Shown: piece after piece, positions 1-64,000 of the stretch
Layout: the number at the start of each line of letters is the position of its first letter
How positions within the stretch are numbered: position 1 is the first letter of the stretch
Assembly: GCA_903840435.1 (NCBI GenBank)
Contig: CAIMFV010000006.1
Location: forward strand, 22,415-86,414
Direction of reading: 5' to 3'
Origin: an uncultured Caulobacterales bacterium
Lineage (GTDB): Bacteria > Pseudomonadota > Alphaproteobacteria > Caulobacterales > Caulobacteraceae
Length of the DNA: 64,000 bases
Program-made: the position numbers and the translations under genes
Notes under the pieces: model-generated
The model's database searches: none
What the model saw: the letters and a program-made list of their open reading frames with translations, nothing else
Told to the model about the DNA's origin: nothing

Positions 1-6
1 TGTGAT

Positions 7-882
7 GTGGGGGCGTTTGAGATAATCTTGGTCGATGATGGCTCGCGCGACCGAACCTGGTCCCTGATCCAACAGCTTTCAGTATCCTATCCCGAAGTGG
101 TTGGCGTGCGCCTATCGCGTAATCACGGCCATCAGTTGGCGGTGTCGGCAGGTCTGTCCTTAGCCCGTGGCGACCGTGTTTTAGTCATCGACGCCGATTG
201 CCAGGACCCGCCCGAGCTGGTTGGCCAAATGGTGGCGCGGCTCGACCAAGGCTTTGATGTGGTGTTTGGCAGGCGTCGGAGCCGCGCCGGCGAAAGCCCT
301 TTCAAGCTCGCCACAGCCCGTCTATTTTATCGCGGCCTCGCGGCGCTGGCCGAAAGTGATATTCCGGTCGACACGGGCGATTTCCGGCTGATGTCCCGGC
401 GGATTGTTGCGCGTCTCAACGCCATGCCCGAGCGCGACCGGTTCATTCGGGGCATGGTGGCGTGGTTGGGCGGTCGGCAAACCGAAATTCTGTATGATCG
501 CGAAGCGCGCACCTCGGGTGCTACCCATTATACGCTGGCCAAGATGCTGCGCCTCGCCGGAGACGGACTGACCAGTTTTTCCGTCGCGCCCCTGCGGCTT
601 GCCACCTTGCTTGCGGCATTTGGCGTTTGCGTCTCGTTTCTCCTGCTCGTCTACGCCCTGGTGGGGTTTGCCACAGGCCATGCCACTCCCGGCTGGACCA
701 GTCTTGCCTTGATCGTGGTTTTTTTCGCCACGGCGCAGCTGATCTGCATGGCAATTTTTGGCGAGTATCTCGGGCGGGCCTATATGCAGGCCAAGGGGCG
801 CCCCTTGTATCTGATTGATGAGATTCACGTGGCGGTGCCCCCGTCCCCTCCCGGAGGTCCTGACCATGCTGGACGCGGCTGA
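7..882 (+). CDS. Family 2 glycosyltransferase, GtrB / dolichol-phosphate-mannose synthase-like (bactoprenol-sugar transferase); possibly 5' partial at window edge
   Basis: ILVDDGSRD...DADCQDPPE motifs typical of GT2 DXD enzymes; C-terminal TM helices as in GtrB; high-GC codon usage. Confidence 0.8.
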   Translation: MGAFEIILVDDGSRDRTWSLIQQLSVSYPEVVGVRLSRNHGHQLAVSAGLSLARGDRVLVIDADCQDPPELVGQMVARLDQGFDVVFGRRRSRAGESPFKLATARLFYRGLAALAESDIPVDTGDFRLMSRRIVARLNAMPERDRFIRGMVAWLGGRQTEILYDREARTSGATHYTLAKMLRLAGDGLTSFSVAPLRLATLLAAFGVCVSFLLLVYALVGFATGHATPGWTSLALIVVFFATAQLICMAIFGEYLGRAYMQAKGRPLYLIDEIHVAVPPSPPGGPDHAGRG

Positions 883-1564
883 ATTCGATAAGTTCGCCGA
901 GGAATACCTCGCCGCTCACGCGCAAAACCTAAAGGTTTCCGGCGAAGGCCCGGACTATTTCGCGCGCTACAAAATTGACGAACTGGCGCGCCTCTGGGCG
1001 AAGCGCAAAACTCCGCCTCCGGCAACCATCCTCGATTTCGGCTGCGGCATCGGCGCAAGCCTGCCACACTTGCGGCGTCAGTTTCCAACCGCCTGCCTCA
1101 CCGGCGTCGATGTCAGCGCCCGGAGCTTGGAAATCGCCGCCGTACGCTTTCCCGACGTGGCGCAGCTTGTCTTGGCCAAAGAGGGTGCGGCGCCGGTGGC
1201 CGAGGCCAGCCAGGATCTGATTTTTACCGCCTGTGTTTTCCATCACATCCCCGAAGACCACCATGTGGCGTTGTTCGCCGACCTGCGCGCGCGGTTGACG
1301 GCGAAGGGGGCTCTGGTGGTGTTCGAGCACAACCCGCTAAACCCGGTGACCCGCTATATTGTCGCGACCTGTCCCTTTGATGAAAACGCCGTCCTGATCT
1401 CGGCGGCCAGCCTGCGCGCCCGATTGCAGGCCGCTGGCTTTTCGCAGGTGGAAATTCGCTTTACCGGCTTTTTCCCAGGCCCGCTCGCCGCCTTGCGGCC
1501 TCTTGAGCCGTTGCTGAACCAAATCCCGATTGGCGCCCAATATTATGCCCTTGCCACAGCCTAG
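866..1564 (+). CDS. Class I SAM-dependent methyltransferase
   Basis: ILDFGCGIGASL glycine-rich SAM-binding motif I; start chosen at MLDAAEF (ATG at 866) just before GT2 stop. Confidence 0.7.
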   Translation: MLDAAEFDKFAEEYLAAHAQNLKVSGEGPDYFARYKIDELARLWAKRKTPPPATILDFGCGIGASLPHLRRQFPTACLTGVDVSARSLEIAAVRFPDVAQLVLAKEGAAPVAEASQDLIFTACVFHHIPEDHHVALFADLRARLTAKGALVVFEHNPLNPVTRYIVATCPFDENAVLISAASLRARLQAAGFSQVEIRFTGFFPGPLAALRPLEPLLNQIPIGAQYYALATA

Positions 1565-1973
1565 AGGCGCCACGGTCGCGGAGGGGCGGGTGGGCGAGAT
1601 TTTGCGCTATGGCCTAGTGGGGCTCGCCAACACGGCTCTTGGTCTCACCGTGATCTTGGCAGTGAAATTTCTCCTGCACGCGCCGCCGATCCTTGCCAAT
1701 GCCTGTGGTTATGGGGTCGGGATCGTGGTGAGTTTCCTGCTCAATCGCGGGTTTGTTTTTCGCTCTCAGGCGAAGGTCGGCGCCGCCGGTTTGCGCTACG
1801 GGCTTTCCGTCGCCCTCGCCTACGGGATCAATCTCTTCGTGCTGATCCTTGCCGAAAAGGGCCTTCCCTCAACGCCGCTCTTTCAAGCCTGCGATCAGCT
1901 GTTGGCCATGGGGGCCTATACGATCAGCCTCTATGTCTTGTCGCGCAGCTTCGTCTTCAAGGGCGTGACCTGA
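1530..1973 (+). CDS. GtrA family membrane protein (polysaccharide/glycan flippase-like small membrane protein)
   Basis: About 140 aa, 4 TM segments, RYGLVGLANTALGL motif typical of GtrA family; sits between GT2 and large membrane GT. Confidence 0.7.
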   Translation: MAPNIMPLPQPRGATVAEGRVGEILRYGLVGLANTALGLTVILAVKFLLHAPPILANACGYGVGIVVSFLLNRGFVFRSQAKVGAAGLRYGLSVALAYGINLFVLILAEKGLPSTPLFQACDQLLAMGAYTISLYVLSRSFVFKGVT

Positions 1974-3946
1974 TAGACGACCACGGGGGAATTCGGCTTG
2001 GACAGGCGGGTCAACCAGTTCGGGATATCTCCGCGGTCGAGGCGTCGTTGCAGGGCGGTGCTGGCAAGTCCTGTGCGGTCGGCATGGCCAGAATGGCCCG
2101 GGCACTCCAGCACATAGGTGACGCCATAGTTGGCGATCAAGGCGTGGGCCCGATCCTCTGGCGCCGTTAAGATGCTCCGCGCCGCCATAATGCCCCAGCC
2201 CAGACGATGATAGGGGGCCGACAGGGTCGAAGACGGCGTATAGGCGACCACAAACGGGCCAAGATCAATTTCGGAAACCGTCAACCCCTTGGGCGCCTTG
2301 GCCAATTCCGCATAGGGGAAGGCGTTGAAGCAATAGTCTGGCGGCGGAACGGGCTTGCGGGTTGATGAGGGGGCGGCGACTTTGCTCGCCCCCAACTTGC
2401 TGGCCCCCGGCTTGCTCTCCAGGGGGGCGGCGGTTTTGACGGCGGGGGCGCGCAAAGCTGTGACCGTGTCCCACACCCAGGCGCCCGCCGCGCTCCACGG
2501 CGTGGGCGTCAAGAGAATTGCTGCGGCAATCACGCCGACAAGGCCAAGGTCGGATGGGAAGCGCCGGGCGAGGCGCATGGACGCGACCCCGAGTATCGGC
2601 AAAGCAACCCAGATGCAGTAGGCGCTCATGCGAATGGCCGATGCGCCGATGCAGAGGCCGACGAGAAGCAAGCTGCTCGTCAAACGCCAGCCGAAGGCTT
2701 CGCGCCTTGGCTTTGATCCCAGGAGGACAGCCATGGCCAAGGCCGCCATCATGCCCGGCGCGATAAGGAACAGCGCGCCGGAGCCCTGGCGCGAGACGTA
2801 GAGGCCGATATTGGCGACCTCGCTGACATGATCGAGCCAGAAGCTGCGTATCCGCATATCGACATCGGCGAAGGGGCCGTGAATGCAGCTCGGGTGCAGT
2901 GCGAGATAGACAAAGAGCGCCGCCCCGCCGCTGAGCGCCAAGGCGAAAGCCCGGACGCCGAGCGACCGCCGCGCCGTGAGCTTGACGCTCAGCCACAACA
3001 GGCTGGCCCCTGTCGCTGTCCCCGCGACAAGATTGGCGCCGATGGCGTCGCAGGCCGACAGCGACAACCGTTCAGGCGGCGTTTGCAGGGCATAAGCGAT
3101 CAGGACAGAGGCTAACAAGGCCATCGCATATTGGCCGACAAACCGGTCTTCACGGGCGTCAGTCAAAAAGCGCAGGGCGATGAAACCGCCGATCAAGGCT
3201 TGGAACACCAAGGCCTCGAGCCCGATGGCGAGGCCTAGGCCTGCAGCGATGCCGCCAAGGATCGGGGCGTACCTGGCCTCGCGCCCTTGCAAGGCCGCCG
3301 CGAAGGCAATGACCGTCAGGGCGATCTGGACATTGTGATGGTCCACCCGTCCCGGATGGAATTGCTGATAAAGCGCGCCACCGAACAGGGCGATGATCGA
3401 TGTCGCCGCAACGGTGCTATTTTCAGCTGCCTCGCCCTCGCCGGCACTGAGCGCACGCGCAGCCCAAAGGCTCGCCCAAATGGCGATAAAGATCCAAATG
3501 CCGGGCCAGACTACCCGCGCTGCGAGTTCGGCCCGCTCCGGATCGACGACGGTCCGAAAGGCCAGCACTAATCCGGCAATCCCGCCATCGAGCAGCCGCG
3601 ACCAGTGAAAATAGGTCCCGACCGGCGGTTGGTAGCGTAGGAAATGCTGATCGAACCAGCCGCGTGCGTGCAACAATTCCCGAACAAAGACAATGCGCGT
3701 CGCATCATCGGTATCGCCCAGCGCGCCCTTTAGCCAGCCGCCGCCATCGAACAGGAAATAGGTGGTCAGGATGACCGCCGCCAAGGCGGCCATGAGCGCT
3801 GTGCGTCCAGGCGTCGCCAGGACAAGCGCTTTCGGCAGCCAAGAGCGACGAAGCCAGGGACCGAGCGCCTTCATGGCTGTGCCGCAGACGGCCTCGTCGG
3901 GCGCAGCGTGCAGCGCGCGGGGATCAAACCTTGAGCCTCTGAACAA
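1931..3946 (-). CDS. Large polytopic membrane protein, putative glycosyltransferase (ArnT/PMT GT39/GT83-like) with C-terminal periplasmic domain
   Basis: 671 aa, more than 10 predicted TM helices followed by soluble C-terminal region; context with GtrA/GtrB-like genes. Confidence 0.5.
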   Translation of the reverse strand: MFRGSRFDPRALHAAPDEAVCGTAMKALGPWLRRSWLPKALVLATPGRTALMAALAAVILTTYFLFDGGGWLKGALGDTDDATRIVFVRELLHARGWFDQHFLRYQPPVGTYFHWSRLLDGGIAGLVLAFRTVVDPERAELAARVVWPGIWIFIAIWASLWAARALSAGEGEAAENSTVAATSIIALFGGALYQQFHPGRVDHHNVQIALTVIAFAAALQGREARYAPILGGIAAGLGLAIGLEALVFQALIGGFIALRFLTDAREDRFVGQYAMALLASVLIAYALQTPPERLSLSACDAIGANLVAGTATGASLLWLSVKLTARRSLGVRAFALALSGGAALFVYLALHPSCIHGPFADVDMRIRSFWLDHVSEVANIGLYVSRQGSGALFLIAPGMMAALAMAVLLGSKPRREAFGWRLTSSLLLVGLCIGASAIRMSAYCIWVALPILGVASMRLARRFPSDLGLVGVIAAAILLTPTPWSAAGAWVWDTVTALRAPAVKTAAPLESKPGASKLGASKVAAPSSTRKPVPPPDYCFNAFPYAELAKAPKGLTVSEIDLGPFVVAYTPSSTLSAPYHRLGWGIMAARSILTAPEDRAHALIANYGVTYVLECPGHSGHADRTGLASTALQRRLDRGDIPNWLTRLSKPNSPVVVYQVTPLKTKLRDKT

Positions 3947-5537
3947 GCGCCGTTGTCGAGGGGTCGTGGGCGCCGAGGGACGCGCCGGTTAGTTCGCCCA
4001 AGATTTGCACCGCCAAGGTTTTGCCCAATTCGACCCCCCACTGGTCGAAGCTATTGATGTCCCACAACACCCCTTCAACAAAGGTCTTGTGTTCATAGAG
4101 CGCGATCAAGGCACCCAGCGCTTCCGGTGACAGTTCCGGCAAAAGGATCATCGCCGTGGGCCGATCCCCGGGGAAGGTGCGCTGTGGGGCAAGGCTGTCG
4201 ATTTCGGCTTGGGAAACGCCCTTGGCTGCAAGCTCGGCGCGAACCTCGGCTTCGCTCCGCCCGACCATCAGCGCTTCGGCCTGCGCAATCAGATTGGCGA
4301 GCAATTTGGTGTGCATGCCATCTGGCCCCTCCTCATCCCGCGCCACGCCGATCAGGTCGACGGGAATGATGTCATAGCCCTGGTGTAACAGTTGGAAGAA
4401 GGCATGCTGGCCGTTCGTCCCGGCATCGCCAAAGACATTGGTCGCCGTAGCCCGCGCCACCGGCGCGCCGGTGGCGGTGACGCGCTTACCGTTCGATTCC
4501 ATTTCGAGCTGTTGCAGAAAAGCTGGCAACAGCCGTAGCCGCTGGGCATAGGGCACAACCGCGCGCGCCGCCCGGTCGAGCCCATTGCGATTATAGATAT
4601 GGGCGAGCGCCAGCAGCACCGGCGCATTGGCCTCCAGCGGGGCTTCGACAAAGTGGCGATCCAAGGCCGCAGCCCCGGCCAAAAAGCGGGCGAAGACCTC
4701 ATAGCCGAGCGCCAAGGCGCAGGAGAGCCCGACCGCCGACCAGATGGAATAGCGCCCGCCAACCCAATCCCAAAACGCAAAGACCCGATCGGGTTCGACA
4801 CCAAAGGCAACGGCCTTATCCGGTGCTGCAGAGACCGCGGCAAAGTGCGATTTCGCGCCCGCCTCGCCCAAGGTCGCCCGCAGCCAATCGCGCGCCGCTT
4901 CGGCATTGGCGAGGGTTTCCAGGGTAGTGAAGGTCTTTGATACCGCTACAACCAAGGTCGTCTCGGGGTCGAGGCCCACCAAGGCCTGGGCGATTTCAGC
5001 CCCGTCGACATTCGCCACAAAGCGAAGATCGATTTTGCTGTCGAGCGGCTTTAGCGCCTCCCAAACCAGACGGGGTCCAAGATCGGATCCGCCAATTCCA
5101 ATGTGCAAGATGGCGGTGAACCGCTTGCCGGTCGCGCCAAAGGCTTTGCCTGCGTGGAGGGCGTCAGCGAGCGCCGCCATTTTCTGGCGACCCGCCTCCA
5201 CCTCCGCCGAAACCGGGACGCCGAGCGCGGAAAAGTGCGCCCCATCGGGAGCGCGCAAAGCCGGATGCAGCACGGCTCTGTGTTCGGAGGTGTTCACCTC
5301 ACCGCCGGCGAACAGCTTGGCCCGCGCCGCCTCAACGCCTGCCTCCCGCGCCAGGTCCAGCGCAGCCGCTAGGCCGTCCTTGGTCCAGCTCTGTTTCGAC
5401 AGGTCGACGAAAAGCCCCGCCGCCTCCATGCTCATCCGTGACAGACGGTCAGGGTCGGCGTGAAAGTTCGACAGGATCGAGGTGTCGCGCGCCGATCGGG
5501 CTTGCGCCTCAAGTCGACGCCAAGCGGCGAGGCTCAT
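3924..5537 (-). CDS. pgi: Glucose-6-phosphate isomerase
   Basis: 537 aa; conserved PGI blocks (GIGGSDLGP, ...SKTFTT.ET..NA, GQHAFFQLLHQG) recognisable. Confidence 0.9.
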   Translation of the reverse strand: MSLAAWRRLEAQARSARDTSILSNFHADPDRLSRMSMEAAGLFVDLSKQSWTKDGLAAALDLAREAGVEAARAKLFAGGEVNTSEHRAVLHPALRAPDGAHFSALGVPVSAEVEAGRQKMAALADALHAGKAFGATGKRFTAILHIGIGGSDLGPRLVWEALKPLDSKIDLRFVANVDGAEIAQALVGLDPETTLVVAVSKTFTTLETLANAEAARDWLRATLGEAGAKSHFAAVSAAPDKAVAFGVEPDRVFAFWDWVGGRYSIWSAVGLSCALALGYEVFARFLAGAAALDRHFVEAPLEANAPVLLALAHIYNRNGLDRAARAVVPYAQRLRLLPAFLQQLEMESNGKRVTATGAPVARATATNVFGDAGTNGQHAFFQLLHQGYDIIPVDLIGVARDEEGPDGMHTKLLANLIAQAEALMVGRSEAEVRAELAAKGVSQAEIDSLAPQRTFPGDRPTAMILLPELSPEALGALIALYEHKTFVEGVLWDINSFDQWGVELGKTLAVQILGELTGASLGAHDPSTTALVQRLKV

Positions 5538-5581
5538 TTTTGTCTATCCGCAGTTAGAGGAAAAGGGCCGAGACCCAATCC

Positions 5582-5920
5582 TTAGGCCATGACGCCGGAT
5601 TGATTAAGCCATTCGAGGATCTTTGCCTTGGGCATGGCGCCGACCTTCATCGCGGTCATCTGGCCGTCCTTAAACAGCATCATGGTCGGGATGCCCCGCA
5701 CGCCATAGCGGCCGGGCGTTGAGGGGCTGTCTTCGATATTGACCTTGGCAATGGTCACCTGGCCCGCCAACTCTTCCGAGATTTGGTCGAGCGCGGGGGC
5801 GATCTGCTTGCAAGGCCCACACCATTCCGCCCAAAAATCCACCAGAACCGGCGTGGACGCCTGCAAGACGTCTGCCTCAAAACTGTCGTCGGTGACGGTC
5901 ACCGTGGCCATGGTCTTCAC
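5582..5920 (-). CDS. trxA: Thioredoxin
   Basis: WAEWCGPCK active site, about 108 aa; classic addB-addA-trxA synteny. Confidence 0.9.
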   Translation of the reverse strand: MKTMATVTVTDDSFEADVLQASTPVLVDFWAEWCGPCKQIAPALDQISEELAGQVTIAKVNIEDSPSTPGRYGVRGIPTMMLFKDGQMTAMKVGAMPKAKILEWLNQSGVMA

Positions 5921-5976
5921 TCCTTGGGCGGGGAAAGTCCGCCGACGCTGTCATTTAGGCGGGTCAGCCCCCGCTA

Positions 5977-8900
5977 TCAACCATTTCGCCGCGTCTCGCT
6001 CAGCTTGGCGACGATCAGATTTTCAGGAATGGGCATCAGTTTCGGTCCATCGGTCCAGACCAAAGCCGCCTCTACCTTTCTAGAGGGGAAGATCGCGCGC
6101 AGGACAGCCACATAAAGCGCCATTTGCATCAGATAGGCGGGGTCGGCGGCTTCAATCCGGTCGGGTGCGGGGCGGTTGGTCTTAAAATCGACCACCAGCA
6201 CCCGGTCAGGACGGATGACCATGCGGTCGACACGCCCTGAAATGACCAAGGATGGCGGCAGGTCCGGCGATCCCCCCGCCACCGCCACCTCGGCGCGCGA
6301 CCCCTCGCCAAAGACCTCGGCAAAGCGGGCATCGTTTAAGACGCTCAAGGCGGCGGCAGCCATTTCCTTGCGATGCTCAGGCGTGAGATCGGTCTCCTTA
6401 TTCAAGATCCGTTCGGCCGCCGCCTGCCGCTCGGTGATTGCCAGATCAGGCAGCAATTGAAACAGCCGGTGAATGAGATCGCCGCGCCGGAACCTTCCAA
6501 GCCCCCCGGCGCTGGCCGCGAGCGGCGACGGGGTTGGGCCGCGTTTGGTCTGGGCATAGGTCGAGGGCGACGCATAGGCCGCTGATGGCGGATCGGCAGG
6601 AGCGCGGTTGCGAAGCCAGCTTGGCGCGGCTGGCGCAGCGACCTCGGATAGGTGGGACTGGGGCGCAGGCCTCGGATCGACACCGAAGCGCTGGAACCGG
6701 AACCCGGTTGGCGTTTCCATCTCGCGCCATTGGTCGGCCAAGGGGCCAGACGCCGCAGCCTCTAAGGCCATACGCCAGCCTTTGACCGGGCTCGTAAACG
6801 CCTTGCGCCCCCCCAGGATCAGGCGGTCGCGAGCGCGTGTCAGGGCGACATAAAGAAGCCGCGTCGTTTCTTCGGCCTCAGCGTCTGTGCGTTGCTCCCG
6901 GATTTTTGCCGCGGCGGGACAGTCCGTCTTCGATCCCTCGAGCAGCAAAACCCCGCCGCCTTCGGCGAAGAAGACATTTTGGTTCGGGGTTTTGGTGAAG
7001 ACCGTATCGGGAAGGAAGACGATAGGCGCCTCAAGGCCTTTCGCGCCGTGGGCGGTCATGATGCGCACCTCGCCCTTGGGTTCGTCCAACTCGCGCTTTA
7101 AGGTCAATCGCAGCCGTTCGAGCTCGGCGCACAGCTGTTCCAGATCGCGCACCCCGCGCGCTTCCGCACTCAGTACCTGTTGGATGAAGGCGTCGAGGGC
7201 TTCTTCCGCTTCAGACCCCAATCGCGTCGCATAACGACGTCGCAGACTATAGCCGTCCGGATCGGCACGCCCCAGCAAGCGGGTGAAGAAATCAAACGGG
7301 GTCAGGCGTGAGGCCTGCTCCCGCGCCTCTGAGAGAAAATCGAGCGCCCGCTTCCAGCGCTTTCGCTCGGCAGCGCGCGTTGACAGGCTGGCGTAAAGAC
7401 TTCCTTGCCGGGGATGGGCAAGATCAAAAAGGTCTACCTCATCCAGATCGCACAAAGGGCTGCGCAGCACTTCGGCGAGTGACAGATCATCGCGAGGATA
7501 GAGGCAGAACCGCGCTAAACTGCGCAAATCCTCAAACACAAGATGGTCGGAAAGCTTCAACTGGTCGGCGCCCGCCACCGGAACATTTTCGCGTTTCAGG
7601 GTGCGAAGCAGCGTATCAAACACCTCGCCCCGTTTGCGCACCAAGATCAAAATGTCGCCATAGCTGGCAGGACGAAGCGCGCCGGAGCGTTCACGAACCG
7701 CGTCGCCGCGGTGGACAATGGCCTTGCATTCCTCCGCCACACGATCAGCCAGGCGCTGAACGGCGCTCGTCTCACCCTTGGCGTCCATAGGATTATCCCA
7801 AGCCGTCAGCGCAGGCTTTGGACTTTCAATATCGAGCGGCCACAGATCGACTGTTCCGTGGTCGGATTGCCGATAGGCGACATGGGCAGGGACCTGAACC
7901 TCGGCGCCCGGCGACAGATGGGCTGCAAGGTCGGTATCGGCAAAAACCGCATCCACAAAGGCGAGCACTTCCGGCGTTGAGCGCCAGGAGACCGTCAATT
8001 CAATATCGTCAAATAAACTTCCAGCGTCGCCCGCCCGTTCGATCAACCTTTGGGTCTGCAGGGCCATTTCACGCGGTGCAGCGCCTTGGAAGGAGAAGAT
8101 GGATTGCTTCTTATCTCCAACCAAAAAAATGCTGCGCAAGGTGTTCGACGCCCGCGCCCCGAGGCCAGCGAAAAACTCAGACGTCAGAGCATTCAAGATG
8201 CGCCACTGATCGGGCGCTGTGTCCTGGGCCTCATCGACCAGGATGTGGTCGACCCCGCCGTCGAGCTTGTAGAGCACCCAGGCGGCAGCCGGTTGGTCGT
8301 CGAGCAGCGCGCTCGCCTTTGCGATCAAATCGGCGAAATCCAAGGCGCCAAAATCGTCTTTTACCGCCGCATAAATCTGCCCATAGGCCGCGCCGAGATA
8401 AAGGAGGTCGCGGGTGCGCTGGCCAATGCGGGCAGCGCGGATGCGGTTGCGCGCCGCTACTAATCGAGCCTGCTCTTCGATTAGCCAATACCTGACCGCC
8501 GGGTCGACCGATTTTGTGGAAAGGTGCTTGAACTCGGACCCTTCACCCTCCTCGGTGAAAAAGATCTTCCACACGGCTTCAGGCTCAAACCGGCCGTTTC
8601 GCCGGGCCTCAATCACCGCCTGGAGCGCGGCGCCCCTCTTGACCGAACTTATTTCCTTTACCCGGGCGAGGTTGGCTGCGGCCCAAAGATAGCGCGCCTC
8701 GTCAAATACCCCATCCGCCAAGGCCTCTTGCTCAAGCTGGCTTGGGTCATGCAGGGCGTCTTGATCCAAAAGTTTGGCGATGGCGGCATCCAGCCCACCT
8801 TTCGCTGCGGCATCTTCTAAAAAGGTCGCAATCTGTTGGCGACGTTGAATGAGGGTGTCGAAAAGGTCTTCAAATGCCTTCCAGTCGAGACTGACCGACA

Positions 8901-9462
8901 TTTTGGTATAGGCCTCGCCCAGCGGGGTTTCGGGGTCGCGGGCGGCGGCGGAAAGGTATTGCCGCGCCCGGCGTTGCAACTCACCTGCGGCAACGTCGTC
9001 CAGCACAGAAAAGCCAGGAGATACGCCCGCTTCCAGCGGAAACTGGCGCAGGAGGCGTTCGCAAAAGGCGTGGATGGTTTGGATTTTCAGACCGCCTGGC
9101 GTTTCTAAGGCCTGGGCAAAGAGACGCCGTGCGCGGGACAGCGCAGTCGGATCCGTAATCGGCCGTTCCGCGCCGGAAAGGTCGGCCAATTCCATCGCCA
9201 GCGCGTCGTTATCAGCGACCGCCCACCCGCCGAGGCGCTCAAAAAGGCGCCTTTGCATCTCTGAGGCTGCGGCCTTGGTAAAGGTCAAGCACAGGATGGT
9301 TTCCGCCCTTGCGCCGGTGAGCAGCAGTCGCGCGACCCGATCCACCAAGGTCTTGGTCTTGCCGGAGCCAGCATTGGCGCTGACCGCCGCCGACCGATAG
9401 GGGTCGGCCCCGCGCCTCTGAGGTTCGGTAGCAAGCCGAGCTATGTCTTGGGGATCGGTCAT
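5977..9462 (-). CDS. addA: Double-strand break repair helicase AddA (UvrD/Rep superfamily 1 helicase + C-terminal nuclease)
   Basis: 1161 aa; Walker A GSGKT near N-term of SF1 helicase, C-terminal RecB-like nuclease region; adjacent to addB. Confidence 0.9.
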   Translation of the reverse strand: MTDPQDIARLATEPQRRGADPYRSAAVSANAGSGKTKTLVDRVARLLLTGARAETILCLTFTKAAASEMQRRLFERLGGWAVADNDALAMELADLSGAERPITDPTALSRARRLFAQALETPGGLKIQTIHAFCERLLRQFPLEAGVSPGFSVLDDVAAGELQRRARQYLSAAARDPETPLGEAYTKMSVSLDWKAFEDLFDTLIQRRQQIATFLEDAAAKGGLDAAIAKLLDQDALHDPSQLEQEALADGVFDEARYLWAAANLARVKEISSVKRGAALQAVIEARRNGRFEPEAVWKIFFTEEGEGSEFKHLSTKSVDPAVRYWLIEEQARLVAARNRIRAARIGQRTRDLLYLGAAYGQIYAAVKDDFGALDFADLIAKASALLDDQPAAAWVLYKLDGGVDHILVDEAQDTAPDQWRILNALTSEFFAGLGARASNTLRSIFLVGDKKQSIFSFQGAAPREMALQTQRLIERAGDAGSLFDDIELTVSWRSTPEVLAFVDAVFADTDLAAHLSPGAEVQVPAHVAYRQSDHGTVDLWPLDIESPKPALTAWDNPMDAKGETSAVQRLADRVAEECKAIVHRGDAVRERSGALRPASYGDILILVRKRGEVFDTLLRTLKRENVPVAGADQLKLSDHLVFEDLRSLARFCLYPRDDLSLAEVLRSPLCDLDEVDLFDLAHPRQGSLYASLSTRAAERKRWKRALDFLSEAREQASRLTPFDFFTRLLGRADPDGYSLRRRYATRLGSEAEEALDAFIQQVLSAEARGVRDLEQLCAELERLRLTLKRELDEPKGEVRIMTAHGAKGLEAPIVFLPDTVFTKTPNQNVFFAEGGGVLLLEGSKTDCPAAAKIREQRTDAEAEETTRLLYVALTRARDRLILGGRKAFTSPVKGWRMALEAAASGPLADQWREMETPTGFRFQRFGVDPRPAPQSHLSEVAAPAAPSWLRNRAPADPPSAAYASPSTYAQTKRGPTPSPLAASAGGLGRFRRGDLIHRLFQLLPDLAITERQAAAERILNKETDLTPEHRKEMAAAALSVLNDARFAEVFGEGSRAEVAVAGGSPDLPPSLVISGRVDRMVIRPDRVLVVDFKTNRPAPDRIEAADPAYLMQMALYVAVLRAIFPSRKVEAALVWTDGPKLMPIPENLIVAKLSETRRNG

Positions 9463-12400
9463 TCGTCCCCCTCATCGCTGGCCCATTCCTTCAGTCGCGC
9501 CAGATGGTCATAGTCGCTCGGCGTCTTGAGAAACTGCATGGCCGTTCGCGACGTATAAGGCGCCTCGCGCTGGTCGAATTCGGCAACCTTTTTTTGCAGG
9601 CCCGCCAAGGCTTCCTCAGCAAGGCTTGTGGCGGTGGCGTCATCCTTGTCGCGACGCACCACTTTTCCGGGTGGGTCTCTGCCGGTCAAGCGAACATAGT
9701 CGAGGTGGCCTGGGGTTGCGCCCTTGATCCTGTCAAAGCCATCGGCCTGGACGATGGCGGCGGTGAGCGACAACTGGGGTGAAAAACCGGATTTGATCTG
9801 CGCAAAGGTGGGCTCCTGACCGGTCTTGAAATCGATGATGTCGGCGCGCCCCTCCTTGACCTCGATCCGGTCGGCCCGTGCTGTGACGGTAAACTTCCCC
9901 CCCGGCGCGGCGAAGGTCAGACGGCCTGTGCATTCTACGTCTACCCGAACGCCCATCCCACGGCGCTGGCGCTCGAAGTCGCTTATCCACGCGCCGATCT
10001 GACGCCCTAGCGCCGCTTCTCGCACCAAATCGACGTCGGGCGCCCCGGCCGCCTTCAAGGCGTCGAGATAGAGGGTGGTGAAGTGCAGTTCGGCGTCGGC
10101 CCCCGGCCAGGGCCAGCCCTTGGCGAAGCTTTCCGTTGCCGCGTGGATGGCGGTGCCGCGCACGCGATTGTCAAACGCCCGGTCGGGTCTGTCGAGGGCG
10201 CGTAGCCGCAGAATATAGCGGGCATAAACTGCATAGGGGTCGCGGGTCCAGGTTTCGACAGCCGTGACGGGCAGTTCGCGCGGGCGGACGCCAACCGGCG
10301 GCGTTGGCTCAGGCCGCCGCGCTGGTTCCAGGGCGGCAGGAGCCGTCTCCAGCGCACGATCAAGCTCGGCCTGGGCCGCCATCAGATCGGGTCGCGTGGA
10401 CAGGCCGATTTTGGCACCGCGCGCCAAGGTCTCGAGCCGCCACAGCCATCGCGACTTGACAGCGGGCGCACCGTCACGCCGCTCGCGGGTTATCAGCAGC
10501 ACGTCTGGCGCGCACGCGGCCTGGGCGAAGTCGTGGGCGGAGAGGCCGATCTTGCGTTCGGGCGTCGGCAGGTCGAGCGCTTTGCGCATGGCCCGCGACA
10601 GAAACGGGTCAAGACCACCTGGGCGCGGCCAAACGCCTTCTTCCAGTCCAGCCAGAATAACCAAATCCGCCCGGACCATCCGGCCTTCCATGGCGCCGAG
10701 GATACGTAAGCGTGGGTGGGTGGCGCCGCCGACTCGCACGGTCTCTTCGGCAAGCCATTGGTCGAGCAGTCTGGCAAAGGCCTCTGGCCCGCAGGCGGGA
10801 AGCACATGGCCATCGCGTAAAATTGTTGCCACGAGGGCCGCCGCCGATTCGCCTTCTGGGCCCGCCCAAAGCTCGCCGGTCACGCCTTTTTCGTTGACAG
10901 CTAGGATTTCAACCGCCTCGACCAGTTGGCGTATCGCCTCTGGCGCGGCTGCCTTGCCGGCGGCAAAGGCCGAAGCGGCGTGGGCAATGGCGGTGAGCAA
11001 GTTTTCGGCACAGCCAAGCGCGTCTGGGCTACTGGCAAGGCGCGCCCGCAGTTGATCGGCATCGCGGGGGCGAGGGCCCCGCAGGGCCAAGCGCTCGACC
11101 TCGCGGGCCTGCCCGGCCAATGTCAGCTCCGCTGCGCCGAGCCGAGTGAAGCGATGCTTGAGCACGGCTAAGAGCAGCACCGGATTGAGCGGGTCGCAGG
11201 CGGCGCGGGCGACGAGGCTCAATATCACGCCGACGGGAAATTCAGCCAAGGCCCGACCAGCCGAATCGTCGGGCGTAATCCCCCATCGCGAGAGGGTGGC
11301 GCTGACCCTGCGGCTCAAAGCGGCGTCGGGCGTCAAAAGGGCCGCCGTCCGACCGGGGGTTTCAAGCGTCTCCCGCAGGGCAAGCGCGATCAATTCCGCC
11401 GCCACGCGATCATCGCGCGCAGCCATCACCTTCAATCCCGCCAATCCTTCGGCCACAGGATCGACGCCTGCCTTCTCACCCTCGGCACGAAGCCCTGCAA
11501 TGGCGGAGAGCCAATCATCTGTCGCTTCGGCGGGGCGCAAGGCCTCGTTCACCACCTTGCGGCGAGACCGCCCGGCCACGGCTTGCGCCGGGGGCTCATG
11601 GCTTGGCCAGACATTGACTTGCGCTCTCGTGACACCGACCCGCTCAAGCAAGCGTTTCAGCGCCAATTGGGGGTGGGCGTCACCGATTTGGTCCCAGACG
11701 GTCTCGTCGAGGTCCTGATCGAGGCCCGGAAGCACCACCAAACCTTGCGGGGCCGACGCGACCACCTTGAGGAGGGCCGCCGTCGCCGGAGCCGAGCCCG
11801 TTGAACCCGCCGCGATCAGCGGACGCGTCGGCGGGGCAAGCGTCCAGGCCTCGGCCAGAGCGCGCAACAGCCGCGTCCGCCGCTCCATCACATCAATCAG
11901 GCCAAGCGTCCGTAAGCGCTTGGGCCAAAGGTCGACCGCCAAGGCCAAGAGGCGTGAGGTTTTGCGCCAGTGTTCGGCCAGATCTGCCTCGACAAGGCGC
12001 TCTAACCGACCTTCAACTGAGACCTCTTCAATCTGGACGGAATCGAGAAAGCCTCCCAAGGCGTCCGCGAGTTCGAGTGCATGCCCGGTCGAGATGTCGT
12101 GCTGGTCGAGCACATGGGCGTTGTCACAGATCAATCGCGCCAGCTCGAAGCGCCGCCGTAGCGGACTGACGGCGGGGGGGAGATCAAGCGCGAGATCGCC
12201 AGGCTCAAATGGCGGCTCTCCGTCTTCTAAATCACCCAGAGCGCGAATTTGTGGCAGCAGGGTCGCCTGCCCGCCTGAGGCGGTGACGAAAGCCTCGGTC
12301 AGGGCGCGCATGCCACGACGGGTCGGGGTGAGCACAATAGCGTCCGACAGGGCCTCGGGCCCGATGGGCAACAGCGCGTCGACCAGGCCTTGCGCCAAAT

Positions 12401-12512
12401 CGACGACAAACGGGCGATGGGCAGGAATATTGAACCAGCGGAACGGCGCGCGAAACAGCCTGGGATAGAGGGGCTCCTCCAAAGGCAGGTTGGCCAGTCC
12501 AGAGCCGCTCAT
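9459..12512 (-). CDS. addB: Double-strand break repair protein AddB
   Basis: 1017 aa, 4-bp overlap with addA start, C-terminal PD-(D/E)xK / Fe-S region (RIDRIEV..DYKTG-like DFKTG); alphaproteobacterial addB-addA order. Confidence 0.85.
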   Translation of the reverse strand: MSGSGLANLPLEEPLYPRLFRAPFRWFNIPAHRPFVVDLAQGLVDALLPIGPEALSDAIVLTPTRRGMRALTEAFVTASGGQATLLPQIRALGDLEDGEPPFEPGDLALDLPPAVSPLRRRFELARLICDNAHVLDQHDISTGHALELADALGGFLDSVQIEEVSVEGRLERLVEADLAEHWRKTSRLLALAVDLWPKRLRTLGLIDVMERRTRLLRALAEAWTLAPPTRPLIAAGSTGSAPATAALLKVVASAPQGLVVLPGLDQDLDETVWDQIGDAHPQLALKRLLERVGVTRAQVNVWPSHEPPAQAVAGRSRRKVVNEALRPAEATDDWLSAIAGLRAEGEKAGVDPVAEGLAGLKVMAARDDRVAAELIALALRETLETPGRTAALLTPDAALSRRVSATLSRWGITPDDSAGRALAEFPVGVILSLVARAACDPLNPVLLLAVLKHRFTRLGAAELTLAGQAREVERLALRGPRPRDADQLRARLASSPDALGCAENLLTAIAHAASAFAAGKAAAPEAIRQLVEAVEILAVNEKGVTGELWAGPEGESAAALVATILRDGHVLPACGPEAFARLLDQWLAEETVRVGGATHPRLRILGAMEGRMVRADLVILAGLEEGVWPRPGGLDPFLSRAMRKALDLPTPERKIGLSAHDFAQAACAPDVLLITRERRDGAPAVKSRWLWRLETLARGAKIGLSTRPDLMAAQAELDRALETAPAALEPARRPEPTPPVGVRPRELPVTAVETWTRDPYAVYARYILRLRALDRPDRAFDNRVRGTAIHAATESFAKGWPWPGADAELHFTTLYLDALKAAGAPDVDLVREAALGRQIGAWISDFERQRRGMGVRVDVECTGRLTFAAPGGKFTVTARADRIEVKEGRADIIDFKTGQEPTFAQIKSGFSPQLSLTAAIVQADGFDRIKGATPGHLDYVRLTGRDPPGKVVRRDKDDATATSLAEEALAGLQKKVAEFDQREAPYTSRTAMQFLKTPSDYDHLARLKEWASDEGDE

Positions 12513-13282
12513 CGCCTGCGCCCCGCATAGGACAGGAGGGCTTCATCGAAGCTCATCTGGTTCTTCAACACCGCTTCCGCCCAATGATGGGCCTGCGGAT
12601 CGCCGACATGCATCCAGTCGCCCTCGAGATGGGCGCCGAATAATCGACCCTCTCGGCTCATCTCACCCCAAAGCGGCGCGAGCCCAAAGCGCGAATGCGG
12701 CTCTTGGTAGATCGGCTCAAGCCGGGTGGCATGCAGTCCGACATAGGCAAACGGCGCCTCTGCGGCGCCCGCCACCTGGCGGCGCGGGGTCAGCCGTCCG
12801 GAGGAATCTTGGAAAAAATCGCCGGGTCCGTCAAAACCGAGCGCGCGCGATGTGGGCGTCAGCAGTAAGAGCGCATCCATGGTTTGCTGGTCAAAATCGG
12901 CGATCAGCCGCGCCACTGGATCTTGACCTATTAGGCGCCAGACCGAGTCGATATTGGCGACCAAGATGGGCGCGTCGCCGAGCAAGTCTTTGGCGTGCTT
13001 GACGCCGCCGCCAGTCTCAAGCGGGGCGTCGATTTCGCGGCTGAACGCGATATCGGGTCCGCCTTTGCGGGCGCGCAGGTGGTGCTCAAGCTCATCTGCA
13101 AAGGCGTGCAGATTGACCACGACCCGCGTGATCCCCCCCGCCACTAGGCGATCAAGCATATGATCGATCAGGCTCTGGCCTGCCACCTGAACCAGGGCCT
13201 TGGGACGGTCAAGGGTCAGCGGTCGCAGGCGCGTTCCAAGGCCAGCAGCCAACACCATGGCGGTGGTGATCTTGCCGCTCAC
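12509..13282 (-). CDS. murU: Nucleotidyltransferase, MurNAc-alpha-1-P uridylyltransferase-like (peptidoglycan recycling)
   Basis: N-terminal LAAGLGTRLRPLT sugar-nucleotidyltransferase motif; conserved pairing with upstream AmgK-like kinase and tsaE. Confidence 0.75.
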   Translation of the reverse strand: MSGKITTAMVLAAGLGTRLRPLTLDRPKALVQVAGQSLIDHMLDRLVAGGITRVVVNLHAFADELEHHLRARKGGPDIAFSREIDAPLETGGGVKHAKDLLGDAPILVANIDSVWRLIGQDPVARLIADFDQQTMDALLLLTPTSRALGFDGPGDFFQDSSGRLTPRRQVAGAAEAPFAYVGLHATRLEPIYQEPHSRFGLAPLWGEMSREGRLFGAHLEGDWMHVGDPQAHHWAEAVLKNQMSFDEALLSYAGRRR

Positions 13283-14385
13283 GCGCGGTGCTCCTGTGGC
13301 ACGTGGCGATCAAACCACGACCTCAGTCCCTCAAGGCCCGGCGTGGTGAGATTGCGTTCCAAGGCCCGCCAGGTGCGTGGCATGAAGTCGACATAGCGCG
13401 GCTTGCCAAAGCCCGCGACCTGGCGGGCAAAGATAAAGAGGATGCGCGCGGCGTTTAGGGCCGCAAGGCCGTGATAGGCATAGAGAAATTCCGTCCGCTC
13501 CAGGCTCGGGCGGCTGGCCAAAAATTCGGTCAGCATGGCCCCTTCAAGCTCCGGCGCCACATCGCGGCGGGCGTCTTGCAGGAGGTGCAAAAGGTCCCAG
13601 GCGGGATGGGCCTTCACCGCATCTTGGAAGTCGATCAGCCCGACCCGGCGCAAACCCTCACGGTCGGGCAGCCAGATTAGGTTTTCGGCGTGGTAGTCAC
13701 GGTGCGAGAAGACACCAGCGCTGCCCATGGCGGCCCGATGACCCAAAGCGCGAACCGGCGTCCAAAGTGCGTCCCACTCGGCGATCGCTGCATCGGTAAA
13801 GGCCGGGAGGTTGGCGTATTTCGGCCACCATTCAAGGAAGTGATCGCAACCCGTGCGCAGTGCCAAATCATCATAAGGAAGGAGAGGCCAGCGCCCGCCG
13901 GGATAGGCAAGCCAAGCGGGCGGTGGCTCGGCTTGCAGTCTTGCCAGGACCCGCACCGCTTCTGTGTAGAGGGGAAGGGCAGGCTCACCTTGCGCAATCC
14001 GGCGGGCGAAAAGCGCGTCACCCAGATCTTCGAGCACGAGGAAGCCCCGCTTGGCATCCATGGCTTCGATACGCGGCGCTGACAGGCCCAAGCTCCGCAG
14101 GTGGTCGGCCACGGCGACGAAGGCCTCAACCCGGCAGGCGGACAGCCGTGCTAGGGCATTATAGCCAAGCGCCTGGCGTTCGGTCTCTGTCGCTTCGGGG
14201 CCCGCCGGTTCCGCCTCTGCCGACGGTGGCGCGTCCATAAAAATCAAGCTGCCGCCATTGGGCAGGGTGAGCCGTTCGTAGGCGCGGGTTGAGGCGTCAC
14301 CACTCATCGGGGTCCGGATCGCGGCAGCGAAACCCGCCTGATGAAGAAATTCGCGCCGCTCGTCCTCTCGCGCCACTCCCGTCAT
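13279..14385 (-). CDS. amgK: Aminoglycoside-phosphotransferase-fold kinase, anomeric MurNAc/GlcNAc kinase AmgK-like
   Basis: APH-family motifs (HRDYHAENLIW, DFQDA); start placed at ATG abutting tsaE stop; tsaE-amgK-murU synteny. Confidence 0.7.
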   Translation of the reverse strand: MTGVAREDERREFLHQAGFAAAIRTPMSGDASTRAYERLTLPNGGSLIFMDAPPSAEAEPAGPEATETERQALGYNALARLSACRVEAFVAVADHLRSLGLSAPRIEAMDAKRGFLVLEDLGDALFARRIAQGEPALPLYTEAVRVLARLQAEPPPAWLAYPGGRWPLLPYDDLALRTGCDHFLEWWPKYANLPAFTDAAIAEWDALWTPVRALGHRAAMGSAGVFSHRDYHAENLIWLPDREGLRRVGLIDFQDAVKAHPAWDLLHLLQDARRDVAPELEGAMLTEFLASRPSLERTEFLYAYHGLAALNAARILFIFARQVAGFGKPRYVDFMPRTWRALERNLTTPGLEGLRSWFDRHVPQEHRA

Positions 14386-14909
14386 TTGGCCGTCCCTTTG
14401 TCGATAAAACTCAGCCGGTCCTGCCATGCTCCAAAACCGGTAGCGACTAAGAGGCGCGCCGACGACTCATGGGCGTCATCATCTTTTCGCGTCTCTGAGG
14501 CAAATTCTAGCTCCAGCCGTGTCGCAGGGGCCAAATCACCCAAGCGCTCGGGCCATTCAATCAGCGTCACCGCATGGTGGAAGGCGTCTTCAATATCGAG
14601 CTCATAGACGTCTTCGGCGTCAGACAGACGATAGAGGTCGAGGTGCCAGAGATCAAATTGCGGGGTCGGGTAGGTTTGAACCAGGGTAAAGGTCGGGCTG
14701 GGGGCTTCTTCCTCGGGCGTGGTCAAGGCGCGGATGACCGCCCGGGCAAAGGTGGATTTGCCCGCGCCGAGCGCGCCGCGCAGAAAGACAACGTCGCCAA
14801 CCTGCAATACCAAAGCGAGGCGGTGTGCCAGACTTTCGGTCTCGGAGCGGTCTTCCAACCGCAGTCGTTGAATTTTGGCCGCGTTCGTCATGGACGAAGC
14901 CTTTTTCAT
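14382..14909 (-). CDS. tsaE: tRNA threonylcarbamoyladenosine biosynthesis ATPase TsaE
   Basis: GALGAGKSTF P-loop, about 160-175 aa, typical YjeE/TsaE. Confidence 0.8.
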   Translation of the reverse strand: MKKASSMTNAAKIQRLRLEDRSETESLAHRLALVLQVGDVVFLRGALGAGKSTFARAVIRALTTPEEEAPSPTFTLVQTYPTPQFDLWHLDLYRLSDAEDVYELDIEDAFHHAVTLIEWPERLGDLAPATRLELEFASETRKDDDAHESSARLLVATGFGAWQDRLSFIDKGTAK

Positions 14910-14977
14910 GGGCTATCGGCCCTTAGCAAGTGAAACTCGACGCGCATGTCGACTGAGATGCTGCCAGGGGGAAATTC

Positions 14978-16225
14978 TTGATCCAGACCAGTGGCCGGAT
15001 CGTCATTGTTGGAGCAGGGCACGCCGGGGGAACGGTGGCGGCCTTGCTGCGCCAATATGGCTGGCAGGGGCCGATCACTCTGCTGGGCGACGAGCCGATA
15101 GCCCCCTATCAGAGGCCGCCCTTGTCCAAGGCGTGGCTGAAGGGAGAGGCAGATGCGGAGAGCTTGGCGCTCAAGCCGCTAAGCTTTTACGCCGAGGCGG
15201 GAATTGACCTGCGTCTAGACACCCAGGCGACCTCGGCCGATGCCAACCAAAAGGTCGTCGCACTCGCCTCTGGCGAACAGATCGGGTTTGACCATCTCAT
15301 TCTCGCCACCGGCGCCGCTGCGCGCAAACTGCCGATTGCGGGCGGCGATCTGCGGGGCGTGCTTAGCCTGCGCACAGCCGCCGATGCCGAAGCGCTCAAG
15401 GCCGCCCTTGGCCCCGGGAAAACCCTTGCCGTGGTGGGCGGGGGCTATGTGGGTCTCGAAGCGGCGGCGTCAGCCCGTGCTTTGGGGGCTGAGGTGGTGG
15501 TGATCGAGCGGGAGGCGCGCATCCTCGCCCGGGTGGCGGGCGCTGTCCTGTCTGACTTTTTTCAATCCTATCACGCGGCGCGCGGCGTGACCTTTATCTG
15601 TGCGGCAGGCGTTGAGGCCTTTGAGGGAGTTGGCGACCAGTTTGCTGGCGTCCGATTGGCTGATGGGCGTTTGATCGCCGCTGACGCGGCTCTCGTCGGT
15701 GTTGGCGCCTCGCCTAACATCGGCTTGGCCCGTCAAATGGGGTGCGCCTGCGGCCAAGGGGTGATTATCGATTTGAACGCCATGACCAGTGTGGCGGATG
15801 TCTATGCGATCGGCGATTGTACCGAAAGGCCCTTGCCGCTCTACGGCGTTCAGGGGCGCTTGGAGAGCGTGCCCAATGCCCTGGAGCAGGCCAAACAGGC
15901 CGCAGCCCATCTGTGCGGACGCCCAGCACCGGCGCCCGAAGCCCCGTGGTTTTGGTCAGATCAGTATGACCTGAAGCTCCAAATTGCCGGACTTCCCCTG
16001 CACGCGGTGCGGGCGGTGATGCGCGGCGCGCCCCCGGAAAATCCCATGGACCCGGCAAGGTTTGCAATTTTCCATTTGGACGCCGAAAATCACGTCCAAG
16101 CGGTCGAGGCCATCAATGCGCCAGCAGAATTTATGATGGGCCGCCAAGTTTTGAGCTCGCGCAAGGCCGTTTCGCCTGAAAAACTCGCCGATATGTCAAT
16201 CTCTATGAAGGAGGTCGCAGTCTAA
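14978..16225 (+). CDS. FAD-dependent NAD(P)H:ferredoxin oxidoreductase (putidaredoxin/rubredoxin reductase family)
   Basis: IVIVGAGHAGG and VVGGGYVGLE dinucleotide-binding motifs; immediately followed by 2Fe-2S ferredoxin. Confidence 0.8.
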   Translation: MIQTSGRIVIVGAGHAGGTVAALLRQYGWQGPITLLGDEPIAPYQRPPLSKAWLKGEADAESLALKPLSFYAEAGIDLRLDTQATSADANQKVVALASGEQIGFDHLILATGAAARKLPIAGGDLRGVLSLRTAADAEALKAALGPGKTLAVVGGGYVGLEAAASARALGAEVVVIEREARILARVAGAVLSDFFQSYHAARGVTFICAAGVEAFEGVGDQFAGVRLADGRLIAADAALVGVGASPNIGLARQMGCACGQGVIIDLNAMTSVADVYAIGDCTERPLPLYGVQGRLESVPNALEQAKQAAAHLCGRPAPAPEAPWFWSDQYDLKLQIAGLPLHAVRAVMRGAPPENPMDPARFAIFHLDAENHVQAVEAINAPAEFMMGRQVLSSRKAVSPEKLADMSISMKEVAV

Positions 16226-16237
16226 AGAAGGCTGTGA

Positions 16238-16573
<336 letters not shown>

Positions 16574-16603
16574 ACGGGGCGAGGTCCCTCCGGACCTCTC
16601 GAC

Positions 16604-17401
16604 TTAATTTTTTTGCATCACCGCTAAGATTCGGGCGGACGACGGTCTGCCCGCAAAGCCCTTGGCGGGGTTCAAGGTGATGACCATGATGGGCCCCCGG
16701 GTCCGCGCGTCGGCGTCGCGACCGGTGGTGAACCGGACCCGTTCGATATGAGACGCCGCAAGCCGACCGCTCGGGCCACGATAGCCTAGACGCAAAAAGG
16801 CGTCGGCGGTGGTCGCAGCCGCGTCGGCGATCACGGCGCTCGAGTCCGGCTCAAGATCATGGGGCGTTAGGTCTTGCGCCTCGAACACCACCAGATGCTG
16901 GGCGGCATGGCTGGCGCGGACGCTTGCCTGGACCAAGGCTTGAAACAGGGCGTTCGGATTGGGAACAGGCGCCAGCCGCAGAGGGGGCGCCTCGCCGATA
17001 AAGGCCGCCGCCGAGCCGGTCGGGTGACGCCAAGAGAACAGGGTGAGGCCGCCGATGCGTGTGGCGCGTAGGACCGGTTCGCCCATGTCGTTCTTGTAGA
17101 TCACATCGCCGCGCGGCGCCGAGACCGGGTGAAGGGTCCAGACCTCAGAACTATCGCCATAGCGCACCAGAAGCGTCTGGGGATCGGCGCGGTCGACAAT
17201 GAAGCCGTCGCCGGCATCGACGCCGTAACGCCCTGGCGCCAGCCCTGCCTTTGGTCCGTGGCCGAACAGGAAATCGCCAAGCGACGGAGGATCGAAGGCC
17301 GCGGCGGCGCCCGCATGGAAAATAAACGCTGCAAAAAAGACCAACCTCGCCGAGGCGAGGAGGCGCCCTGACGCTTTACTCAGACTTGCTATCCTTCGCA
17401 T
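16604..17401 (-). CDS. Hypothetical exported protein
   Basis: N-terminal signal-peptide-like hydrophobic stretch; no recognisable catalytic motifs. Confidence 0.45.
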   Translation of the reverse strand: MRRIASLSKASGRLLASARLVFFAAFIFHAGAAAAFDPPSLGDFLFGHGPKAGLAPGRYGVDAGDGFIVDRADPQTLLVRYGDSSEVWTLHPVSAPRGDVIYKNDMGEPVLRATRIGGLTLFSWRHPTGSAAAFIGEAPPLRLAPVPNPNALFQALVQASVRASHAAQHLVVFEAQDLTPHDLEPDSSAVIADAAATTADAFLRLGYRGPSGRLAASHIERVRFTTGRDADARTRGPIMVITLNPAKGFAGRPSSARILAVMQKN

Positions 17402-17466
17402 GCGCGCTGACTACCAAAAGAGTAGGGCGCCTTTTTGACCAGTTCGCGGGCCCGGAACGCGCGCGC

Positions 17467-18195
17467 TTAGCTGGCGAAATACTGTCCGCCATTGGCTGTG
17501 ATGGTCGCACCGGTGATAAAGCTGGCATCGTCCCGGGCGAGGAAGGCGACACAGGCGGCGATTTCTGCCGCGCTCCCCAACCGCCCGACAGGAATACCGG
17601 CAATGATTTTTTCCAAAACCGCTTGCGGCACGGCGGAAACCATTTCGGTGTCGATATAGCCAGGCGCCACGCAATTGACCGTCACGCCCTTGGACGCGGT
17701 TTCTTGCGCCAGCGCCTTTGTAAAGCCGATGACCCCCGCCTTGGCGGCAGAATAGTTGGTCTGGCCCATCTGGCCCTTTTGGCCATTGATGGAACTGATA
17801 TTGATGATGCGCCCAAAGCCCGCGGTGCGCATCCCGTCGATCACTTGGCGGCTCATATTGAACAGCGAGGCCAGATTGACGAAGATCACTTCGTTCCACT
17901 GCTCTTTGGTCATTTTGTGCAGCATGGCGTCGCGGGTGATGCCCGCATTATTGACCAGGATTTCCACCGGACCGAGCTTGGCCTCGACCTCCTTTACCGC
18001 CCGCACGCAGTCGTCAAAATCGCCAACATTGCCCTTGACGATCTCAACGCCAAGCTCTGCCGCGCAGGCCTTGGCGGCCTCGTCATTGCCAGCATAACCG
18101 GCGCAGACCCGATAGCCATCCGCCTTGAGGCGCGCGGTGATGGCCTTGCCAATCCCACGTGTTCCGCCCGTTACCAGGGCCACTCTTCCCGTCAT
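17467..18195 (-). CDS. phaB: Acetoacetyl-CoA reductase (SDR family)
   Basis: VALVTGGTRGIGKAI, NAGITRD, YSAAKAG SDR motifs; adjacent to thiolase. Confidence 0.85.
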   Translation of the reverse strand: MTGRVALVTGGTRGIGKAITARLKADGYRVCAGYAGNDEAAKACAAELGVEIVKGNVGDFDDCVRAVKEVEAKLGPVEILVNNAGITRDAMLHKMTKEQWNEVIFVNLASLFNMSRQVIDGMRTAGFGRIINISSINGQKGQMGQTNYSAAKAGVIGFTKALAQETASKGVTVNCVAPGYIDTEMVSAVPQAVLEKIIAGIPVGRLGSAAEIAACVAFLARDDASFITGATITANGGQYFAS

Positions 18196-18248
18196 CGTCC
18201 ATCTCCCGCGCAGGTTTTATCGTTGTCGTATTGGATAGAGGTGAGCGA

Positions 18249-19430
18249 TTAGCGTTCCACGCAGAGCGCCACGCCCATGCCGCCGCCGACGCACAAGGTG
18301 GCGGCGCCCTTTTTCGCCCCTGACTTAGCCATTTCGTGCAGCAGAGTTGTCAGGATCCGCGCACCGGACGCGCCGATTGGGTGACCAATGGCGATGGCGC
18401 CGCCATTGACATTGACCTTGGCCGGGTCAAGCCCAAGCTCGCGCACGACGCAAAGCGATTGGGCGGCAAAGGCCTCGTTCGATTCGATCAAATCCAAGTC
18501 CGCAACAGACCAACCGGCCTTAGCAAGCGCCTTGCGCATGGCAGGGATGGGACCGGTGCCCATGATATCAGGTTCGACGCCCGCATTGGCCCAAGAGGCG
18601 ATCCGGGCCATAGGTGTCAGGCCGCGCCTTTGGGCTTCGGCGGCGGTCATCAGCACCAGCGCCGCCGCGCCGTCATTCAGGCCCGAGGCATTGGCCGCCG
18701 TGACCGAACCGTCCTTGGTGAAGGCAGGGCGAAGGCCAGCCACGCTGTCATAGGTGGCGCCGTGGCGGATATATTCATCCTCCGACACCACCACATCGCC
18801 CTTGCGGCCCTTGAGGGTTACCGGCGCGATTTCGTCTTTGAAGCGTCCGGCCTTTTGAGCCGCTTCTGCCTTGTTCTGCGAGGCGACAGCAAAATGGTCT
18901 TGGTCTTCGCGGGTGATTTGCCAGCGCGCGGCGATATTTTCTGCCGTCTGTCCCATATGATAACCGTGGAAGGCATCCCACAGGCCGTCCTTGATCATGG
19001 TGTCGACCAGCCCAAGGTCACCCATCTTCTGGCCATTGCGCAGGTGGGCCGCGTGGGGCGCTTGGCTCATGCTTTCCTGACCGCCCGCCACCACAATTTG
19101 AGCGTCGCCTTGGGCGATCTGTTGGTAGCCCAGTGCGACAGCGCGCAATCCTGAGCCGCAGAGTTGATTAAGGCTCCAGGCAGGGGCTTCGATCTTGACA
19201 CCCGCCTTCACCGCCGCCTGCCGGGCGGGGCCCTGACCGGCGCTGGCTTGCAGCACCTGACCCAGAATCACCTCGTCAACCTCATCGCCCGAAACGCCAG
19301 CGCGCGCTAAGGCCGCGACGATGGCGGTTCGACCCAGTTCCGATGCGGCAGCGGCGGCCAACGCCCCGTTGAACGATCCGACCGGAGTCCGGGCGGCGGA
19401 GACAATGACGATGTCGGGGGTGGTGCTCAT
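18249..19430 (-). CDS. phaA: Acetyl-CoA C-acetyltransferase (beta-ketothiolase)
   Basis: Thiolase signature ([33 protein letters not shown]-terminal CVGGGMG); start at [10 protein letters not shown]. Confidence 0.9.
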
Positions 19431-19581
19431 GACGTTTTCTTCCACAACCAGAGCTTGATGGGCTTTGTCCGGAGACGGTCGCTCCGTTTTGCATGAAATT
19501 GCACGGTTCCGACCGCCGCGTCACCCAAGAAGCGACACGGCGGTCTAGAATTTTAGTCTTAAAGTTTAGGTCCGCTCGGCC

Positions 19582-21006
19582 CTAGCCGCCATAACCGATG
19601 GTTGCCTTGGTTTCGAGGAATTCGTCAAAGGCGTGGTCGCCCCACTCGCGGCCATTGCCCGATTGCTTATAACCGCCGAAAGGGGCCATCAGATCGGTGG
19701 TCGCGCCATTGAGAATGACCTGACCGGCTCGCATCTGCGCGGCGACGTCACGACACTCCTGAATGTCAGCGCCCTGGACATAGGCAGCGAGGCCGTACTC
19801 GGTGTCATTGCCGATCCGAATGGCCTCATCTAGGCTGTCATAGGGAAGGATGGCGAGCACCGGGCCAAAGATTTCCTCCTTGGCGATGGTCATGTCGGGG
19901 GTGACGTCCGCGAACACGGTTGGCTTGACATAGTAGCCCTTGTCCAAACCCTCCGGACGGCCAAGTCCGCCAGAGACGAGCGTCGCGCCTTCATCAATGC
20001 CCTTTTTGATCAGGCCTTGAATCTTATTCCATTGCACTTCGGAAACCACGGGTCCGAGTTGGGCATTGCCGTTCGGATCGCCGACCGTCGTCGCATCCGC
20101 GGCTTCCTTGGCATAGGCGATCACCTCGTCGCGCTTGGTACGTGGCGCCAGCATGCGGGTGGGCGCGTTGCAGGATTGGCCAGAATTCATCATCACGCCT
20201 TGGACGCCGCGTTTGACGGCGGCGGCCAGATCGACATTTTCGAGAATGATGTTGGGCGACTTGCCGCCCAATTCCTGATGGACCCGCTTGACCGTCGCCG
20301 CCGCGTTGCGGGCCACGTCGATGCCGGCCCGGGTCGAGCCCGTGAACGAGACCATGTCGACGTCCGGATGGCTGGAAATAGCCGCTCCCACGGTCGGGCC
20401 ATCGCCATTGACCATGTTGAACACGCCCGCAGGCACGCCCGCCGCATGCATGATTTCGGTCCAGATATAGCCGGAGAAGGGTGCGACTTCCGACGGCTTT
20501 AGCACCATGGTGCAGCCCGTGGCCAAAGCGGGAGCGACCTTGGTGGCGATCTGATTGATCGGCCAGTTCCACGGCGTGATAAAACCGCACACGCCGATGG
20601 GCTCCTTCGAGATCAAGGTGCCGCCGCGCTGATGTTCAAATTCGTAAGACTTCAACACTTCGATGGCGGTCTGCATGTGGCCAACGCCCATGGCGGCTTG
20701 GGCGCGTTGCGACAGCCAGCCCGGCGCACCCATTTCTTCGGTGATGGCTTCGGCCATTTCAGCGTAGCGCTTTTTATATTCTTCGATGATGCGCTCCATC
20801 AGATCGATGCGTTCGGCGCGGCTGGTGCGCGAAAAGCTTGCGAAAGCTGCCTTGGCGGCCGCGACGGCCTTATCCACATCGGCCTTGGCGCCCAGGCTAA
20901 TGTGGCCAGCCACACCTTCGGTCGCAGGATTGATCACTTCAAGCGTCTTCGGCGTGACCGGATCAACAAAGGCCCCGTTGATGTAGAATTTCAGATAGTC
21001 GCGCAT
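19582..21006 (-). CDS. NAD(P)-dependent aldehyde dehydrogenase
   Basis: ALDH family blocks (ELGGKSP, catalytic NSGQSC region); start placed at MRDYLKFYINGAF. Confidence 0.85.
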   Translation of the reverse strand: MRDYLKFYINGAFVDPVTPKTLEVINPATEGVAGHISLGAKADVDKAVAAAKAAFASFSRTSRAERIDLMERIIEEYKKRYAEMAEAITEEMGAPGWLSQRAQAAMGVGHMQTAIEVLKSYEFEHQRGGTLISKEPIGVCGFITPWNWPINQIATKVAPALATGCTMVLKPSEVAPFSGYIWTEIMHAAGVPAGVFNMVNGDGPTVGAAISSHPDVDMVSFTGSTRAGIDVARNAAATVKRVHQELGGKSPNIILENVDLAAAVKRGVQGVMMNSGQSCNAPTRMLAPRTKRDEVIAYAKEAADATTVGDPNGNAQLGPVVSEVQWNKIQGLIKKGIDEGATLVSGGLGRPEGLDKGYYVKPTVFADVTPDMTIAKEEIFGPVLAILPYDSLDEAIRIGNDTEYGLAAYVQGADIQECRDVAAQMRAGQVILNGATTDLMAPFGGYKQSGNGREWGDHAFDEFLETKATIGYGG

Positions 21007-21304
21007 GTCATCCTCCCAGATGAACGAATGTTCTCGCCGAGACGGCTTTGAGCCGCATATCGCCCGATCGCGTCGCCTTCGACGCCCCATGGTTCGAAGA
21101 CTATAGTAACGATTGGAGAGGGCGGGAAAAGGGCGTTCGCGCCAGATTTCTGCGAATTCTCAGGCCAAGCGCCACATTCGTTTCGGCTGTTTCGCTTGAC
21201 TCTGCATCCCCCTGGCTTTAAGGGAGCGCCTCTTGCGTAGGGGCCTTGTCTTAAGGGTCTCGTCGCTCATCCTATTGTCTTCCATCGCGCTGAAGGTTTT
21301 TTCC

Positions 21305-21610
21305 ATGTCGCGTCGCTGCGAGCTTACGGGCGTGGGCCCAATGGTGGGTCACAATGTGAGCCACTCCAATATCAAAACCAAGCGTCGGTTCTTGCCGTCC
21401 TTGCAGGCGATCAGCTTGCAGTCGGACTCGCTCGGCCAGACCTTCAAGCTGAAGATCAGCTCGGCAGCTCTGCGGACGGTGGATTTCCGTGGCGGTCTGG
21501 ATGCGGTTCTGCTGAACAGCCGGGACGAAGTGCTGTCGCCGCGCGCTTTGAAGATCAAGCGCCAGGTTAAGGCGAAGTTGGCGGCCCAAGCGCCGGCGGA
21601 AGCGGCCTAA
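21305..21610 (+). CDS. rpmB: 50S ribosomal protein L28
   Basis: [34 protein letters not shown] matches L28 N-terminus; about 101 aa. Confidence 0.8.
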
Positions 21611-21704
21611 TTTAGCCTTTAGTCACGGTTTAAGGTTTTGAAGGCCTCGTCCCTGACGGGGCCTTTTCCTATGTAGGCCTCATCACCGCCTTCAGGAGCC
21701 GATC

Positions 21705-22529
21705 ATGCCGATCACGCCTGCCGACCTCCGCGCGTTCAAAGCGCGCCGGGAGCCCATTCCGGTGATCACGGCCTATGATTATCCATCGGCCCGTTTGGCC
21801 GAGGCGGCAGGGGTTCCGGTCCTGCTGGTCGGAGACTCGGTTGGCATGACCGTGCTCGGCGCTGCAACCACGCTCGGCGTCACACTCGACATCATGGTCC
21901 ACCATGCCCGCGCCGTGGCCAAGGGCGCAAACGAGGCCTTGGTAATCGCCGATCTGCCCTTTCTGACCTATGCCGATCCGATGATGGCCGTGGCGTCAGC
22001 CGGACGCTTACTGCAGGAGGCCGGTGTGCACGCCGTCAAGCTGGAAGGCGGATTGGCGGTGGTCGAGACAGTGAAAAAGCTGACCGAGCTTGGCGTGCCG
22101 GTCATGGGCCATCTCGGCTTTACGCCCCAATCTCAGCACCAGCTGGGCGTCAAGGTCCAGGCTAAGGATGAGGCGGGCGCGCGCCGCCTGCTCGCCGACG
22201 CCTTGGCCTTGGAAGCGGCGGGGGCCTTTGCAATAGTGCTCGAGCTGGTGCCCGCCGCGCTCGCCGCCGCCGTCAGCCAGCGCCTCAGCATCCCAACCAT
22301 TGGGATCGGTGCGGGCGGCGGCTGTGATGGTCAGGTCCAGGTTTGGCACGACCTGTTGGGGCTGGGCGAAGGCCGCCCCCGCCGCCACACCAAGGTGTTC
22401 GCCGAGGCGGGCGCGACGATTACCGAGGGCTTGAAGGCCTATGTGGCCGAGGTCAAGTCGGGGGCCTTTCCCACCAAAGCCAATGGCTCGTCGATGGATG
22501 CCGATGTGCTCGCGCGGGCCTTGACCTAA
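21705..22529 (+). CDS. panB: 3-methyl-2-oxobutanoate hydroxymethyltransferase
   Basis: 274 aa, PanB blocks (ITAYDYPSA, GHLGFTPQS); followed by panC. Confidence 0.9.
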   Translation: MPITPADLRAFKARREPIPVITAYDYPSARLAEAAGVPVLLVGDSVGMTVLGAATTLGVTLDIMVHHARAVAKGANEALVIADLPFLTYADPMMAVASAGRLLQEAGVHAVKLEGGLAVVETVKKLTELGVPVMGHLGFTPQSQHQLGVKVQAKDEAGARRLLADALALEAAGAFAIVLELVPAALAAAVSQRLSIPTIGIGAGGGCDGQVQVWHDLLGLGEGRPRRHTKVFAEAGATITEGLKAYVAEVKSGAFPTKANGSSMDADVLARALT

Positions 22530-22532
22530 GCC

Positions 22533-23375
22533 ATGCAGATTTGTCGAACCGTTGCAGAATTACGCGCCGCCCGGGCGCGGTTTGGCGCACTCGGCTTTGC
22601 GCCAACCATGGGCTATCTGCATGAGGGCCATTTGGGCTTGGCGCGACGGGCCAAGGCGGAGTGTGGCGCGAGTCTGGTCAGCATCTTCGTCAACCCGACT
22701 CAGTTCAGCGCCGGCGAGGATCTTGAACGCTATCCCCGCGACGAAACGCGGGATTTGGCGCTGTTGGCGGAAGAAAAGACTGACCTCGTTTTTCTGCCCC
22801 ATGTGTCAGACATCTATCCGGAGGGGTTTTCATCTACCGTCGACCCAGGCCCCTTAGCCCATGTGCTCGAAGGCGCATCGCGCCCCGGCCATTTTGTCGG
22901 CGTCGCGACGGTGGTGGCGAAGCTCTTGAACATGGCCCAGCCGACCAAGGCCTATTTTGGTCAGAAGGATGCCCAGCAGTGTCTGGTGATCCGTCGCGTG
23001 GCGCGCGATCTCGATTTGCCAGTCGAGATTGTCATTCAGCCAACCGCCCGGGATGGCGACGGCCTCGCTCTGTCCAGCCGCAACGCCTATCTCTCCAAGG
23101 CCGAGCGCGCGGCGGCGCCTGTGCTCTTTCGTGCTCTGCAAGCGGTGCAAGCCCGCGTCGTCGAGGGGGAGCGGGACGCAGATCGGCTGCGCCAGATGAT
23201 GCAGGCCATGATCATGGCCGAGCCCTTGGCCGAGCTTGATTATGTCAGTCTGGCCGATGCCGAAACGCTGAGTGAATTGGCGCGCTTGGATCGCCCCGCC
23301 CTCGCCTCGGTGGCAGTGCGGTTTGGCGCAACGCGGCTGATTGACAATCTGGTGCTTCAGCCTTCCGCAGCATAG
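22533..23375 (+). CDS. panC: Pantoate--beta-alanine ligase
   Basis: PTMGYLHEGHLGL HIGH-type motif, 280 aa. Confidence 0.9.
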   Translation: MQICRTVAELRAARARFGALGFAPTMGYLHEGHLGLARRAKAECGASLVSIFVNPTQFSAGEDLERYPRDETRDLALLAEEKTDLVFLPHVSDIYPEGFSSTVDPGPLAHVLEGASRPGHFVGVATVVAKLLNMAQPTKAYFGQKDAQQCLVIRRVARDLDLPVEIVIQPTARDGDGLALSSRNAYLSKAERAAAPVLFRALQAVQARVVEGERDADRLRQMMQAMIMAEPLAELDYVSLADAETLSELARLDRPALASVAVRFGATRLIDNLVLQPSAA

Positions 23376-24343
23376 ACGCCACGGGCGATGGCGCGGGCCA
23401 AGACGTCCGCCGCCGCCGCGCCCAACCGCGCCACCTGAAAGGCGCGACCTTCAGGTCCAAGCTCGGTCGCCCCACTTGCGGCGCAAATGACCAGATCGCC
23501 GTCAAAGGGCGTATGAGCCGGGCGAATGGCGCGGGCGAGGCCGTCCTGCGCCATCATGGCCACCCGCTGACATTCAGGCCCGGACAGATCAGCGCTGACG
23601 GCCACGGCGCAGAGCGTGGTTGCCGCGCCGGGCTTGGCTAAAGCGAGGCGGCTCAGCTTGCTATCCAGGGGAAGTGGGTCGTGCAGGGAGGCGGTTCCGC
23701 TGCCACGCCCACCAAATTCGGCTCCCCATTCGAACGGAGCGGCAAAAAACCGTCCCGCTGTATCGCCATAGACCGACCCGACCGGATTGACTGCCGCCAG
23801 CGCGCCTACCACCAGCCCATCGCCCAGGTCGAGCGAGGCGGACCCGATGCCGCCCTTGGCGGTCCCGGCCATAGCGCCGCAGCCCGCGCCAACCGCGCCT
23901 AAGTCAAACATCTCGCCAGCCATTTCGACCGCTTCCATGCCGAGGCTGCGGTAAGGCGGCATCGTTCCCCAGGCCTTGTCGCCGCCATTGGACAGATCGT
24001 GCAAACAGGCGCCGACGACAATCGGAATGGCGTGGGGTTCGGCTCCCAGGCGCAGGCCTTCATCCCTGGCTGAAAGCGCCACGGTCACGCCATCGGCGGC
24101 GGCAAGTCCAAAGACAGAACCGCCGGAAAATACCACGGCATAGGCCCGGTCGACCAGATTGGCGAGGCCCAAGACCTCGATCTCCCGCGTCGCTGGCCCG
24201 CCGCCCCGCACGTCCGCCGCCGCCGTCCAGCCGCCCGGCAGGAGCATGACGCTAACCCCGGTCCGGGCGCTCGCATCGGTGGCATGGCCGACCAACAGCC
24301 CTGCGACATCGGTGATCAAATTCTTTCGACCCGGCTTCATCAT
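23357..24343 (-). CDS. P1/S58 family peptidase (DmpA / L-aminopeptidase-D-esterase-like)
   Basis: N-terminal ITDVAGLLVGH and autoproteolytic GG/S region typical of DmpA/OAT-fold Ntn hydrolases. Confidence 0.75.
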   Translation of the reverse strand: MMKPGRKNLITDVAGLLVGHATDASARTGVSVMLLPGGWTAAADVRGGGPATREIEVLGLANLVDRAYAVVFSGGSVFGLAAADGVTVALSARDEGLRLGAEPHAIPIVVGACLHDLSNGGDKAWGTMPPYRSLGMEAVEMAGEMFDLGAVGAGCGAMAGTAKGGIGSASLDLGDGLVVGALAAVNPVGSVYGDTAGRFFAAPFEWGAEFGGRGSGTASLHDPLPLDSKLSRLALAKPGAATTLCAVAVSADLSGPECQRVAMMAQDGLARAIRPAHTPFDGDLVICAASGATELGPEGRAFQVARLGAAAADVLARAIARGVYAAEG

Positions 24344-24476
24344 GTCCCGATTGCCCGCTTCATCCGCCCGTTTGCATCCCCGTCTTTTTGTGAAACCCTA
24401 GCCGTGTGAAAAGGGAGCGCATCCGAGCCTGAGCCTAACCTGCTCTTGTCGGAAGAGGAAACAGAGAGAGAGATCC

Positions 24477-24881
24477 ATGGCCAAAGACCAACCTGCCCCC
24501 ATCGCTGCTTGGCATGCCTATGTCGCGGCCGATGACCCCGCCCTGTTGGACGTCATGTTGCATGATGAGGTGGTGTTCGAATCTCCCGTCGTCCACACGC
24601 CCCAACGGGGCAAGGCGATCACCATGGCCTATCTGCGCTCTGCCGCTCAAGTTCTCGGCACGCCGTCTTTCCGCTATCTTAATGAATGGTATGCGGAGCG
24701 CTCGGCCATCCTTGAATTTGCCTGCGAGATGGACGGTGTGAAGGTCAATGGCGTCGACATGATCTTTTGGGATGAACACGACAAGGTCACCCACTTTAAG
24801 GTCATGGTCCGCCCGTTGAAAGCCGTGAACCACCTGCACCAGAAGATGGGCGAAGCCCTGGCGGCCAAGGCAGCGGGATAG
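24477..24881 (+). CDS. NTF2-like (SnoaL-like) small protein
   Basis: 134 aa, alpha+beta cone architecture pattern; no catalytic assignment. Confidence 0.5.
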   Translation: MAKDQPAPIAAWHAYVAADDPALLDVMLHDEVVFESPVVHTPQRGKAITMAYLRSAAQVLGTPSFRYLNEWYAERSAILEFACEMDGVKVNGVDMIFWDEHDKVTHFKVMVRPLKAVNHLHQKMGEALAAKAAG

Positions 24882-24910
24882 GCTGCAGGGACAATAAGGG
24901 GATAGGGCGT

Positions 24911-26524
24911 ATGCGGATCAAATATTTCCTATTGATTTTCAGTCTTCTATCCCTGACCCCTCTGGGGGTGGCCAAGGCAGCATCCCTTCCGACTGGCGAT
25001 TTGATTATTGAAGGCGGCGGCCCGTCTTCACAGCAGGCCTTGCAGCGGATCAAGGCGATTATGGGTGCCAAGCGCCTGTGCGTCATCACGACCGCCAACC
25101 CTGACCCCTCCCAACTGGCCGAAGGCTTCGCCAAGCTGGGCCTGAACGCTCAGCCGATAAAGATCACCGCCGCCAATGCCTCAGCCCCGGCCAGGGTGGC
25201 CGAGTTGAGCGCCTGTGAGGGCTTTTACTTTGATGGCGGCTTGCCACGTCTCTTAACCGACGCCTTCATCGTGAAGGGAAGGGATTCTCTCGCGCTCGCC
25301 ACCATTCGTGCCCGGTTTCAAGAGGGGGCCATGGTGGCGGGATCCAGCGCAGGCGCGATGATCCTCGGCGACCAATCCCTGTGCACTTGTTCACCGGAAA
25401 CGAGTTTCAAAGTGCTGCACGGCACCCCGCCTGAGATCGTCCAGGGCTTTGGCTTTGTGCACCTGATTATCGACGCCCACGCCTTTATGCGTAACCTCTA
25501 TGGCCGCGAACTGATGGCCATGCAGTTGCAAGGCTGGCCGAAATTGCTGGCGATTGATGAGAGCACCGCCGTCGAGGTGCCGGGTGATGGATCAAACTGG
25601 CGCGTGCTGGGCGATTCCGCTGTTGCCCTGATCAAGCACCCGCCCAAATCCGCCAAGCCGTTGCGGGACTATGAGGTGTCACTGCTTCGGCGCGACGACG
25701 GGATTGATCCGGCAAGTATTGAAGCGGCGACCACCAACCGCAAGGCGGATCGCCATGATCATCAAGGGATTTCGGAAATCCTGCATTTGCCCGCTCAAGG
25801 CTTGCTGCAAATGGCGGCCCTCATCAGCGCCGAACAGGCCGAATCCTATGGCTGGGATTGGTTTTGGGACCCCGCCGCTCCGGTTCGCTTGCGCCTTGCG
25901 CTCACGGATGAAAGCCAAGCGTTCGAGAACCAGACGGAAAAGGGCGCGGCCAATGATTTGCTGACCCATTTGCGGTTTTCGGTGCAGATCCTGACACGGG
26001 CAGAGCTTGGGCTTGCCATCGAAGGGCGAGACGACCGGATTGCCAGCGATTGGGCCGTTCCCCCGTCTGACGGTCCACGCACCTCATGCATCTATCTGGC
26101 CATGACCCCGATGGCGGGTCCCGGCGTCACAACGGCTGATCGTCATGCCGTCCTGTCGGCGATCCAGTCTGGAGCGCGGTTGATCAACGCCCTGCCCAGC
26201 CAACCCGACGGAAAGGCCATGGCAATTCCAGGTTCAGTCCGCTTAGGATCAGCTGGGGCGTGTGACGCCACGCAAGGTGAGATCAGGCGTGAGATTAGGG
26301 GCGAAGTCATGGATCGCCTCGCCGTTCACTTGCGCGAAATTACCCACGCCAATTTCGATCAGCCGCTGATCTTCTACTGCGCCAATGAGCTGTGCTGGCA
26401 TTCCTACAATGCGGCGCAAAGGGCGCGGCTTCTGGGCTATCGCCGGGTCTATTGGTATCGTGGCGGCTTGCGCGATTGGCTTGCGCAAGGTGGCGCGGTC
26501 GAAAACATCGCTGACTCTTGGTGA
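24911..26524 (+). CDS. Secreted protein with N-terminal peptidase S51 (cyanophycinase/PepE)-like domain and C-terminal rhodanese-like domain
   Basis: Signal peptide; GSSAGAMILG nucleophile elbow resembling S51 serine; C-terminal IFYCANELCWHSY..GY..VYWYRGG..W rhodanese-like block (Cys present). Confidence 0.55.
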   Translation: MRIKYFLLIFSLLSLTPLGVAKAASLPTGDLIIEGGGPSSQQALQRIKAIMGAKRLCVITTANPDPSQLAEGFAKLGLNAQPIKITAANASAPARVAELSACEGFYFDGGLPRLLTDAFIVKGRDSLALATIRARFQEGAMVAGSSAGAMILGDQSLCTCSPETSFKVLHGTPPEIVQGFGFVHLIIDAHAFMRNLYGRELMAMQLQGWPKLLAIDESTAVEVPGDGSNWRVLGDSAVALIKHPPKSAKPLRDYEVSLLRRDDGIDPASIEAATTNRKADRHDHQGISEILHLPAQGLLQMAALISAEQAESYGWDWFWDPAAPVRLRLALTDESQAFENQTEKGAANDLLTHLRFSVQILTRAELGLAIEGRDDRIASDWAVPPSDGPRTSCIYLAMTPMAGPGVTTADRHAVLSAIQSGARLINALPSQPDGKAMAIPGSVRLGSAGACDATQGEIRREIRGEVMDRLAVHLREITHANFDQPLIFYCANELCWHSYNAAQRARLLGYRRVYWYRGGLRDWLAQGGAVENIADSW

Positions 26525-26600
26525 GAGCCTGGGTGGGGGACTTGAGTGAGGGACTTGGGGTGAAGCACTTAGAGGCAAGACTTGGAGGCAAGACCGGGCC

Positions 26601-27041
26601 GTGAGCGAGATCAACCTAACCCTCATCTATGACGGCCTCGGTCCGGTATTTTGGACCGGCGGACCAGAGCTTTTTGGGGTGCAGGATCGGGACGAGGCGC
26701 TACGCCCCGGTCGCGCTGGTGCCGATGGCACGCTCATTTTTGACCTAAGCTTGCGAGTCACAGGCGCGCCGCCAAAGCCGCCGGTTTTGAGCGGCGAGGT
26801 TGCCCATGGCCCGCCCGGCGAGCGGTTTCTTTATCTCAGCTGGCGTAATCGTGAGGGCAACTACGCGCAAAGGCTAAAGCTGCCGCTTTCCACCATCGGC
26901 TGGGACCTCATCGCCGCCGCCCAGGCCGAAAACCGCCCGCTTGTCGCCACGCTGGAGGACAAGGCCCCCAAAGCGACCAAGACCGGCGCCAATATTGGCG
27001 GAACCCGTCCGGTGACGTGGCGACTGGCCGCAAAGTCCTAG
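26601..27041 (+). CDS. Hypothetical protein
   Basis: 146-aa ORF with native-like GC and codon usage; no motif recognised. Confidence 0.4.
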   Translation: MSEINLTLIYDGLGPVFWTGGPELFGVQDRDEALRPGRAGADGTLIFDLSLRVTGAPPKPPVLSGEVAHGPPGERFLYLSWRNREGNYAQRLKLPLSTIGWDLIAAAQAENRPLVATLEDKAPKATKTGANIGGTRPVTWRLAAKS

Positions 27042-27051
27042 CCTCAGGCCG

Positions 27052-27456
27052 TCAGGCGCAAACCGACGCCGCCGCCAAGGCGTGAACCCGCCCAACCATG
27101 TCCTGCCAAGCCCGCTCTATCTCGGGAACGAACAGCGGGCCGAGCACTTCCCGCACCGCCGCCTGTACCGCATCGGCAAACAGCGGAAACACGTCGGGCG
27201 CAACGCCCAAGCCATCATGATTGACCGCCAAGGATCGGATCAGGGCCGAGCCGTAATAGTCCCCCCCCGCCATATCCAAAATCGCCTCAAAGAACTGCGC
27301 CAACATCTCACCCCGCACCGACCCGTCCGTGTCATTACAAAAAAACGCCTGCAGGTGCGGATGCTGGGCAAACAACACTCCATAGACCGCCCCCGTCAAA
27401 TCACCCCCCCGCTCGGCGGCGATCTCTAGGCTGGCGGTGATGGGGTTGGGGGTCAT
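27052..27456 (-). CDS. Globin-family protein (truncated-haemoglobin / group 2-like)
   Basis: About 135 aa, helical globin-like pattern (AVYGVLFAQHPHLQAFF...); last native-GC gene before AT-rich island. Confidence 0.5.
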   Translation of the reverse strand: MTPNPITASLEIAAERGGDLTGAVYGVLFAQHPHLQAFFCNDTDGSVRGEMLAQFFEAILDMAGGDYYGSALIRSLAVNHDGLGVAPDVFPLFADAVQAAVREVLGPLFVPEIERAWQDMVGRVHALAAASVCA

Positions 27457-27737
27457 GGGGGCGGGGGGGCGCTCAGGGTCCGAGAGTGGGCGACCGTTGC
27501 TATAGCGCAAATTGAGGGCTTAGGTCATGCCTCGAGCATGACCTAAGCCGACACCGGATGAATTCAAAACGTAGCTAAGTTTCGAAAATATGTTGTCGCC
27601 AGCTTTTATTACATTGAGGAATTATTTGTTGATTAATCAATATAAAATTACATCAGGAGAATATTTATATACGATAAATAAACACAAATAATATTTCCGG
27701 TACGTCTGGTATAGATTATTATTTACAAATACGTGTT

Positions 27738-28982
27738 TCAGATTTGACTGGGAATATCATATACCATCACAGTTATAGTGATTTCCCGATCCATGTCACC
27801 TGGATTGCCAAAAATATATTGAAACCGCGTCGAGCCTTGTATAACTGGGCCTCGCTTTTTGTGAGTATGGGTATCCATCACTTCTCGTATTTTTGTTACG
27901 ACTCCAGAGAGGCCTTTATTTTTATTGAAAATAACTAGAGCGGACTTTGTATCGCGCCACGTCAAATAGCTAAGAAGTTGATCTACTGCATCCAAGAAGC
28001 TTGTTTGACCCCGCCATATTTTGCATTCAGCGATAAATATATTGCGGCCTTCGGAGCGAACCAGAATGTCCGTTTTGCCATGAGCATTGAAGGTCTCACC
28101 AGTGGCCTGCCCCTCGTATTGACCGTTCAGTTGCACGAGGAAGTGTTCGCGGATGTCCTCTTCGTCCATTTTGGCAAAAGTTTGCGGGCTGCGCTCCATG
28201 ACCTTCGTCATATTGTCCATGACTGAAAGGATATGCTGGTAGTTCGACTCGTCTAGCGCTGGCTCTGGCACCCAAGCGGCGAGTCGCGAAGCCGACTGCG
28301 ACGGCGAGATTTTTCGGTTCACATCTTCAGCCTTATAGACTTTTGGTGCGTCGGCTCGAAGCCTCATCGGAAACCCGAGGGTGGCAACAAGGTTCTTGTT
28401 GTGCAAAATTTCCGCGCGGCGACGGGGAATGTAAGAGCGTGCAATGGACTCCATCTCAACCTTTGCGGTTGAAAGGTCGCGCTCCAGAGTGGAGAGGTGC
28501 TGCCCGATGCTAGTTATCTCGCTTTCCAGCTCTACTTTGAGCTGGTCGCCCGACCTGTCGGAGGTCAGCATTGGCAGCATCAGTTCATGAGCCTCCAGAA
28601 TAGCTTTCGGTCCCGGTAGCGTTCGACTTGAAGGCCCGATCTGAAAATACTTGTAGTTCCCATCGAAGGGGATATGAAACACAACAACGTGTTTTTTGAT
28701 AATTTGGCGAGAGTTAGACCCGAAGTTGGAATAAATGTAACGGCCATGTTCGTTGATTACGCACTCGATTTCCGTTTCGTCTGTATATATTTCTTCGATG
28801 CGCAGGGTGGGTACTTTAAATGAACACCTTGCTATTGCATCCTCAATCAGAGACTCATCGGACTGATTTAAGATTTCGTCGTCTTTCAATCGCTTGAGCT
28901 CGGCGGTCGTTTGCTCAATAATCTCCCTAGCGACTTCGTATGAAAATTTCCCGCTGAATAGAGCAATGATTTTATCGATCAT
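27738..28982 (-). CDS. Horizontally acquired 414-aa protein with C-terminal PD-(D/E)xK-like nuclease motif; candidate single-gene anti-phage defence (Shedu-like) or abortive-infection nuclease
   Basis: Gene is about 40% GC against about 65% background, with AT-rich flanks on both sides; C-terminal GKTDILV...NIFIAECKIW fits the D...(D/E)xK restriction-endonuclease fold; size and architecture resemble DUF4263/Shedu; lies next to a VapBC TA pair. Confidence 0.55.
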   Translation of the reverse strand: MIDKIIALFSGKFSYEVAREIIEQTTAELKRLKDDEILNQSDESLIEDAIARCSFKVPTLRIEEIYTDETEIECVINEHGRYIYSNFGSNSRQIIKKHVVVFHIPFDGNYKYFQIGPSSRTLPGPKAILEAHELMLPMLTSDRSGDQLKVELESEITSIGQHLSTLERDLSTAKVEMESIARSYIPRRRAEILHNKNLVATLGFPMRLRADAPKVYKAEDVNRKISPSQSASRLAAWVPEPALDESNYQHILSVMDNMTKVMERSPQTFAKMDEEDIREHFLVQLNGQYEGQATGETFNAHGKTDILVRSEGRNIFIAECKIWRGQTSFLDAVDQLLSYLTWRDTKSALVIFNKNKGLSGVVTKIREVMDTHTHKKRGPVIQGSTRFQYIFGNPGDMDREITITVMVYDIPSQI

Positions 28983-29271
28983 TCGTTAAGGCCTCAGGAT
29001 TTAAATAAAACTATAGACTAGGCGTCGAGGAATTGCCAATGAAAGATCAACGGGCGGGCGTAATCCGAATTTCCGTTATTAGAGCAACCCTGCCGTTGAA
29101 ATATCAAGTTGCACCGTTCCTTTGGGGCTGGCCAGAGGTGTTGGGGCTCCCAGACGGTGCGAAGACCATTTTGTCGCCTCGTCCCGCCTAAAACCAGAAT
29201 GCCATGGCCAAGAATAAGGCTGACGAACCCGCTCAGAGCCCTATAAACCCCTGAAACCCAAGCCTTGAAAT

Positions 29272-29330
29272 TGATATCAAAAGAGCATAATTAATATCAA
29301 AGCTATCTTATTTTAAGAATTGATATCAAA
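29272..29330 (+). promoter_or_regulatory. Three copies of palindrome TTGATATCAA (one variant TTAATATCAA) immediately upstream of antitoxin start; likely VapB/FitA-type autoregulatory operator
   Basis: aTTGATATCAa at about 29272, aTTAATATCAa at about 29292, aTTGATATCAa at 29321-29330; ATG at 29331. Confidence 0.55.
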
Positions 29331-29585
29331 ATGCCCGCCGTGACCATTCGTAATCTGTCGGAAGAAACCCATCGGGCGTTGAAGGTCCGGGCGGCGCAGC
29401 AGGGCCGCAGCACCGAGGCGGAAATTCGCCACATCCTTGAGCAAGCGGTTCGGCCAGCCTCCCGCATTCGGTTGGGGTCGCTACTGGCGGAAATCGGGCG
29501 CAGTGCGGGTCTGACGGATTTGGATTGCGCTGTGTTTGACGACCTTCGGGATAAGACCGTCTCCGAACCGGAGGCGATGGAATGA
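29331..29585 (+). CDS. vapB: Type II antitoxin, ribbon-helix-helix (FitA/VapB-like)
   Basis: 84 aa, N-terminal RHH (VTIRNLSEETHRALKVRAAQQGRS); 4-bp ATGA overlap with PIN toxin. Confidence 0.8.
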   Translation: MPAVTIRNLSEETHRALKVRAAQQGRSTEAEIRHILEQAVRPASRIRLGSLLAEIGRSAGLTDLDCAVFDDLRDKTVSEPEAME

Positions 29586-29992
29586 TCCTCCTCGACACCA
29601 ACATCATCTCGGAGACCATGCGGCCGAACGGTGATCCGGCGGTGCTCGCTTGGCTCGACGCCCAAGCGGTTGAAACCCTATATCTTTCAACCATCACCGT
29701 GGCTGAGCTGCGATTTGGAGTTGCCGCGCTGCCGATTGGGGCTCGCAGACAAATCCTGCGCCGGGAGTTAGACGAGCGCCTCTTGCCGATCTTTGCGGGG
29801 CGCATCCTGTCGTTTTGCCTCGCCGCCGCCGACGCCTATGGGGATCTGCGCGCCAGCGCCCGCGCGGCAGGCAAGGCCATCCCGACAGCGGACGGCTATA
29901 TCGCCGCAATCGCAGTTGCGCACGGTCTGGCGGTTGCGACCCGCGATCGGAACCCCTTTGCCGCCGCTGGCCTCGCTGTGATTACGCCCTAG
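29582..29992 (+). CDS. vapC: Type II toxin VapC, PIN-domain ribonuclease (FitB-like)
   Basis: MILLDTNIISE (first acidic PIN residue), ...TRD near C-terminus; 136 aa. Confidence 0.9.
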   Translation: MILLDTNIISETMRPNGDPAVLAWLDAQAVETLYLSTITVAELRFGVAALPIGARRQILRRELDERLLPIFAGRILSFCLAAADAYGDLRASARAAGKAIPTADGYIAAIAVAHGLAVATRDRNPFAAAGLAVITP

Positions 29993-30992
29993 CAAACACC
30001 CCCCGTCCTCACCCGTCGTCTTCCCCAAACGCCGCGAGCGGGTGCCAGTCTGAGGGGGGGAGGCCGCAGGCTTCGGTGGCGTAGAGCTTTACCCCGTGGG
30101 CCGAGGCTTCGAGGAGGCGGCGCGGCGCATGCGTCATGGCGGCGGGGTGGAGGATGGCGCCGAGATCGTCTAGCCAGTGGGCGCCCATCGGGCGGCGCTC
30201 GATGGCGACGCCACGCCAAAAATCCTGGCCCTCCAGATCAGGGAAGGTTTTGGCCAAGATGTCGAGGGGGCGTGCAATTCATTCAAAGGGAAACCGGGTC
30301 AGGAGCAGATCAAAGATCACATCCTCACGCCAAGGGCGGGGGCGCGGAGATGCGAACTTTCCTGAGGCGTCCATGCGTCATCGTCCGCAGCTAGCAAGGT
30401 ACGAACACATAAAAGGCCCCCTGCGAGCAAGCTCACAGGAGGCAAGTTTCACTATCTCAGTCTCTGAAAAAAGTAATCGCGATTTACGCCTTCATAGAGG
30501 CCTGATTTGAGGCAGCATTTTTTGAAATAACCTCCGTGAGCCACAGGGGCAGAGGTCGTTTCGGCCGAGTTTTTCGATGAGCTCCTTATCCCCGTGCACG
30601 ACCCTGTCGCCACGTTTGACCCGGGTTTCGGAGGGGAAGCCTTTTCGGCGTTTAGAGGTGACCTCGAAAGCAAGGCGTTTCGGATAGGTCGCGTGGTGTC
30701 CGCATGGGAGCCTCCTGTCGTTCGGCCTTGGGCATGCATGCTCCAAGAGCGACGGGTTGCTAGCATTGGAATCCTGAGGCTTCAAATGATATTGCGGGCG
30801 CTCGGTGTTGGCATGCTTAGGCGCCGAGCTTACCAGGGCGTCTAAGGTCCGGCACCCCCGCGACCAGCCAGCCAATCGCGCGGATGTGATCGTTTGCAAG
30901 CTATGCGATCGATTGAATAGGACGGGCTCAGACATATCTGCTTCCACGGCCGCCTCTTAAGAGGGAGCGATTGTCGCCTACTCGGCGGCCCA

Positions 30993-33008
30993 ATGGGGTT
31001 TTCCATGTCATCGTTCGATGCGCTCGGACCGATCCTCGGTTCAGCGCTTGCCGTCGTGATCCTCGCGGCGCTCATTCGTGTGTCTGGGGCTATCCGCTAT
31101 ATTGGCAATACGCGCGTTGCCATTGTCGAAAGGCTATGGAGTCCGAAGGGCTCGCTAAAAGGCGGCCTGATCGCCTTGGGCGGCGAGGCGGGGTTTCAGC
31201 CAGACGTGCTGCGCGGCGGTGTGCATCTTTTCTTCCCGTTCCAATACCGGTTGCACATGGCGCCCTTGGTCACCATTCCCCAAGGCAGCATTGGCTATGT
31301 CTTTGCCCGCGACGGCGCACCCTTGGCCGCAGACCAAGCGCTCGCCGCCAATCCTGGCGCCACCGATTTTCAGGACGCGCGCAGCTTCTTGGCCGCCAAT
31401 GGCCAAAAGGGCCCGCAGCGCAAGATTTTGCGTGAAGGCACCTATGCGATCAACTTGGCCCAATTCATCGTCGTCACCCGCGACCAAGTGTTTTCCTTGG
31501 CCTTGGATCGCAATGAAGGGGCTTTGCTCGATCAAATGGTCGGGGTGATTGAAAGCCGTGGCGGCTTTGAGCCCTTGGTGATCAAGGATGCCGATGACCA
31601 GATCGGCGTGGTCATCGTCCATGATGGCCCAGGATTGCCAGCTGGCGAAATCATCGCCCCCACCGTCGGCACCGACCCGCAGGACAGCGCAACCTTTCAC
31701 AATAGCTTTCAGGAGCCGGAAAAGTTCCTCGCCGCCGGAGGTCGCAAGGGCCGCCAGTTGCAGGTGCTGGCCGAGGGCACCTATTATATCAACCGGCTGT
31801 TCGCTACCGTTGAGCGGATCCCCAAAACCGTCGTCGATGTCGGTCAGGTCGGCGTGGTGGTCTCCTATACCGGGGCCGCGGGCCTTGATACGTCGGGCGA
31901 TGACTATCGCCACGGCGAGCTTGTCGATCAGGGCGCACGCGGCGTGTGGAATGCACCGCTCTTGCCCGGCAAATACGCCTTCAATACCTATGCCGGGCAG
32001 GTCACCATGGTCCCGACCACCAACTTCATTCTGAAGTGGGAGGCCAATGCCATTGGTTCGCATCGGTTTGATGAAAACCTGGCCGAGGTCTCGTTGATCA
32101 CTCGCGATGCCTTTGAGCCAACCCTGCCGGTCTCGGTCGTCGTCCATATCGACTATCGCAAGGCGCCTTTGGTGATTCAGCGCTTTGGCGACATTAAGCG
32201 GCTGGTCGAACAGACCCTCGATCCGATGGTGTCGGCCTATTTCAAGAATATCGGCCAGACCCGGACCCTCATCGAGCTGTTGCAAGATCGCAGCGCCATT
32301 CAGCAACAGTCGTCTGAAGAAATGAAAACCAAATTCGCCCTCTATAATCTCGACCTGCAGGAGGTCTTGATTGGCACGCCCAGGCCGTCCGCCGAAGGCG
32401 ATGATCAGATTGAGCGGATCCTCACCCAACTGCGCCAACGCCAGATCGCGGACGAACAGGTCGGCACCTATGAACGGCAAAAGCTGGCGGCGCAGAAGGA
32501 GCGGGAACTTCGCGAAGCCGAAGCGCGCGCCAAGCAACAGGCCGCGATCACGGAATCGGAACTCTCCATCCAGGTCCAGTCCAATGCCGGTAAGGCCAAC
32601 CTCGCACGCTCGGAACAGGAAGCCGACCAGACCCGAACGCTGGCCCGGGCTGAGGCCGACCGCGCCAGGCTGTTGGGCGAGGGTGAAGCCAAACGCGTCA
32701 TCGCGCTCGCGGGCGCCGAGGCCGAACGCACCACCAAGGTCGGCCTTGCCCAGGCCGAAGCGATCCGGTCGCAGGTCGAGGCCTCAGGCGGCGCCCGTTA
32801 TCAGCTGACCCGACAGGTGGCCGAGCGCTTCGCCGAGGCCTTAGAGAAGTCCGGCGTCGATGTGGTGCCGAAGGTCTCGATCAGCGGGGCCAGCGGCGAG
32901 GGCGGCGGCGCGTCCGTCGTCCAAGGGCTGTTGACCCTCTTGTTGGCCGATCGCTTCGAACCCGATCAGGTCCGCCCAACAGAGCGCGCTGAAAGCCGTT
33001 CCGAATAA
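30993..33008 (+). CDS. Flotillin-family (SPFH/band-7) membrane protein with long coiled-coil C-terminus
   Basis: N-terminal TM anchor, SPFH-like core, C-terminal EAEARAKQQAA...RAEADRARLLGEGEAKR repeats typical of flotillin/YqiK. Confidence 0.8.
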   Translation: MGFSMSSFDALGPILGSALAVVILAALIRVSGAIRYIGNTRVAIVERLWSPKGSLKGGLIALGGEAGFQPDVLRGGVHLFFPFQYRLHMAPLVTIPQGSIGYVFARDGAPLAADQALAANPGATDFQDARSFLAANGQKGPQRKILREGTYAINLAQFIVVTRDQVFSLALDRNEGALLDQMVGVIESRGGFEPLVIKDADDQIGVVIVHDGPGLPAGEIIAPTVGTDPQDSATFHNSFQEPEKFLAAGGRKGRQLQVLAEGTYYINRLFATVERIPKTVVDVGQVGVVVSYTGAAGLDTSGDDYRHGELVDQGARGVWNAPLLPGKYAFNTYAGQVTMVPTTNFILKWEANAIGSHRFDENLAEVSLITRDAFEPTLPVSVVVHIDYRKAPLVIQRFGDIKRLVEQTLDPMVSAYFKNIGQTRTLIELLQDRSAIQQQSSEEMKTKFALYNLDLQEVLIGTPRPSAEGDDQIERILTQLRQRQIADEQVGTYERQKLAAQKERELREAEARAKQQAAITESELSIQVQSNAGKANLARSEQEADQTRTLARAEADRARLLGEGEAKRVIALAGAEAERTTKVGLAQAEAIRSQVEASGGARYQLTRQVAERFAEALEKSGVDVVPKVSISGASGEGGGASVVQGLLTLLLADRFEPDQVRPTERAESRSE

Positions 33009-33085
33009 AACCCAATGACGACCCCCTCTCGCCACAACGGCGGGAGGGGGCTTTGTGTGGTGGGCTGTGCGGCTGGATGTGGCCG

Positions 33086-36000
33086 TCAAGGATCGGTTTC
33101 CCGTGCGCGCGGCGCGAAGCGGCGGGCCGCTACGGCACCAGCGAGGAGAACGGCTCCGAGGGCGAGGAACGATCCTGCACGAATAATCCCCTCCAGTCGG
33201 GCCATGTCGAACAGGAATACTTTCGCCGTCGTGACGAGCAAAATCGCGAGGCCCAAACCCCGCAAGGCGCGGTCCCGCCGTCCAGCGCCGATGCTGAGCG
33301 CGAGCAAACCATAGATTGCCCATACCGCAGAGAAGGTCCAGGTCTCGAAACTGGCTTCGGCCAGTGGTGCGCGCATTGCCCCGCCGTGGAAGGCGTAGCG
33401 AACGACAAGCGTGATAAGGGCGAAGAGTTCCGCACCTGTGGCAATCAGCGACCCGAGCGCCAAGTGTACCCGTTGGGAGCGTCGGGCGTCGCGAACAGCT
33501 TCAAAACTCAGCAAACACCCCAGAACATAGAAGAGGCCTAGCAAGGCAGGTTGCTGCAGCCCGCCTGTCAGTGGCCCCCACCAAGGGCTGGCGCTGTATG
33601 CCAATATGACGAGTGTAACGGCTTGCGCGATCCAGGTGAGGAGGTGGGACGCCTCACCAAGGGGGGGCGCGATGTCGAAACGCCGCCGCAACTGCGCGAT
33701 GGCAAAGGCGAGCCCCGAAAAGGCGACCCCGTAGGCGGCAGTCTCGGCATAGCCAAAGTCGCCAAGGGGTAGAATGGGACCGTGGAATAGCCTGCGGATT
33801 TCGCTGATCATCCATATGACGACGAACAGAAAGGCGGTCGCCGCTGCGGCGGTCACCAAACCTCGAACCCGCGCTGCCAGTCGTCGGGTGATTTCGGCGA
33901 TCAGGGCTGCTGGCGCGAGGAGCCCCAGGGCGAGGGTGTCGAATACGGGCGGTCCCATCACCAACCTGACTTCGCCCCACCAGGGATGCCACGCGATGAC
34001 TTGAAGTCCAACGCCATGCAGGGCGCCTAAAGCCAAAAAAGCTGGTGCGCGGGCGCGACCAATTGCGGTCACGCCACCGCGAATCGACAGCATCAATGCC
34101 GCCGCAAGAATGAGCAACGTGCGCAAGGCCGCGATGCTGAAGGCATCTGTTGACCCACCCATGGCAAGACGCGTCGCGCTCCAACATTGCAGCACCAAAA
34201 ACGCACCGAGCAGGCCTGACATAACCGCAAGCGTGGATACGGCCTCGGCGCTCGTGGCCACCTCGCCGCGTCGCTTCAGCAATCTCCAGCTTACCACCTG
34301 GGTAAGGGTCGCCGCCGTTGCCGCCCCACCGATTACGATCCAGGTCTCCCGGCCGGAAAAAGCTGCGCCTGCGATCTCGGGAGAAAGGAGCGAGCCAAAG
34401 CTCGCCAAGGCAGCGACCGCGCCAGATTCGGCCATGCCGCGCCACTTAAGGCGCACGGCTCCCGCCGCGAGCACACAGGCCAAAATTCCGTAGGCGGTTG
34501 GCGCAATCCTGGCGTCCAATCCCGCGTGCATGGCCAGTCCGGTCGCCTCCGCTGCGGCCGCCACCCATGCTGCCGTGGCGAGGTCTTGTCTTGCCTCAGG
34601 AGCTTTGAGCGCAAAGAGCGTGGCGCCGCCAGCGAGTAAACCCGCGAAGGCGCTGTCGATGATCCAATCCCAACCTGGCGCCAAAATGATCAGAGCCCGC
34701 GCGGCTAAGGTGAGAGAGAGCGCCACGCCGCTAGCACCAATGACGCCAGACAGCTTTTGGCGTTCCCCCGTTAGGCCGCCGATCAAGCCACCAAGTCCCA
34801 CTGCCACTATGCTAAGGCAAAGGCAGATGAGCGTATGGTCGTCGCGGAACCCAAGGTTCGACATCAAGGCCGCCAGCACGACGACTGCGGTCGGCGCTGC
34901 CAGGGCGGCGGCGATCAGCACCTTCCGGCGGACGCCGAGGCTAACCAACCCGACCAAGGTAATCGTCGTCAGGGCGCTGTTGATCGAATTTGCCGGCCAA
35001 AGCATCAGGCTGAAACAACTCGATACGATAATGGCGGTCAGTGGCAGGCGGGCGACTAGGACCGTGCCTCGGTCTGCGCCGTCGCGGTCTCCGACCCGGG
35101 TGCGCCATAAAGCGGTCAACAGGGAGAAGGCGGGCGCTGTGATGGTGAGCAGCGTCATACCATCAAAATCCTGACTAAACCCACGAAGGAACGCCCAAAG
35201 CAAAGCCAAGGAGAGCGATCCGACGCCGACACGGCTCCAATTGCGGACCGCCGCCACAGCAAGGCCCGTCGCCAAAATCAAAGTGATGAAAAGATCCAAG
35301 CCCAGGTTACGCGATAGGTCCGAACCACTGAAAATCGGCGTTGCATAGGCTGCGACAATCGCCAACACTCCAAGTTCTTCGCTGTGCAACAGGGCAAGCG
35401 CCAGCAGGCCGAATGAGACACCGGCCAGCATGAGCGCCGCCACCCCGCCGGGAATGAAGCCGTACAAGCCGTAAGCTGCCCAAATGGCAGCATACAAAAT
35501 GGCTGAGCCGGCACCCGTGGTTAGGGCTGCAACCAGGAGATTTGGGGAGGCCTTGGCCCACACGCCCCGACGCAGCGCCTCGCCCAAAGCCAGCGTGACC
35601 AGCCCAAGTCCGCCCGCTGAAAGGATCCGCAGTTCAGGCGTGAACACCCCGGCTTGCGCCGCGTAGGCGACCAACAAAAGTCCGCCAAGCGCCAGAGCGC
35701 CGCCGCCAATCCAGGCGAGGCCGTTCTCCGATAGCCAGTCGGAGAGTGAAGGAAGCGGTTTGTAGGTCCGCGGTTCAATTCTGGGCGTCGCGGCGGGCGC
35801 GACCGACGGGCGATCCATATTTTCGAACGCCGCCGCCGCTTCTGCCCAAGCGACGGGCGGCTGCCGCTCCTGGACACGGCTTGCTTCGGGCTGTGGCTCG
35901 GTGGCAGGCGTGGCCAAAGGACGGACGTCCGCACGCAAAGGTGTTTCGGACTGGGGAGCCTCCTCCATTTTCTGCGGTTCTGGGGAGCGCGACGCTTGAA

Positions 36001-36139
36001 AACGTTGGAGTTCCGAGACCTTGGATTCCAGGCGCCGCACCTGGGACGTCAGCTCAGCCAGCTGGCGCGTTTGAAATATGAGATAGGCGGCTAGCCCCAG
36101 AACAACCCACCAAACCACTGCAAAGCCCCCCAGGCTCAA
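33086..36139 (-). CDS. Very large polytopic membrane protein (DUF2339-like) with N-terminal coiled coil
   Basis: 1017 aa, N-terminal TM + coiled coil (QLAELTSQVRRLESKVSELQ) then more than 25 predicted TM helices. Confidence 0.6.
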   Translation of the reverse strand: MSLGGFAVVWWVVLGLAAYLIFQTRQLAELTSQVRRLESKVSELQRFQASRSPEPQKMEEAPQSETPLRADVRPLATPATEPQPEASRVQERQPPVAWAEAAAAFENMDRPSVAPAATPRIEPRTYKPLPSLSDWLSENGLAWIGGGALALGGLLLVAYAAQAGVFTPELRILSAGGLGLVTLALGEALRRGVWAKASPNLLVAALTTGAGSAILYAAIWAAYGLYGFIPGGVAALMLAGVSFGLLALALLHSEELGVLAIVAAYATPIFSGSDLSRNLGLDLFITLILATGLAVAAVRNWSRVGVGSLSLALLWAFLRGFSQDFDGMTLLTITAPAFSLLTALWRTRVGDRDGADRGTVLVARLPLTAIIVSSCFSLMLWPANSINSALTTITLVGLVSLGVRRKVLIAAALAAPTAVVVLAALMSNLGFRDDHTLICLCLSIVAVGLGGLIGGLTGERQKLSGVIGASGVALSLTLAARALIILAPGWDWIIDSAFAGLLAGGATLFALKAPEARQDLATAAWVAAAAEATGLAMHAGLDARIAPTAYGILACVLAAGAVRLKWRGMAESGAVAALASFGSLLSPEIAGAAFSGRETWIVIGGAATAATLTQVVSWRLLKRRGEVATSAEAVSTLAVMSGLLGAFLVLQCWSATRLAMGGSTDAFSIAALRTLLILAAALMLSIRGGVTAIGRARAPAFLALGALHGVGLQVIAWHPWWGEVRLVMGPPVFDTLALGLLAPAALIAEITRRLAARVRGLVTAAAATAFLFVVIWMISEIRRLFHGPILPLGDFGYAETAAYGVAFSGLAFAIAQLRRRFDIAPPLGEASHLLTWIAQAVTLVILAYSASPWWGPLTGGLQQPALLGLFYVLGCLLSFEAVRDARRSQRVHLALGSLIATGAELFALITLVVRYAFHGGAMRAPLAEASFETWTFSAVWAIYGLLALSIGAGRRDRALRGLGLAILLVTTAKVFLFDMARLEGIIRAGSFLALGAVLLAGAVAARRFAPRARETDP

Positions 36140-36285
36140 AGCCGCCCGCCGAGAGGAAAATCGCTAAACGGAAATTTTGCAAGCGAGAGCGGGGATTTAA
36201 GCCAGAACCGGTCAAAATGCGCCGGTCAAAATGCGCTGGGCCTTGACCGGCTACCCCAAGGCGCATTGCCAGCGAAAGCGCCCCC

Positions 36286-37179
36286 TCACACCCCCTCTAT
36301 CGCCTCACAAGCTTTCAAGGTGTTCTTCAACAGGAAGGCAATGGTCATGGGGCCGACGCCGCCGGGGACCGGAGTGATGGCGCTGGCGATCTCGAGGGCC
36401 TCGCCATAGGCAACGTCGCCGACCAAGCGGGTCTTGCCTTCAGCAGCCTTTTGCGGGTCTTTCGACGGGACGCGGTTAATGCCGACATCAATCACCACGG
36501 CGCCGGGCTTGATCCAATCGCCCTTGACCAATTCCGGACGCCCGACTGCGACGACAAGGATTTCCGCCTCGAGACAGACGCCCGCCAAGTCGCGGGTGCG
36601 GGAATGGGCAAGCGTCACCGTACAGTCGGCGGCGGTCAAAAGCGCAGCCATGGGTTTGCCCATCAGGTTGGAGCGACCGACCACCACGGCCCGCTTGCCG
36701 GTCAAATCGCCCAGCAGGTCTTTCAACAGCGTCAGACAGCCGACCGGCGTGCAGGGAAAAAGCCCCGCGAGCCCGGACGCCAGCCGCCCGGCATTAACAA
36801 GCGTCAGGCCGTCGACATCCTTTCGCGGATCAATCTCGGCAATGACCCGGTCGGCGTCGAGCGGCTTGGGTAAGGGCATCTGAACCAAAATGCCGTGAAT
36901 CGCCGGATCAGCGTTCAACTGGCGGACCAAGGCCAGAAGCTCCGCCTCTGGGGTTTCGGCGGGCAGGCGGTGGGTGACCGAGTGCATGCCGACCTCCAAG
37001 GCCTGCACGCCCTTATGGCGCACATAGACCGCGCTGGCCGGATCTTCACCCACCACGACAACTGCAAGGCCGGGTGTTAAGCCATGCTTGGCCTTAAGCT
37101 CCGCCACCGCGCGCGCGACCTCTGCGCGCACCTTGTCGGCATAGGCCTTGCCATCGATCACCTGCGCCGTCGCCATCAT
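36286..37179 (-). CDS. folD: Bifunctional methylenetetrahydrofolate dehydrogenase/cyclohydrolase
   Basis: [38 protein letters not shown] motifs. Confidence 0.9.
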
Positions 37180-37285
37180 CGCCTCGTCTTGGGTCTGAAA
37201 ACTTGAGCGCTCGGTCTAACGGCGCCCGCAACATTGGAAAAGAGAGAAAGGCGACAAAGGGCGTCGGATTGGTTAGAACCGCCCC

Positions 37286-38551
37286 ATGAAATTGACCTCA
37301 GACGATAAGGCAGTGCTCTCCGCGCTCGCGGACCGGGCGGGGGCGATGATCGACCAGACCGTGGCCTGGTCCAACCTCAATTCAGGCAGTCGCCATCTGG
37401 CGGGGCTGGAGCGACAGGCAGACGTCCTGTTTCCGGTGCTGCAAAGCCTGCCCGGCGTGGCGGAGCGGGTGGGGCTGTTGGACAGCCAGGAGGTGACCGC
37501 GACGGGTGAGGTGCGGGCTATGGCCCACGCGGATGGCTTGCGTCTGACGGTGCGGCCCGACGCGCCGGTGCAGATTGCCCTGACCGGCCATTATGACACA
37601 GTCTATCCCGCCGATAGTCCGTTCCAGACGGTTGCGCGGCGCGCCGACGGGGCGCTGCACGGTCCAGGCGTTGCCGATATGAAGGGCGGGCTTAGCGTCA
37701 TGCTGGCCGCCTTGGCAGCCTTCGAGGCCCATCCGTTGGCACCGGGCCTGGGCTATCAGGTATTGATCTCGCCGGACGAGGAAATCGGCTCGGTTGCCTC
37801 GGCGCCGCTGTTGGCGGCCTTGGGGGAAAGGGCGCAATTGGGCCTAACCTACGAACCCGCCTTGGCGTCGGGCGCTTTGGCGGCGGGGCGCAAGGGGTCG
37901 GGCAACTTCCACATTGTCGTGCGCGGGCGCGCAGCCCATGCCGGGCGCGATTTTGCCGCAGGCCGCAATGCGGTGACGGCGGCGGCCAGGCTCGCCAATG
38001 CGCTGGATGGGATCAATGGCGCCTTTCCGGGCCTGACCCTCAATGTCGCCCGCATCGAAGGCGGCGCACCGCTCAACCAGGTGCCCGACCTCGCCATTGT
38101 GCGCTTCAATGTCCGCTTGCCAGATGCCCGGGCCCGCGCTTTTGTCGAGGGGGAGATTTCGCGCCTGTTGCGCGCGGCGGAAGCTGATGGGATCAGCTTA
38201 TCCCTGCACGGCGGCGTCACGCGCCCGCCCAAGCCCTTTAGCCCCGAACAGCAGGCGCTATTTTCCGGCGTGCGACAGGTTGGAGCCTTGATCGGCCAGG
38301 ACATTGTCTGGGCTGAATCCGGCGGCGTCTGCGAAGGCAATAATCTGTTCGCAGCGGGCGTGCCCAATGTTGATTCGCTCGGCGTGCGCGGCGGCGACAT
38401 CCATTCCGAGGCCGAACACGCTTTTCCCGAAAGCTTTGTCGAGCGCGCCCAGCTCTCGGCGCTGTTGCTGATCAAGATTGCCGAAGGTGGGATTGATGCG
38501 CCCGGCTTGAAAGCGGCGCGGCTGGCGGCCCTAAGGCAGGAAGCCGGTTAG
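37286..38551 (+). CDS. M20/M25/M40 family metallopeptidase/deacylase (carboxypeptidase G2 / acetylornithine deacetylase-like)
   Basis: GHYDTV, GPGVADMKGG, SPDEEIGS metal-binding motifs. Confidence 0.75.
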   Translation: MKLTSDDKAVLSALADRAGAMIDQTVAWSNLNSGSRHLAGLERQADVLFPVLQSLPGVAERVGLLDSQEVTATGEVRAMAHADGLRLTVRPDAPVQIALTGHYDTVYPADSPFQTVARRADGALHGPGVADMKGGLSVMLAALAAFEAHPLAPGLGYQVLISPDEEIGSVASAPLLAALGERAQLGLTYEPALASGALAAGRKGSGNFHIVVRGRAAHAGRDFAAGRNAVTAAARLANALDGINGAFPGLTLNVARIEGGAPLNQVPDLAIVRFNVRLPDARARAFVEGEISRLLRAAEADGISLSLHGGVTRPPKPFSPEQQALFSGVRQVGALIGQDIVWAESGGVCEGNNLFAAGVPNVDSLGVRGGDIHSEAEHAFPESFVERAQLSALLLIKIAEGGIDAPGLKAARLAALRQEAG

Positions 38552-39513
38552 CCCTGACCGGTCCAGCGCTGCCACCGCGCACTTCGCCGGACGGCTTCTG
38601 CCAAACCCAATCCTGACAGAGTGACGCTCAGTTGCAGCACAAGGTCGCCTGCGCTCATGCGGCCGCTGAGGTCGGTGATGCGGTCGGGAGAGGAAAACCA
38701 GGCGATCATCAGATTATTGGCCGCGTGGACGCCAATGCCAAACTCAAGCCCGCCGGTGCGCAGTGCAATCCAGCCCAGCGAAACGCCCGACGCCAAGAGG
38801 GCGATATTGCGCGCCGGGTCCGGCTCAAGGTGGACGAACATGAAGGCTGTGGCGTTCAGCCCAAGCACCAGGACAAGGTTTGTCGTCACCACACTGGTCT
38901 GCTGCATCATCCAGCCGCGAAACAACACCTCTTCAGCCGCTGCGACGATCAAAAAAGCGACTAGCGTGACACAGGCATAGATCAGGCGCGCCAAGGGGGC
39001 TTCATCGGTCCGCAGCAAGGGTGGGCTCATGGCAAAGCCGTGCATCAGGCCATCAATGCCCATGGCAAGGCCGGTGATGGCGCAAAATCCCACCAGTCCG
39101 GCGGCGAGCAGCCGCCAGCGAAAACGCGGCGCGCTGGTAAACCAGGTGCGCCACGACCGGCCCATGACCGCCGCGCCGAAAAGCGGCAGCACCAAAAGAA
39201 CGCCACATTCCGGCGCGATCTGAGCGAGGATCCGCCGGGATTCGCCAACCAGACCGAGCGCTGGCGCCACATCCTTGATGCGCACCGGGGCCAGGGGCGG
39301 GGAGACCAAACCCTTGACCACTTCAGGCGTGAGCGCCGCAATCTCCTCGCTCAGACTATCAAACAGGCCATAGGCGATCAGGCCCGTGAAACCGGCCAAG
39401 GGAATACAGACCGCGATCAGCACCAAGACCCGCCATAGCTCTGCATCTCGCTGGCCGACCACAGCGAGGAAGGGGGGCCTAGGGACCAGATTCAACCAAC
39501 GATCAAGCGCCAT
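38548..39513 (-). CDS. CPBP family intramembrane metalloprotease (CAAX protease / Abi-domain)
   Basis: EEVLFRG motif and downstream FxxxH-type motif within polytopic membrane protein. Confidence 0.65.
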   Translation of the reverse strand: MALDRWLNLVPRPPFLAVVGQRDAELWRVLVLIAVCIPLAGFTGLIAYGLFDSLSEEIAALTPEVVKGLVSPPLAPVRIKDVAPALGLVGESRRILAQIAPECGVLLVLPLFGAAVMGRSWRTWFTSAPRFRWRLLAAGLVGFCAITGLAMGIDGLMHGFAMSPPLLRTDEAPLARLIYACVTLVAFLIVAAAEEVLFRGWMMQQTSVVTTNLVLVLGLNATAFMFVHLEPDPARNIALLASGVSLGWIALRTGGLEFGIGVHAANNLMIAWFSSPDRITDLSGRMSAGDLVLQLSVTLSGLGLAEAVRRSARWQRWTGQG

Positions 39514-39686
39514 ACAGACGTGACCTGTCGCCGATCACGCCTGCTATGGTCAAGGCGTCATTAAAGCGGGAGATCTGCAATCTTGGCGTTTGGGTGAAAA
39601 TTGAAACAGATCTTATCGGATCGGTGCGAAATCTTGATCCTTTCGCGAAGCCCTTTACAGACAAGCCGCAAGAAGGGTGCCACGCA

Positions 39687-40250
39687 ATGCGAATAGGTTC
39701 AGGGAAATGGAAGGGTCGTAGCCTCGCCGCCCCTCCGGGCAGGTCGACACGACCGACCTCGGATCGCGCCCGCCAGGCGGTGTTCAACATTTTGGCTCAC
39801 TCGGACTTTGCCCTTGATCTCGACGGCCGACGGGTCATCGACCTCTTTGCCGGAACGGGCGCCTTAGGGTTTGAAGCCCTGTCGCGAGGCGCGGGCTTTT
39901 GCCTGTTTGTCGAAACCGACGAGGCCGCGCGCGGAGCCTTGCGCGAAACCATCGAGGCCTTCGGTCTTTTCGGCGCCACGCGATTGCACCGGCGCGACGC
40001 CACCGATTTAGGACAGCGTCCGGCCAGCGCCGGTCCAGCCTTTCACCTCGCCTTTGTCGATCCGCCCTACCATTTGGGCTTGGCCGAAAAGGCGCTAGCC
40101 GGATTGCGCGATGGCGGCTGGCTCGAAGCCGGCGCGCTGTGCGTGGTCGAGCGGGCGGCCGACGAAGGCGAGCTTGCGGTGGAGGGTTTTGAAGCGCTCG
40201 ACGAGCGGACCTATGGCGTCGCACAGGTCAGCTTCTTGCGTTTCGGTTAG
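39687..40250 (+). CDS. rsmD: 16S rRNA (guanine966-N2)-methyltransferase
   Basis: MRIGSGKWKGR..L, DLFAGTGALGFEALSRGA, FVDPPY motifs; ORF-track start at 39546 likely too long. Confidence 0.8.
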   Translation: MRIGSGKWKGRSLAAPPGRSTRPTSDRARQAVFNILAHSDFALDLDGRRVIDLFAGTGALGFEALSRGAGFCLFVETDEAARGALRETIEAFGLFGATRLHRRDATDLGQRPASAGPAFHLAFVDPPYHLGLAEKALAGLRDGGWLEAGALCVVERAADEGELAVEGFEALDERTYGVAQVSFLRFG

Positions 40251-40395
40251 GGTCGCAGCCTAGGACAAGGCAGGCTTCCGGCATCAGAATAAGTTCGTCA
40301 GACGTGCCTGACAGGCGAAGACGCGCCGCGCGCAAACGACGAATTGACGTCCGTCGGCAGTCCGATCAGGCGGAAGGTTTTCACGGCATCCCGCC

Positions 40396-42363
40396 TTAGT
40401 TTGGAGGGGTCGTTGGGTTTTGAAGCGCGACGAACTCAACGGCGGCCTTCAACATCGCCAAACGCGTCGTGGCGCTCGATAGCCAGTGGTCCTCGCCTTT
40501 CAGCGTCACCAGGGTCACGGGTTTGCCGCTCTTGGAAAGCGCGCGCTGCATTTCTTGGCTCTGCGAAATGGGCACGACAGAATCGTCGAGGCCATGAATG
40601 AGCAGGATGGGCGCATCGGCATGATCGGCGTTTTGCGCCGGAGACAGGGCAGTGAGGGCGGGGTCTCCCATGCTTTGGATTCCAAAAAACTTCGCCAAGT
40701 AGCGGCCCGTGCCAACCCGCTTCAAGTCACCGTCGGGTGTCTTCCAATAGAGAAACACCTTGAGGTCGCTCAGCCCGCCATAGGAAACCGCGCATCGGTA
40801 AAGTCCGTGCTGCAAGGTTACGCCCGCGAGTGCGGCATAACCGCCATAGCTCGCACCGACAATAGCGGCCCGTCTGGGGTCGACAATGCCTTGGCGCGCG
40901 AGTTCGGCCAAGCCATCGGAAATGTCGGTCTGCATCTTGCGGCCCCACTCGCCAAACCCGGCGTCTCGAAACGCGGGCCCAAACCCGCTCGAGCCGCGAA
41001 AATTAGGTTGGAAGACGGCATAGCCCCGCCCGGCAAAGGCCTGGGCGAGCCAATCAAATCGAACAAAGTCGTGCGCTTCTGGCCCCCCATGCGGGATGAC
41101 AACCACCGGAAGCGCTTTTGGGGCTTTGCCCGGCGGCAGGGTCAATATCCCCGAGAGTTTCAAGCCATCCGCCGCCGTGTAGGAAATCGTGCGGACCGGA
41201 CCGACGTCCGAATCTGGCAACTTGGGATAATCATATCGCCAAGGCGTGACTTTCGCGCCGTCTGCAAGCCAATAGGTGCCCGCATCGCCGTCACCTTCCG
41301 TATGCAGCACAAGGCGCTTTCCATCTGCGCTCCACGACCAGAGCGATGCGCGACCTCCCAAGGCCTTATTAAACGCGGCATGGCGTGCAGCGATGTGGGG
41401 ATCAAAAAGGATCTGCTTATGGTCATCGCCCGAGGTATAAACGCCTTGCAGCAGGCCCGGAGGGTCGGAATAGGAAAAGGACGATACAAATCCGTCGAAA
41501 GGCAATTTGACGCTTGAGCCGTCGGAGACCTTCACCGACTCGTAGGTTTTGCCGCTCACCGTCACGGTGTCGGCGCTCAGCCCCAACCCTACCAATGTAT
41601 TTTCACCGAGCGGGTCGCGGCGTGTGAGCAGCAAGTGTTCATCTGATGCGCCGGAAAACAGGCTCCACACGCCCTTTTTGTCGTCATATTCCGAATGCGC
41701 GACAATCCCGCCCTTGCTGTCGACCACCCATGCCCGATCTTTTTGCAGTGCGGGAGCGAGGATCTTCGCGTCACCCGTGTCGAGGTCGACGGCATAGAGG
41801 TCCACCCAGTTTTCAGAATTGAAGGTCGCGTCAAATCCGCGGGTTTTGTTCAGCGTCACCCCGCCGAAATAGCCGATCCAGTGTCCAGAGACCTCTGCTG
41901 AGCCATTATAGCCGAACACGGCGTGCATAATCCGGTCTGAAGTTCCGAAAACCCCGAAGGCCTTGCCTGTTTTGAGGTTGAAACTCACCGTTTGAAAATA
42001 TTCGTTCTGATCATCGAAGGTTTGCAGAAAGACCGTGGTGCTTTCTCCAATGAGTAAATGGTCCTCGCCTGCCCAGTGCAGGTCGCGCACCTTGATTTCG
42101 CCCATATCCACCGCGAGGATCGGCGCGCCCGCGAAAGTTTGGATAACCAACCGTCGCGCATTCCCCGTGACCTGCACATAGGCAAGCTTCTCGCCGCTCG
42201 GCGATACTGAAACCATGTCGACATTGGGCAGGTCCGCATAGGCCGACAGGTCTGGTTTGCCGGGGGAGGGAACGTCCGCCGCCGAGGCTGCGCAGACGAA
42301 AGCGAAACTGGCGAGCAAAAGGGGGAGAAACCACATTCCGAGGCGGCGATCTGACATATTCAT
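40396..42363 (-). CDS. Secreted S9 family serine peptidase (prolyl oligopeptidase / acylaminoacyl-peptidase-like), beta-propeller + alpha/beta hydrolase
   Basis: Signal peptide MSDRRLGMWFLPLLLASFAFVCAASA; catalytic GASYGGY (GxSxGG) and C-terminal D/H; ORF-track N-terminal extension to 42750 rejected. Confidence 0.8.
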   Translation of the reverse strand: MNMSDRRLGMWFLPLLLASFAFVCAASAADVPSPGKPDLSAYADLPNVDMVSVSPSGEKLAYVQVTGNARRLVIQTFAGAPILAVDMGEIKVRDLHWAGEDHLLIGESTTVFLQTFDDQNEYFQTVSFNLKTGKAFGVFGTSDRIMHAVFGYNGSAEVSGHWIGYFGGVTLNKTRGFDATFNSENWVDLYAVDLDTGDAKILAPALQKDRAWVVDSKGGIVAHSEYDDKKGVWSLFSGASDEHLLLTRRDPLGENTLVGLGLSADTVTVSGKTYESVKVSDGSSVKLPFDGFVSSFSYSDPPGLLQGVYTSGDDHKQILFDPHIAARHAAFNKALGGRASLWSWSADGKRLVLHTEGDGDAGTYWLADGAKVTPWRYDYPKLPDSDVGPVRTISYTAADGLKLSGILTLPPGKAPKALPVVVIPHGGPEAHDFVRFDWLAQAFAGRGYAVFQPNFRGSSGFGPAFRDAGFGEWGRKMQTDISDGLAELARQGIVDPRRAAIVGASYGGYAALAGVTLQHGLYRCAVSYGGLSDLKVFLYWKTPDGDLKRVGTGRYLAKFFGIQSMGDPALTALSPAQNADHADAPILLIHGLDDSVVPISQSQEMQRALSKSGKPVTLVTLKGEDHWLSSATTRLAMLKAAVEFVALQNPTTPPN

Positions 42364-42380
42364 CCTCCGATGCACCATCA

Positions 42381-43325
42381 TCATGCCGATTGCGCAAACG
42401 CTTTCAACAACTGATGCGCGATGGCGACGGGAGGGGGGCAGAAGGCGCCTGCGAAGGTTCCGGCCATTAGCGACTTGGCCTCGTCTCGGGTGAACCAGCG
42501 CACGGCCTCGAGCTCGGTCTGGTCGGGATGGGCTTCGCCGTCCTCGATCTCGGCAATCAGCCCGATCATCAGCGAGTTTGGAAAGGGCCAGGGTTGAGAC
42601 GAATGGTAACGGACAGCCTTGGTGACGAGGCCTGCCTCTTCTTTCAACTCGCGGGCGCAGGCCTCTTCGATAGACTCGCCGGGCTCTAAAAAGCCTGCCA
42701 AGGCTGACCACATGCCCGTTGGCCAAACGGCTTGGCGGCCGACCAAACACTTGTCTCCGACCACGGGCAGCATGATGACGACCGGGTCGGTGCGTGGGAA
42801 ATGTTCAACCTGACAGGCCGGGCAGACCCGTTTCCAGCCGCCGTCAGCCACCTCGCTCGGTTGACCACAGGCGGCGCAAAACCGGTGGCGGCGACGCCAT
42901 TCAAACACGCCCTTAGCTGTGGCGGCAATGCCCGCCTCCTGGCCTGAGAGCACGGCGCCCAGCCCGCGCAATTCGCGAAAGACGCCAAAGCCGTTTAACG
43001 GGCCCTGGCTGGGATCGGCGGCGCCGTCCAAATCAATGGCGAAGACCGGCGTCTCCTTCCACAACCCAAGAAACAACAGGCGCTCAAGGCCACCCGCCAA
43101 CTCCTGGCCAAGGCCTGGGGCAATATAGGCCAGCCGGGGCGCTTGGGGCGGGCTCCCGGCAACGGTCTCTTCGACCAATATCTGACCATTCCACAGCGGT
43201 AGGGCCAAGGCGTCGGGATGGGCGAGCAGCTTGGCGACAACAGAAGGGTCGCTGCGTAATTCACTGGCGCGGTTCAAGGGATTGCCAGCGAACACATTGA
43301 TCAGGGACATGGTGAGACGCTCCAC
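42381..43325 (-). CDS. nudC: NAD(+) diphosphatase
   Basis: CxxC...CxxC zinc ribbon followed by Nudix box GFLEPGESIEEACARELKEEAG. Confidence 0.85.
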   Translation of the reverse strand: MERLTMSLINVFAGNPLNRASELRSDPSVVAKLLAHPDALALPLWNGQILVEETVAGSPPQAPRLAYIAPGLGQELAGGLERLLFLGLWKETPVFAIDLDGAADPSQGPLNGFGVFRELRGLGAVLSGQEAGIAATAKGVFEWRRRHRFCAACGQPSEVADGGWKRVCPACQVEHFPRTDPVVIMLPVVGDKCLVGRQAVWPTGMWSALAGFLEPGESIEEACARELKEEAGLVTKAVRYHSSQPWPFPNSLMIGLIAEIEDGEAHPDQTELEAVRWFTRDEAKSLMAGTFAGAFCPPPVAIAHQLLKAFAQSA

Positions 43326-43406
43326 AGGCGAGGCGCTCTTCTAGCAAACTCGGCTCCGTCCTAATAGGGCGGCAATTCCTGTCGGACGGCCACCGCGCCC
43401 TGGCCC

Positions 43407-44417
43407 TCAGCCCTTGGGGCGTCGCTTGTGTGGCTCACCCCGTTCGCGCGCTTCGGAGAGCAAAGGCTGATTGTCGAAAGTATAGCGCAGCAAGGTCGCC
43501 TGTTCGATATTGACCAGGATTCGACAGGCTGTGGCCGCTTCCTCCGGCGTTGGCGTCGGCCCAAAGGCGGCGGCAAGTTTCGGTGTATAGTTGTCGCATT
43601 GAGCACGCCGGTAGCGCACGAAGGCGGGCCCGCTCTGACGGAATTCGCGTTCTGCAATATCGACAAGGTTTTGGGCTTCATCCCAGTCGTCGAGCACCCG
43701 CCTTACCCGGCGTTTGGCGCTGGCGAGCCGCGCAAGACTAAGCTGCTCCTGGCGCTGCAAACGAGCTGATCGATCCTCGCTCGTGCCAACCCTCCGCCAG
43801 ATATCCACCAAACGATAGGGGCCGCGCGGGTCGTCGCGCCCTGACTTCACACGCATGGGAGCCATGCCGACGGTTTCACGCAGCATCGAGCGCCTGCGCA
43901 GGTCCATCCAAAATTGACAGGCCCAGACCGATCGCTCGATATGCCATCGGTTTCCGACAGCCGAATAACTCAGCCGGTCACAATTGGCGTTGCGAAGTCT
44001 CTCATAGGCTCGGCTGGCCCACATATCGGAACGCGCCAGGGCGTTGCGGGCCGGTAGGCTTGATGGCTGCGATTGGGCCAAGGACAAGATGGCGCGATTG
44101 ACGCGATCCAAATTTGGCGAAAAGTGCTGCTGAATCTCAAACAGGCATTTATCGATCCCAACCTCTGACAAAATTGGGCAACCCTTGACGTCCTCTAAAA
44201 TATCATAAGACTCTTTGTATAGAAATGGAGATTCCTTCATCAGATTTAGGCGTAATTCTTGACCATACAGTTTTGAAATTGGGAAAAAGGCGGCAAAAAT
44301 CGACAATAAAGCAAAGGTAATATTTGATTTATTTCTGATATGAGGCTGTAAAATTCTTGCATTGATCTGATTATATCCGAATATAATTCGTTCGATTGCC
44401 AGCTGTGTCGCCTTCAT
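43407..44417 (-). CDS. Family A paralog 0: secreted double Cys-pair DUF1311/LprI-like protein (candidate immunity/lysozyme-inhibitor-like)
   Basis: Start placed at MKATQ (ATG 44417); hydrophobic N-terminal anchor; C-terminal half about 80-90% identical to other A copies (AFVRYRRAQCDNYTPKLAAA..ACRILVNIEQATLLRY). Confidence 0.7.
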   Translation of the reverse strand: MKATQLAIERIIFGYNQINARILQPHIRNKSNITFALLSIFAAFFPISKLYGQELRLNLMKESPFLYKESYDILEDVKGCPILSEVGIDKCLFEIQQHFSPNLDRVNRAILSLAQSQPSSLPARNALARSDMWASRAYERLRNANCDRLSYSAVGNRWHIERSVWACQFWMDLRRRSMLRETVGMAPMRVKSGRDDPRGPYRLVDIWRRVGTSEDRSARLQRQEQLSLARLASAKRRVRRVLDDWDEAQNLVDIAEREFRQSGPAFVRYRRAQCDNYTPKLAAAFGPTPTPEEAATACRILVNIEQATLLRYTFDNQPLLSEARERGEPHKRRPKG

Positions 44418-44554
44418 TTTGTTGGCGAGGGGCGTGTCAGACGATCCAGTCGATTGGCGAGCGTTATTGCTCTTGCGGGCAGACTTGCCCTCTATGCTCG
44501 CAAGCGCGTCCGGCTGAAACCACCGCCGCCGACGGGGCGACTTTTGCCCCTCTT

Positions 44555-45484
44555 TCATCGCCTGTCGCCTCGGCTGTGACCCGGACCGCGATGGGATTGC
44601 GACATCAAGGTATGGTTGTCGAAAAAGAAGCGTAACAAGGTCGCCTCCTCGACATTGAGGAGGGTGCGGCACGCAATCGCCGCCGCCTCGGGGCTTGGCC
44701 CAAAGGCAAGGGCGGCGGCAAGTTTTGGCGTATAGTCCTCGCATTGCGCCTTACGGTAATGAAGAAAGGCTGGGCCACTACGATGAAAATCGCGCGCCGC
44801 CTTATCTACAAAATCTTGGTACTCGTCCCAGTCGTCCAGCACGCGTTGAACGCGAAGCTTGGCGCGCTGCAAACGTTGGAGGCTCAAAACTTCTTGGAAT
44901 CTCAAATTTTCCAATTGGTCCGGACCCGTTCCAACTGTGTACCACAGGTCCGCTAGGCGATAAGGACCGCGCGGCCGGTTGCGCCCAGGCCTGATCGGCA
45001 GCGGCGCATCCCCAACCGCTTCACGCAGGAGCGAGCGCCGGCGCAGGTCCAACCAAAATTGACACGCCCAGATGGATCGGGACGCGCGCCAGCGACTTCC
45101 GACGGCGGAATAACTCAGACGGTTACACGTGTCGTAACGGAAGTTTCGGTAGGCCTGGCCTGCCTTTTGTGCAGCGGACGATAAGGCGAGCTGGAGGGAA
45201 GCATCGCTTTGCTTGCTCAACGCATTGGCGAGGGTCCGTCGTTCGACCTTGTCGCGCATGGGCGAAAAATGCTGCGCAAGTTTGAGCAGGCATTGATCAA
45301 TGCCAACCTCGGAAAACGCGGGGCATCCCTGTACATCCGCCAGAACATCACCCGGCTCCAGGTACAGAAAGCGAACGTCTTCGCGTGATGATAGATGGAA
45401 TTTGAATGTAGTCGCGTGACAAATTGGCGAAAAGGAAGAAAATATCCATAAAATTATGAGAGTTATGTACAGGTATTTTTTCAT
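44555..45484 (-). CDS. Family A paralog 1: secreted DUF1311/LprI-like protein
   Basis: Signal peptide MKKYLYITLIILWIFSSFSPICHA encoded by AT-rich DNA; 4-bp overlap with family B gene upstream. Confidence 0.75.
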   Translation of the reverse strand: MKKYLYITLIILWIFSSFSPICHATTFKFHLSSREDVRFLYLEPGDVLADVQGCPAFSEVGIDQCLLKLAQHFSPMRDKVERRTLANALSKQSDASLQLALSSAAQKAGQAYRNFRYDTCNRLSYSAVGSRWRASRSIWACQFWLDLRRRSLLREAVGDAPLPIRPGRNRPRGPYRLADLWYTVGTGPDQLENLRFQEVLSLQRLQRAKLRVQRVLDDWDEYQDFVDKAARDFHRSGPAFLHYRKAQCEDYTPKLAAALAFGPSPEAAAIACRTLLNVEEATLLRFFFDNHTLMSQSHRGPGHSRGDRR

Positions 45485-46245
45485 GGATACAATCGAATAT
45501 AATCAAGTATATATTGAATTTTTTCTGGATAATGTGTTAGTGTTTTTGTATTATATTTTTGTTGTAACAAATATTTATCTATATTTTTCCAGCTCAAAAT
45601 CACCCGTTCGACCCTCGCCTTTTGCACCTTCACCCTTTGGTGCGGGCGCAGAAGGGATGATCCATTCAGTCGGCGGAGGTGATCGGTGGTGCTGCCATAG
45701 ATTTTGGCGATTTTATCGAGCGTGTCGCCTTTGGCAGCCTCGACTTCAAATATTGGCGCGCCCGGTGCAATGACGGTGCGCATATCCGACTGCGAGGCTA
45801 TGGAAAGGACGTATCCTATGCCCGCGCGAATATTGTCCTGCGGATTGGAGGAGGCGCGGGCTGCTAAGCCGTTTTGCCATTGTGGGGGGATGATCACCGT
45901 ACCAGCGCCCTCGGGTTTGAGGAGGTCGCGCAAGCCCCCGTCGCCCGAATTACCGATATGCATGGGGCGGCTGTTCCACGTGACGTCTCCCGGGTCGTTT
46001 TCCGTCCACATCATCGCCTTCATCAGGGCGAAATCTGGCGAGCGATAGCCCGCGACGCCGCGCAGATTTCGGTCGTACTCGCCGATGGCGCTGCGAATGG
46101 CGCTCTCGTGATCGTGCCAATGCGGTCCTGGTACAAATGTGTCTGTACCGTCCATCCATCCGGACAGCCCGTCTGAAATATTAGACGGGCGTGCAGGGCG
46201 TTGCACTTTTAAGTTGGCGCGATGTTTCAGCGTTGTTTCGACCAT
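45481..46245 (-). CDS. Family B copy 2: SLT-type lytic transglycosylase-like domain + C-terminal LysM; no signal peptide (candidate peptidoglycan-degrading effector)
   Basis: LMKAMMWTENDPGD...RPMHIGNSGD...QDNIRAGIGYVL resembles SLT motifs (AIAWQESxFNP / GLMQI / ENIRAGxxYL); VEAAKGDTLDKIAKIYGSTTDHLRRLNGSS = LysM. Confidence 0.75.
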   Translation of the reverse strand: MVETTLKHRANLKVQRPARPSNISDGLSGWMDGTDTFVPGPHWHDHESAIRSAIGEYDRNLRGVAGYRSPDFALMKAMMWTENDPGDVTWNSRPMHIGNSGDGGLRDLLKPEGAGTVIIPPQWQNGLAARASSNPQDNIRAGIGYVLSIASQSDMRTVIAPGAPIFEVEAAKGDTLDKIAKIYGSTTDHLRRLNGSSLLRPHQRVKVQKARVERVILSWKNIDKYLLQQKYNTKTLTHYPEKIQYILDYIRLYP

Positions 46246-46332
46246 GGGAGCTCCAGATTTTACGGAGCGCGCGACGCAAATCTGCAGTCAAGCGCGGGAA
46301 ACCCTAACCGTTAGCCTGACTTGCGACGGTCT

Positions 46333-46354
46333 CGCGACGTGACACGTCGTCGCG
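46333..46354. repeat. Conserved palindrome CGCGACGTGACACGTCGTCGCG (stem CGCGACG/CGTCGCG) 3' of family A gene, 5' of family B gene
   Basis: Near-identical copies at 47445-47466 and 48814-48835; related palindromes at about 50122-50134 and 51950-51962. Confidence 0.6.
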
Positions 46355-46363
46355 CATGTAGGT

Positions 46364-47284
46364 CTACCGGCGGCTGCGCGTGTCGCCGGGCTTGCGGTCT
46401 TGCGACATCAAGGGTTGGTCCTGGAAGTCGTAGCGCAGCAAGGTCGCCTCTTCGATATTGACCAAGATACGACAGGCCATGGCGGCCTCGTCCGGCATTG
46501 GCGTCGGTCCAAAGGCGGCGGCGAGTTTCGGGGTATAGTCGTCGCATTGAGCATGGCGGTAGCGCATAAAGGCGGGCCCGCTCTGACGGAAGTCGCGTTC
46601 TGCAATGTCGACAAGGTGTTGGGCTTCATCCCAGTCGTCCAGCACCCGTCTTACCCGGCGTTTGGCGCTGGCGAGCCGCGCAAGACTAAGCTGCTCCTGG
46701 CGCTGCAAACGGGCCAGTCGATCCTCACCCGTCCCGACCCTCCGCCAAATATCTACCAAGCGATAGGGGCCATGTGGTCCGAAACGCTTCGCCTTCACCC
46801 GCAGGGGGGCCTCGCCCACAGTTTCTCGAAGCAAGGATCGGCGATGCAGGTCCATCCAGAATTGGCAGGCTAAAATCTCTCGGATCGTATGCATCCGATT
46901 TCCGACGGCCGAATGACCCAAGCGATTGCAATTGATAAATCGAAGCCTGTCATAGGTCATCGCGGCACGGTGATCTGAGCGGGAAAGGGCGGCGTGATCG
47001 GCCGGACTTAATCCTCGTATTTGCGCCTTTGACAGCACCGCCCTCTCGGTATGCTTGAGGCTGAGAGAAAAGTGCTGCTGAATTTCGGCCAGACATGCAT
47101 CAATCCCAGTTCCAGAGAAGCTAGGGCAATCACGGACATCGTCAAGCACGTCAAAAGATTCTACATAAAGAAAGGGAGATTCGGTTGCAGATTTTACACT
47201 GAAACTGGATGTCATTGCGCGCGACGAAGGGCAATAACAAAGGATAATACATAAAATAATTTGGATTTTTTGGTAAATGTTCAC
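46364..47284 (-). CDS. Family A paralog 2: secreted DUF1311/LprI-like protein
   Basis: Signal peptide MNIYQKIQIILCIILCYCPSSRA; conserved C-terminal half. Confidence 0.75.
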   Translation of the reverse strand: MNIYQKIQIILCIILCYCPSSRAMTSSFSVKSATESPFLYVESFDVLDDVRDCPSFSGTGIDACLAEIQQHFSLSLKHTERAVLSKAQIRGLSPADHAALSRSDHRAAMTYDRLRFINCNRLGHSAVGNRMHTIREILACQFWMDLHRRSLLRETVGEAPLRVKAKRFGPHGPYRLVDIWRRVGTGEDRLARLQRQEQLSLARLASAKRRVRRVLDDWDEAQHLVDIAERDFRQSGPAFMRYRHAQCDDYTPKLAAAFGPTPMPDEAAMACRILVNIEEATLLRYDFQDQPLMSQDRKPGDTRSRR

Positions 47285-47444
47285 GGACTAAATTTCACAA
47301 GCTTGCCAAGGTGTTTCTGGCCCATGTCAAGGTGTTTCTGGCCCATGTGTCGTTTTTCCCTCCATCCATGGGGCAATTCGGTTGAAATAATGTGAGGAGG
47401 GAACGAGGGAGTTTGCGAGCAGCAAACATGGTCGAGTTTGGTCT

Positions 47445-47466
47445 CGCCACGTGACACGTCGTCGCG
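47445..47466. repeat. Copy of conserved palindrome (CGCCACGTGACACGTCGTCGCG) downstream of family A paralog 3
   Basis: Sequence identity to 46333-46354 motif. Confidence 0.6.
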
Positions 47467-47475
47467 CAGCTTGGT

Positions 47476-48495
47476 TTAGCGCCGGTTGCGACTTTCACCG
47501 GGCTTGCGGTCTTGCGACATCAGGGGTTGGTGCGCGAAATCGTAGCGCAGCAGGGTCGCCTGTTCGATATTGACCAGGACGCGGCAGGCTGTGGCGGCTT
47601 CCTCCGGCGTTGGTGTCGGCCCAAGGGCGGCGGCGAGTTTCGGGGTATAGTCGTCGCATTGGGCGTGGCGGTAGCGCACGAAGGCCGGCCCGCTCTGACG
47701 GAAGTCGCGGTCGGCAATATCGACAAAATCTTGCCATTCCTCCCAATCGTCGAGCACGCGGCGGACCCGTCGCCGGGCGCTGGCCAATCGCCTCAGGCTG
47801 GCGGCTTCCTGGGATTTCAATTTCGATAATCGACCCGCTCCCGCGCCCGCGAGGCGCCAGATATCGGTCAAGCGATAGGGGCCGTGCGGACCGCCGTGGC
47901 CCGGCTTGATCCGCATCGGCGCCTCACCGGCCGTTTCTTGCAGCAGCGACCGCCGATGCAGGTCCATCCAAAATTGGCAGGCATAAACCCGCCTCAGCGT
48001 ATGCATCGTCGCGCCAGCCGCTGCGTGGCTCAGGCGATCACAATTGCTGTTCCGAAGCGCAAAATAGCTTGAAACGGCTTGCTTCTGAGACAGAAGGAGG
48101 GCGTCTTGCCCGCCAGTCCCGGTTGCACTTTGGGTGGCGCGACCCAGCACCTCTGAATCGACACGGATCAACCGTCCCGCAAGCCGTTGTTGGATTTCTT
48201 CAAAGCAAGCGTCATAATCGGTTTCAGAATATATTCCGCAACCCGTGACGTCGTTAATGACATCCCATGGTTCCCTATAGATAAATGGTGAATGGTAAAG
48301 GGCAGTCATATTTGGATGCCAGAGCTCTACATGCTTAGACAAAGAGATCGAATGGCAACACACTGAAATAATAATTATGGAAAAATATATTAGACTATGG
48401 ATATATTTTAATGTAATCGAGAATATATTGCAATTTTGCCGCGTAATCAACATCTGGATTCCCATTATAGTTTGATTGGAGGGAATTTTTATCAA
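47476..48495 (-). CDS. Family A paralog 3: secreted DUF1311/LprI-like protein (start uncertain; ORF overlaps remnant B gene by about 100 nt)
   Basis: Hydrophobic N-terminal region IYFSIIIISVCCHS; C-terminal half almost identical to paralog 4. Confidence 0.7.
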   Translation of the reverse strand: MIKIPSNQTIMGIQMLITRQNCNIFSITLKYIHSLIYFSIIIISVCCHSISLSKHVELWHPNMTALYHSPFIYREPWDVINDVTGCGIYSETDYDACFEEIQQRLAGRLIRVDSEVLGRATQSATGTGGQDALLLSQKQAVSSYFALRNSNCDRLSHAAAGATMHTLRRVYACQFWMDLHRRSLLQETAGEAPMRIKPGHGGPHGPYRLTDIWRLAGAGAGRLSKLKSQEAASLRRLASARRRVRRVLDDWEEWQDFVDIADRDFRQSGPAFVRYRHAQCDDYTPKLAAALGPTPTPEEAATACRVLVNIEQATLLRYDFAHQPLMSQDRKPGESRNRR

Positions 48496-48772
48496 TTGGT
48501 CTCCAGCCGAATATAACTCTCATAACTTTCGCCTTCTGCACTTTCACCTTTTGATGAGGGCGTAGAGCGGACGAGCCATTAAGTCGCCTTAAGTGATCGG
48601 TCGTGCTGCCATAGTGTCGGGCGATGGCGTCAAGTGCGTCACCTTTCGCCGCCTCGATCTCACAAATGCGCGTGCAGGGCGTTGCACTTTTAAGTTGGCG
48701 CGTCGTTTCAGCGTTGTTTCGACCAAGGGAGCTCCAGATTTTACGGAGCGCGCGACGCAAATCTGTAGTCAA
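48395..48772 (-). pseudogene. 5'-truncated family B remnant retaining only the LysM/C-terminal part
   Basis: EAAKGDALDAIARHYGSTTDHLRRLNGSS...QYILDYIKIYP matches C-terminal 100 aa of intact B copies; SLT part missing; conserved B 5' leader still present at 48748-48797. Confidence 0.6.
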
Positions 48773-48813
48773 GCGCGGGAAACCCTAACCATTAGCCTAG
48801 CTTGCAATAGTCT

Positions 48814-48835
48814 CGCCACGTGACATTGCGTCGCG
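48814..48835. repeat. Copy of conserved palindrome (CGCCACGTGACATTGCGTCGCG) downstream of family A paralog 4
   Basis: Sequence similarity to 46333-46354 motif. Confidence 0.55.
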
Positions 48836-48844
48836 CTCCATCGA

Positions 48845-49762
48845 CTACCTCCGGTTGCGACTTTCACCGGGCTTGCGCTCTCGCGACATCAGGGGTTGAT
48901 CCTCGAAGTCGTAGCGCAGCAAGGTCGCCTGTTCGATATTGACCAGGATGCGACAGGCTGTGGCGGCTTCCTCCGGCGTTGGCGTCGGCCCAAGGGCGGC
49001 AGTGAGTTTCGGGGTATAGTCGTCGCATTGAGCGCGCCGGTAACGCACAAAGGCGGGCCCGCTCTGACGGAAGTCGCGGTCGGCAATATCGACAAAATCT
49101 TGCCATTCGTCCCAATCGTCGAGCACGCGGCGGACCCGTCGTCGGGCGCTGGCTAATCGCCTCAGGCTGGTGGCTTCCTGGGATTTCAATTTCGATAATC
49201 GATCCGCTCCCGCGCCCGCGAGGCGCCAGATGTCGGTCAAGCGATAGGGGCCGTGCGGACCGCCGCGGCCCGGCTTGATCTGCATGGGCGCCTTACCAGC
49301 CGTTTCTTGCAGCAGCGACCGCCGATGCAGGTCCATCCAAAATTGGCAGGCGTGAACCTGCCTCAGCCTATGCATGGTTCCGCCAGCCGCTGCGTGGCTC
49401 AGCCGATCACAATTGATCAATCTTAGCTGCTTATAGGCGCGGGCCGCCCGCCTTCCAGACAAGATGAGAGCCGTCGTTGCGGAAAGGTCGGTTAGCCGCG
49501 TCTGCGCCTTCGACAGTATCGCTTGATCAAGGCGGCCCAATTTCGGTTCAAAACGGTGTTGAATTGCAATGAAGCATCTGTCTATGCCAGCTTCAGAATA
49601 GGATGGGCAACCTTCAATATCATTTAATATATCGTAGTATTCTCTGTATAAAAAGGGCGACTCTCGCAAAAAATTGAGACGGAGCTCCGGATTATGGGCG
49701 TCAACTGGGGAAAAATGGGAAAATGATATAAATATAAATAGAATAAAAATTGCAAATTTCAT
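48845..49762 (-). CDS. Family A paralog 4: secreted DUF1311/LprI-like protein
   Basis: Signal peptide MKFAIFILFIFISFSHFSPVDA; C-terminal half near-identical to paralog 3. Confidence 0.75.
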   Translation of the reverse strand: MKFAIFILFIFISFSHFSPVDAHNPELRLNFLRESPFLYREYYDILNDIEGCPSYSEAGIDRCFIAIQHRFEPKLGRLDQAILSKAQTRLTDLSATTALILSGRRAARAYKQLRLINCDRLSHAAAGGTMHRLRQVHACQFWMDLHRRSLLQETAGKAPMQIKPGRGGPHGPYRLTDIWRLAGAGADRLSKLKSQEATSLRRLASARRRVRRVLDDWDEWQDFVDIADRDFRQSGPAFVRYRRAQCDDYTPKLTAALGPTPTPEEAATACRILVNIEQATLLRYDFEDQPLMSRERKPGESRNRR

Positions 49763-50167
49763 GGGTAAAATCCGAGATGTTCAAGTTAATATTTCCATAT
49801 TCATCTAGATGTGACGCTATGCGCCCTTAAGTGATGTCTGGGGTGGAGCGGGGACGTTCCATTGAATGCCCGGCGAGGGGCGGCGGTGCTGCCATGGGTT
49901 TGGCTGATCCCATCCGAGGTATCCCCGAGACCTCCCGCCCCAGTGCCTTTGGGCCTAGTGGTTAAGGGCGCGAGGGGCAATTGGTCGATACTTTTGCCAA
50001 GCGAGTCGGGGATCACGGGTAAAGATGCCGCCCCTCTTAGATCGCCAGCCGTGCTGAGGCCTTCCAACAGCTTGGGGGAAGATATCTGAACCTCCATGGA
50101 CCATCGTTCGTCCAGATGACATGACGTCGCGTCACTCAAATTCCGAAGGTCGTCGAGCGGGCGGAGG
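49763..50167 (-). pseudogene. Highly decayed family B remnant (no intact reading frame)
   Basis: Nucleotide similarity to B LysM region (ggtgctgccatgggtttggctga vs ggtgctgccatagattttggcga of intact copy) but frameshifted; occupies the position where a B gene precedes each A gene. Confidence 0.4.
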
Positions 50168-51145
50168 TTATCCGTTTTGACGTCGTGAGTGTCCCTCGCC
50201 GCGCTTGCGCGCCTCAGAAAGCAGGGGTTGTCCGTCAAACGTGTAGCGCAGCAGGGTCGCCTCTTCGATATTGACCAGGATGCGACACGCCATGGCCGCT
50301 TCCCTCGGCGTCGGCCCCCTGCCAAGAGCGGCGGCAAGTTTTGGTGTGTAGTCGTCGCATTGGGCCTGACGGTAGCGCGCCAGGGCGGGCCAGCTTTGCC
50401 GGACGTCCTTCTCTGTGAGTTCAAAATATTTTTGCATCTCATCCCAGTCGTCCAGCACCCGCCTCACCCGCCGTTTGGCGCGCGCGAGCCGCGCGAGGCT
50501 GAGCCGTTCTTGAGCCTGTAAACGGGTCAATCGGTCGTCGCCCGAACCGGCGCGCCGCCAAATGTCCGCCAAGCGGTAGGGGCCGTGCGGGCCGTTACGC
50601 CTGGGCTTTACCCGCATGGGGGGCTCGCCATCCGTTTCTCGCAGCAGAGACCGTCGATGTAGGTCCATCCAAAATTGGCAGGCCCAAACCCCGCGCAGGG
50701 TATGCATTCTGCCGCCGTTTGATGAGCGTTGGAGATGATCACAATTTATCTGGCGTAGGTGAAGATAGGCCAGGGAGGCGCTTTGTTTTGCCTTTGACAG
50801 GATGTCTAGGGATGCTTTTTCGCCTGCCTCAGAGGCGGCGTTAGCGAAAACCTCTGCATCGACCTGGTTCAACTTGTCGGAAAGATGTTGGACAATCTCC
50901 TCAAAACAGGCATCGAGATCGCCTTCAGAATAAATTCCACATCCCGGTACATCATCAATTACGTCGTCCGGCTCTTGATAGAGAAATTTCGATTCATCTA
51001 ATAATTTAAAATCAGGGTGCCACAAGGCAATATGTTTCGCCCAAGCTGGACTCTGATACATAAATAAAAAACAAAGACAAAACAAAACGCCGATTTTAAG
51101 GGTATATTTTAATGTAATCAAGTATATATTGAACTTTTTCTTCAT
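50168..51145 (-). CDS. Family A paralog 5: secreted DUF1311/LprI-like protein; start overlaps 3' end of family B copy 1 by about 50 nt in another frame
   Basis: Signal peptide KIGVLFCLCFLFMYQSPAWA; conserved C-terminal half. Confidence 0.75.
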   Translation of the reverse strand: MKKKFNIYLITLKYTLKIGVLFCLCFLFMYQSPAWAKHIALWHPDFKLLDESKFLYQEPDDVIDDVPGCGIYSEGDLDACFEEIVQHLSDKLNQVDAEVFANAASEAGEKASLDILSKAKQSASLAYLHLRQINCDHLQRSSNGGRMHTLRGVWACQFWMDLHRRSLLRETDGEPPMRVKPRRNGPHGPYRLADIWRRAGSGDDRLTRLQAQERLSLARLARAKRRVRRVLDDWDEMQKYFELTEKDVRQSWPALARYRQAQCDDYTPKLAAALGRGPTPREAAMACRILVNIEEATLLRYTFDGQPLLSEARKRGEGHSRRQNG

Positions 51146-51860
51146 AGTGCGCTCCTGCTTTTCGATTGTATTTATCTTTCAAGAGTTTTTTATCAATTGT
51201 GTCCCAGCCGAATATCACTCTCATAACTTTCGCCTTCTGCACTTTCACCTTTTGATGAGGGCGTAGAGCGGACGATCCATTTAGTCGCCTTAAGTGATCT
51301 GTCGTGCTGCCATAGTGTCGGGCGATGGCGTCAAGTGTGTCACCTTTCGCGGCCTCGATCTCAAATATGGGTGCACCTGGCTCCACAACCGTCCTGAGGT
51401 CCGACTGCGAGGCCACGACAAGGACATAGCCAATCGCTGCGCGAATGTTATCCTGCGGGTTCGAAGTGGCACTCGCGGATAACCGTTCCTGCCACTGAGC
51501 TGGGACGATGATCTTTCCCGCTCCGTTTGGCCTGAGAACGTCGCGCAAGCCGGGATCACCGGAATTACCAATTTGCATGGGCCGTCTGTTCCAACTCGGA
51601 TCGCCGGGGTCGTTTTCCGCCCAAATTATGGCTTTCATCAACGAAAAGTCGGGGGAGCGATATCCCGCGACGCCGCGCAGATTTCGATCATAGTCTTTGA
51701 TGGTCGTCCGAATCTCACTTTCATAATCCCGCCAGTGCGGTCCGGGAACGTTTCTATCAACGCCGTCCATCCACTTCGCCAAACCCGGCGGAACATTGGC
51801 CGAGCGCACGGGTCGTTGCACCTTGGGTTTTGCAGGATGTTTAACCGCTGTTTCGGCCAT
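51096..51860 (-). CDS. Family B copy 1: SLT-type lytic transglycosylase-like + LysM protein, no signal peptide; first gene of the array
   Basis: Start placed at MAETAVKHPAKPKVQRP (ATG 51860) matching start of copy 2; ORF-track extension to 52214 would overlap SRP RNA and is rejected. Confidence 0.75.
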   Translation of the reverse strand: MAETAVKHPAKPKVQRPVRSANVPPGLAKWMDGVDRNVPGPHWRDYESEIRTTIKDYDRNLRGVAGYRSPDFSLMKAIIWAENDPGDPSWNRRPMQIGNSGDPGLRDVLRPNGAGKIIVPAQWQERLSASATSNPQDNIRAAIGYVLVVASQSDLRTVVEPGAPIFEIEAAKGDTLDAIARHYGSTTDHLRRLNGSSALRPHQKVKVQKAKVMRVIFGWDTIDKKLLKDKYNRKAGAHYEEKVQYILDYIKIYP

Positions 51861-52038
51861 TGGGGCTCCAGAGCTCATGGAGCGCGCGGCGCAATTTTGC
51901 GACCCCGCGCACGAAACCCTAATTTCTAGCCTCCCTCGCATCGCCCTTGCCATGTGACATGGCGTCGCGGCGCGGTGGTGATGGCGCGGGATGCGAGCGC
52001 TTACGGCCCTTGCTAAGCGCAGGCTTGCGCGCGATATA

Positions 52039-52144
52039 GGCGGTGGAGACTGGCGCCGGGCGCAGCCCTCGCCAACCCGGTCAGGTCCGGAAGGAAGCAG
52101 CCGTAACGAGTTTCGCGGCGGGTCGGCGTCCAGTCTCCACCCCA
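52039..52144 (+). ncRNA. ffs: Signal recognition particle RNA (4.5S-type SRP RNA)
   Basis: Contains conserved domain IV sequence GGUCAGGUCCGGAAGGAAGCAGCC; terminal helix GGUGGAGACUGG...CCAGUCUCCACC; canonical position immediately upstream of dnaX. Confidence 0.8.
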
Positions 52145-52167
52145 CACTCGCAAGCCGAAATAGGGCG

Positions 52168-54042
52168 ATGGCCGCAGACGATCCGACGCCCGACATCGAC
52201 GCCGACGACCCCAAGGCTTTGGACGGTCCAGACGCGCGCGATGACTTGACCTCTGATATGTTCGGCGGCCCGCCACCGAAAGAGGAGCCGCCGGTCGAAC
52301 TTCAGGCCGAACCGCGCGAACCGCTGACTGACCCATCCGGCGCCGCCTATCAGGTCTTGGCGCGCAAATACCGGCCGCGCACCTTTGAGGACCTGATCGG
52401 CCAAGAGGCCATGGTGCGCACCCTTACCAATGCGTTTGCGTCGGGTCGGATTGCCCATGCCTTTATGCTGACCGGGGTGCGCGGCGTCGGCAAGACCACC
52501 ACGGCGCGCTTGCTGGCGCGGGCCTTGAACTATGAGACCGACCAGATTAACCGCCCCTCAGTGGCCTTGAGCCACGAAGGCCGCCATTGCCGGGCCATTA
52601 TCGAAGGTCGGCACATGGATGTGCTGGAGCTCGACGCCGCCAGCCGCACCAAGGTTGATGAGATGCGCGAGCTGTTGGACGGCGCGCGGTATTCGCCGGT
52701 GGAGGCGCGCTATAAGGTCTATGTCATCGACGAAGTGCACATGCTGTCGACGGCCTCGTTCAATGCCTTGTTGAAGACCCTGGAAGAGCCGCCGCCGCAC
52801 GTCAAATTCATCTTCGCCACTACCGAAATTCGCAAGGTGCCGGTGACCATTTTGTCGCGCTGTCAAAGATTTGATCTGCGCCGGGTCGAGCCGGACGTGT
52901 TGATCCAGCGGCTGAAATCGATTTGCGACGCTGAAGATGTTCGGGTCGCCGAGGAAGGGCTGGCCCTGATTGCCCGGGCTGCGGAAGGCTCGGTGCGCGA
53001 CGCCCTGTCGCTACTCGATCAAGCCATTGTTCAGACCGATCGCGGCCAGACCACGCCCGCCGCCGTGGTGCGCGACATGTTGGGGCTCGCGGACCGCGCT
53101 GCGACCATTGCCCTCTTTGAGCAGGTAATGGCGGGCGCCGCCGACGCAGCGCTGCAGCAGTTTCGCAGCCTCTATGCCTTTGGGGCCGATCCGGTCGTGG
53201 TGGTCAATGATCTGATGGATCACGCCCACGGGGCTTCGGTGTGCAAGATGCTCGGGCCTGATGCCTTGGTCTTGCCCAAGGACCAAGCGGCCCGTTTGGC
53301 GGCCTTGGGCGCTGAGGCCTCGGCGGGCGCCTTGTCGCGGGTTTGGCAAATGCTGTTGAAAGCTCATGACGAAGCCCGCCGCGCCCCCGATCCAAAGGCT
53401 GCGGTCGAGATGGCGCTGATCCGCATCTGTTACGCCGCTGACCTACCCGGCCCGGAAGAGGCGTTGAAACGCCTGCGTGGCGGTGAAGATCCAGCCCGTG
53501 TGCTGGCCCAGGAGGGCCCGTCGCCTGCGGGGGGCGCACGGGGGGCGTCAAGTTCTGGGCTGGGCGGAAATGCAGCCCTGGCCCGCAGCACGGTTGCGCC
53601 TGCGCCGCGGGCGGAAGCCAAGCGGGTACTAAACGCCTTTCAAGATGTGGTGCGCCTGATTGAAGACAAACGCGACGTCACATTGAAACACGATGTCGAA
53701 CGGTTTGTTCGCTTGGTCGACTTTAAGCCCGGACTGATCACCTTTGAACCTGCGCCGGGCGCGCCCGCCAACCTCACTCAGCGCCTGACCGGACGGCTGC
53801 GCGAGTGGACGGGCGATCGGTGGATGGCCGAGATCAAGGGCGGCGGAACCGAAAGCACCTCCGAACGGGAGCGCCGGGAAGAGCGCGACGCCCGCACGGC
53901 GCTCGAGGCCGAGCCCTTTGTCCAGGCGGTGTTTGAGGCTTTTCCGGGGGCCGAGATCATCGCGTTTCGCCAGCGTCCGGCCGTGGCGGCGACGCCTGAG
54001 ACTGAAACCGGCGATGAGGGTGATGAGGGAGACGCCGAATGA
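52168..54042 (+). CDS. dnaX: DNA polymerase III subunits gamma/tau
   Basis: Walker A GVRGVGKTT, DEVHML, SRC box (LSRCQRF); start placed at MAADDPTPD downstream of ffs. Confidence 0.9.
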   Translation: MAADDPTPDIDADDPKALDGPDARDDLTSDMFGGPPPKEEPPVELQAEPREPLTDPSGAAYQVLARKYRPRTFEDLIGQEAMVRTLTNAFASGRIAHAFMLTGVRGVGKTTTARLLARALNYETDQINRPSVALSHEGRHCRAIIEGRHMDVLELDAASRTKVDEMRELLDGARYSPVEARYKVYVIDEVHMLSTASFNALLKTLEEPPPHVKFIFATTEIRKVPVTILSRCQRFDLRRVEPDVLIQRLKSICDAEDVRVAEEGLALIARAAEGSVRDALSLLDQAIVQTDRGQTTPAAVVRDMLGLADRAATIALFEQVMAGAADAALQQFRSLYAFGADPVVVVNDLMDHAHGASVCKMLGPDALVLPKDQAARLAALGAEASAGALSRVWQMLLKAHDEARRAPDPKAAVEMALIRICYAADLPGPEEALKRLRGGEDPARVLAQEGPSPAGGARGASSSGLGGNAALARSTVAPAPRAEAKRVLNAFQDVVRLIEDKRDVTLKHDVERFVRLVDFKPGLITFEPAPGAPANLTQRLTGRLREWTGDRWMAEIKGGGTESTSERERREERDARTALEAEPFVQAVFEAFPGAEIIAFRQRPAVAATPETETGDEGDEGDAE

Positions 54043-54359
54043 AAGATATTGCACAGCTGATGAAGCAGGCGGGCGCTCTGCAAGCGAAGATGAAGGATGC
54101 GCAAGCCCGACTAGCGGCCAGCTCGGTCACCGGACAGGCAGGCTCTGGCCTCGTCGTTGTCACCCTTTCTGGCGCGGGTGCGCTTACCGCACTTTCAATC
54201 GACGACAGCCTGATGCAGCCCGGCGACGCTGAGGCCTTGCAGGACTTGATTGTCGCCGCCCATGCTGCGGCGCGCCAAAGGCTTGAGGCGCTTCAGGCCG
54301 AGGTGATGCGCGACGCCGCCGGTCCCTTGGCCAATATGCCCGGCTTTCCGGGGTTTTGA
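54039..54359 (+). CDS. ybaB: Nucleoid-associated protein YbaB/EbfC
   Basis: 106 aa, MKDIAQLMKQAGALQAKM N-terminus; dnaX-ybaB-recR synteny. Confidence 0.85.
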   Translation: MKDIAQLMKQAGALQAKMKDAQARLAASSVTGQAGSGLVVVTLSGAGALTALSIDDSLMQPGDAEALQDLIVAAHAAARQRLEALQAEVMRDAAGPLANMPGFPGF

Positions 54360-54365
54360 GGTCGC

Positions 54366-54968
54366 ATGGCCGCCGCCGCCGGGCCTGAGATTGAGCGCTT
54401 GATTCAGCTCTTGTCGAAATTGCCGGGTCTGGGTCCTCGGTCGGGTCGACGGGCAGCGCTGCAATTGTTGAAGCGCAAGGACCAGCTGATGCGGCCCTTG
54501 GCTGAGGCCCTGACCTTGGCGGCGGACCGGGTGCGCGCCTGTTCGACCTGCGGCGCGCTGGATACGTCAGACCCTTGCGCCATCTGCGCCGACGGCACCC
54601 GCGATGGGACCGTCCTGGTGGTCGTAGAAGATGTCGGCGGCCTCTGGGCGATGGAGCGCAGCGGCGCGCACCGCGGCCGTTATCACGTGCTCGGTGGCCT
54701 TTTATCGGCCTTGGACGGGGTCGGGCCCGACGACCTGCGCATTGAAGGGCTGTTGCAGCGCGCGGGCGGCCAGGACGTCGCCGAGGTGGTGCTGGCCCTT
54801 CCCGCAACGGTGGACGGTCAAACCACCTCCCACTATCTGGCCGAGCGATTAACGGGTTTAGGCGTCGCGGTGACCAGCCTCGCGCGCGGCGTGCCGGTCG
54901 GCGGTGATCTGGATTGGCTCGACGACGGCACCATCAACCAAGCCTTGCGCGCCAGAAGGCCTGCTTAA
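54366..54968 (+). CDS. recR: Recombination protein RecR
   Basis: HhH ([13 protein letters not shown]), Cys4 zinc finger (CSTCGA..CAIC), Toprim. Confidence 0.9.
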
Positions 54969-55117
54969 AAGAGAAGGCCTGCTTGAAGGAGGAGGCCTGC
55001 TTAAAAGAGGAGGCCTGCTTAAAAGAGGAGGCCTGCTTAAAAGAGGAGGCCTGCTTAAAAGAGGAGGCCTGCTTAAAAGAGAAGGCCTGCTTGAAGGAGG
55101 CGGGCTTGCCTAACTTC
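54956..55117. repeat. Tandem repeat, 18-bp unit AGGCCTGCTTAAAAGAGG (variant ..TTGAAGGAGG), about 9 copies
   Basis: Seen directly; fills whole convergent intergenic space; first unit contains recR stop codon, last unit overlaps stop of 55110-55991 gene. Confidence 0.85.
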
Positions 55118-55991
55118 GTGGCGCGGGTGCTGGCGTGACAAAACACCCTTGAGCGGAAGCCTCTGCAAGGCCCGGGGCGTGGCGAATATCGTGACAAAAT
55201 CCCACAGCCGCTTCGCGCGTCGCGAAGGGGCCTGCTCGCAGGCGGTGAAGGATGCGACCACTCACCGTTGCGTCCTCAACATAGATCGAGGCGCCTTCCG
55301 GTAGCGCGAGCTTCCTGGCGATCACCTGATCATAATGGGCGGCCGCCTGTTCGGCGCTGTCCGAGGCATAGAGCTGGACAAAGCTTAGCGGGCCCTGGGC
55401 GAGGTTCGGCGTTGCGACCCAACTGGGCTCAAGCTTTGCTGGGCGCAGTCGAAGTCCGGTCGTGGGGCTTGGCAGCGCAGGCGGGGGCGGAGTCGCGGGC
55501 CTTTGACACAGCCGATCTGCGATCTCGAACAGATAGGTGCCCGCCAATATCGGGCTCCATACGAATTGGGTCGGTCGGCTTACAACCTCGCCGCTCTGTC
55601 GTGGCGCTGAAAACACCCTGAAGGACAGGGTGCGTGCTTGGCGCTGGTGGCAGTCCAATTCGGTGAGGATCTGGGAGGAGGGGCCACCTTGCAGCGCCGC
55701 TGCCGACTCGCTCAAGGCCTCAAGATTCAAGACAATCCCGGATCGCACGCTCGCAGAGGTCATATGTCCTTGATCGGCAATGCTGACAACCAAATCCTGA
55801 CCGACCGAAACCACCGAGGTCGCTCGCACTGCGTCGTCGGCAGCTGATCGTCCAATCAAGACGAACATTGCCAATGCAAGGCCCAGCCAAGCCGAGCCGA
55901 GGGCCACCTTGCGCCGAAAAGTCTGGCGATTCCCTTTTCCGCCTTCTGCAAAAGGCTCGACCATCGCGCTCTGCGACCCCGTTTTAACCAT
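55110..55991 (-). CDS. SPOR-domain-containing protein (septal peptidoglycan-binding), membrane anchored
   Basis: N-terminal TM (LGSAWLGLALAMFVLIG), Pro-rich linker, C-terminal SPOR-like block (RLRAGPFATREAAVGFCHDIR). Confidence 0.55.
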   Translation of the reverse strand: MVKTGSQSAMVEPFAEGGKGNRQTFRRKVALGSAWLGLALAMFVLIGRSAADDAVRATSVVSVGQDLVVSIADQGHMTSASVRSGIVLNLEALSESAAALQGGPSSQILTELDCHQRQARTLSFRVFSAPRQSGEVVSRPTQFVWSPILAGTYLFEIADRLCQRPATPPPPALPSPTTGLRLRPAKLEPSWVATPNLAQGPLSFVQLYASDSAEQAAAHYDQVIARKLALPEGASIYVEDATVSGRILHRLRAGPFATREAAVGFCHDIRHAPGLAEASAQGCFVTPAPAPRS

Positions 55992-56216
55992 CCAAAATCA
56001 GCCAAGCTCTGAGCGCTTGTAAGTAACAATGTTACAAATTGTCGCACTTGGGTAAATTTAACAGTCGATTATGAATAATAAGTAGGTTGCGATTTTTTGT
56101 CGCGACCAAAGTTATAGAGGAAAACGATTAAATGACTTAGAGAGTATGGAGAAGGGTGAGCAGCCATTCGCCTCAGAGGTGAGTGTTTTTATTGGTTCAC
56201 CCCGATTTTAATTGGT

Positions 56217-58430
56217 TTGAGGTCGTATCGCGTGATTACAGGTAGGCGTTTTGTCGGGTCTCAAAGCGGGCGCCGATATCGCACTTCGCTCTATGCCAGT
56301 GTGGCGCTGAACCTCGTCCTGCTCTCACCAGCACACGCGGCCTTGCGGGCGCAGGCCGCCCAGGTCGATCCCAACGCGCAAAGCGAAGTGATTTCGCCCA
56401 GCCTCACGCACGGCGCCTCGTCAACCTTGGCGCCGGATATTTTGAGCTTGCCGACCGGGGCGGTGAATTCGCCACCGCCCAAGTCCGCCCCGACCCTCCC
56501 CGCGCCGTCGACGCTTCCGCTGACACCCCCTGCGGTCCAGGACGTCCCCCCGCCGGTCATGGCGACACACGCGCCAGCACCGCCAGAGATAGCGCCGCTT
56601 CGAGACCCGCCTTCAGCCGCTCTGGCTGAAACACCGCGCCTCGATCCGGTTGCGTCACCGCCACAGACTGAACTCGCCCATGTTGCGGCGCCTCCTCCGG
56701 CGGAGCTTGAAATGTCAAGCGCGCCAGCTCAGGAGGTCACGCCAGCGGGCGGCGATCCGCCGGCCTTGGTGTTCGATATTGGCGGACCGGCCGAGCCGAT
56801 TTTGCGCGGCGCCTCTGGCGGCTCCGGCGACCCTCCGACCATGGTCTTCTCCGATCAGAACGCTCCGCGCAAAATGGATCTTGCAGCGAAGCGGCCCGCG
56901 CCTGCGGACCAGGGGGGCGATCCGGCGCCGAAATCCTTGCGTCTCGCACGCAAGGGGTCTGACGCGATTTTGCCGGTGCTCGGGTCGGCCGATCTCAGTT
57001 CGGTAATTGATGTCGTCTTCCCCGCGACTGGGCCAAACGCGGAGCGTGCAGACGGCGGTCGCACGGCGGATCGCAGGCTGGCCATTATTCCGCTCACGCC
57101 ACCTTCGCCGGATGAGCCCGACGATTCCCGCGAAACCATCGACACCCTGACCCTAGGCGACTATGTGGCCAGATCGGTGCGCCACAGCGAAGATTTAGCC
57201 GCTGACGGACAGGCCCTGACCGCCGCCAAGTATCAGGCGATCAACCGCTTGACTCAGCTTGGGCCCCATTTCGAGTTTCACGCCGATCAAGGTCACGAGC
57301 ACTCCTATTCCTCAGTCGGCACAACGCCCGTCGGCTTTCCGAACCATTTGCGCACCGATGCGCTGGCGACGATGAGCCAACCCCTGTTCGATCCGGTGGT
57401 CTTGGCCTCGCTGGACCGCGACCGGGAGGATGTGCGCGCCGCAGAAATGAAACGCCGCATGACCGAAGTGAATGTCGCCTATGAGGCGGTGTCGGCCTAT
57501 TTTGATCTGTTGGACGCAAGGCTTCAGCTTGAGCTCGCCTCGGGTCATTTGAAGCGGATGACCGATCTGGTCGGCTACATGACGCGCCGTACCGACCTCG
57601 GCGGCGCCAGTGATGCTGATCTTGAACGCGTCAAGGTTGTGGCGCTCACCGCCGAACGCAGCGAGATCGATGCAAAAGGGGCATTGGACGCCGCCCTGTC
57701 CACCCTACACCGACTGACAGGCATTACCGCCGTTCAACTTGCTGCACCGAGCAGCGTGCAACCGTCCTTGCCTGACGATTCCGACACCGCCTTTGCCCGA
57801 CTTGTCAAAACCAACCCTGATGTCCGCTGGGCCTATATCCAAATCAAGATTGCCCATGACGACAGCCTTGCGAGTTTTGCCCAGACCCTCCCGAAGGTCA
57901 CTTTCGACTTGGGGCGTTTTGTCGGCGTCAATGCCAGTGGCGCCAAGGGCTCGACGGTTGATGATCGCGCGCTGATCTCCGCGGTGTGGTCATTCGGTGC
58001 AGGCTCAGAGCTTGCGCAAGCCCGCTCCCAAGCCGCCCATCAGAATGAAATGAAGCACCGCTATTACAGCATTTTGCGGACAGCCAACGATCACCTGCAT
58101 ACGGCCTATTTGACCTTAAAGAGCCTTGATGGCCAACGCCTCGTCGCGTGGAAAGAGCTTCGTGCCAATAACAAGGTGACGGCGGCATTTGACGAACAGT
58201 TGTTCGCCGCCAATCGATCCCTCCTCGACGTACTCGATACCTACCAAAAATATTACCAGTCTAAAGCTAACCTCGTGCATCTCACGATCACCCAGATCAA
58301 GACCGCCTATCAGGTGCGCCAGTTGATCGGCGATCTGAACCAAGACAGTCTTGGCGACGACGCGATCCTTTCTGCCTCCGAGGTGGCGCAAGCGTCTGCC
58401 TCGGATGCTCCGGTGCGGAGCGCCCACTAA
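56217..58430 (+). CDS. TolC-family outer-membrane channel protein with long Pro/Ala-rich N-terminal extension
   Basis: Signal peptide; about 250-aa low-complexity PAPS-rich region; C-terminal 450 aa with TolC-like alternating coiled-coil/beta pattern; start uncertain. Confidence 0.55.
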   Translation: MRSYRVITGRRFVGSQSGRRYRTSLYASVALNLVLLSPAHAALRAQAAQVDPNAQSEVISPSLTHGASSTLAPDILSLPTGAVNSPPPKSAPTLPAPSTLPLTPPAVQDVPPPVMATHAPAPPEIAPLRDPPSAALAETPRLDPVASPPQTELAHVAAPPPAELEMSSAPAQEVTPAGGDPPALVFDIGGPAEPILRGASGGSGDPPTMVFSDQNAPRKMDLAAKRPAPADQGGDPAPKSLRLARKGSDAILPVLGSADLSSVIDVVFPATGPNAERADGGRTADRRLAIIPLTPPSPDEPDDSRETIDTLTLGDYVARSVRHSEDLAADGQALTAAKYQAINRLTQLGPHFEFHADQGHEHSYSSVGTTPVGFPNHLRTDALATMSQPLFDPVVLASLDRDREDVRAAEMKRRMTEVNVAYEAVSAYFDLLDARLQLELASGHLKRMTDLVGYMTRRTDLGGASDADLERVKVVALTAERSEIDAKGALDAALSTLHRLTGITAVQLAAPSSVQPSLPDDSDTAFARLVKTNPDVRWAYIQIKIAHDDSLASFAQTLPKVTFDLGRFVGVNASGAKGSTVDDRALISAVWSFGAGSELAQARSQAAHQNEMKHRYYSILRTANDHLHTAYLTLKSLDGQRLVAWKELRANNKVTAAFDEQLFAANRSLLDVLDTYQKYYQSKANLVHLTITQIKTAYQVRQLIGDLNQDSLGDDAILSASEVAQASASDAPVRSAH

Positions 58431-59131
58431 TGGCCGGGGGGTCCGATCCCCAAGGCGGGCAGAACTATTGGCCCGGCTTCGTCGACGCCTTGTCGAACAT
58501 GGTCATGGCGATGATTTTCCTCGTCCTGATCTTTGCAGCGGTGCTGTTCAACGCCATGCAAAATACCAGTCGCGCTGCCAATATGAAGAACACCGAAGCG
58601 CTGGAGCGGAAAACCAAAGAAAACGATGAGTTGCGCAAGCTTGTCGCAACGCTTTCCACGCAATTGCAAAGCCGATCCTGTGCCGTTCCGGCGGTCAGCG
58701 CCCAAGGCATCGCCGCGCCCGATAGTTTAATCAAAAGCGCTGAAACCGTCGCCAATGAAGGGCAGTTTCAAGCCGATACCAACGCGAAGGGGCCCTTGCC
58801 GCCGACGGTACGGGGGACCGGTGCCTTCTTGACCGTCGACTACCACTCACAATCCGTCACCTTGGACACCGCCGCCAAGGCTGCCCTCGATGCTGCCTTA
58901 GCGCGCGACCATATCGGTCGCGGGGTGGGTCGGGTCGAGATTATTGCCGAACAGGTCTCCGCCACCGGAGGCGCGACCGACGCCGAGCGTAATGCCTTCT
59001 TCCGCGCGCTGTCACTGCGCAATCAGTTTCTGGCCGAAGGGTGGAAGCCCAGCGACATCGTCGTGAAGCTGCCCTATCGCGAGAACGGGTCCGGTCCGGC
59101 GCGCGCCTTCATCCGCATATCGCAAAATTGA
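58430..59131 (+). CDS. MotB/OmpA-family protein (N-terminal TM anchor, C-terminal OmpA-like peptidoglycan-binding domain)
   Basis: WPGFVDALSNMVMAMIFLVLIF resembles MotB N-terminus; C-terminal OmpA-like block; start codon overlaps TolC-like stop. Confidence 0.6.
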   Translation: MAGGSDPQGGQNYWPGFVDALSNMVMAMIFLVLIFAAVLFNAMQNTSRAANMKNTEALERKTKENDELRKLVATLSTQLQSRSCAVPAVSAQGIAAPDSLIKSAETVANEGQFQADTNAKGPLPPTVRGTGAFLTVDYHSQSVTLDTAAKAALDAALARDHIGRGVGRVEIIAEQVSATGGATDAERNAFFRALSLRNQFLAEGWKPSDIVVKLPYRENGSGPARAFIRISQN

Positions 59132-59144
59132 GTAAGCCCGGCCG

Positions 59145-60473
59145 ATGAGTACACCCGTGTTAAACCTGTCCAGCAGGACCCGCCGCACGACCGGAGATTG
59201 GATTTCGGTTTGGTTCGATCTTGAGCGCGAGCATACGCCCTTACCCGCCCTGTTTGCGGCGGTTTTCGGCCTCGCGGCCTTTGTCACCTATGCCTGCCTC
59301 GCCAAGGTCGACCGAGTGGTGCAGGGCCAAGGGCGGGTGGTGCCGAGCGAAAGCACCCAGACGATCCAGCACCTGGAAGGGGGCATGATTTCGCAGATTC
59401 TGGTTTCTGAGGGCCAGACGGTGAAAAAGGGCGACCTGCTGGCGCGGGTTCGCGACCTCGATGCCACTGATGCTTTGAATGAAAACCAGGTCAAGGGGCT
59501 TGCTCTTCGTGCCCGAGTGGCGCGGTTGGAAGCCGAAGCGAGTGGCGCAGGCGCGGTGCAAATTCCTCCTGGCCTCAGTGCGCAAACGCCAGAAATGGCG
59601 TCAGAATTGGCAACTTTTCGTGCCCGCCGTTTGACCCGAGACGAGGCGGCCGCCAGCCAAAGAGCTGCACTCGATCAAAAGCGCGGCGAGTATGGCGAGG
59701 CTAATCAAAAACTGACCAATTATCGGGCCGAGCATGAGACCGCGCTGAAACAGCTGTCGGTAATGACCAGTCTGCGCAACGCTCATGCCGCATCGCAGAT
59801 CGAGCTTCTCGACGCCCAGGCCCGCGAGCAACGGCTTGACAGTCTGATCCGTGAAACCTCAGCGCTGCTGCCGGGTTTGCGCGCCGCCATTGATGAGGCG
59901 TCGTCGCGGTTGAGCCAGGGGGAGGCGCAATTCCGATCCGAGGCAGCGGCGGAACTGACCGCTTCCAAGGTTGAGTTGATGCGCTCTGATGTGGACAGGC
60001 GCGGCGTCGCGGATCGGCTAAGCCGAACCGATGTGCGGGCCCCGACCGACGGGGTGGTCAACCACATATTGGTGAAAACGGTCGGCGGGGTCATTCGCCC
60101 TGGCGAGCCCTTGATGGAATTGACCCCTATGGGCGGGCCGCTGGTGATTGAGGGGCGGGTTCGGCCGGGAGATCGGGGAGAATTGCGACCGGGTCTGGAT
60201 GCGTCGGTGCGGATCAACGCCTATGACTATGGCGCGCTGGGCGGGCTTCCCGCCCGGCTTGACGATATCAGCGCCGATACCTTGGCCGATGAGCGTGGCG
60301 AGCGATATTATCGATTGAAATTAACCGTACGCCGGGAAAAGCTTTCCGGCCTTACGGTCTATCCGGGGATGACCACCACGGTCAATGTGGTGGTGGGGCG
60401 TCGCGCCATCATCCAATATTTGCTCTCGCCTGTGTTTCACTTCGCTGACGTGGCGCTGAAAGAGGCCAAGTAG
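59145..60473 (+). CDS. HlyD-family type I secretion periplasmic adaptor (membrane fusion protein)
   Basis: N-terminal TM, biotinyl-lipoyl-like hairpin (VVPSESTQTIQHLEGGMISQILVSEGQTVKKGDLLARV), long coiled coil, C-terminal beta domain. Confidence 0.8.
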   Translation: MSTPVLNLSSRTRRTTGDWISVWFDLEREHTPLPALFAAVFGLAAFVTYACLAKVDRVVQGQGRVVPSESTQTIQHLEGGMISQILVSEGQTVKKGDLLARVRDLDATDALNENQVKGLALRARVARLEAEASGAGAVQIPPGLSAQTPEMASELATFRARRLTRDEAAASQRAALDQKRGEYGEANQKLTNYRAEHETALKQLSVMTSLRNAHAASQIELLDAQAREQRLDSLIRETSALLPGLRAAIDEASSRLSQGEAQFRSEAAAELTASKVELMRSDVDRRGVADRLSRTDVRAPTDGVVNHILVKTVGGVIRPGEPLMELTPMGGPLVIEGRVRPGDRGELRPGLDASVRINAYDYGALGGLPARLDDISADTLADERGERYYRLKLTVRREKLSGLTVYPGMTTTVNVVVGRRAIIQYLLSPVFHFADVALKEAK

Positions 60474-60486
60474 CTGCGCGACCTGA

Positions 60487-61464
60487 CTAGAAGGCGGTCG
60501 GGCTTTCCGCTTTCGGGTCATTATAGGTTAGGGCCAGAAAGACGTCTTCCAGGTCCGGCTCTTCGGTGGACAGGTCTTTAATCCCGACGCCCGCCGCCTT
60601 CACAGCATTGAGCACATCCTCAACCGACGCCTGGTCGGATTTGAAGGTGATGGCAAGCCGTCCATCTGGGCGCAGCTTCGCCTCAAAGCCCTGGAGGCGC
60701 GGCGCGGCGGTGAGGGGGGCCAAGGGTTGGATAATGACCGCGCGGCTGTCCAATCGCTTCAACAGATCCGCGGTCGGTTCACAGGCGACGACCTGCCCCC
60801 GGTTAATGATGGCGATTTGATCGCAGAGCTCTTGCGCCTCTTCAAGATAGTGGGTGGTGAGCACAATGGTCACGCCAGCGGCGTTCAACTCGCGAACATA
60901 GGCCCAAAGCTGGCGGCGCAGCTCGACATCGACACCGGCGGTCGGCTCGTCAAGGATAAGCACAGGCGGATTGTGCACCAGGGCCTTGGCCACCATCAGC
61001 CGGCGTTTCATGCCGCCGGAAAGCTGGCGCACATAGGCTTCCGCCTTATCGCCGAGCCCAAGGGCGTTTAAAATCTCAAGACTGCGGCGTTCTGCCCTGG
61101 GCACGCCATAAAGCCCTGCCTGTACCTCAAGACTTTCCCGAGGGGTGAAGAAGAAGTCGGCAGCGATTTCCTGCGGCACGACGCCGATGGCGGCACGGGC
61201 GGATCTCGGCTGTTGATCAATATCGAGCCCCCAGACCTTGACCTCTCCGGAGGTCTTGCGAACAAGGCCTGCCAAGATGTTGATAAAGGTCGATTTGCCC
61301 GCGCCATTCGGTCCAAGCAGTCCAAAAATCGATCCGCGCGGGATGCTGAGGTCGACACCGCGCAAAGCCTCCTTGGCGGGCGAGGTTTTGCTCGCCGGAT
61401 AGGTTTTGGTCAGCCCTCGGGCAGTGATGGCGTCGTCGGGCAGGTCGTCAGTCGAAAAGGCCAT
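60487..61464 (-). CDS. ABC transporter ATP-binding protein (ABC-2/NosF-like with C-terminal extension); no permease gene adjacent
   Basis: Walker A GPNGAGKST, LSGGMKRR signature, Walker B ILDEPT. Confidence 0.85.
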   Translation of the reverse strand: MAFSTDDLPDDAITARGLTKTYPASKTSPAKEALRGVDLSIPRGSIFGLLGPNGAGKSTFINILAGLVRKTSGEVKVWGLDIDQQPRSARAAIGVVPQEIAADFFFTPRESLEVQAGLYGVPRAERRSLEILNALGLGDKAEAYVRQLSGGMKRRLMVAKALVHNPPVLILDEPTAGVDVELRRQLWAYVRELNAAGVTIVLTTHYLEEAQELCDQIAIINRGQVVACEPTADLLKRLDSRAVIIQPLAPLTAAPRLQGFEAKLRPDGRLAITFKSDQASVEDVLNAVKAAGVGIKDLSTEEPDLEDVFLALTYNDPKAESPTAF

Positions 61465-61616
61465 AAGGGTCCTTGGCTTGAAAGGCGGTGAATACAGGGC
61501 GCGATCTGGGGCTTAGCGGGACTTTGAAGCTCAACGAGCGACACGGTTTGAATTGACGCGAAGGCGCCGGTCGATCATTAGGTAACGCCGTCTAACCCCC
61601 TTGCCAAGCTGGAGCT

Positions 61617-61853
61617 GTGACAGCCGTCATGTCCGCCCATTCGTCCTCCAACCCTGTTGCGGTTCCGCAGGCCCAGTCCGTCTCCGAGAAGGCCGAAATT
61701 CCGCCGCCGGAAGTGGTCGTGGTCACCAGCCATCGTATTGCCTGCGATGGCGATGGTGGGGCCTTGGGTCACCCGCGCATTTTCTTGGAATTGGGCGACA
61801 AGCCGTTTGTCGAATGCCCCTATTGCGACCGCCGTTTCGTGGCGCACGCCTAG
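61617..61853 (+). CDS. Small zinc-finger domain protein
   Basis: 78 aa with HRIAC...CPYCDRRF Cys/His cluster; immediately upstream of argG. Confidence 0.45.
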   Translation: MTAVMSAHSSSNPVAVPQAQSVSEKAEIPPPEVVVVTSHRIACDGDGGALGHPRIFLELGDKPFVECPYCDRRFVAHA

Positions 61854-61867
61854 ATATTTAAAGGATC

Positions 61868-63112
61868 ATGTCGATGACGAAAGCCGGTGCGTCGGTGAAA
61901 AAAGTCGTGCTTGCCTATTCCGGCGGGCTGGACACCTCCATCATCCTCAAATGGCTGCAAACCGAATATGGCGCGGAAGTTGTCACCTTCACCGCTGACC
62001 TCGGCCAAGGCGAAGAACTGGGCCCGGCCAAGGATAAGGCTTTGCTGCTCGGCGTGAAGCCCGAGAACATCTTTGTCGAGGATTTGCGCGAAGAATTTGT
62101 CCGCGACTATGTCTTCCCGATGTTTCGCGCCAATACGGTCTATGAAGGCCAATATCTTTTGGGCACATCCATCGCCCGTCCCCTGATCGCCAAGACCCAA
62201 ATCGACATTGCCCGAAAGGTCGGCGCCGATGCGGTGTGTCACGGGGCGACGGGCAAGGGCAATGACCAGGTCCGCTTCGAACTCGGCTACTATGCGCTCG
62301 AGCCCGATATCCACGTCATCGCCCCTTGGCGTGAATGGGAATTCAAGAGCCGCGAGGCCCTGCTTGCCTTTGCCGAGGCCCACCAGATTCCGATTTCCAA
62401 GGATAAGCGCAACGAGGCGCCGTTTAGCGTTGACGCCAATCTCCTGCACTCGTCTTCAGAGGGCAAGGTGCTCGAGGACCCCAGCGTCGAAGCCCCGGAA
62501 TATGTCCATATGCGCACCATCGCGCCGGAGGACGCCCCAGATCAGCCCACGGTTATCACCCTAGATTTCGTCCATGGCGATCCGGTCGCCATTGATGGCG
62601 AGGCCCTGAGCCCGGCCTCCCTGCTGACCAAATTGAATCAGCTTGGCCATGATAATGGCGTTGGCCGCCTTGATCTGGTTGAGAACCGCTTTGTCGGCAT
62701 GAAGTCGCGCGGGGTCTATGAAACGCCGGGCGGCGCCATTCTCTTAGCGGCACACCGAGGCATGGAATCCATCACCCTCGACCGTGGGGCCGGGCACCTC
62801 AAGGACGAGATCATGCCGCGCTATGCGAGTTTGATCTATAACGGCTTTTGGTTCTCTCCCGAGCGCGAAATGCTCCAGGCCCTGATCGACAAGAGCCAAG
62901 AGTCTGTCACGGGTCAGGTGCGCGTGAAGCTCTATAAGGGGAATGTCACCATTATCGGCCGCACCTCGCCCTATTCCCTATACGACCAGGACCTCGTCAC
63001 CTTTGAAGAAGGCAAGGTCGCGTATGACCAACGCGACGCCGCTGGCTTTATCCGCCTAAACGCCCTCCGATTGCGTGTCCTGGCCCAACGCGACCGCCGC
63101 TCTGCCGGTTAA
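61868..63112 (+). CDS. argG: Argininosuccinate synthase
   Basis: [11 protein letters not shown]-loop motif, about 410 aa type I ArgG. Confidence 0.9.
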
Positions 63113-63157
63113 CTGTTCCGGCGACGCCTTTTGCGTTCGACATGCGCGCGGGAGGTG

Positions 63158-63670
63158 TTGAAAAAACACAGCTTTCCGCCGCTCATCCCGGCGAAGGCCG
63201 GGGTCCAGGGACTGGCCCGCCGAGGTTTGGGGATGATCTCCTGGATACCGGCCTTCGCAGGTCATGAGCGGAAGAGATTGAAATTCCACATAAAAACCGC
63301 TCACCCCGGCGCAGGCCGGGGTCCAGGGACTGGCCCGCCGAGGTTTGGGGAGGATCCCCTGGATACCGGCCTTCGCCGGTATGAGCGGATGTAATTGATA
63401 TCCCACATAAAAACCGCTCACCCCGGCGTAGGCCGGGGTCCCGGGACTGGCCCGCCGAGGTTTGGGGATGATCTCCTGGATACCGGCCTCCGCCGGTATG
63501 AGCGGATTTAATTGAAAAAACACAGCTTTCCGCTGCTCCTCTCGGCGCAGGCCGGGAACCAGGGACGGGCCTGCTGAGGTTTGGAGATGATCTCCTGGAT
63601 ACCGGCCTTCGCCGGTATGAGCGGATTTAATTGAAAAAACACAGCTTTCCGCCGCTCACCGCCACCTAGT
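63158..63670. repeat. About 4.3 tandem copies of an about 122-bp REP/MITE-like unit with internal 14-bp inverted repeat (CCGGCGAAGGCCGG ... CCGGCCTTCGCCGG)
   Basis: Seen directly: units begin TTGAAAAAACACAGCTTTCCGCCGCTCA / TTGAAATTCCACATAAAAACCGCTCACC; each predicted to form long stem-loop; ORFs called across it are artefacts. Confidence 0.8.
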
Positions 63671-63726
63671 TTAGGGTGTCTCGTTGGGACACTTCTCTAA
63701 CTCCGTTGGATAGAAATGCGAGAGCG

Positions 63727-63969
63727 TCAAAACTCAGGCACCGCAGTGTAGGCCCAAGCCTTTATCAACCATCCTTTTTCGGTCTTGGTCAGAGCGAGCG
63801 TGAATGTTCCCGCAGATCTGTATACTTGGCTGGAAGTCTTGACAGTTATAATCGACCCGAGGATGACGTAGCCGTTCTCTCCGTGCATCATCTCGTAACG
63901 CGGTGGGTCGAATCTAACCGACACGTTCGAGCCCCCCATATACTTTTGCAGATCAGTCCCCCATGCCAA
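63727..63969 (-). CDS. Hypothetical protein, NTF2-like/DUF4440-like fold, possibly 5'-partial at window edge
   Basis: ORF with native GC; ends in beta-rich region (KGWLIKAWAYTAV); may extend beyond 64000. Confidence 0.35.
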   Translation of the reverse strand: MAWGTDLQKYMGGSNVSVRFDPPRYEMMHGENGYVILGSIITVKTSSQVYRSAGTFTLALTKTEKGWLIKAWAYTAVPEF

Positions 63970-64000
63970 AAGCGCCGACGGGCCTGTCCAGACAAAGGGA

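What the first reader, a model, noticed from the sequence alone, without database searches (positions are those of the whole stretch)
46364..47284. Family A looks like duplicated LprI (DUF1311) lysozyme-inhibitor-like Cys-pair domains. The N-terminal half is hypervariable and the C-terminal half is conserved.
The C-terminal AFVRYR(R/H)AQCD(D/N)YTPKLAAA(F/L)GPTP..EAA(T/M)ACR(I/V)LVNIE(Q/E)ATLLRY fits the DUF1311 pattern QxAWxxYRDAxC......GGS....C...LTxxRxxxL. A second, weaker Cys-pair block lies in the N-terminal half (GCPxxSExGIDxC). Across the six copies the N-terminal 150 aa are only about 30-40% identical, while the C-terminal 150 aa are about 85-95% identical. This suggests diversifying selection, or recombination that swaps specificity modules onto a constant scaffold.
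Basis: partly seen in the sequence, partly recalled or inferred. Interest (0 to 1): 0.75.

Follow-up and report, generated by a model that had tools for sequence, protein, structure and literature searches.

The report
Toxin-immunity gene array with tandem LprI domains
The flagged gene is one of six copies of a periplasmic protein built from two lysozyme-inhibitor (LprI) domains, and it most likely protects the cell from a cell-wall-cutting toxin encoded beside it; its "variable front, constant back" pattern comes mainly from copies overwriting each other's back halves, not from fast evolution of the front.

Summary
There are six minus-strand paralogs (A1-A6, 43.4-51.1 kb). The mature N part is 42% identical on average (range 30-54%). 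The C domain is 71% identical (58-91%), not 85-95%.

The A genes are interleaved with family B. B has a lysozyme/lytic-transglycosylase fold, an inserted LysM and no signal peptide. Two B copies are intact, one has an internal deletion, and one or two are decayed remnants. Among 80 B-homolog loci in other bacteria, at least 29 carry an LprI-type gene immediately downstream, and at least three have hcp immediately upstream. This matches the Salmonella SPI-19 LysM-effector/LprI-immunity pair.

The N/C contrast is mostly gene conversion. Synonymous divergence is saturated in the N part but only 0.2-1.1 in the C part. Breakpoints differ between pairs. N and C trees conflict (87-99% bootstrap). True orthologs show no accelerated N-terminal change, and dN/dS is below 0.6 everywhere.

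Verdict: a new variant of a known effector/immunity kind, of moderate interest.

The parts
46364..47284 (-). A3, the flagged gene. It encodes a 306-aa tandem-LprI protein with a GTG start and an N-terminal hydrophobic signal-like segment (residues 1-24).
   Evidence: An in-frame stop lies one codon upstream of the GTG. Public gene calls truncate this gene to 176 aa (P0005; L001).
46820..47137 (-). A3 N-terminal LprI-like domain (residues ~50-155). It forms three helices (58-88, 94-127, 133-155) and contains four Cys (C53, C64, C119, C140).
   Evidence: hhalign against B-linked PF07007 proteins: probability 93.5%, E 2.3e-7, with the four Cys aligned. Helices are from the AF2 model.
46949..47068 (-). 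Most variable stretch (A3 residues ~73-112). It spans the end of helix 1, the helix1-helix2 hairpin and the start of helix 2 of the N domain.
   Evidence: Sliding-window identity is 28-29% across alignment columns 91-130.
46415..46720 (-). A3 C-terminal LprI domain (residues ~189-290). It has helices 189-217, 222-258 and 264-287, the Cys pair C247/C271, and an invariant DDW(D)E motif at the helix1-helix2 hairpin.
43407..44417 (-). A1, a paralog of the beta-like N type. Its start codon is uncertain (ATG at 44417 or a downstream TTG).
44555..45484 (-). A2, the most divergent paralog. It overlaps the stop codon of B3 by 4 nt.
45481..46245 (-). B3, an intact 254-aa protein with a lysozyme/lytic-transglycosylase-like fold, an inserted LysM domain and no signal peptide. 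It is the putative toxin.
47476..48465 (-). A4, a paralog of the alpha N type (related to A6). Its 3' two-thirds are 91-97% identical in nucleotides to A5.
48395..48772 (-). B', an internally deleted B pseudogene. Residues 1-19 are joined to residues 161-254, so the catalytic lobe is missing.
   Evidence: tblastn pieces at 48726-48670 and 48679-48398. A related strain has a full-length B at this position (L087).
48845..49762 (-). A5, a paralog of the beta N type.
49726..49926 (-). Decayed remnant of the LysM and C-terminal part of a B gene, with in-frame stops. It lies just upstream of A5 and overlaps its start.
   Evidence: tblastn E 3e-4. The LysM motif GDTxDxIxxxxGST...NG is retained.
44325..44510 (-). 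Possible second decayed B remnant, upstream of A1. The evidence is weak.
   Evidence: tblastn E 0.1. Its position matches the B-to-A junction seen elsewhere.
50168..51145 (-). A6, a paralog of the alpha N type. It overlaps the 3' end of B1 by 50 nt.
51096..51860 (-). B1, a second intact B gene (254 aa), 71% identical to B3.
47441..48046 (-). Clearest gene-conversion tract. The A4 3' part plus 35 nt beyond its stop codon is 92% identical over 606 nt to 48810-49415 (A5). The 5' parts of the same two genes are only ~45% identical.

Best explanation
The locus at 43.4-51.9 kb is an effector/immunity array. It sits between nudC and dnaX and has a lower GC content than its flanks.

Family B is the toxin. 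It is a ~28-kDa enzyme with a lysozyme/lytic-transglycosylase fold, an invariant catalytic-type Glu and a LysM peptidoglycan anchor. It has no signal peptide, so it must leave the cell by a dedicated route. The most likely route is as Hcp-carried cargo of a type VI secretion system, after which it would cut peptidoglycan in a neighbour's periplasm.

Family A, including the flagged gene, is the immunity partner. It is exported to the periplasm, is probably disulfide-bonded, and consists of two LprI/DUF1311 helical domains. The C-terminal domain corresponds to the single-domain LprI immunity proteins encoded next to B homologs in many other bacteria. It carries their shared W-D-E hairpin, so it is inferred to be the part that binds and blocks B. 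The N-terminal domain is an extra LprI module of unknown target.

The array arose by duplication of B-A units. Several B copies have since decayed while all six A genes stayed intact, which is the pattern of orphan immunity genes.

The contrast between a variable N part and a conserved C part is produced mainly by repeated gene conversion or recombination between paralogs. These events homogenise the 3' halves and 3' flanks, while old, distinct N-terminal lineages (alpha and beta types) are preserved. It is not produced by rapid positive selection on the N terminus.

Shown here: domain homology, folds, gene linkage, mosaic evolution and B decay. Inferred: toxicity, neutralisation, secretion route and which domain binds B.
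For: LprI identity of A.
- A profile of family A searched against 1.84 billion representatives gives 30 hits. All nine remote hits checked are PF07007 members.
- hhalign of the C domain against 23 B-linked LprI proteins: probability 97.1%, E 5.9e-11. The N domain gives 93.5%, E 2.3e-7.

Identity of B.
- Pfam detects LysM.
- K76, W80 and E82 are invariant.

Linkage of B and A.
- B3 and A2 overlap by 4 nt, and B1 and A6 overlap by 50 nt.
- Among 80 B-homolog loci from other genomes, 29 have an LprI-type gene (~145 aa, with a signal peptide) starting at or overlapping the B stop codon. All 23 of those scanned are PF07007. One further locus has a tandem-LprI gene.
- The B. ubonensis pair is shown.

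Link to T6SS.
- Hcp (PF05638) is the only recurrent family among same-strand ORFs upstream of B homologs (4 of 69 ORFs). It was verified directly upstream in L016, L035 and L029.
- The Salmonella Dublin SPI-19 pair, a LysM/transglycosylase effector with a 146-aa LprI immunity protein, affected interbacterial competition (PMC8867033).
- LprI-domain orphan immunity genes are reported in the Pantoea T6SS island (PMC9796082).

Orphan-immunity pattern.
- B' has an internal deletion, and a decayed B remnant lies upstream of A5.
- All six A ORFs are intact, with dN/dS below 0.5.

Gene conversion.
- Synonymous divergence (dS) in the N part is 1 to above 2.7 or saturated. In the C part it is 0.2-1.1; for example, A4-A5 goes from 0.97 to 0.195 and A3-A1 from 2.4 to 0.34.
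- Breakpoints differ between pairs: about residue 117, about 178, and about 205-223. All have permutation p of 0 in 300.
- The A4-A5 conversion tract extends past the stop codon.
- Trees are incongruent. In the N part, (A4, A6, L87g2) has 87-90% support. In the C part, (A4, A5, L87g1) has 99% and (A1, A3, L87g2) has 95%.
- Orthologs diverge uniformly along the gene.
- The A3 ortholog P0001 differs by 16% in the C domain but 5.4% in the N part. By my comparison, at least six of the 15 C-domain changes (H223D, E229D, D249N, M263T, M269T, E279Q) are to residues carried by window paralogs.
Against: - No T6SS gene was found in the 64-kb window. There is no Hcp by tblastn, and the other ORFs are housekeeping genes (which lists only the top 25 families). 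The rest of the MAG could not be inspected.
- Most B homolog loci are also unlinked to T6SS genes.
- No A copy passes the Pfam LprI gathering threshold.
- There is no experimental or modelled evidence that A binds B, or that the C domain rather than the N domain is the interface.
- An A-like gene occurs alone, with no B nearby, in another organism (L090). This fits an orphan immunity gene but also fits a B-independent function.
- With dS saturated in the N part, dN/dS estimates between paralogs are unreliable. Site-specific positive selection in the hairpin cannot be excluded.
- The Salmonella effect size was small (1.5-fold), and T6SS secretion was not demonstrated in that study.
Confidence: 0.65

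Rival explanations
1. Diversifying (positive) selection on the N-terminal domain is the main cause of the N/C contrast. In this view the N domain is a fast-evolving specificity module in an arms race with variant toxins, and the C domain is a slowly evolving scaffold.
For: The least conserved stretch (28-29% identity) maps to the helix1-helix2 hairpin of the N domain. This is the structural counterpart of the conserved W-D-E hairpin of the C domain. A related strain carries an N-terminal half with no nucleotide match in the window (P0006).
Against: dN/dS is 0.14-0.42 in the N part. Orthologs between strains show no excess N-terminal change, with omega 0.17-0.35 in the N domain. The A3/P0001 pair changes more in the C domain. 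Low synonymous divergence in the C half shows recent shared ancestry of that DNA, not merely stronger constraint.
Confidence: 0.15
2. Family A proteins are periplasmic regulators or inhibitors of the cell's own peptidoglycan hydrolases, like Salmonella ScwA. B would then be a housekeeping cell-wall enzyme and not a weapon.
For: ScwA is a periplasmic LprI-domain protein with two disulfide bridges that modulates MltD and Slt levels (PMC7933661). B has a lytic-transglycosylase fold. The locus lies among housekeeping genes.
Against: B has no signal peptide or lipobox, so it cannot reach its own sacculus by Sec. The genes are amplified, polymorphic between strains and partly decayed, which is unlike housekeeping genes. 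The locus has a lower GC content than its flanks. Hcp is linked to some B homologs.
Confidence: 0.1
3. Family A proteins are inhibitors of foreign lysozymes from a host or predator, as described for M. tuberculosis LprI. Their adjacency to B would be incidental.
For: They are homologous to the LprI family and are probably periplasmic.
Against: The B-LprI gene pair is conserved, with overlapping or adjoining reading frames, in at least 29 loci across Beta-, Gamma- and Alphaproteobacteria. The C domain carries the W-D-E signature of B-linked LprI proteins, where the unlinked LprI structure 3gi7 aligns FGDE. ScwA, another LprI-domain protein, had no role in lysozyme resistance according to a section heading of PMC7933661.
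Confidence: 0.07

Closest known systems
Salmonella Dublin SPI-19 effector/immunity pair SED_RS06235 (LysM plus N-terminal transglycosylase, 290 aa) and SED_RS06230 (146 aa, signal peptide, PF07007 LprI); PMC8867033
   Same: Both have a LysM-bearing lysozyme/transglycosylase-like protein with no signal peptide, followed on the same strand by a signal-peptide LprI protein. The pair architecture is the one found at the type-1 B homolog loci here, including Enterobacterales (Erwinia L041, Atlantibacter L049, Buttiauxella L063).
   Different: The immunity protein here is a 306-aa tandem of two LprI domains that falls below the Pfam threshold. There are six immunity genes for two intact effectors. 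No T6SS genes were found in the window.
Pfam PF07007 LprI / DUF1311 (M. tuberculosis LprI lysozyme inhibitor; P. putida PP0307, PDB 3GI7; Salmonella ScwA)
   Different: No A copy reaches the family's gathering score. The C domain has lost the helix-1 Cys pair. The domains are in tandem with a conserved Pro/Gly-rich linker. The proteins are linked to a bacterial toxin, not to host lysozyme.
Orphan immunity gene arrays at T6SS effector loci (for example Vibrio cholerae, PMC5361080; Pantoea hcp island with two LprI orphan immunity genes, PMC9796082)
   Same: Immunity genes outnumber effector genes. Effector remnants lie next to intact immunity genes. Array content differs between strains.
   Different: This array is made of paralogs of one family that exchange 3' halves by gene conversion. 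It is not a stack of unrelated immunity genes left behind by effector displacement. It also lies outside any recognisable T6SS cluster.
T6SS glycoside-hydrolase effectors Tge/Tse3 with Tgi/Tsi3 immunity proteins (PDB 4KT3, 4LUQ)
   Different: There is no detectable sequence relationship. B has an inserted LysM domain. As far as these searches show, the immunity fold (an LprI helical bundle) is unrelated to Tgi or Tsi3.

Membership tests
Pfam PF07007 LprI / DUF1311 | Scores above the Pfam gathering threshold (22 bits) against the family HMM | tested here: not met
   The best scores are 13.4 bits (E 0.1), 11.2 and 10.9 bits, in 3 of the 6 copies. A3 itself has no hit.
Pfam PF07007 LprI / DUF1311 | Detectable homology to bona fide members by profile methods | tested here: met
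   The family HMM reaches PF07007 proteins with E values down to 2.4e-14, using both halves. hhalign gives 97.1% probability (E 5.9e-11) for the C domain and 93.5% (E 2.3e-7) for the N domain. All 23 target proteins are PF07007.
Pfam PF07007 LprI / DUF1311 | Helical-bundle fold of the solved DUF1311 structure (3GI7) | tested here: met
   [not shown]
Pfam PF07007 LprI / DUF1311 | Conserved Cys pattern: a helix-1 pair plus a helix-2/helix-3 pair, giving two disulfides as shown for ScwA | tested here: met
   In the N domain, C53, C64, C119 and C140 align with the four Cys of B-linked LprI proteins. The C domain keeps only the second pair, C247 and C271. Disulfide formation itself was not tested.
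Pfam PF07007 LprI / DUF1311 | Inhibition of lysozyme-type enzymes | not testable with these tools
   This requires a biochemical assay.
T6SS LysM-transglycosylase effector / LprI immunity pair | Effector and immunity genes are adjacent on the same strand and are likely co-translated | tested here: met
   B3 and A2 overlap by 4 nt, B1 and A6 by 50 nt, and B' is followed by A4. At type-1 B homolog loci the LprI-type gene starts at or overlaps the B stop codon.
T6SS LysM-transglycosylase effector / LprI immunity pair | Effector lacks a signal peptide and has a peptidoglycan-hydrolase fold with a catalytic acid; immunity protein has a signal peptide | tested here: met
   [not shown]
T6SS LysM-transglycosylase effector / LprI immunity pair | Genetic linkage to T6SS components (hcp, vgrG, PAAR, core genes) | tested here: inconclusive
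   The feature is not met in this window. Hcp lies directly upstream of B homologs in L016, L035 and L029, and it is the only recurrent neighbouring family.
T6SS LysM-transglycosylase effector / LprI immunity pair | T6SS-dependent secretion of the effector, and neutralisation of its toxicity by the immunity protein | not testable with these tools
   The only support is by analogy to Salmonella Dublin competition assays (PMC8867033).
Orphan immunity array | Intact immunity genes outnumber effectors, with degenerate effector remnants alongside | tested here: met
   There are six intact A genes and two intact B genes. One B is internally deleted, and one clear plus one weak B remnant are present.

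The most novel reading that the evidence does not exclude
The tandem-LprI proteins may be two-headed, modular immunity proteins. The conserved C-terminal domain would neutralise the resident B toxin through its W-D-E hairpin. The N-terminal domain, whose equivalent hairpin is the most variable part of the protein, would neutralise other lysozyme-like toxins made by competitors. Recombination would re-assort N modules onto a shared C module, generating a repertoire of immunity specificities from a few parts.
Probability: 0.2. Interest if true: 0.6.

Novelty: new variant of a known kind. Interest (0 to 1): 0.4.

Why it matters
The locus links a very rare protein family to the LprI lysozyme-inhibitor superfamily. 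That family had about 11 relatives among 5.8 billion clusters and no Pfam assignment.

It also ties the family to a widespread but barely studied toxin/immunity pair: a LysM-bearing lysozyme-like effector with an LprI immunity protein. At least 29 of the 80 B-homolog loci fetched here carry this pairing.

It is a clean natural example of how an immunity-gene array evolves. Effectors decay, immunity genes persist, and gene conversion keeps one half of each paralog uniform while old, distinct versions of the other half are preserved. This produces a pattern that looks like hypervariability but is not driven by positive selection. It is a useful warning for scans that read N/C identity contrasts as signs of an arms race.

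The W-D-E hairpin gives a concrete, testable candidate for the inhibitory contact.

Tried and rejected
- A direct Pfam scan of the six copies gave only sub-threshold LprI hits, and NCBIfam gave nothing useful.
- A sequence-profile search of the PDB with the A family found nothing at E up to 10. The fold search was needed instead.
- A genome-contig scan with the single B protein found no relatives. The scan with the B-family alignment worked.
- Attempts to name the organism failed. Exact look-ups and a FolD homology search returned no organism names, and the nearest named FolD proteins are only about 71-72% identical. The window matches MAG record GCA_903945125.1.
- The afdb50 fold library was not available.
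- PHROGs matched only the LysM segment of B, weakly, to an endolysin family. There is no other sign of phage origin.
- The promoter/terminator scan of the array was uninformative. Terminator-like sites were no more frequent than in shuffled sequence.
- I first read the array as three B-Aalpha-Abeta triplets. Decayed B remnants upstream of A5, and possibly A1, suggest that each A was originally preceded by a B. I therefore treat the triplet as a derived state.
Full report
**1. What is at the coordinates**

The region 46364..47284 is a minus-strand ORF of 306 aa with a GTG start. An in-frame stop lies one codon upstream of the GTG. The N-terminus is a hydrophobic, signal-like segment, as in the other copies.

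tblastn with this protein finds exactly six copies in the window, all on the minus strand, at 53-67% overall identity:
- A1: 43407-~44417
- A2: 44555-45484
- A3: 46364-47284 (the flagged gene)
- A4: 47476-~48465
- A5: 48845-49762
- A6: 50168-51145

The multiple alignment confirms both quoted motifs and shows six invariant cysteines: C53, C64, C119, C140, C247 and C271.

**2. The identity gradient**

The gradient is real but was overstated.

| Region | Mean identity | Range | Claimed |
|---|---|---|---|
| Signal-peptide region | 26% | not given | not given |
| Mature N region (columns 45-158) | 42% | 30-54% | 30-40% |
| C region (columns 201-314) | 71% | 58-91% | 85-95% |

Only A4-A5 (91%) and A3-A1 (85%) reach the claimed C-terminal range. 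A2 is about 60% identical to every other copy. In most pairwise comparisons the step in identity falls at about residues 117-140, which is inside the N domain and not at the domain boundary.

**3. Are these LprI/DUF1311 domains?**

Direct Pfam scans give only sub-threshold PF07007 hits, at 10.9-13.4 bits against a cut-off of 22. These occur in three copies and not in A3 itself. The family is very rare. A word-indexed search of 5.8 billion protein clusters returned 11 relatives, none with a Pfam assignment.

Stronger methods support the assignment:
- A profile of 11 family members was searched with HMMER against 1.84 billion representative proteins. It returned 30 proteins.
- Beyond the family itself, the hits matched either profile positions ~188-297 (the C half) or ~49-159 (the N half). 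All nine that I checked are clear PF07007 proteins, with E values from 1e-7 to 1e-25.
- Profile-profile comparison used 23 LprI proteins taken from next to B homologs, all of which are PF07007.
  - The C domain scores 97.1% probability, E 5.9e-11.
  - An alignment of the N domain alone scores 93.5%, E 2.3e-7, and all four cysteines align.
- The AlphaFold model (pLDDT 82.7, pTM 0.81) shows two three-helix units joined by a Pro/Gly-rich linker.

Both halves are therefore LprI-like. The C domain has lost that pair.

**4. Context: family B**

The A genes are interleaved with a second family, B.

| Copy | Coordinates | State |
|---|---|---|
| B1 | 51096-51860 | intact, 254 aa |
| B3 | 45481-46245 | intact, 254 aa |
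| B' | 48395-48772 | residues 1-19 fused to residues 161-254; catalytic part lost |

B1 and B3 are 71% identical. The state of B' is shown.

Two further pieces of B-like sequence are present:
- A decayed B remnant with in-frame stops but a recognisable LysM motif lies at 49726-49926, just upstream of A5 (E 3e-4).
- A weaker candidate lies upstream of A1 (E 0.1).

Properties of B:
- It has a Pfam LysM domain and no N-terminal hydrophobic segment.
- Lys76, Trp80 and Glu82 are invariant in a KAMxWxE motif.

Gene spacing:
- B3 overlaps A2 by 4 nt.
- B1 overlaps A6 by 50 nt.

**5. Is the B-A linkage general?**

An alignment-based scan of 185,579 species genomes returned 80 loci with B homologs. Most are Betaproteobacteria, with some Gamma- and Alphaproteobacteria.

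The genes immediately downstream of B at these loci:

| Downstream gene | Loci | Notes |
|---|---|---|
| LprI-type, ~145 aa, signal peptide, four Cys | 29 | 23 of 23 scanned are PF07007 |
| Tandem-LprI gene, 369 aa | 1 | |
| Unrelated Cys-containing protein, ~141 aa | 17 | no Pfam match |
| Unresolved by my simple ORF rule | remainder | no call made |

The B. ubonensis pair is a clear example.

The B-linked LprI proteins share an invariant Trp followed by Asp-Glu (W71-D72-E73). The unlinked LprI structure 3gi7 aligns FGDE at this position. Family A has the same motif as D216-D217-W218-(D)-E220. In A3 it sits at the helix1-helix2 hairpin of the C domain. The C domain is therefore the counterpart of the stand-alone immunity proteins.

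**6. Secretion route**

- Among 69 same-strand ORFs upstream of B homologs, the only family that recurs more than three times is T6SS Hcp, found 4 times. I verified hcp directly upstream of B in L016 (Massilia), L035 (Telluria) and L029.
- B is 28 kDa, small enough to travel as Hcp cargo. This size argument rests on established knowledge of Hcp-carried effectors and was not tested here.
- The literature has the same architecture in Salmonella Dublin SPI-19. There, a LysM/transglycosylase protein and a downstream 146-aa LprI protein with a signal peptide behaved as an effector/immunity pair in competition assays. The effect was 1.5-fold, and secretion was not shown (PMC8867033).
- LprI-domain genes are listed as orphan immunity genes in a Pantoea T6SS island (PMC9796082).
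- LprI is cited as an immunity domain for WHIX effectors (PMC12135965).

In this window I found no Hcp. The remaining ORFs are housekeeping genes such as PGI, pantothenate synthesis, ArgG, FolD, AddAB-like nucleases and DnaX/YbaB/RecR. The T6SS link is therefore inferred for this genome.

**7. Why is the N part variable and the C part conserved?**

I built codon alignments and computed Nei-Gojobori distances.
- In the N part, synonymous divergence is saturated, from 0.97 up to undefined.
- In the C domain it is only 0.2-1.1 for all pairs not involving A2. A4-A5 gives 0.195 and A3-A1 gives 0.34.
- dN/dS is below 0.45 in every region.

The C halves are alike because their DNA shares recent ancestry, not only because of stronger constraint.

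Maximum chi-square breakpoints are significant for all 15 pairs and differ by pair:
- A4-A5 jumps from about 45% to 91-97% nucleotide identity at about residue 117.
- A3-A1 jumps from about 70% to 90-98% at about residue 178.
- A3-A5 and A1-A5 jump to 87-93% at about residues 205-223.

The A4-A5 tract runs 35 nt past the stop codon.

Neighbour-joining trees conflict:
- In the N part, A4 groups with A6 and a related-strain gene (87-90% bootstrap).
- In the C domain, A4 groups with A5 (99%), and that related-strain gene groups with A1 and A3 (95%).

**8. Comparison with a related strain**

A contig from another metagenome, L087, carries the same dnaX-side locus with different content:
- remnants of B1 and A6;
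- an A5 ortholog;
- a gene (P0006) whose N half has no nucleotide match in the window but whose C half is A3-like;
- a full-length B where the window has B';
- an A4 ortholog.

True orthologs (A5 against P0003, and A4 against its L087 counterpart) diverge uniformly along the gene, with dN 0.03-0.06 and omega 0.17-0.56.

The A3 ortholog P0001 differs from A3 by 5.4% in the N part, 1.4% in the middle and 16% in the C domain. By my comparison, at least six of the 15 C-domain changes are to residues that window paralogs carry. That is the expected signature of gene conversion.

These results argue against ongoing rapid N-terminal evolution. They support repeated exchange of 3' halves among paralogs, with old N-terminal lineages kept distinct.

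**9. Synthesis**

The flagged gene is one member of an array of periplasmic tandem-LprI proteins. They most likely act as immunity proteins against the co-encoded lysozyme-like LysM toxin B. All six A genes are intact and under purifying selection while B copies decay, which fits orphan immunity genes kept for protection against relatives' toxins.

An A-like gene also occurs alone in another organism (L090). This fits an orphan immunity gene, but it also leaves room for a B-independent role.

What remains inferred: toxicity of B, neutralisation by A, the binding surface, and the secretion system.

Alternatives I consider less likely:
- a ScwA-like regulator of the cell's own hydrolases (PMC7933661);
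- an inhibitor of foreign lysozyme;
- positive selection as the driver of the N/C contrast.

Each is weighed in the rival explanations.

**10. Novelty**

The kind is known: a LysM lysozyme-like effector with an LprI immunity protein, and immunity-gene arrays in general.

What is new here:
- a very divergent, rare tandem-LprI immunity family;
- its six-fold expansion with decaying effectors;
- the well-resolved mosaic evolution that mimics hypervariability.

I rate it a new variant of a known kind, with moderate interest.

Noticed in passing
L020, L022, L033, L034, L038, L040, L042, L047, L050, L069, L072, L074, L075, L077, L078, L079, L083 (gene immediately downstream of the B homolog): In 17 loci the B homolog is followed not by an LprI gene but by an unrelated ~141-155-aa protein. 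It has a signal peptide, a conserved 'FTGxFxGTGRACSG...TIEW' motif and about 4 Cys, and four members scanned had no significant Pfam match (only E 0.065-0.09 hits far below cut-off). It looks like a second, undescribed immunity family for the same effector family.
   Followed up: partly
L025:5693-6802: An uncultured Burkholderiaceae B homolog is followed by a 369-aa protein with two PF07007 stretches. Tandem-LprI partners of B therefore occur outside family A, possibly through independent origin.
   Followed up: partly
window 48395-48772 and 49726-49926 (also 44325-44510): B' is an internal-deletion pseudogene, with residues 1-19 fused to residues 161-254. A stop-riddled LysM remnant lies upstream of A5, and a weaker one lies upstream of A1. 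This suggests that every A gene once had its own B.
   Followed up: yes
L090:8001-8927: A 308-aa relative of family A (P0066, in the 90% cluster of P0009, which is 45% identical to A3) sits alone between a hexapeptide transferase gene and a GST gene. Flagellar genes are nearby, and no B gene lies within 8 kb.
   Followed up: partly
window 46364-47284; L001:9352-9882: Public gene calls truncate A3 to 176 aa (P0005), missing the signal peptide and the N domain, probably because the start codon is GTG. A1 is over-called at 383 aa, and A4 is called at 325 aa.
   Followed up: partly
window 47300-47340 (minus strand): A short direct repeat lies just upstream of the A3 start: CCAGAAACACCTTG occurs twice, about 20 nt apart. 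Its function is unknown.
   Followed up: no
window 44000-52000: The array has a lower GC content (0.53-0.58) than its flanks (0.60-0.65). It lies between nudC (42381-43325) and dnaX (51991-54042), which fits horizontal acquisition or AT-biased turnover.
   Followed up: partly
[not shown]
   Followed up: no
window 5980-12512: Two large adjacent minus-strand ORFs lie here. The window-wide scan found PD-(D/E)XK nuclease in two ORFs and a UvrD helicase domain in one, but that output does not give positions. I assume these are an AddAB-type pair at these coordinates. This is ordinary housekeeping context, as is the rest of the window.
   Followed up: no

Follow-up and report, generated by a model that had tools for sequence, protein, structure and literature searches.

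The window, i.e. the whole 64-kb stretch of DNA that was analysed, carries between 43.4 and 52.0 kb an array of units on the minus strand, each with the order head motif, B gene and A gene. The array is bordered by dnaX-ybaB-recR on one side and by a NUDIX gene on the other side. Its G+C content amounts to 0.51-0.60, compared to 0.61-0.67 in the flanks. Six A genes and two B genes (B1 and B2) are intact; B is furthermore represented by one deleted copy (Btr), one ghost and one head-only remnant. In the reading direction of the minus strand, the following features were assigned:

51946..51968, minus strand: unit-head motif copy 1, upstream of B1
51096..51860, minus strand: B1, intact candidate effector gene, 254 aa
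50168..51145, minus strand: A1, immunity-like gene, 325 aa, presumed cognate of B1, starting 50 nt inside the B1 3' end (assigned by alignment of the six A proteins, hydrophobic N-terminus and hhalign to LprI partners)
49763..50167, minus strand: ghost B unit, non-coding relic separating A1 and A2 (assigned by protein-level and motif-level traces)
50108..50130, minus strand: unit-head motif copy 2, inside the ghost, 14-nt core at 50117-50130, one mismatch or indel in the 3' part
49825..49926, minus strand: LysM trace in the ghost, 34 codons, 41% identical to the B1 LysM domain
48845..49762, minus strand: A2, orphan immunity-like gene, 305 aa
48395..48844, minus strand: Btr, B pseudogene with a frame-shifting internal deletion of 433 nt
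48812..48834, minus strand: unit-head motif copy 3, upstream of the deleted B (Btr)
47476..48453, minus strand: A3, immunity-like gene, 325 aa, presumed cognate of the deleted B, starting ~59 nt inside the Btr 3' end
47285..47475, minus strand: head-only remnant, head motif and ~45 nt of leader, then no B
47443-47465, minus strand: unit-head motif in the head-only remnant, A3-A4 gap
46364..47284, minus strand: A4, orphan immunity-like gene, 306 aa
46331..46353, minus strand: unit-head motif copy 5, upstream of B2
45481..46245, minus strand: B2, intact candidate effector gene, 254 aa
44555..45484, minus strand: A5, immunity-like gene, 309 aa, presumed cognate of B2, overlapping the B2 stop by 4 nt
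43407..44417, minus strand: A6, orphan immunity-like gene, 336 aa from MKATQ

A sequence-only reading of this DNA had described B genes preceding A genes in a fixed register. The order was found for B1-A1, ghost-A2, Btr-A3 and B2-A5, but B stop and A start overlap to differing extents, by 50 nt in B1-A1, ~59 nt in Btr-A3 and 4 nt in B2-A5. The unit-head motif reads GCGACGNNRTGTCAYNTGG. By pattern search, the window yielded exactly five copies of the 14-nt motif GCGACGNNRTGTCA, all of them on the minus strand and each at a unit head (0.00-0.04 expected by chance). Upstream of A6 neither head motif nor B trace was found. The head-only remnant matches the B2 leader over 29 nt with 96.6% identity (blastn), and the regions following the A stop codons could also be aligned. 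A perfect tandem repeat of two 21-nt copies (47307-47348, TRF) is located in the same gap. No secretion-system genes, those of a T6SS included, were found in the 64-kb window; by its gene content, the array lies neither inside nor at the end of a secretion-system cluster.

Domain structure of B and A

B1 and B2 share 71% identity and the same architecture, a lytic-transglycosylase-like N-terminal domain followed by a LysM domain and a C-terminal tail. The lytic-transglycosylase-like domain of B1 contains the invariant catalytic glutamate E82. LysM (PF01476) was detected above the Pfam gathering score in B1 (E 6e-6), B2 (E 3e-5) and Btr (E 1.5e-4), and the catalytic domain received no name from Pfam or NCBIfam. 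The maximal hydropathy of 12 aa at the N-terminus was 0.15-0.30 for B and 2.4-3.1 for all six A proteins (A1 KD 2.92). Judged by this hydropathy, B is predicted to be made without signal peptide and the A proteins to carry a putative one.

The six A proteins are paralogs of one family with 49-71% identity. This family is very rare: a search of 1.84 billion proteins returned only 7 representatives at E<1e-30. None of the six matched Pfam at E<=0.1, the threshold of PF07007 was not reached, and NCBIfam named none of them; PF07007 was present in all 10 remote A-profile matches that were scanned (10/10). Comparison with the LprI partners of B homologs by hhalign yielded 98.3% (E 1.5e-14) for the C-terminal half of A and 96.4% (E 1.4e-9) for the N-terminal half, the latter spanning all four cysteines. 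Their spacing is C52-x10-C63-x54-C118-x20-C139 in the N-terminal half of A and C35-x9-C45-x54-C100-x21-C122 in the LprI partners; the C-terminal half retains the last two cysteines (C246 and C270). Two three-helix modules were obtained in the AF2 model of A2 (pLDDT 82.5), and Foldseek returned only generic helical-bundle matches for A. These comparisons point to A as a very rare tandem of two LprI-like domains with a putative signal peptide.

Remnants of B in the window and in related strains

Pairwise nucleotide alignment of 48395-48845 with the intact copies, as proposed in the sequence-only reading, gave strong matches. The leader and first codons of B2 were found with 91.6% identity over 167 nt (E 1e-66) and the LysM half of B1 with 85% identity over 274 nt (E 1e-85, both blastn); the Pfam match to LysM lies in an ORF of 125 aa (48395-48772). 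The description of this copy as having lost its catalytic half and kept leader and LysM half was correct, but it is not truncated at the N-terminus. Against an intact ortholog on the related metagenome contig L002 (L002:295-1059) a single gap of 433 nt appeared, hence the frame is shifted. The deletion removed codons ~20-164 including the catalytic Glu, and its junction at ~48670-48675 falls within an imperfect direct repeat (GCGCCCATATTT). Besides the leader, codons 1-19 (48670-48726) and the LysM domain with the tail (48395-48673) are kept. The native start is a TTG at 48726, as in the ortholog, and now leads to an out-of-frame product of 45 aa; the 125-aa ORF begins at a fortuitous TTG within the leader.

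For the ghost, nucleotide-level traces of B had been claimed, and these were not recovered: blastn against B1, B2 and Btr gave no significant match (best E 0.25), and the global nucleotide alignment with the Btr unit was marginal under softer scoring (z 1.8, score reached by 18/400 shuffles) and uninformative under harsh scoring. The broad B-family HMM was not significant either (E 0.69). All this would be expected if 49763-50167 was a mere spacer with a chance or low-complexity resemblance to B. The trace is visible at the protein level, where the ghost codons GDTSDGISQTHGSTAAPRRAFNGTSPLHP align with GDTLDAIARHYGSTTDHLRRLNGSSALRP of the B LysM domain. With tblastx, E values of ~2e-4 were obtained to all three B copies, on the correct strand, in the correct order and at the homologous LysM position. 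The Smith-Waterman score of 69 (shuffle mean 38.9, sd 4.9) was reached by 0/2000 dinucleotide shuffles and by 0/1500 real pieces of the window, which speaks strongly, for the LysM trace, against the low-complexity coincidence named beforehand as the finding that would refute a relic. Independently, the 14-nt head motif (50117-50130) stands where it is expected, and the distance from head motif to LysM (~191 nt) fits the deleted copy (~178 nt) and not intact B (~611 nt). Thus, a mere spacer is highly improbable and the ghost can be regarded as a relic of B. It had also been called frame-destroyed. The frame of the LysM trace is open across the ghost in this window, but it is not conserved: a 2-nt indel separates it from the related sequence L001, and omega is ~0.72, with 0.70 and 1.29 for the other two frames (vs L001; small counts). 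The ghost evolves neutrally.

The omega values of the two A genes tested are 0.27 for A2 (vs the L001 ortholog) and 0.42 for A3 (vs the L002 ortholog), again with small counts. Comparison with the same locus in related genomes, likewise proposed before, revealed further independent losses of B. L092 and L093 (98.5% identical) contain a LysM-only, in-frame version of B1 with 112 aa, the junction of which differs from that of Btr; close strains have thus independently lost the catalytic half of B1. B2 is absent after A4 in L092. L002 possesses the intact Btr ortholog and lacks B2-A5. In L001, nearly all of B1 is lost and A1 is fragmentary. The decay of A1 in this sister genome means that the retention of immunity genes is not absolute.

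The B family in other genomes

The B family comprises at least 322 protein clusters, and 196 loci were found in species-representative genomes. The patterns for scanning the genome collection had been tailored to the E-[ST]-G variant, so that the lineage studied here was itself not returned. B is essentially absent from plasmids (tblastn). An LprI-like ORF lies directly downstream in 50 of the 77 loci with full B. Among the other 27, 26 have an ORF of ~130-190 aa whose start coincides with the B stop or lies close to it; 24 of the 26 ORFs align with that of locus L006 and form a second, unrelated Cys-rich family. Apart from the partner genes, no other neighbour family recurred in more than 11/80 loci.

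Most B-partner pairs elsewhere are not adjacent to T6SS genes, and hcp is located directly upstream of B in 4/80 loci. A T6SS fragment of Salmonella shows the order tssM, hcp, B homolog (tblastn E 5e-20), and an Azoarcus contig the order hcp, B, Lpr, B LysM-half, Lpr, further B fragment. In E. coli O157 Sakai, hcp1 is followed by a fragmented etse4 and by etsi4. The B-family profile, with B1 as first row, matched ECs_0214 (Etse4) of this strain by hhalign with 99.9% (E 2e-34), and the LprI partner family matched Etsi4 with 98.6%. Profile comparison therewith places B in the Etse4 family. Within the family, only the LysM effector Etse4 of E. coli O157 was shown by experiment to be toxic in the periplasm, with rescue by the LprI-type protein Etsi4 (PMC12981562). 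A nonsense mutation disrupts the effector in EHEC, with the immunity gene beside it intact, and secretion of Hcp1 was not detected (PMC12981562). A pair of this family was also predicted for SPI-19 (PMC8867033). No report of T6SS-dependent export by experiment was found for any member of the B family.

Probable erosion of B beside retained A

The region is likely a chromosomal island of repeated effector-immunity units, in which B copies erode and A copies are kept under purifying selection. This agrees with the earlier proposal of retained A and eroding B, since 6 intact A stand against 2 intact B, omega of the two tested A genes is 0.27-0.42 and B losses occur in sister genomes. Its interpretation as toxin-immunity locus with orphan immunity genes is likewise supported by the kinship of B to Etse4 and of A to LprI partners and by the recognisable B remnants. 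On sequence alone, a tandem duplication of one A family with no role in antagonism keeps some probability. Homologies, fold, the anatomy of the deletion, the contrast of neutral and constrained evolution and the differences among strains were observed directly; from here on we infer the periplasmic toxicity of these B proteins, their neutralisation by A and the secretion route.

In each unit, head motif and leader would be followed by B and A. With its lytic-transglycosylase/lysozyme fold and LysM anchor, B would cleave peptidoglycan; made without signal peptide, it would be harmless in the cytoplasm of the producer and toxic on reaching a periplasm. By analogy with relatives of B, delivery would be accomplished by a contact-dependent injector, most probably a T6SS via Hcp. 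A would be exported to the periplasm, where its two LprI-like three-helix modules may bind and block the matching B. The array would change as its repeated units recombine with each other and as parts are deleted. Losing a B copy would be cheap and may take away the risk of self-intoxication, whereas a cell that lost an A copy would be vulnerable to kin still firing the matching B; hence B would erode and A would be kept under purifying selection. The window may accordingly be read as a series of decay stages, from intact (B1, B2) over loss of the catalytic domain (Btr), a deleted copy that mutations have since made almost random (ghost) and a bare head motif (A3-A4 gap) to nothing (A5-A6).

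Another explanation for the LysM-only copies is that they are kept for a function. The B 3' end may hold the promoter, ribosome site and start of A, or the LysM-plus-tail protein may have its own role, e.g. as catalytically dead decoy or partner of A. The catalytic domain was lost with LysM half and tail kept at least two independent times with differing junctions (Btr out of frame; B1' of L092/L093 in frame, 112 aa), and LysM-half retention is seen twice in the Azoarcus array. Furthermore, the B 3' end overlaps A1 and A3 by 50-59 nt, a segment that includes their start codons and the beginning of their putative signal peptides. The AT-rich tails of B also contain clusters of promoter-like hexamers (51121-51093 and 48450-48405); the promoter and terminator scan gave consensus-level matches only. 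Omega of the Btr LysM part is 0.21 against the intact ortholog, but a low value is also expected after a recent deletion, because most divergence then accrued on functional genes. The LysM frame of Btr is severed from its native start, the ghost shows such a remnant decaying neutrally (omega 0.72, indel), and A2, A4 and A6 are intact with no usable B 3' end upstream. A retained function is thus rather unlikely. It is also unlikely, and slightly more so, that removal of the catalytic domain is a recurrent, selected disarming, with the tandem-LprI protein encoded downstream depending on the LysM-only product or its DNA to be expressed or to function; this protein could be a fusion of two immunity modules with dual specificity.

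B and A could also be a housekeeping enzyme for cell-wall remodelling and its periplasmic regulator, tandemly amplified and not involved in interbacterial antagonism. B-partner pairs elsewhere are mostly found among ordinary metabolic genes, and ScwA of Salmonella, an LprI-domain protein, controls the amount of MltD, a lytic transglycosylase with LysM, without inhibiting lysozyme (PMC7933661). B, however, has no predicted signal peptide and would therefore not reach its substrate via Sec. The atypical G+C of the island, the differences in copy number and integrity among strains 98.5% identical and the linkage to hcp in several lineages also disagree with a housekeeping role. Three unrelated families alternate in the position of the partner gene, which would be expected of immunity genes, and for one member of the B family toxicity in the periplasm and rescue by the partner were demonstrated (PMC12981562). 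We consider a housekeeping role very unlikely. The lysozyme-like fold, the LysM domain and a weak match to Pfam Phage_tail_X (E 0.053) would suit the remnant of a prophage lysis cassette with endolysin and accessory gene. Phage origin was rejected, since tblastn against 50,697 phage records returned no homologs of B. Phage genes were not found beside the array, and A, with its cleavable-type signal segment and LprI-like domains, does not resemble the layout of a holin or spanin; a prophage remnant thus has hardly any probability.

With Etse4/Etsi4, the proposed effector-immunity units share the lytic-transglycosylase-like domain with the W-x-E-N-D catalytic motif, the LysM domain, the tail and a downstream periplasmic partner of LprI type. 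In contrast, the partner of the present units has ~300 aa and two LprI-like modules below the Pfam threshold, compared to ~146 aa and one module. The units are repeated six times, away from a T6SS cluster and in an alphaproteobacterial metagenome-assembled genome, and B is only ~25-32% identical to the enterobacterial effectors. LprI/DUF1311 proteins (PF07007) such as LprI of M. tuberculosis and ScwA of Salmonella resemble A in the three-helix module, the conserved cysteines, the export and the tie to peptidoglycan-cleaving enzymes, but A is a tandem of two modules too divergent for the Pfam model. Inhibition of lysozyme by the LprI domain alone was not demonstrated (PMC7933661).

Orphan immunity arrays were described for T6SS auxiliary clusters of Vibrio cholerae, where they arise via effector displacement (Kirchberger et al. 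2017, PMC5361080), and for hcp/vgrG islands of Pantoea agglomerans, including LprI-domain orphan immunity genes (PMC9796082). As in our array, immunity genes outnumber effectors and outlast them, the content varies among strains and recombination is the driver. Those arrays adjoin T6SS clusters at their 3' end and combine horizontally acquired immunity genes of unrelated families, whereas all six immunity-like genes found here are paralogs of one rare family. The units, except A6, also retain head motif and/or B remnant as a marker of the former unit, hence the stages of effector loss are directly readable. Orphan modules of rhs and cdiA are comparable as strings of partial effector genes, each with an immunity gene after it and made by recombination. 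They retain the toxic C-terminal domain, in contrast to the loss of the presumably toxic N-terminal domain and the persistence of the presumably non-toxic LysM half in B.

Erosion of effectors beside kept immunity genes is a known pattern in bacterial warfare loci, of which the array is a rare variant. One stretch of 9 kb holds an unusually legible record of the ageing of effector-immunity loci, from intact effector to nothing, and in sister genomes the same effector-loss events are under way. The Etse4/LprI effector-immunity family is extended to a freshwater alphaproteobacterial lineage. A very rare double-module candidate immunity protein of LprI type is revealed, and for about a third of the B relatives the partner comes from another candidate immunity family, so far uncharacterised. 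Current ideas are not overturned; the value lies in the annotation of B1, B2 and six A genes so far unnamed and in a clean natural example of immunity retention.

Layout of the array and the motif at the unit heads

The array occupies a 9-kb stretch of the minus strand with a G+C content of 0.51-0.60 versus 0.61-0.67 in the flanks. It is bordered by dnaX-ybaB-recR (51991 onward) on one side and by a NUDIX gene (42381-43325) on the other. Its units combine a head motif, a putative effector gene B (lytic-transglycosylase-like domain and LysM) and an immunity-like gene A.

Features of the array in minus-strand order
51096-51860, minus strand: B1, intact B, first in the order
50168-51145, minus strand: A1, after B1
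49763-50167, minus strand: ghost (B relic), 405-nt spacer between A1 and A2
48845-49762, minus strand: A2, after the ghost
48395-48844, minus strand: Btr, short B-like unit between A2 and A3
47476-48453, minus strand: A3, after Btr
47285-47475, minus strand: A3-A4 gap, 191 nt
46364-47284, minus strand: A4, after the 191-nt gap and before B2
45481-46245, minus strand: B2, intact B, between A4 and A5
44555-45484, minus strand: A5, after B2
43407-44417, minus strand: A6, last in the order
51946-51968, 50108-50130, 48812-48834, 47443-47465 and 46331-46353, minus strand: head motif copies

All six A proteins can be aligned along their full length, with 49-71% identity to A2, and B1 and B2 (254 aa each) are 71% identical. 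A1 and A3 begin within the 3' end of the preceding B, which over 50-59 nt contains their start codon and also encodes the beginning of their signal peptide. There (51096-51145, 48395-48453) one DNA is read in two frames, giving the B tail (..QYILDYIKIYP) and the N-terminus of the next A (MKKKFNIYLITLKY.. / ..NIFSITLKYIH..). In contrast, B2 and A5 overlap by only 4 nt (ATGA).

The head motif GCGACGNNRTGTCAYNTGG (14-23 nt, with a CACGTG-like core) was found in exactly five copies in the 64-kb window, all on the minus strand, where 0.00-0.04 copies are expected by chance. It lies directly past an A stop, except for the B1 copy at the array's edge, and about 95-110 nt before the B start. Equivalent sites in four related metagenome contigs (L001, L002, L092, L093) also carry it. 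Each leader-B-A unit is headed by this motif, which might act in recombination or serve as promoter or operator.

Further features were observed elsewhere in the window. Downstream of recR, an 18-nt tandem repeat (54957-55100, 8 copies, 92% match) is open in several frames, with repetitive 'GGLLKR' and 'KEACLKE' ORFs. A second patch of low G+C (0.50-0.51 versus about 0.62) at 27000-29000 contains a minus-strand ORF of 414 aa (27738-28982) without Pfam match, which may be another horizontally acquired gene. A 671-aa ORF (1931-3946, minus strand), likewise without Pfam match, adjoins pgi and addAB-like genes.

Stages in the decay of B

In blastn with 48395-48845, the first ~170 nt of Btr matched the B2 leader and first codons (91.6% identity, E 1e-66) and the last ~275 nt the LysM half of B1 (85%, E 1e-85). 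L002, whose flanks are 92-94% identical to the window, carries an intact Btr ortholog of 254 aa (P0002). Alignment to it revealed a single gap of 433 nt in Btr, removing codons ~20-164, with the junction within an imperfect direct repeat. The deletion length is not divisible by three, so that the native frame, beginning with TTG as in the intact ortholog, stops after 45 codons; the 125-aa ORF of Btr starts at a leader TTG in a different frame. The lost segment includes the invariant Glu82 and the entire catalytic domain. Hence the sequence-only reading of 48395-48772 was right about the lost catalytic half and the retained LysM half and leader, but the 'N-terminal truncation' is an internal, frame-shifting deletion. 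Overlap with the starts of A1 and A3 protects at least the 3' end of B. The rest of the LysM half may have survived merely because it is young, or because it is selected.

For the ghost, nucleotide-level traces of B had been claimed and alignment to B1 and B2 proposed as a check. This check failed: the best blastn E value against B1, B2 and Btr was only 0.25, and global alignment to the Btr unit was marginal (z 1.8). The B relic itself was confirmed at the protein and motif level. In translated comparison 34 codons (49825-49926) aligned to the LysM segment common to the three B copies (E ~2e-4). The Smith-Waterman score of 69 exceeded that of 2000 dinucleotide shuffles by 6 sd (highest shuffle 62), and 1500 real pieces of 405 nt from the window reached at most 52. 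The head motif occurs at the expected place (50117-50130). These are two independent, real traces of B.

The distance from head motif to LysM 'GD' is about 191 nt in the ghost, near that of Btr (about 178 nt), versus about 611 nt in B1. From these coordinates, the ghost most likely passed through a Btr-like deletion stage before point mutations blurred its sequence. Compared with L001 (90% identical), it has a 2-nt indel. Its omega (dN/dS) of 0.72 in the frame of the LysM trace does not set that frame apart from the other two; A2 and A3, in contrast, gave 0.27 and 0.42. This relic is non-coding and evolves neutrally. A called 232-aa ORF in L001 (7039-7737) is a chimera in which an A1 fragment, without signal peptide and C-terminal module, continues into the ghost, where its frame differs from that of the LysM trace; it is likely an annotation artefact of decay.

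The A3-A4 gap retains the head motif with ~45 nt of leader and no B after them. Just upstream of the A4 start, this gap contains a perfect 21-nt tandem duplication (two copies, CAAGGTGTTTCTGGCCCATGT, 47307-47348). At the A5-A6 junction, alignment of the regions after the A stops gave no trace of a unit. Together, B1/B2, Btr, ghost, gap and junction represent five steps of loss, from the intact gene to its complete absence.

The same locus in related contigs

From A1 through the ghost, A2, Btr, A3 and the gap to A4, L092 and L093 share 98.5% identity with the window and thus also its ghost and Btr deletion. Where the window has B1, both encode only the LysM part, as an in-frame ORF of 112 aa; its leader is divergent and its junction unlike that of Btr. 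Compared with the B1 leader and 5' half (window 51382-51934), L092 (9638-9764) and L093 carry a highly divergent leader allele fused to the LysM half; the borders of this allelic replacement or gene-conversion tract are sharp. In L092 another A occupies the B2 position. In L001 and L002 (~90% identical) the B1 ortholog is cut down to its last ~170 nt and A1 is fragmentary. Ghost and A2 are present together with one extra A and the intact Btr ortholog, and an A4/A6 hybrid occurs without B2-A5. The array was reshaped by recombination between units. As A1 decayed in L001, retention of immunity genes is not absolute.

B homologs, partner genes and the A protein

The B family comprises at least 322 clusters and, in species-representative genomes, 196 loci, the majority from Burkholderiales and some from Enterobacterales and Acetobacteraceae; none was found in 50,697 phage records. 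By hydropathy, B has no hydrophobic N-terminus. Directly downstream of B, usually overlapping its stop, an LprI-like ORF was found in 50 of 77 full-B loci. In 26 of the remaining 27 an ORF of ~130-190 aa begins at or near the B stop, and 24 of these 26, together with that of L006, align as a separate Cys-rich family without Pfam match. This second candidate immunity family (L019:10738-11160, L032, L074, L084, about 20 more loci; L006:2250-2678) replaces the LprI gene after about a third of the B homologs. Its members (~140 aa) show a signal-like N-terminus, conserved Cys and Trp and the consensus PFTGxFxGTGRACxGxLxVRxKTIEW.

Besides partner genes, no family recurred next to B in more than 11 of 80 loci; hcp was directly upstream in four of the 80. 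On a Salmonella fragment the order is tssM, hcp, B homolog, in agreement with the predicted SPI-19 pair SED_RS06235/SED_RS06230 (PMC8867033). E. coli O157 Sakai has hcp1 followed by etse4 in two fragments and by etsi4. The B profile matched Etse4 (99.9%, E 2e-34; W-x-E-N-D motif in both) and the LprI partner profile Etsi4 (98.6%). Etse4 inhibits growth only if directed to the periplasm and Etsi4 rescues; in EHEC the gene for the effector is split by a nonsense mutation, with its immunity gene intact (PMC12981562).

An Azoarcus MAG (L043:9394-12379) contains hcp, B, an LprI-type gene, a B LysM half (120 aa), a second LprI-type gene and a B fragment (77 aa). In Burkholderia semiarida (L012:9995-12159) B is followed by three immunity-type genes (LprI-type, second family, partial LprI-type). 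Together with the variation in L001/L002 and L092/L093, this indicates that effector loss with immunity retention is recurrent in the family. Beside a distant B-LprI pair, L003 (2817-4893) encodes a 504-aa protein with a Peptidase_C2 match and an X-Tfe XVIPCD domain, known from Xanthomonas-type T4SS killing effectors, preceded by a 186-aa gene; effectors of two delivery systems may be clustered here.

A sits in the immunity-gene position and matched nothing in Pfam or NCBIfam. It is extremely rare: a word-indexed search gave 10 clusters, and a search of 1.84 billion proteins gave seven representatives at E<1e-30. Weaker matches of the A profile were ~146-aa proteins, with PF07007 (LprI) in all ten scanned, 34-51% identical to the LprI genes after B in Burkholderia and Acetobacter. 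In profile-profile comparison A residues ~189-293 (98.3%, E 1.5e-14) and ~49-162 (96.4%, E 1.4e-9) both matched the LprI partner family, the latter covering all four cysteines with equal spacing. The AlphaFold model (pLDDT 82.5) has an N-terminal helix and two three-helix modules; Foldseek returned no specific match. The N-terminal segment is strongly hydrophobic in all six A proteins. Profile matches, model and hydrophobic N-terminus thus identify A as an exported protein with two divergent LprI-like modules in tandem.

The toxin-immunity interpretation, with accumulation of orphan immunity genes, is supported. The analysis established the homologies, the fold, export signals by hydropathy, the deletion anatomy, the statistical reality of the ghost, the contrast in constraint between A and ghost and the strain variation. 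The best-supported reading is that of an effector-immunity island losing its B copies and keeping its A copies. The window's B proteins are predicted to be toxic, neutralised by A and delivered by T6SS; no secretion genes were found in the 64 kb. The remaining A proteins would shield the cell from kin still deploying the corresponding B, a model proposed for arrays of V. cholerae and Pantoea (PMC5361080, PMC9796082). Loci that lose effectors and keep immunity genes have been described before, and the effector family includes a characterised relative. New are the rare double-LprI immunity protein of this lineage and the unusually complete decay series.
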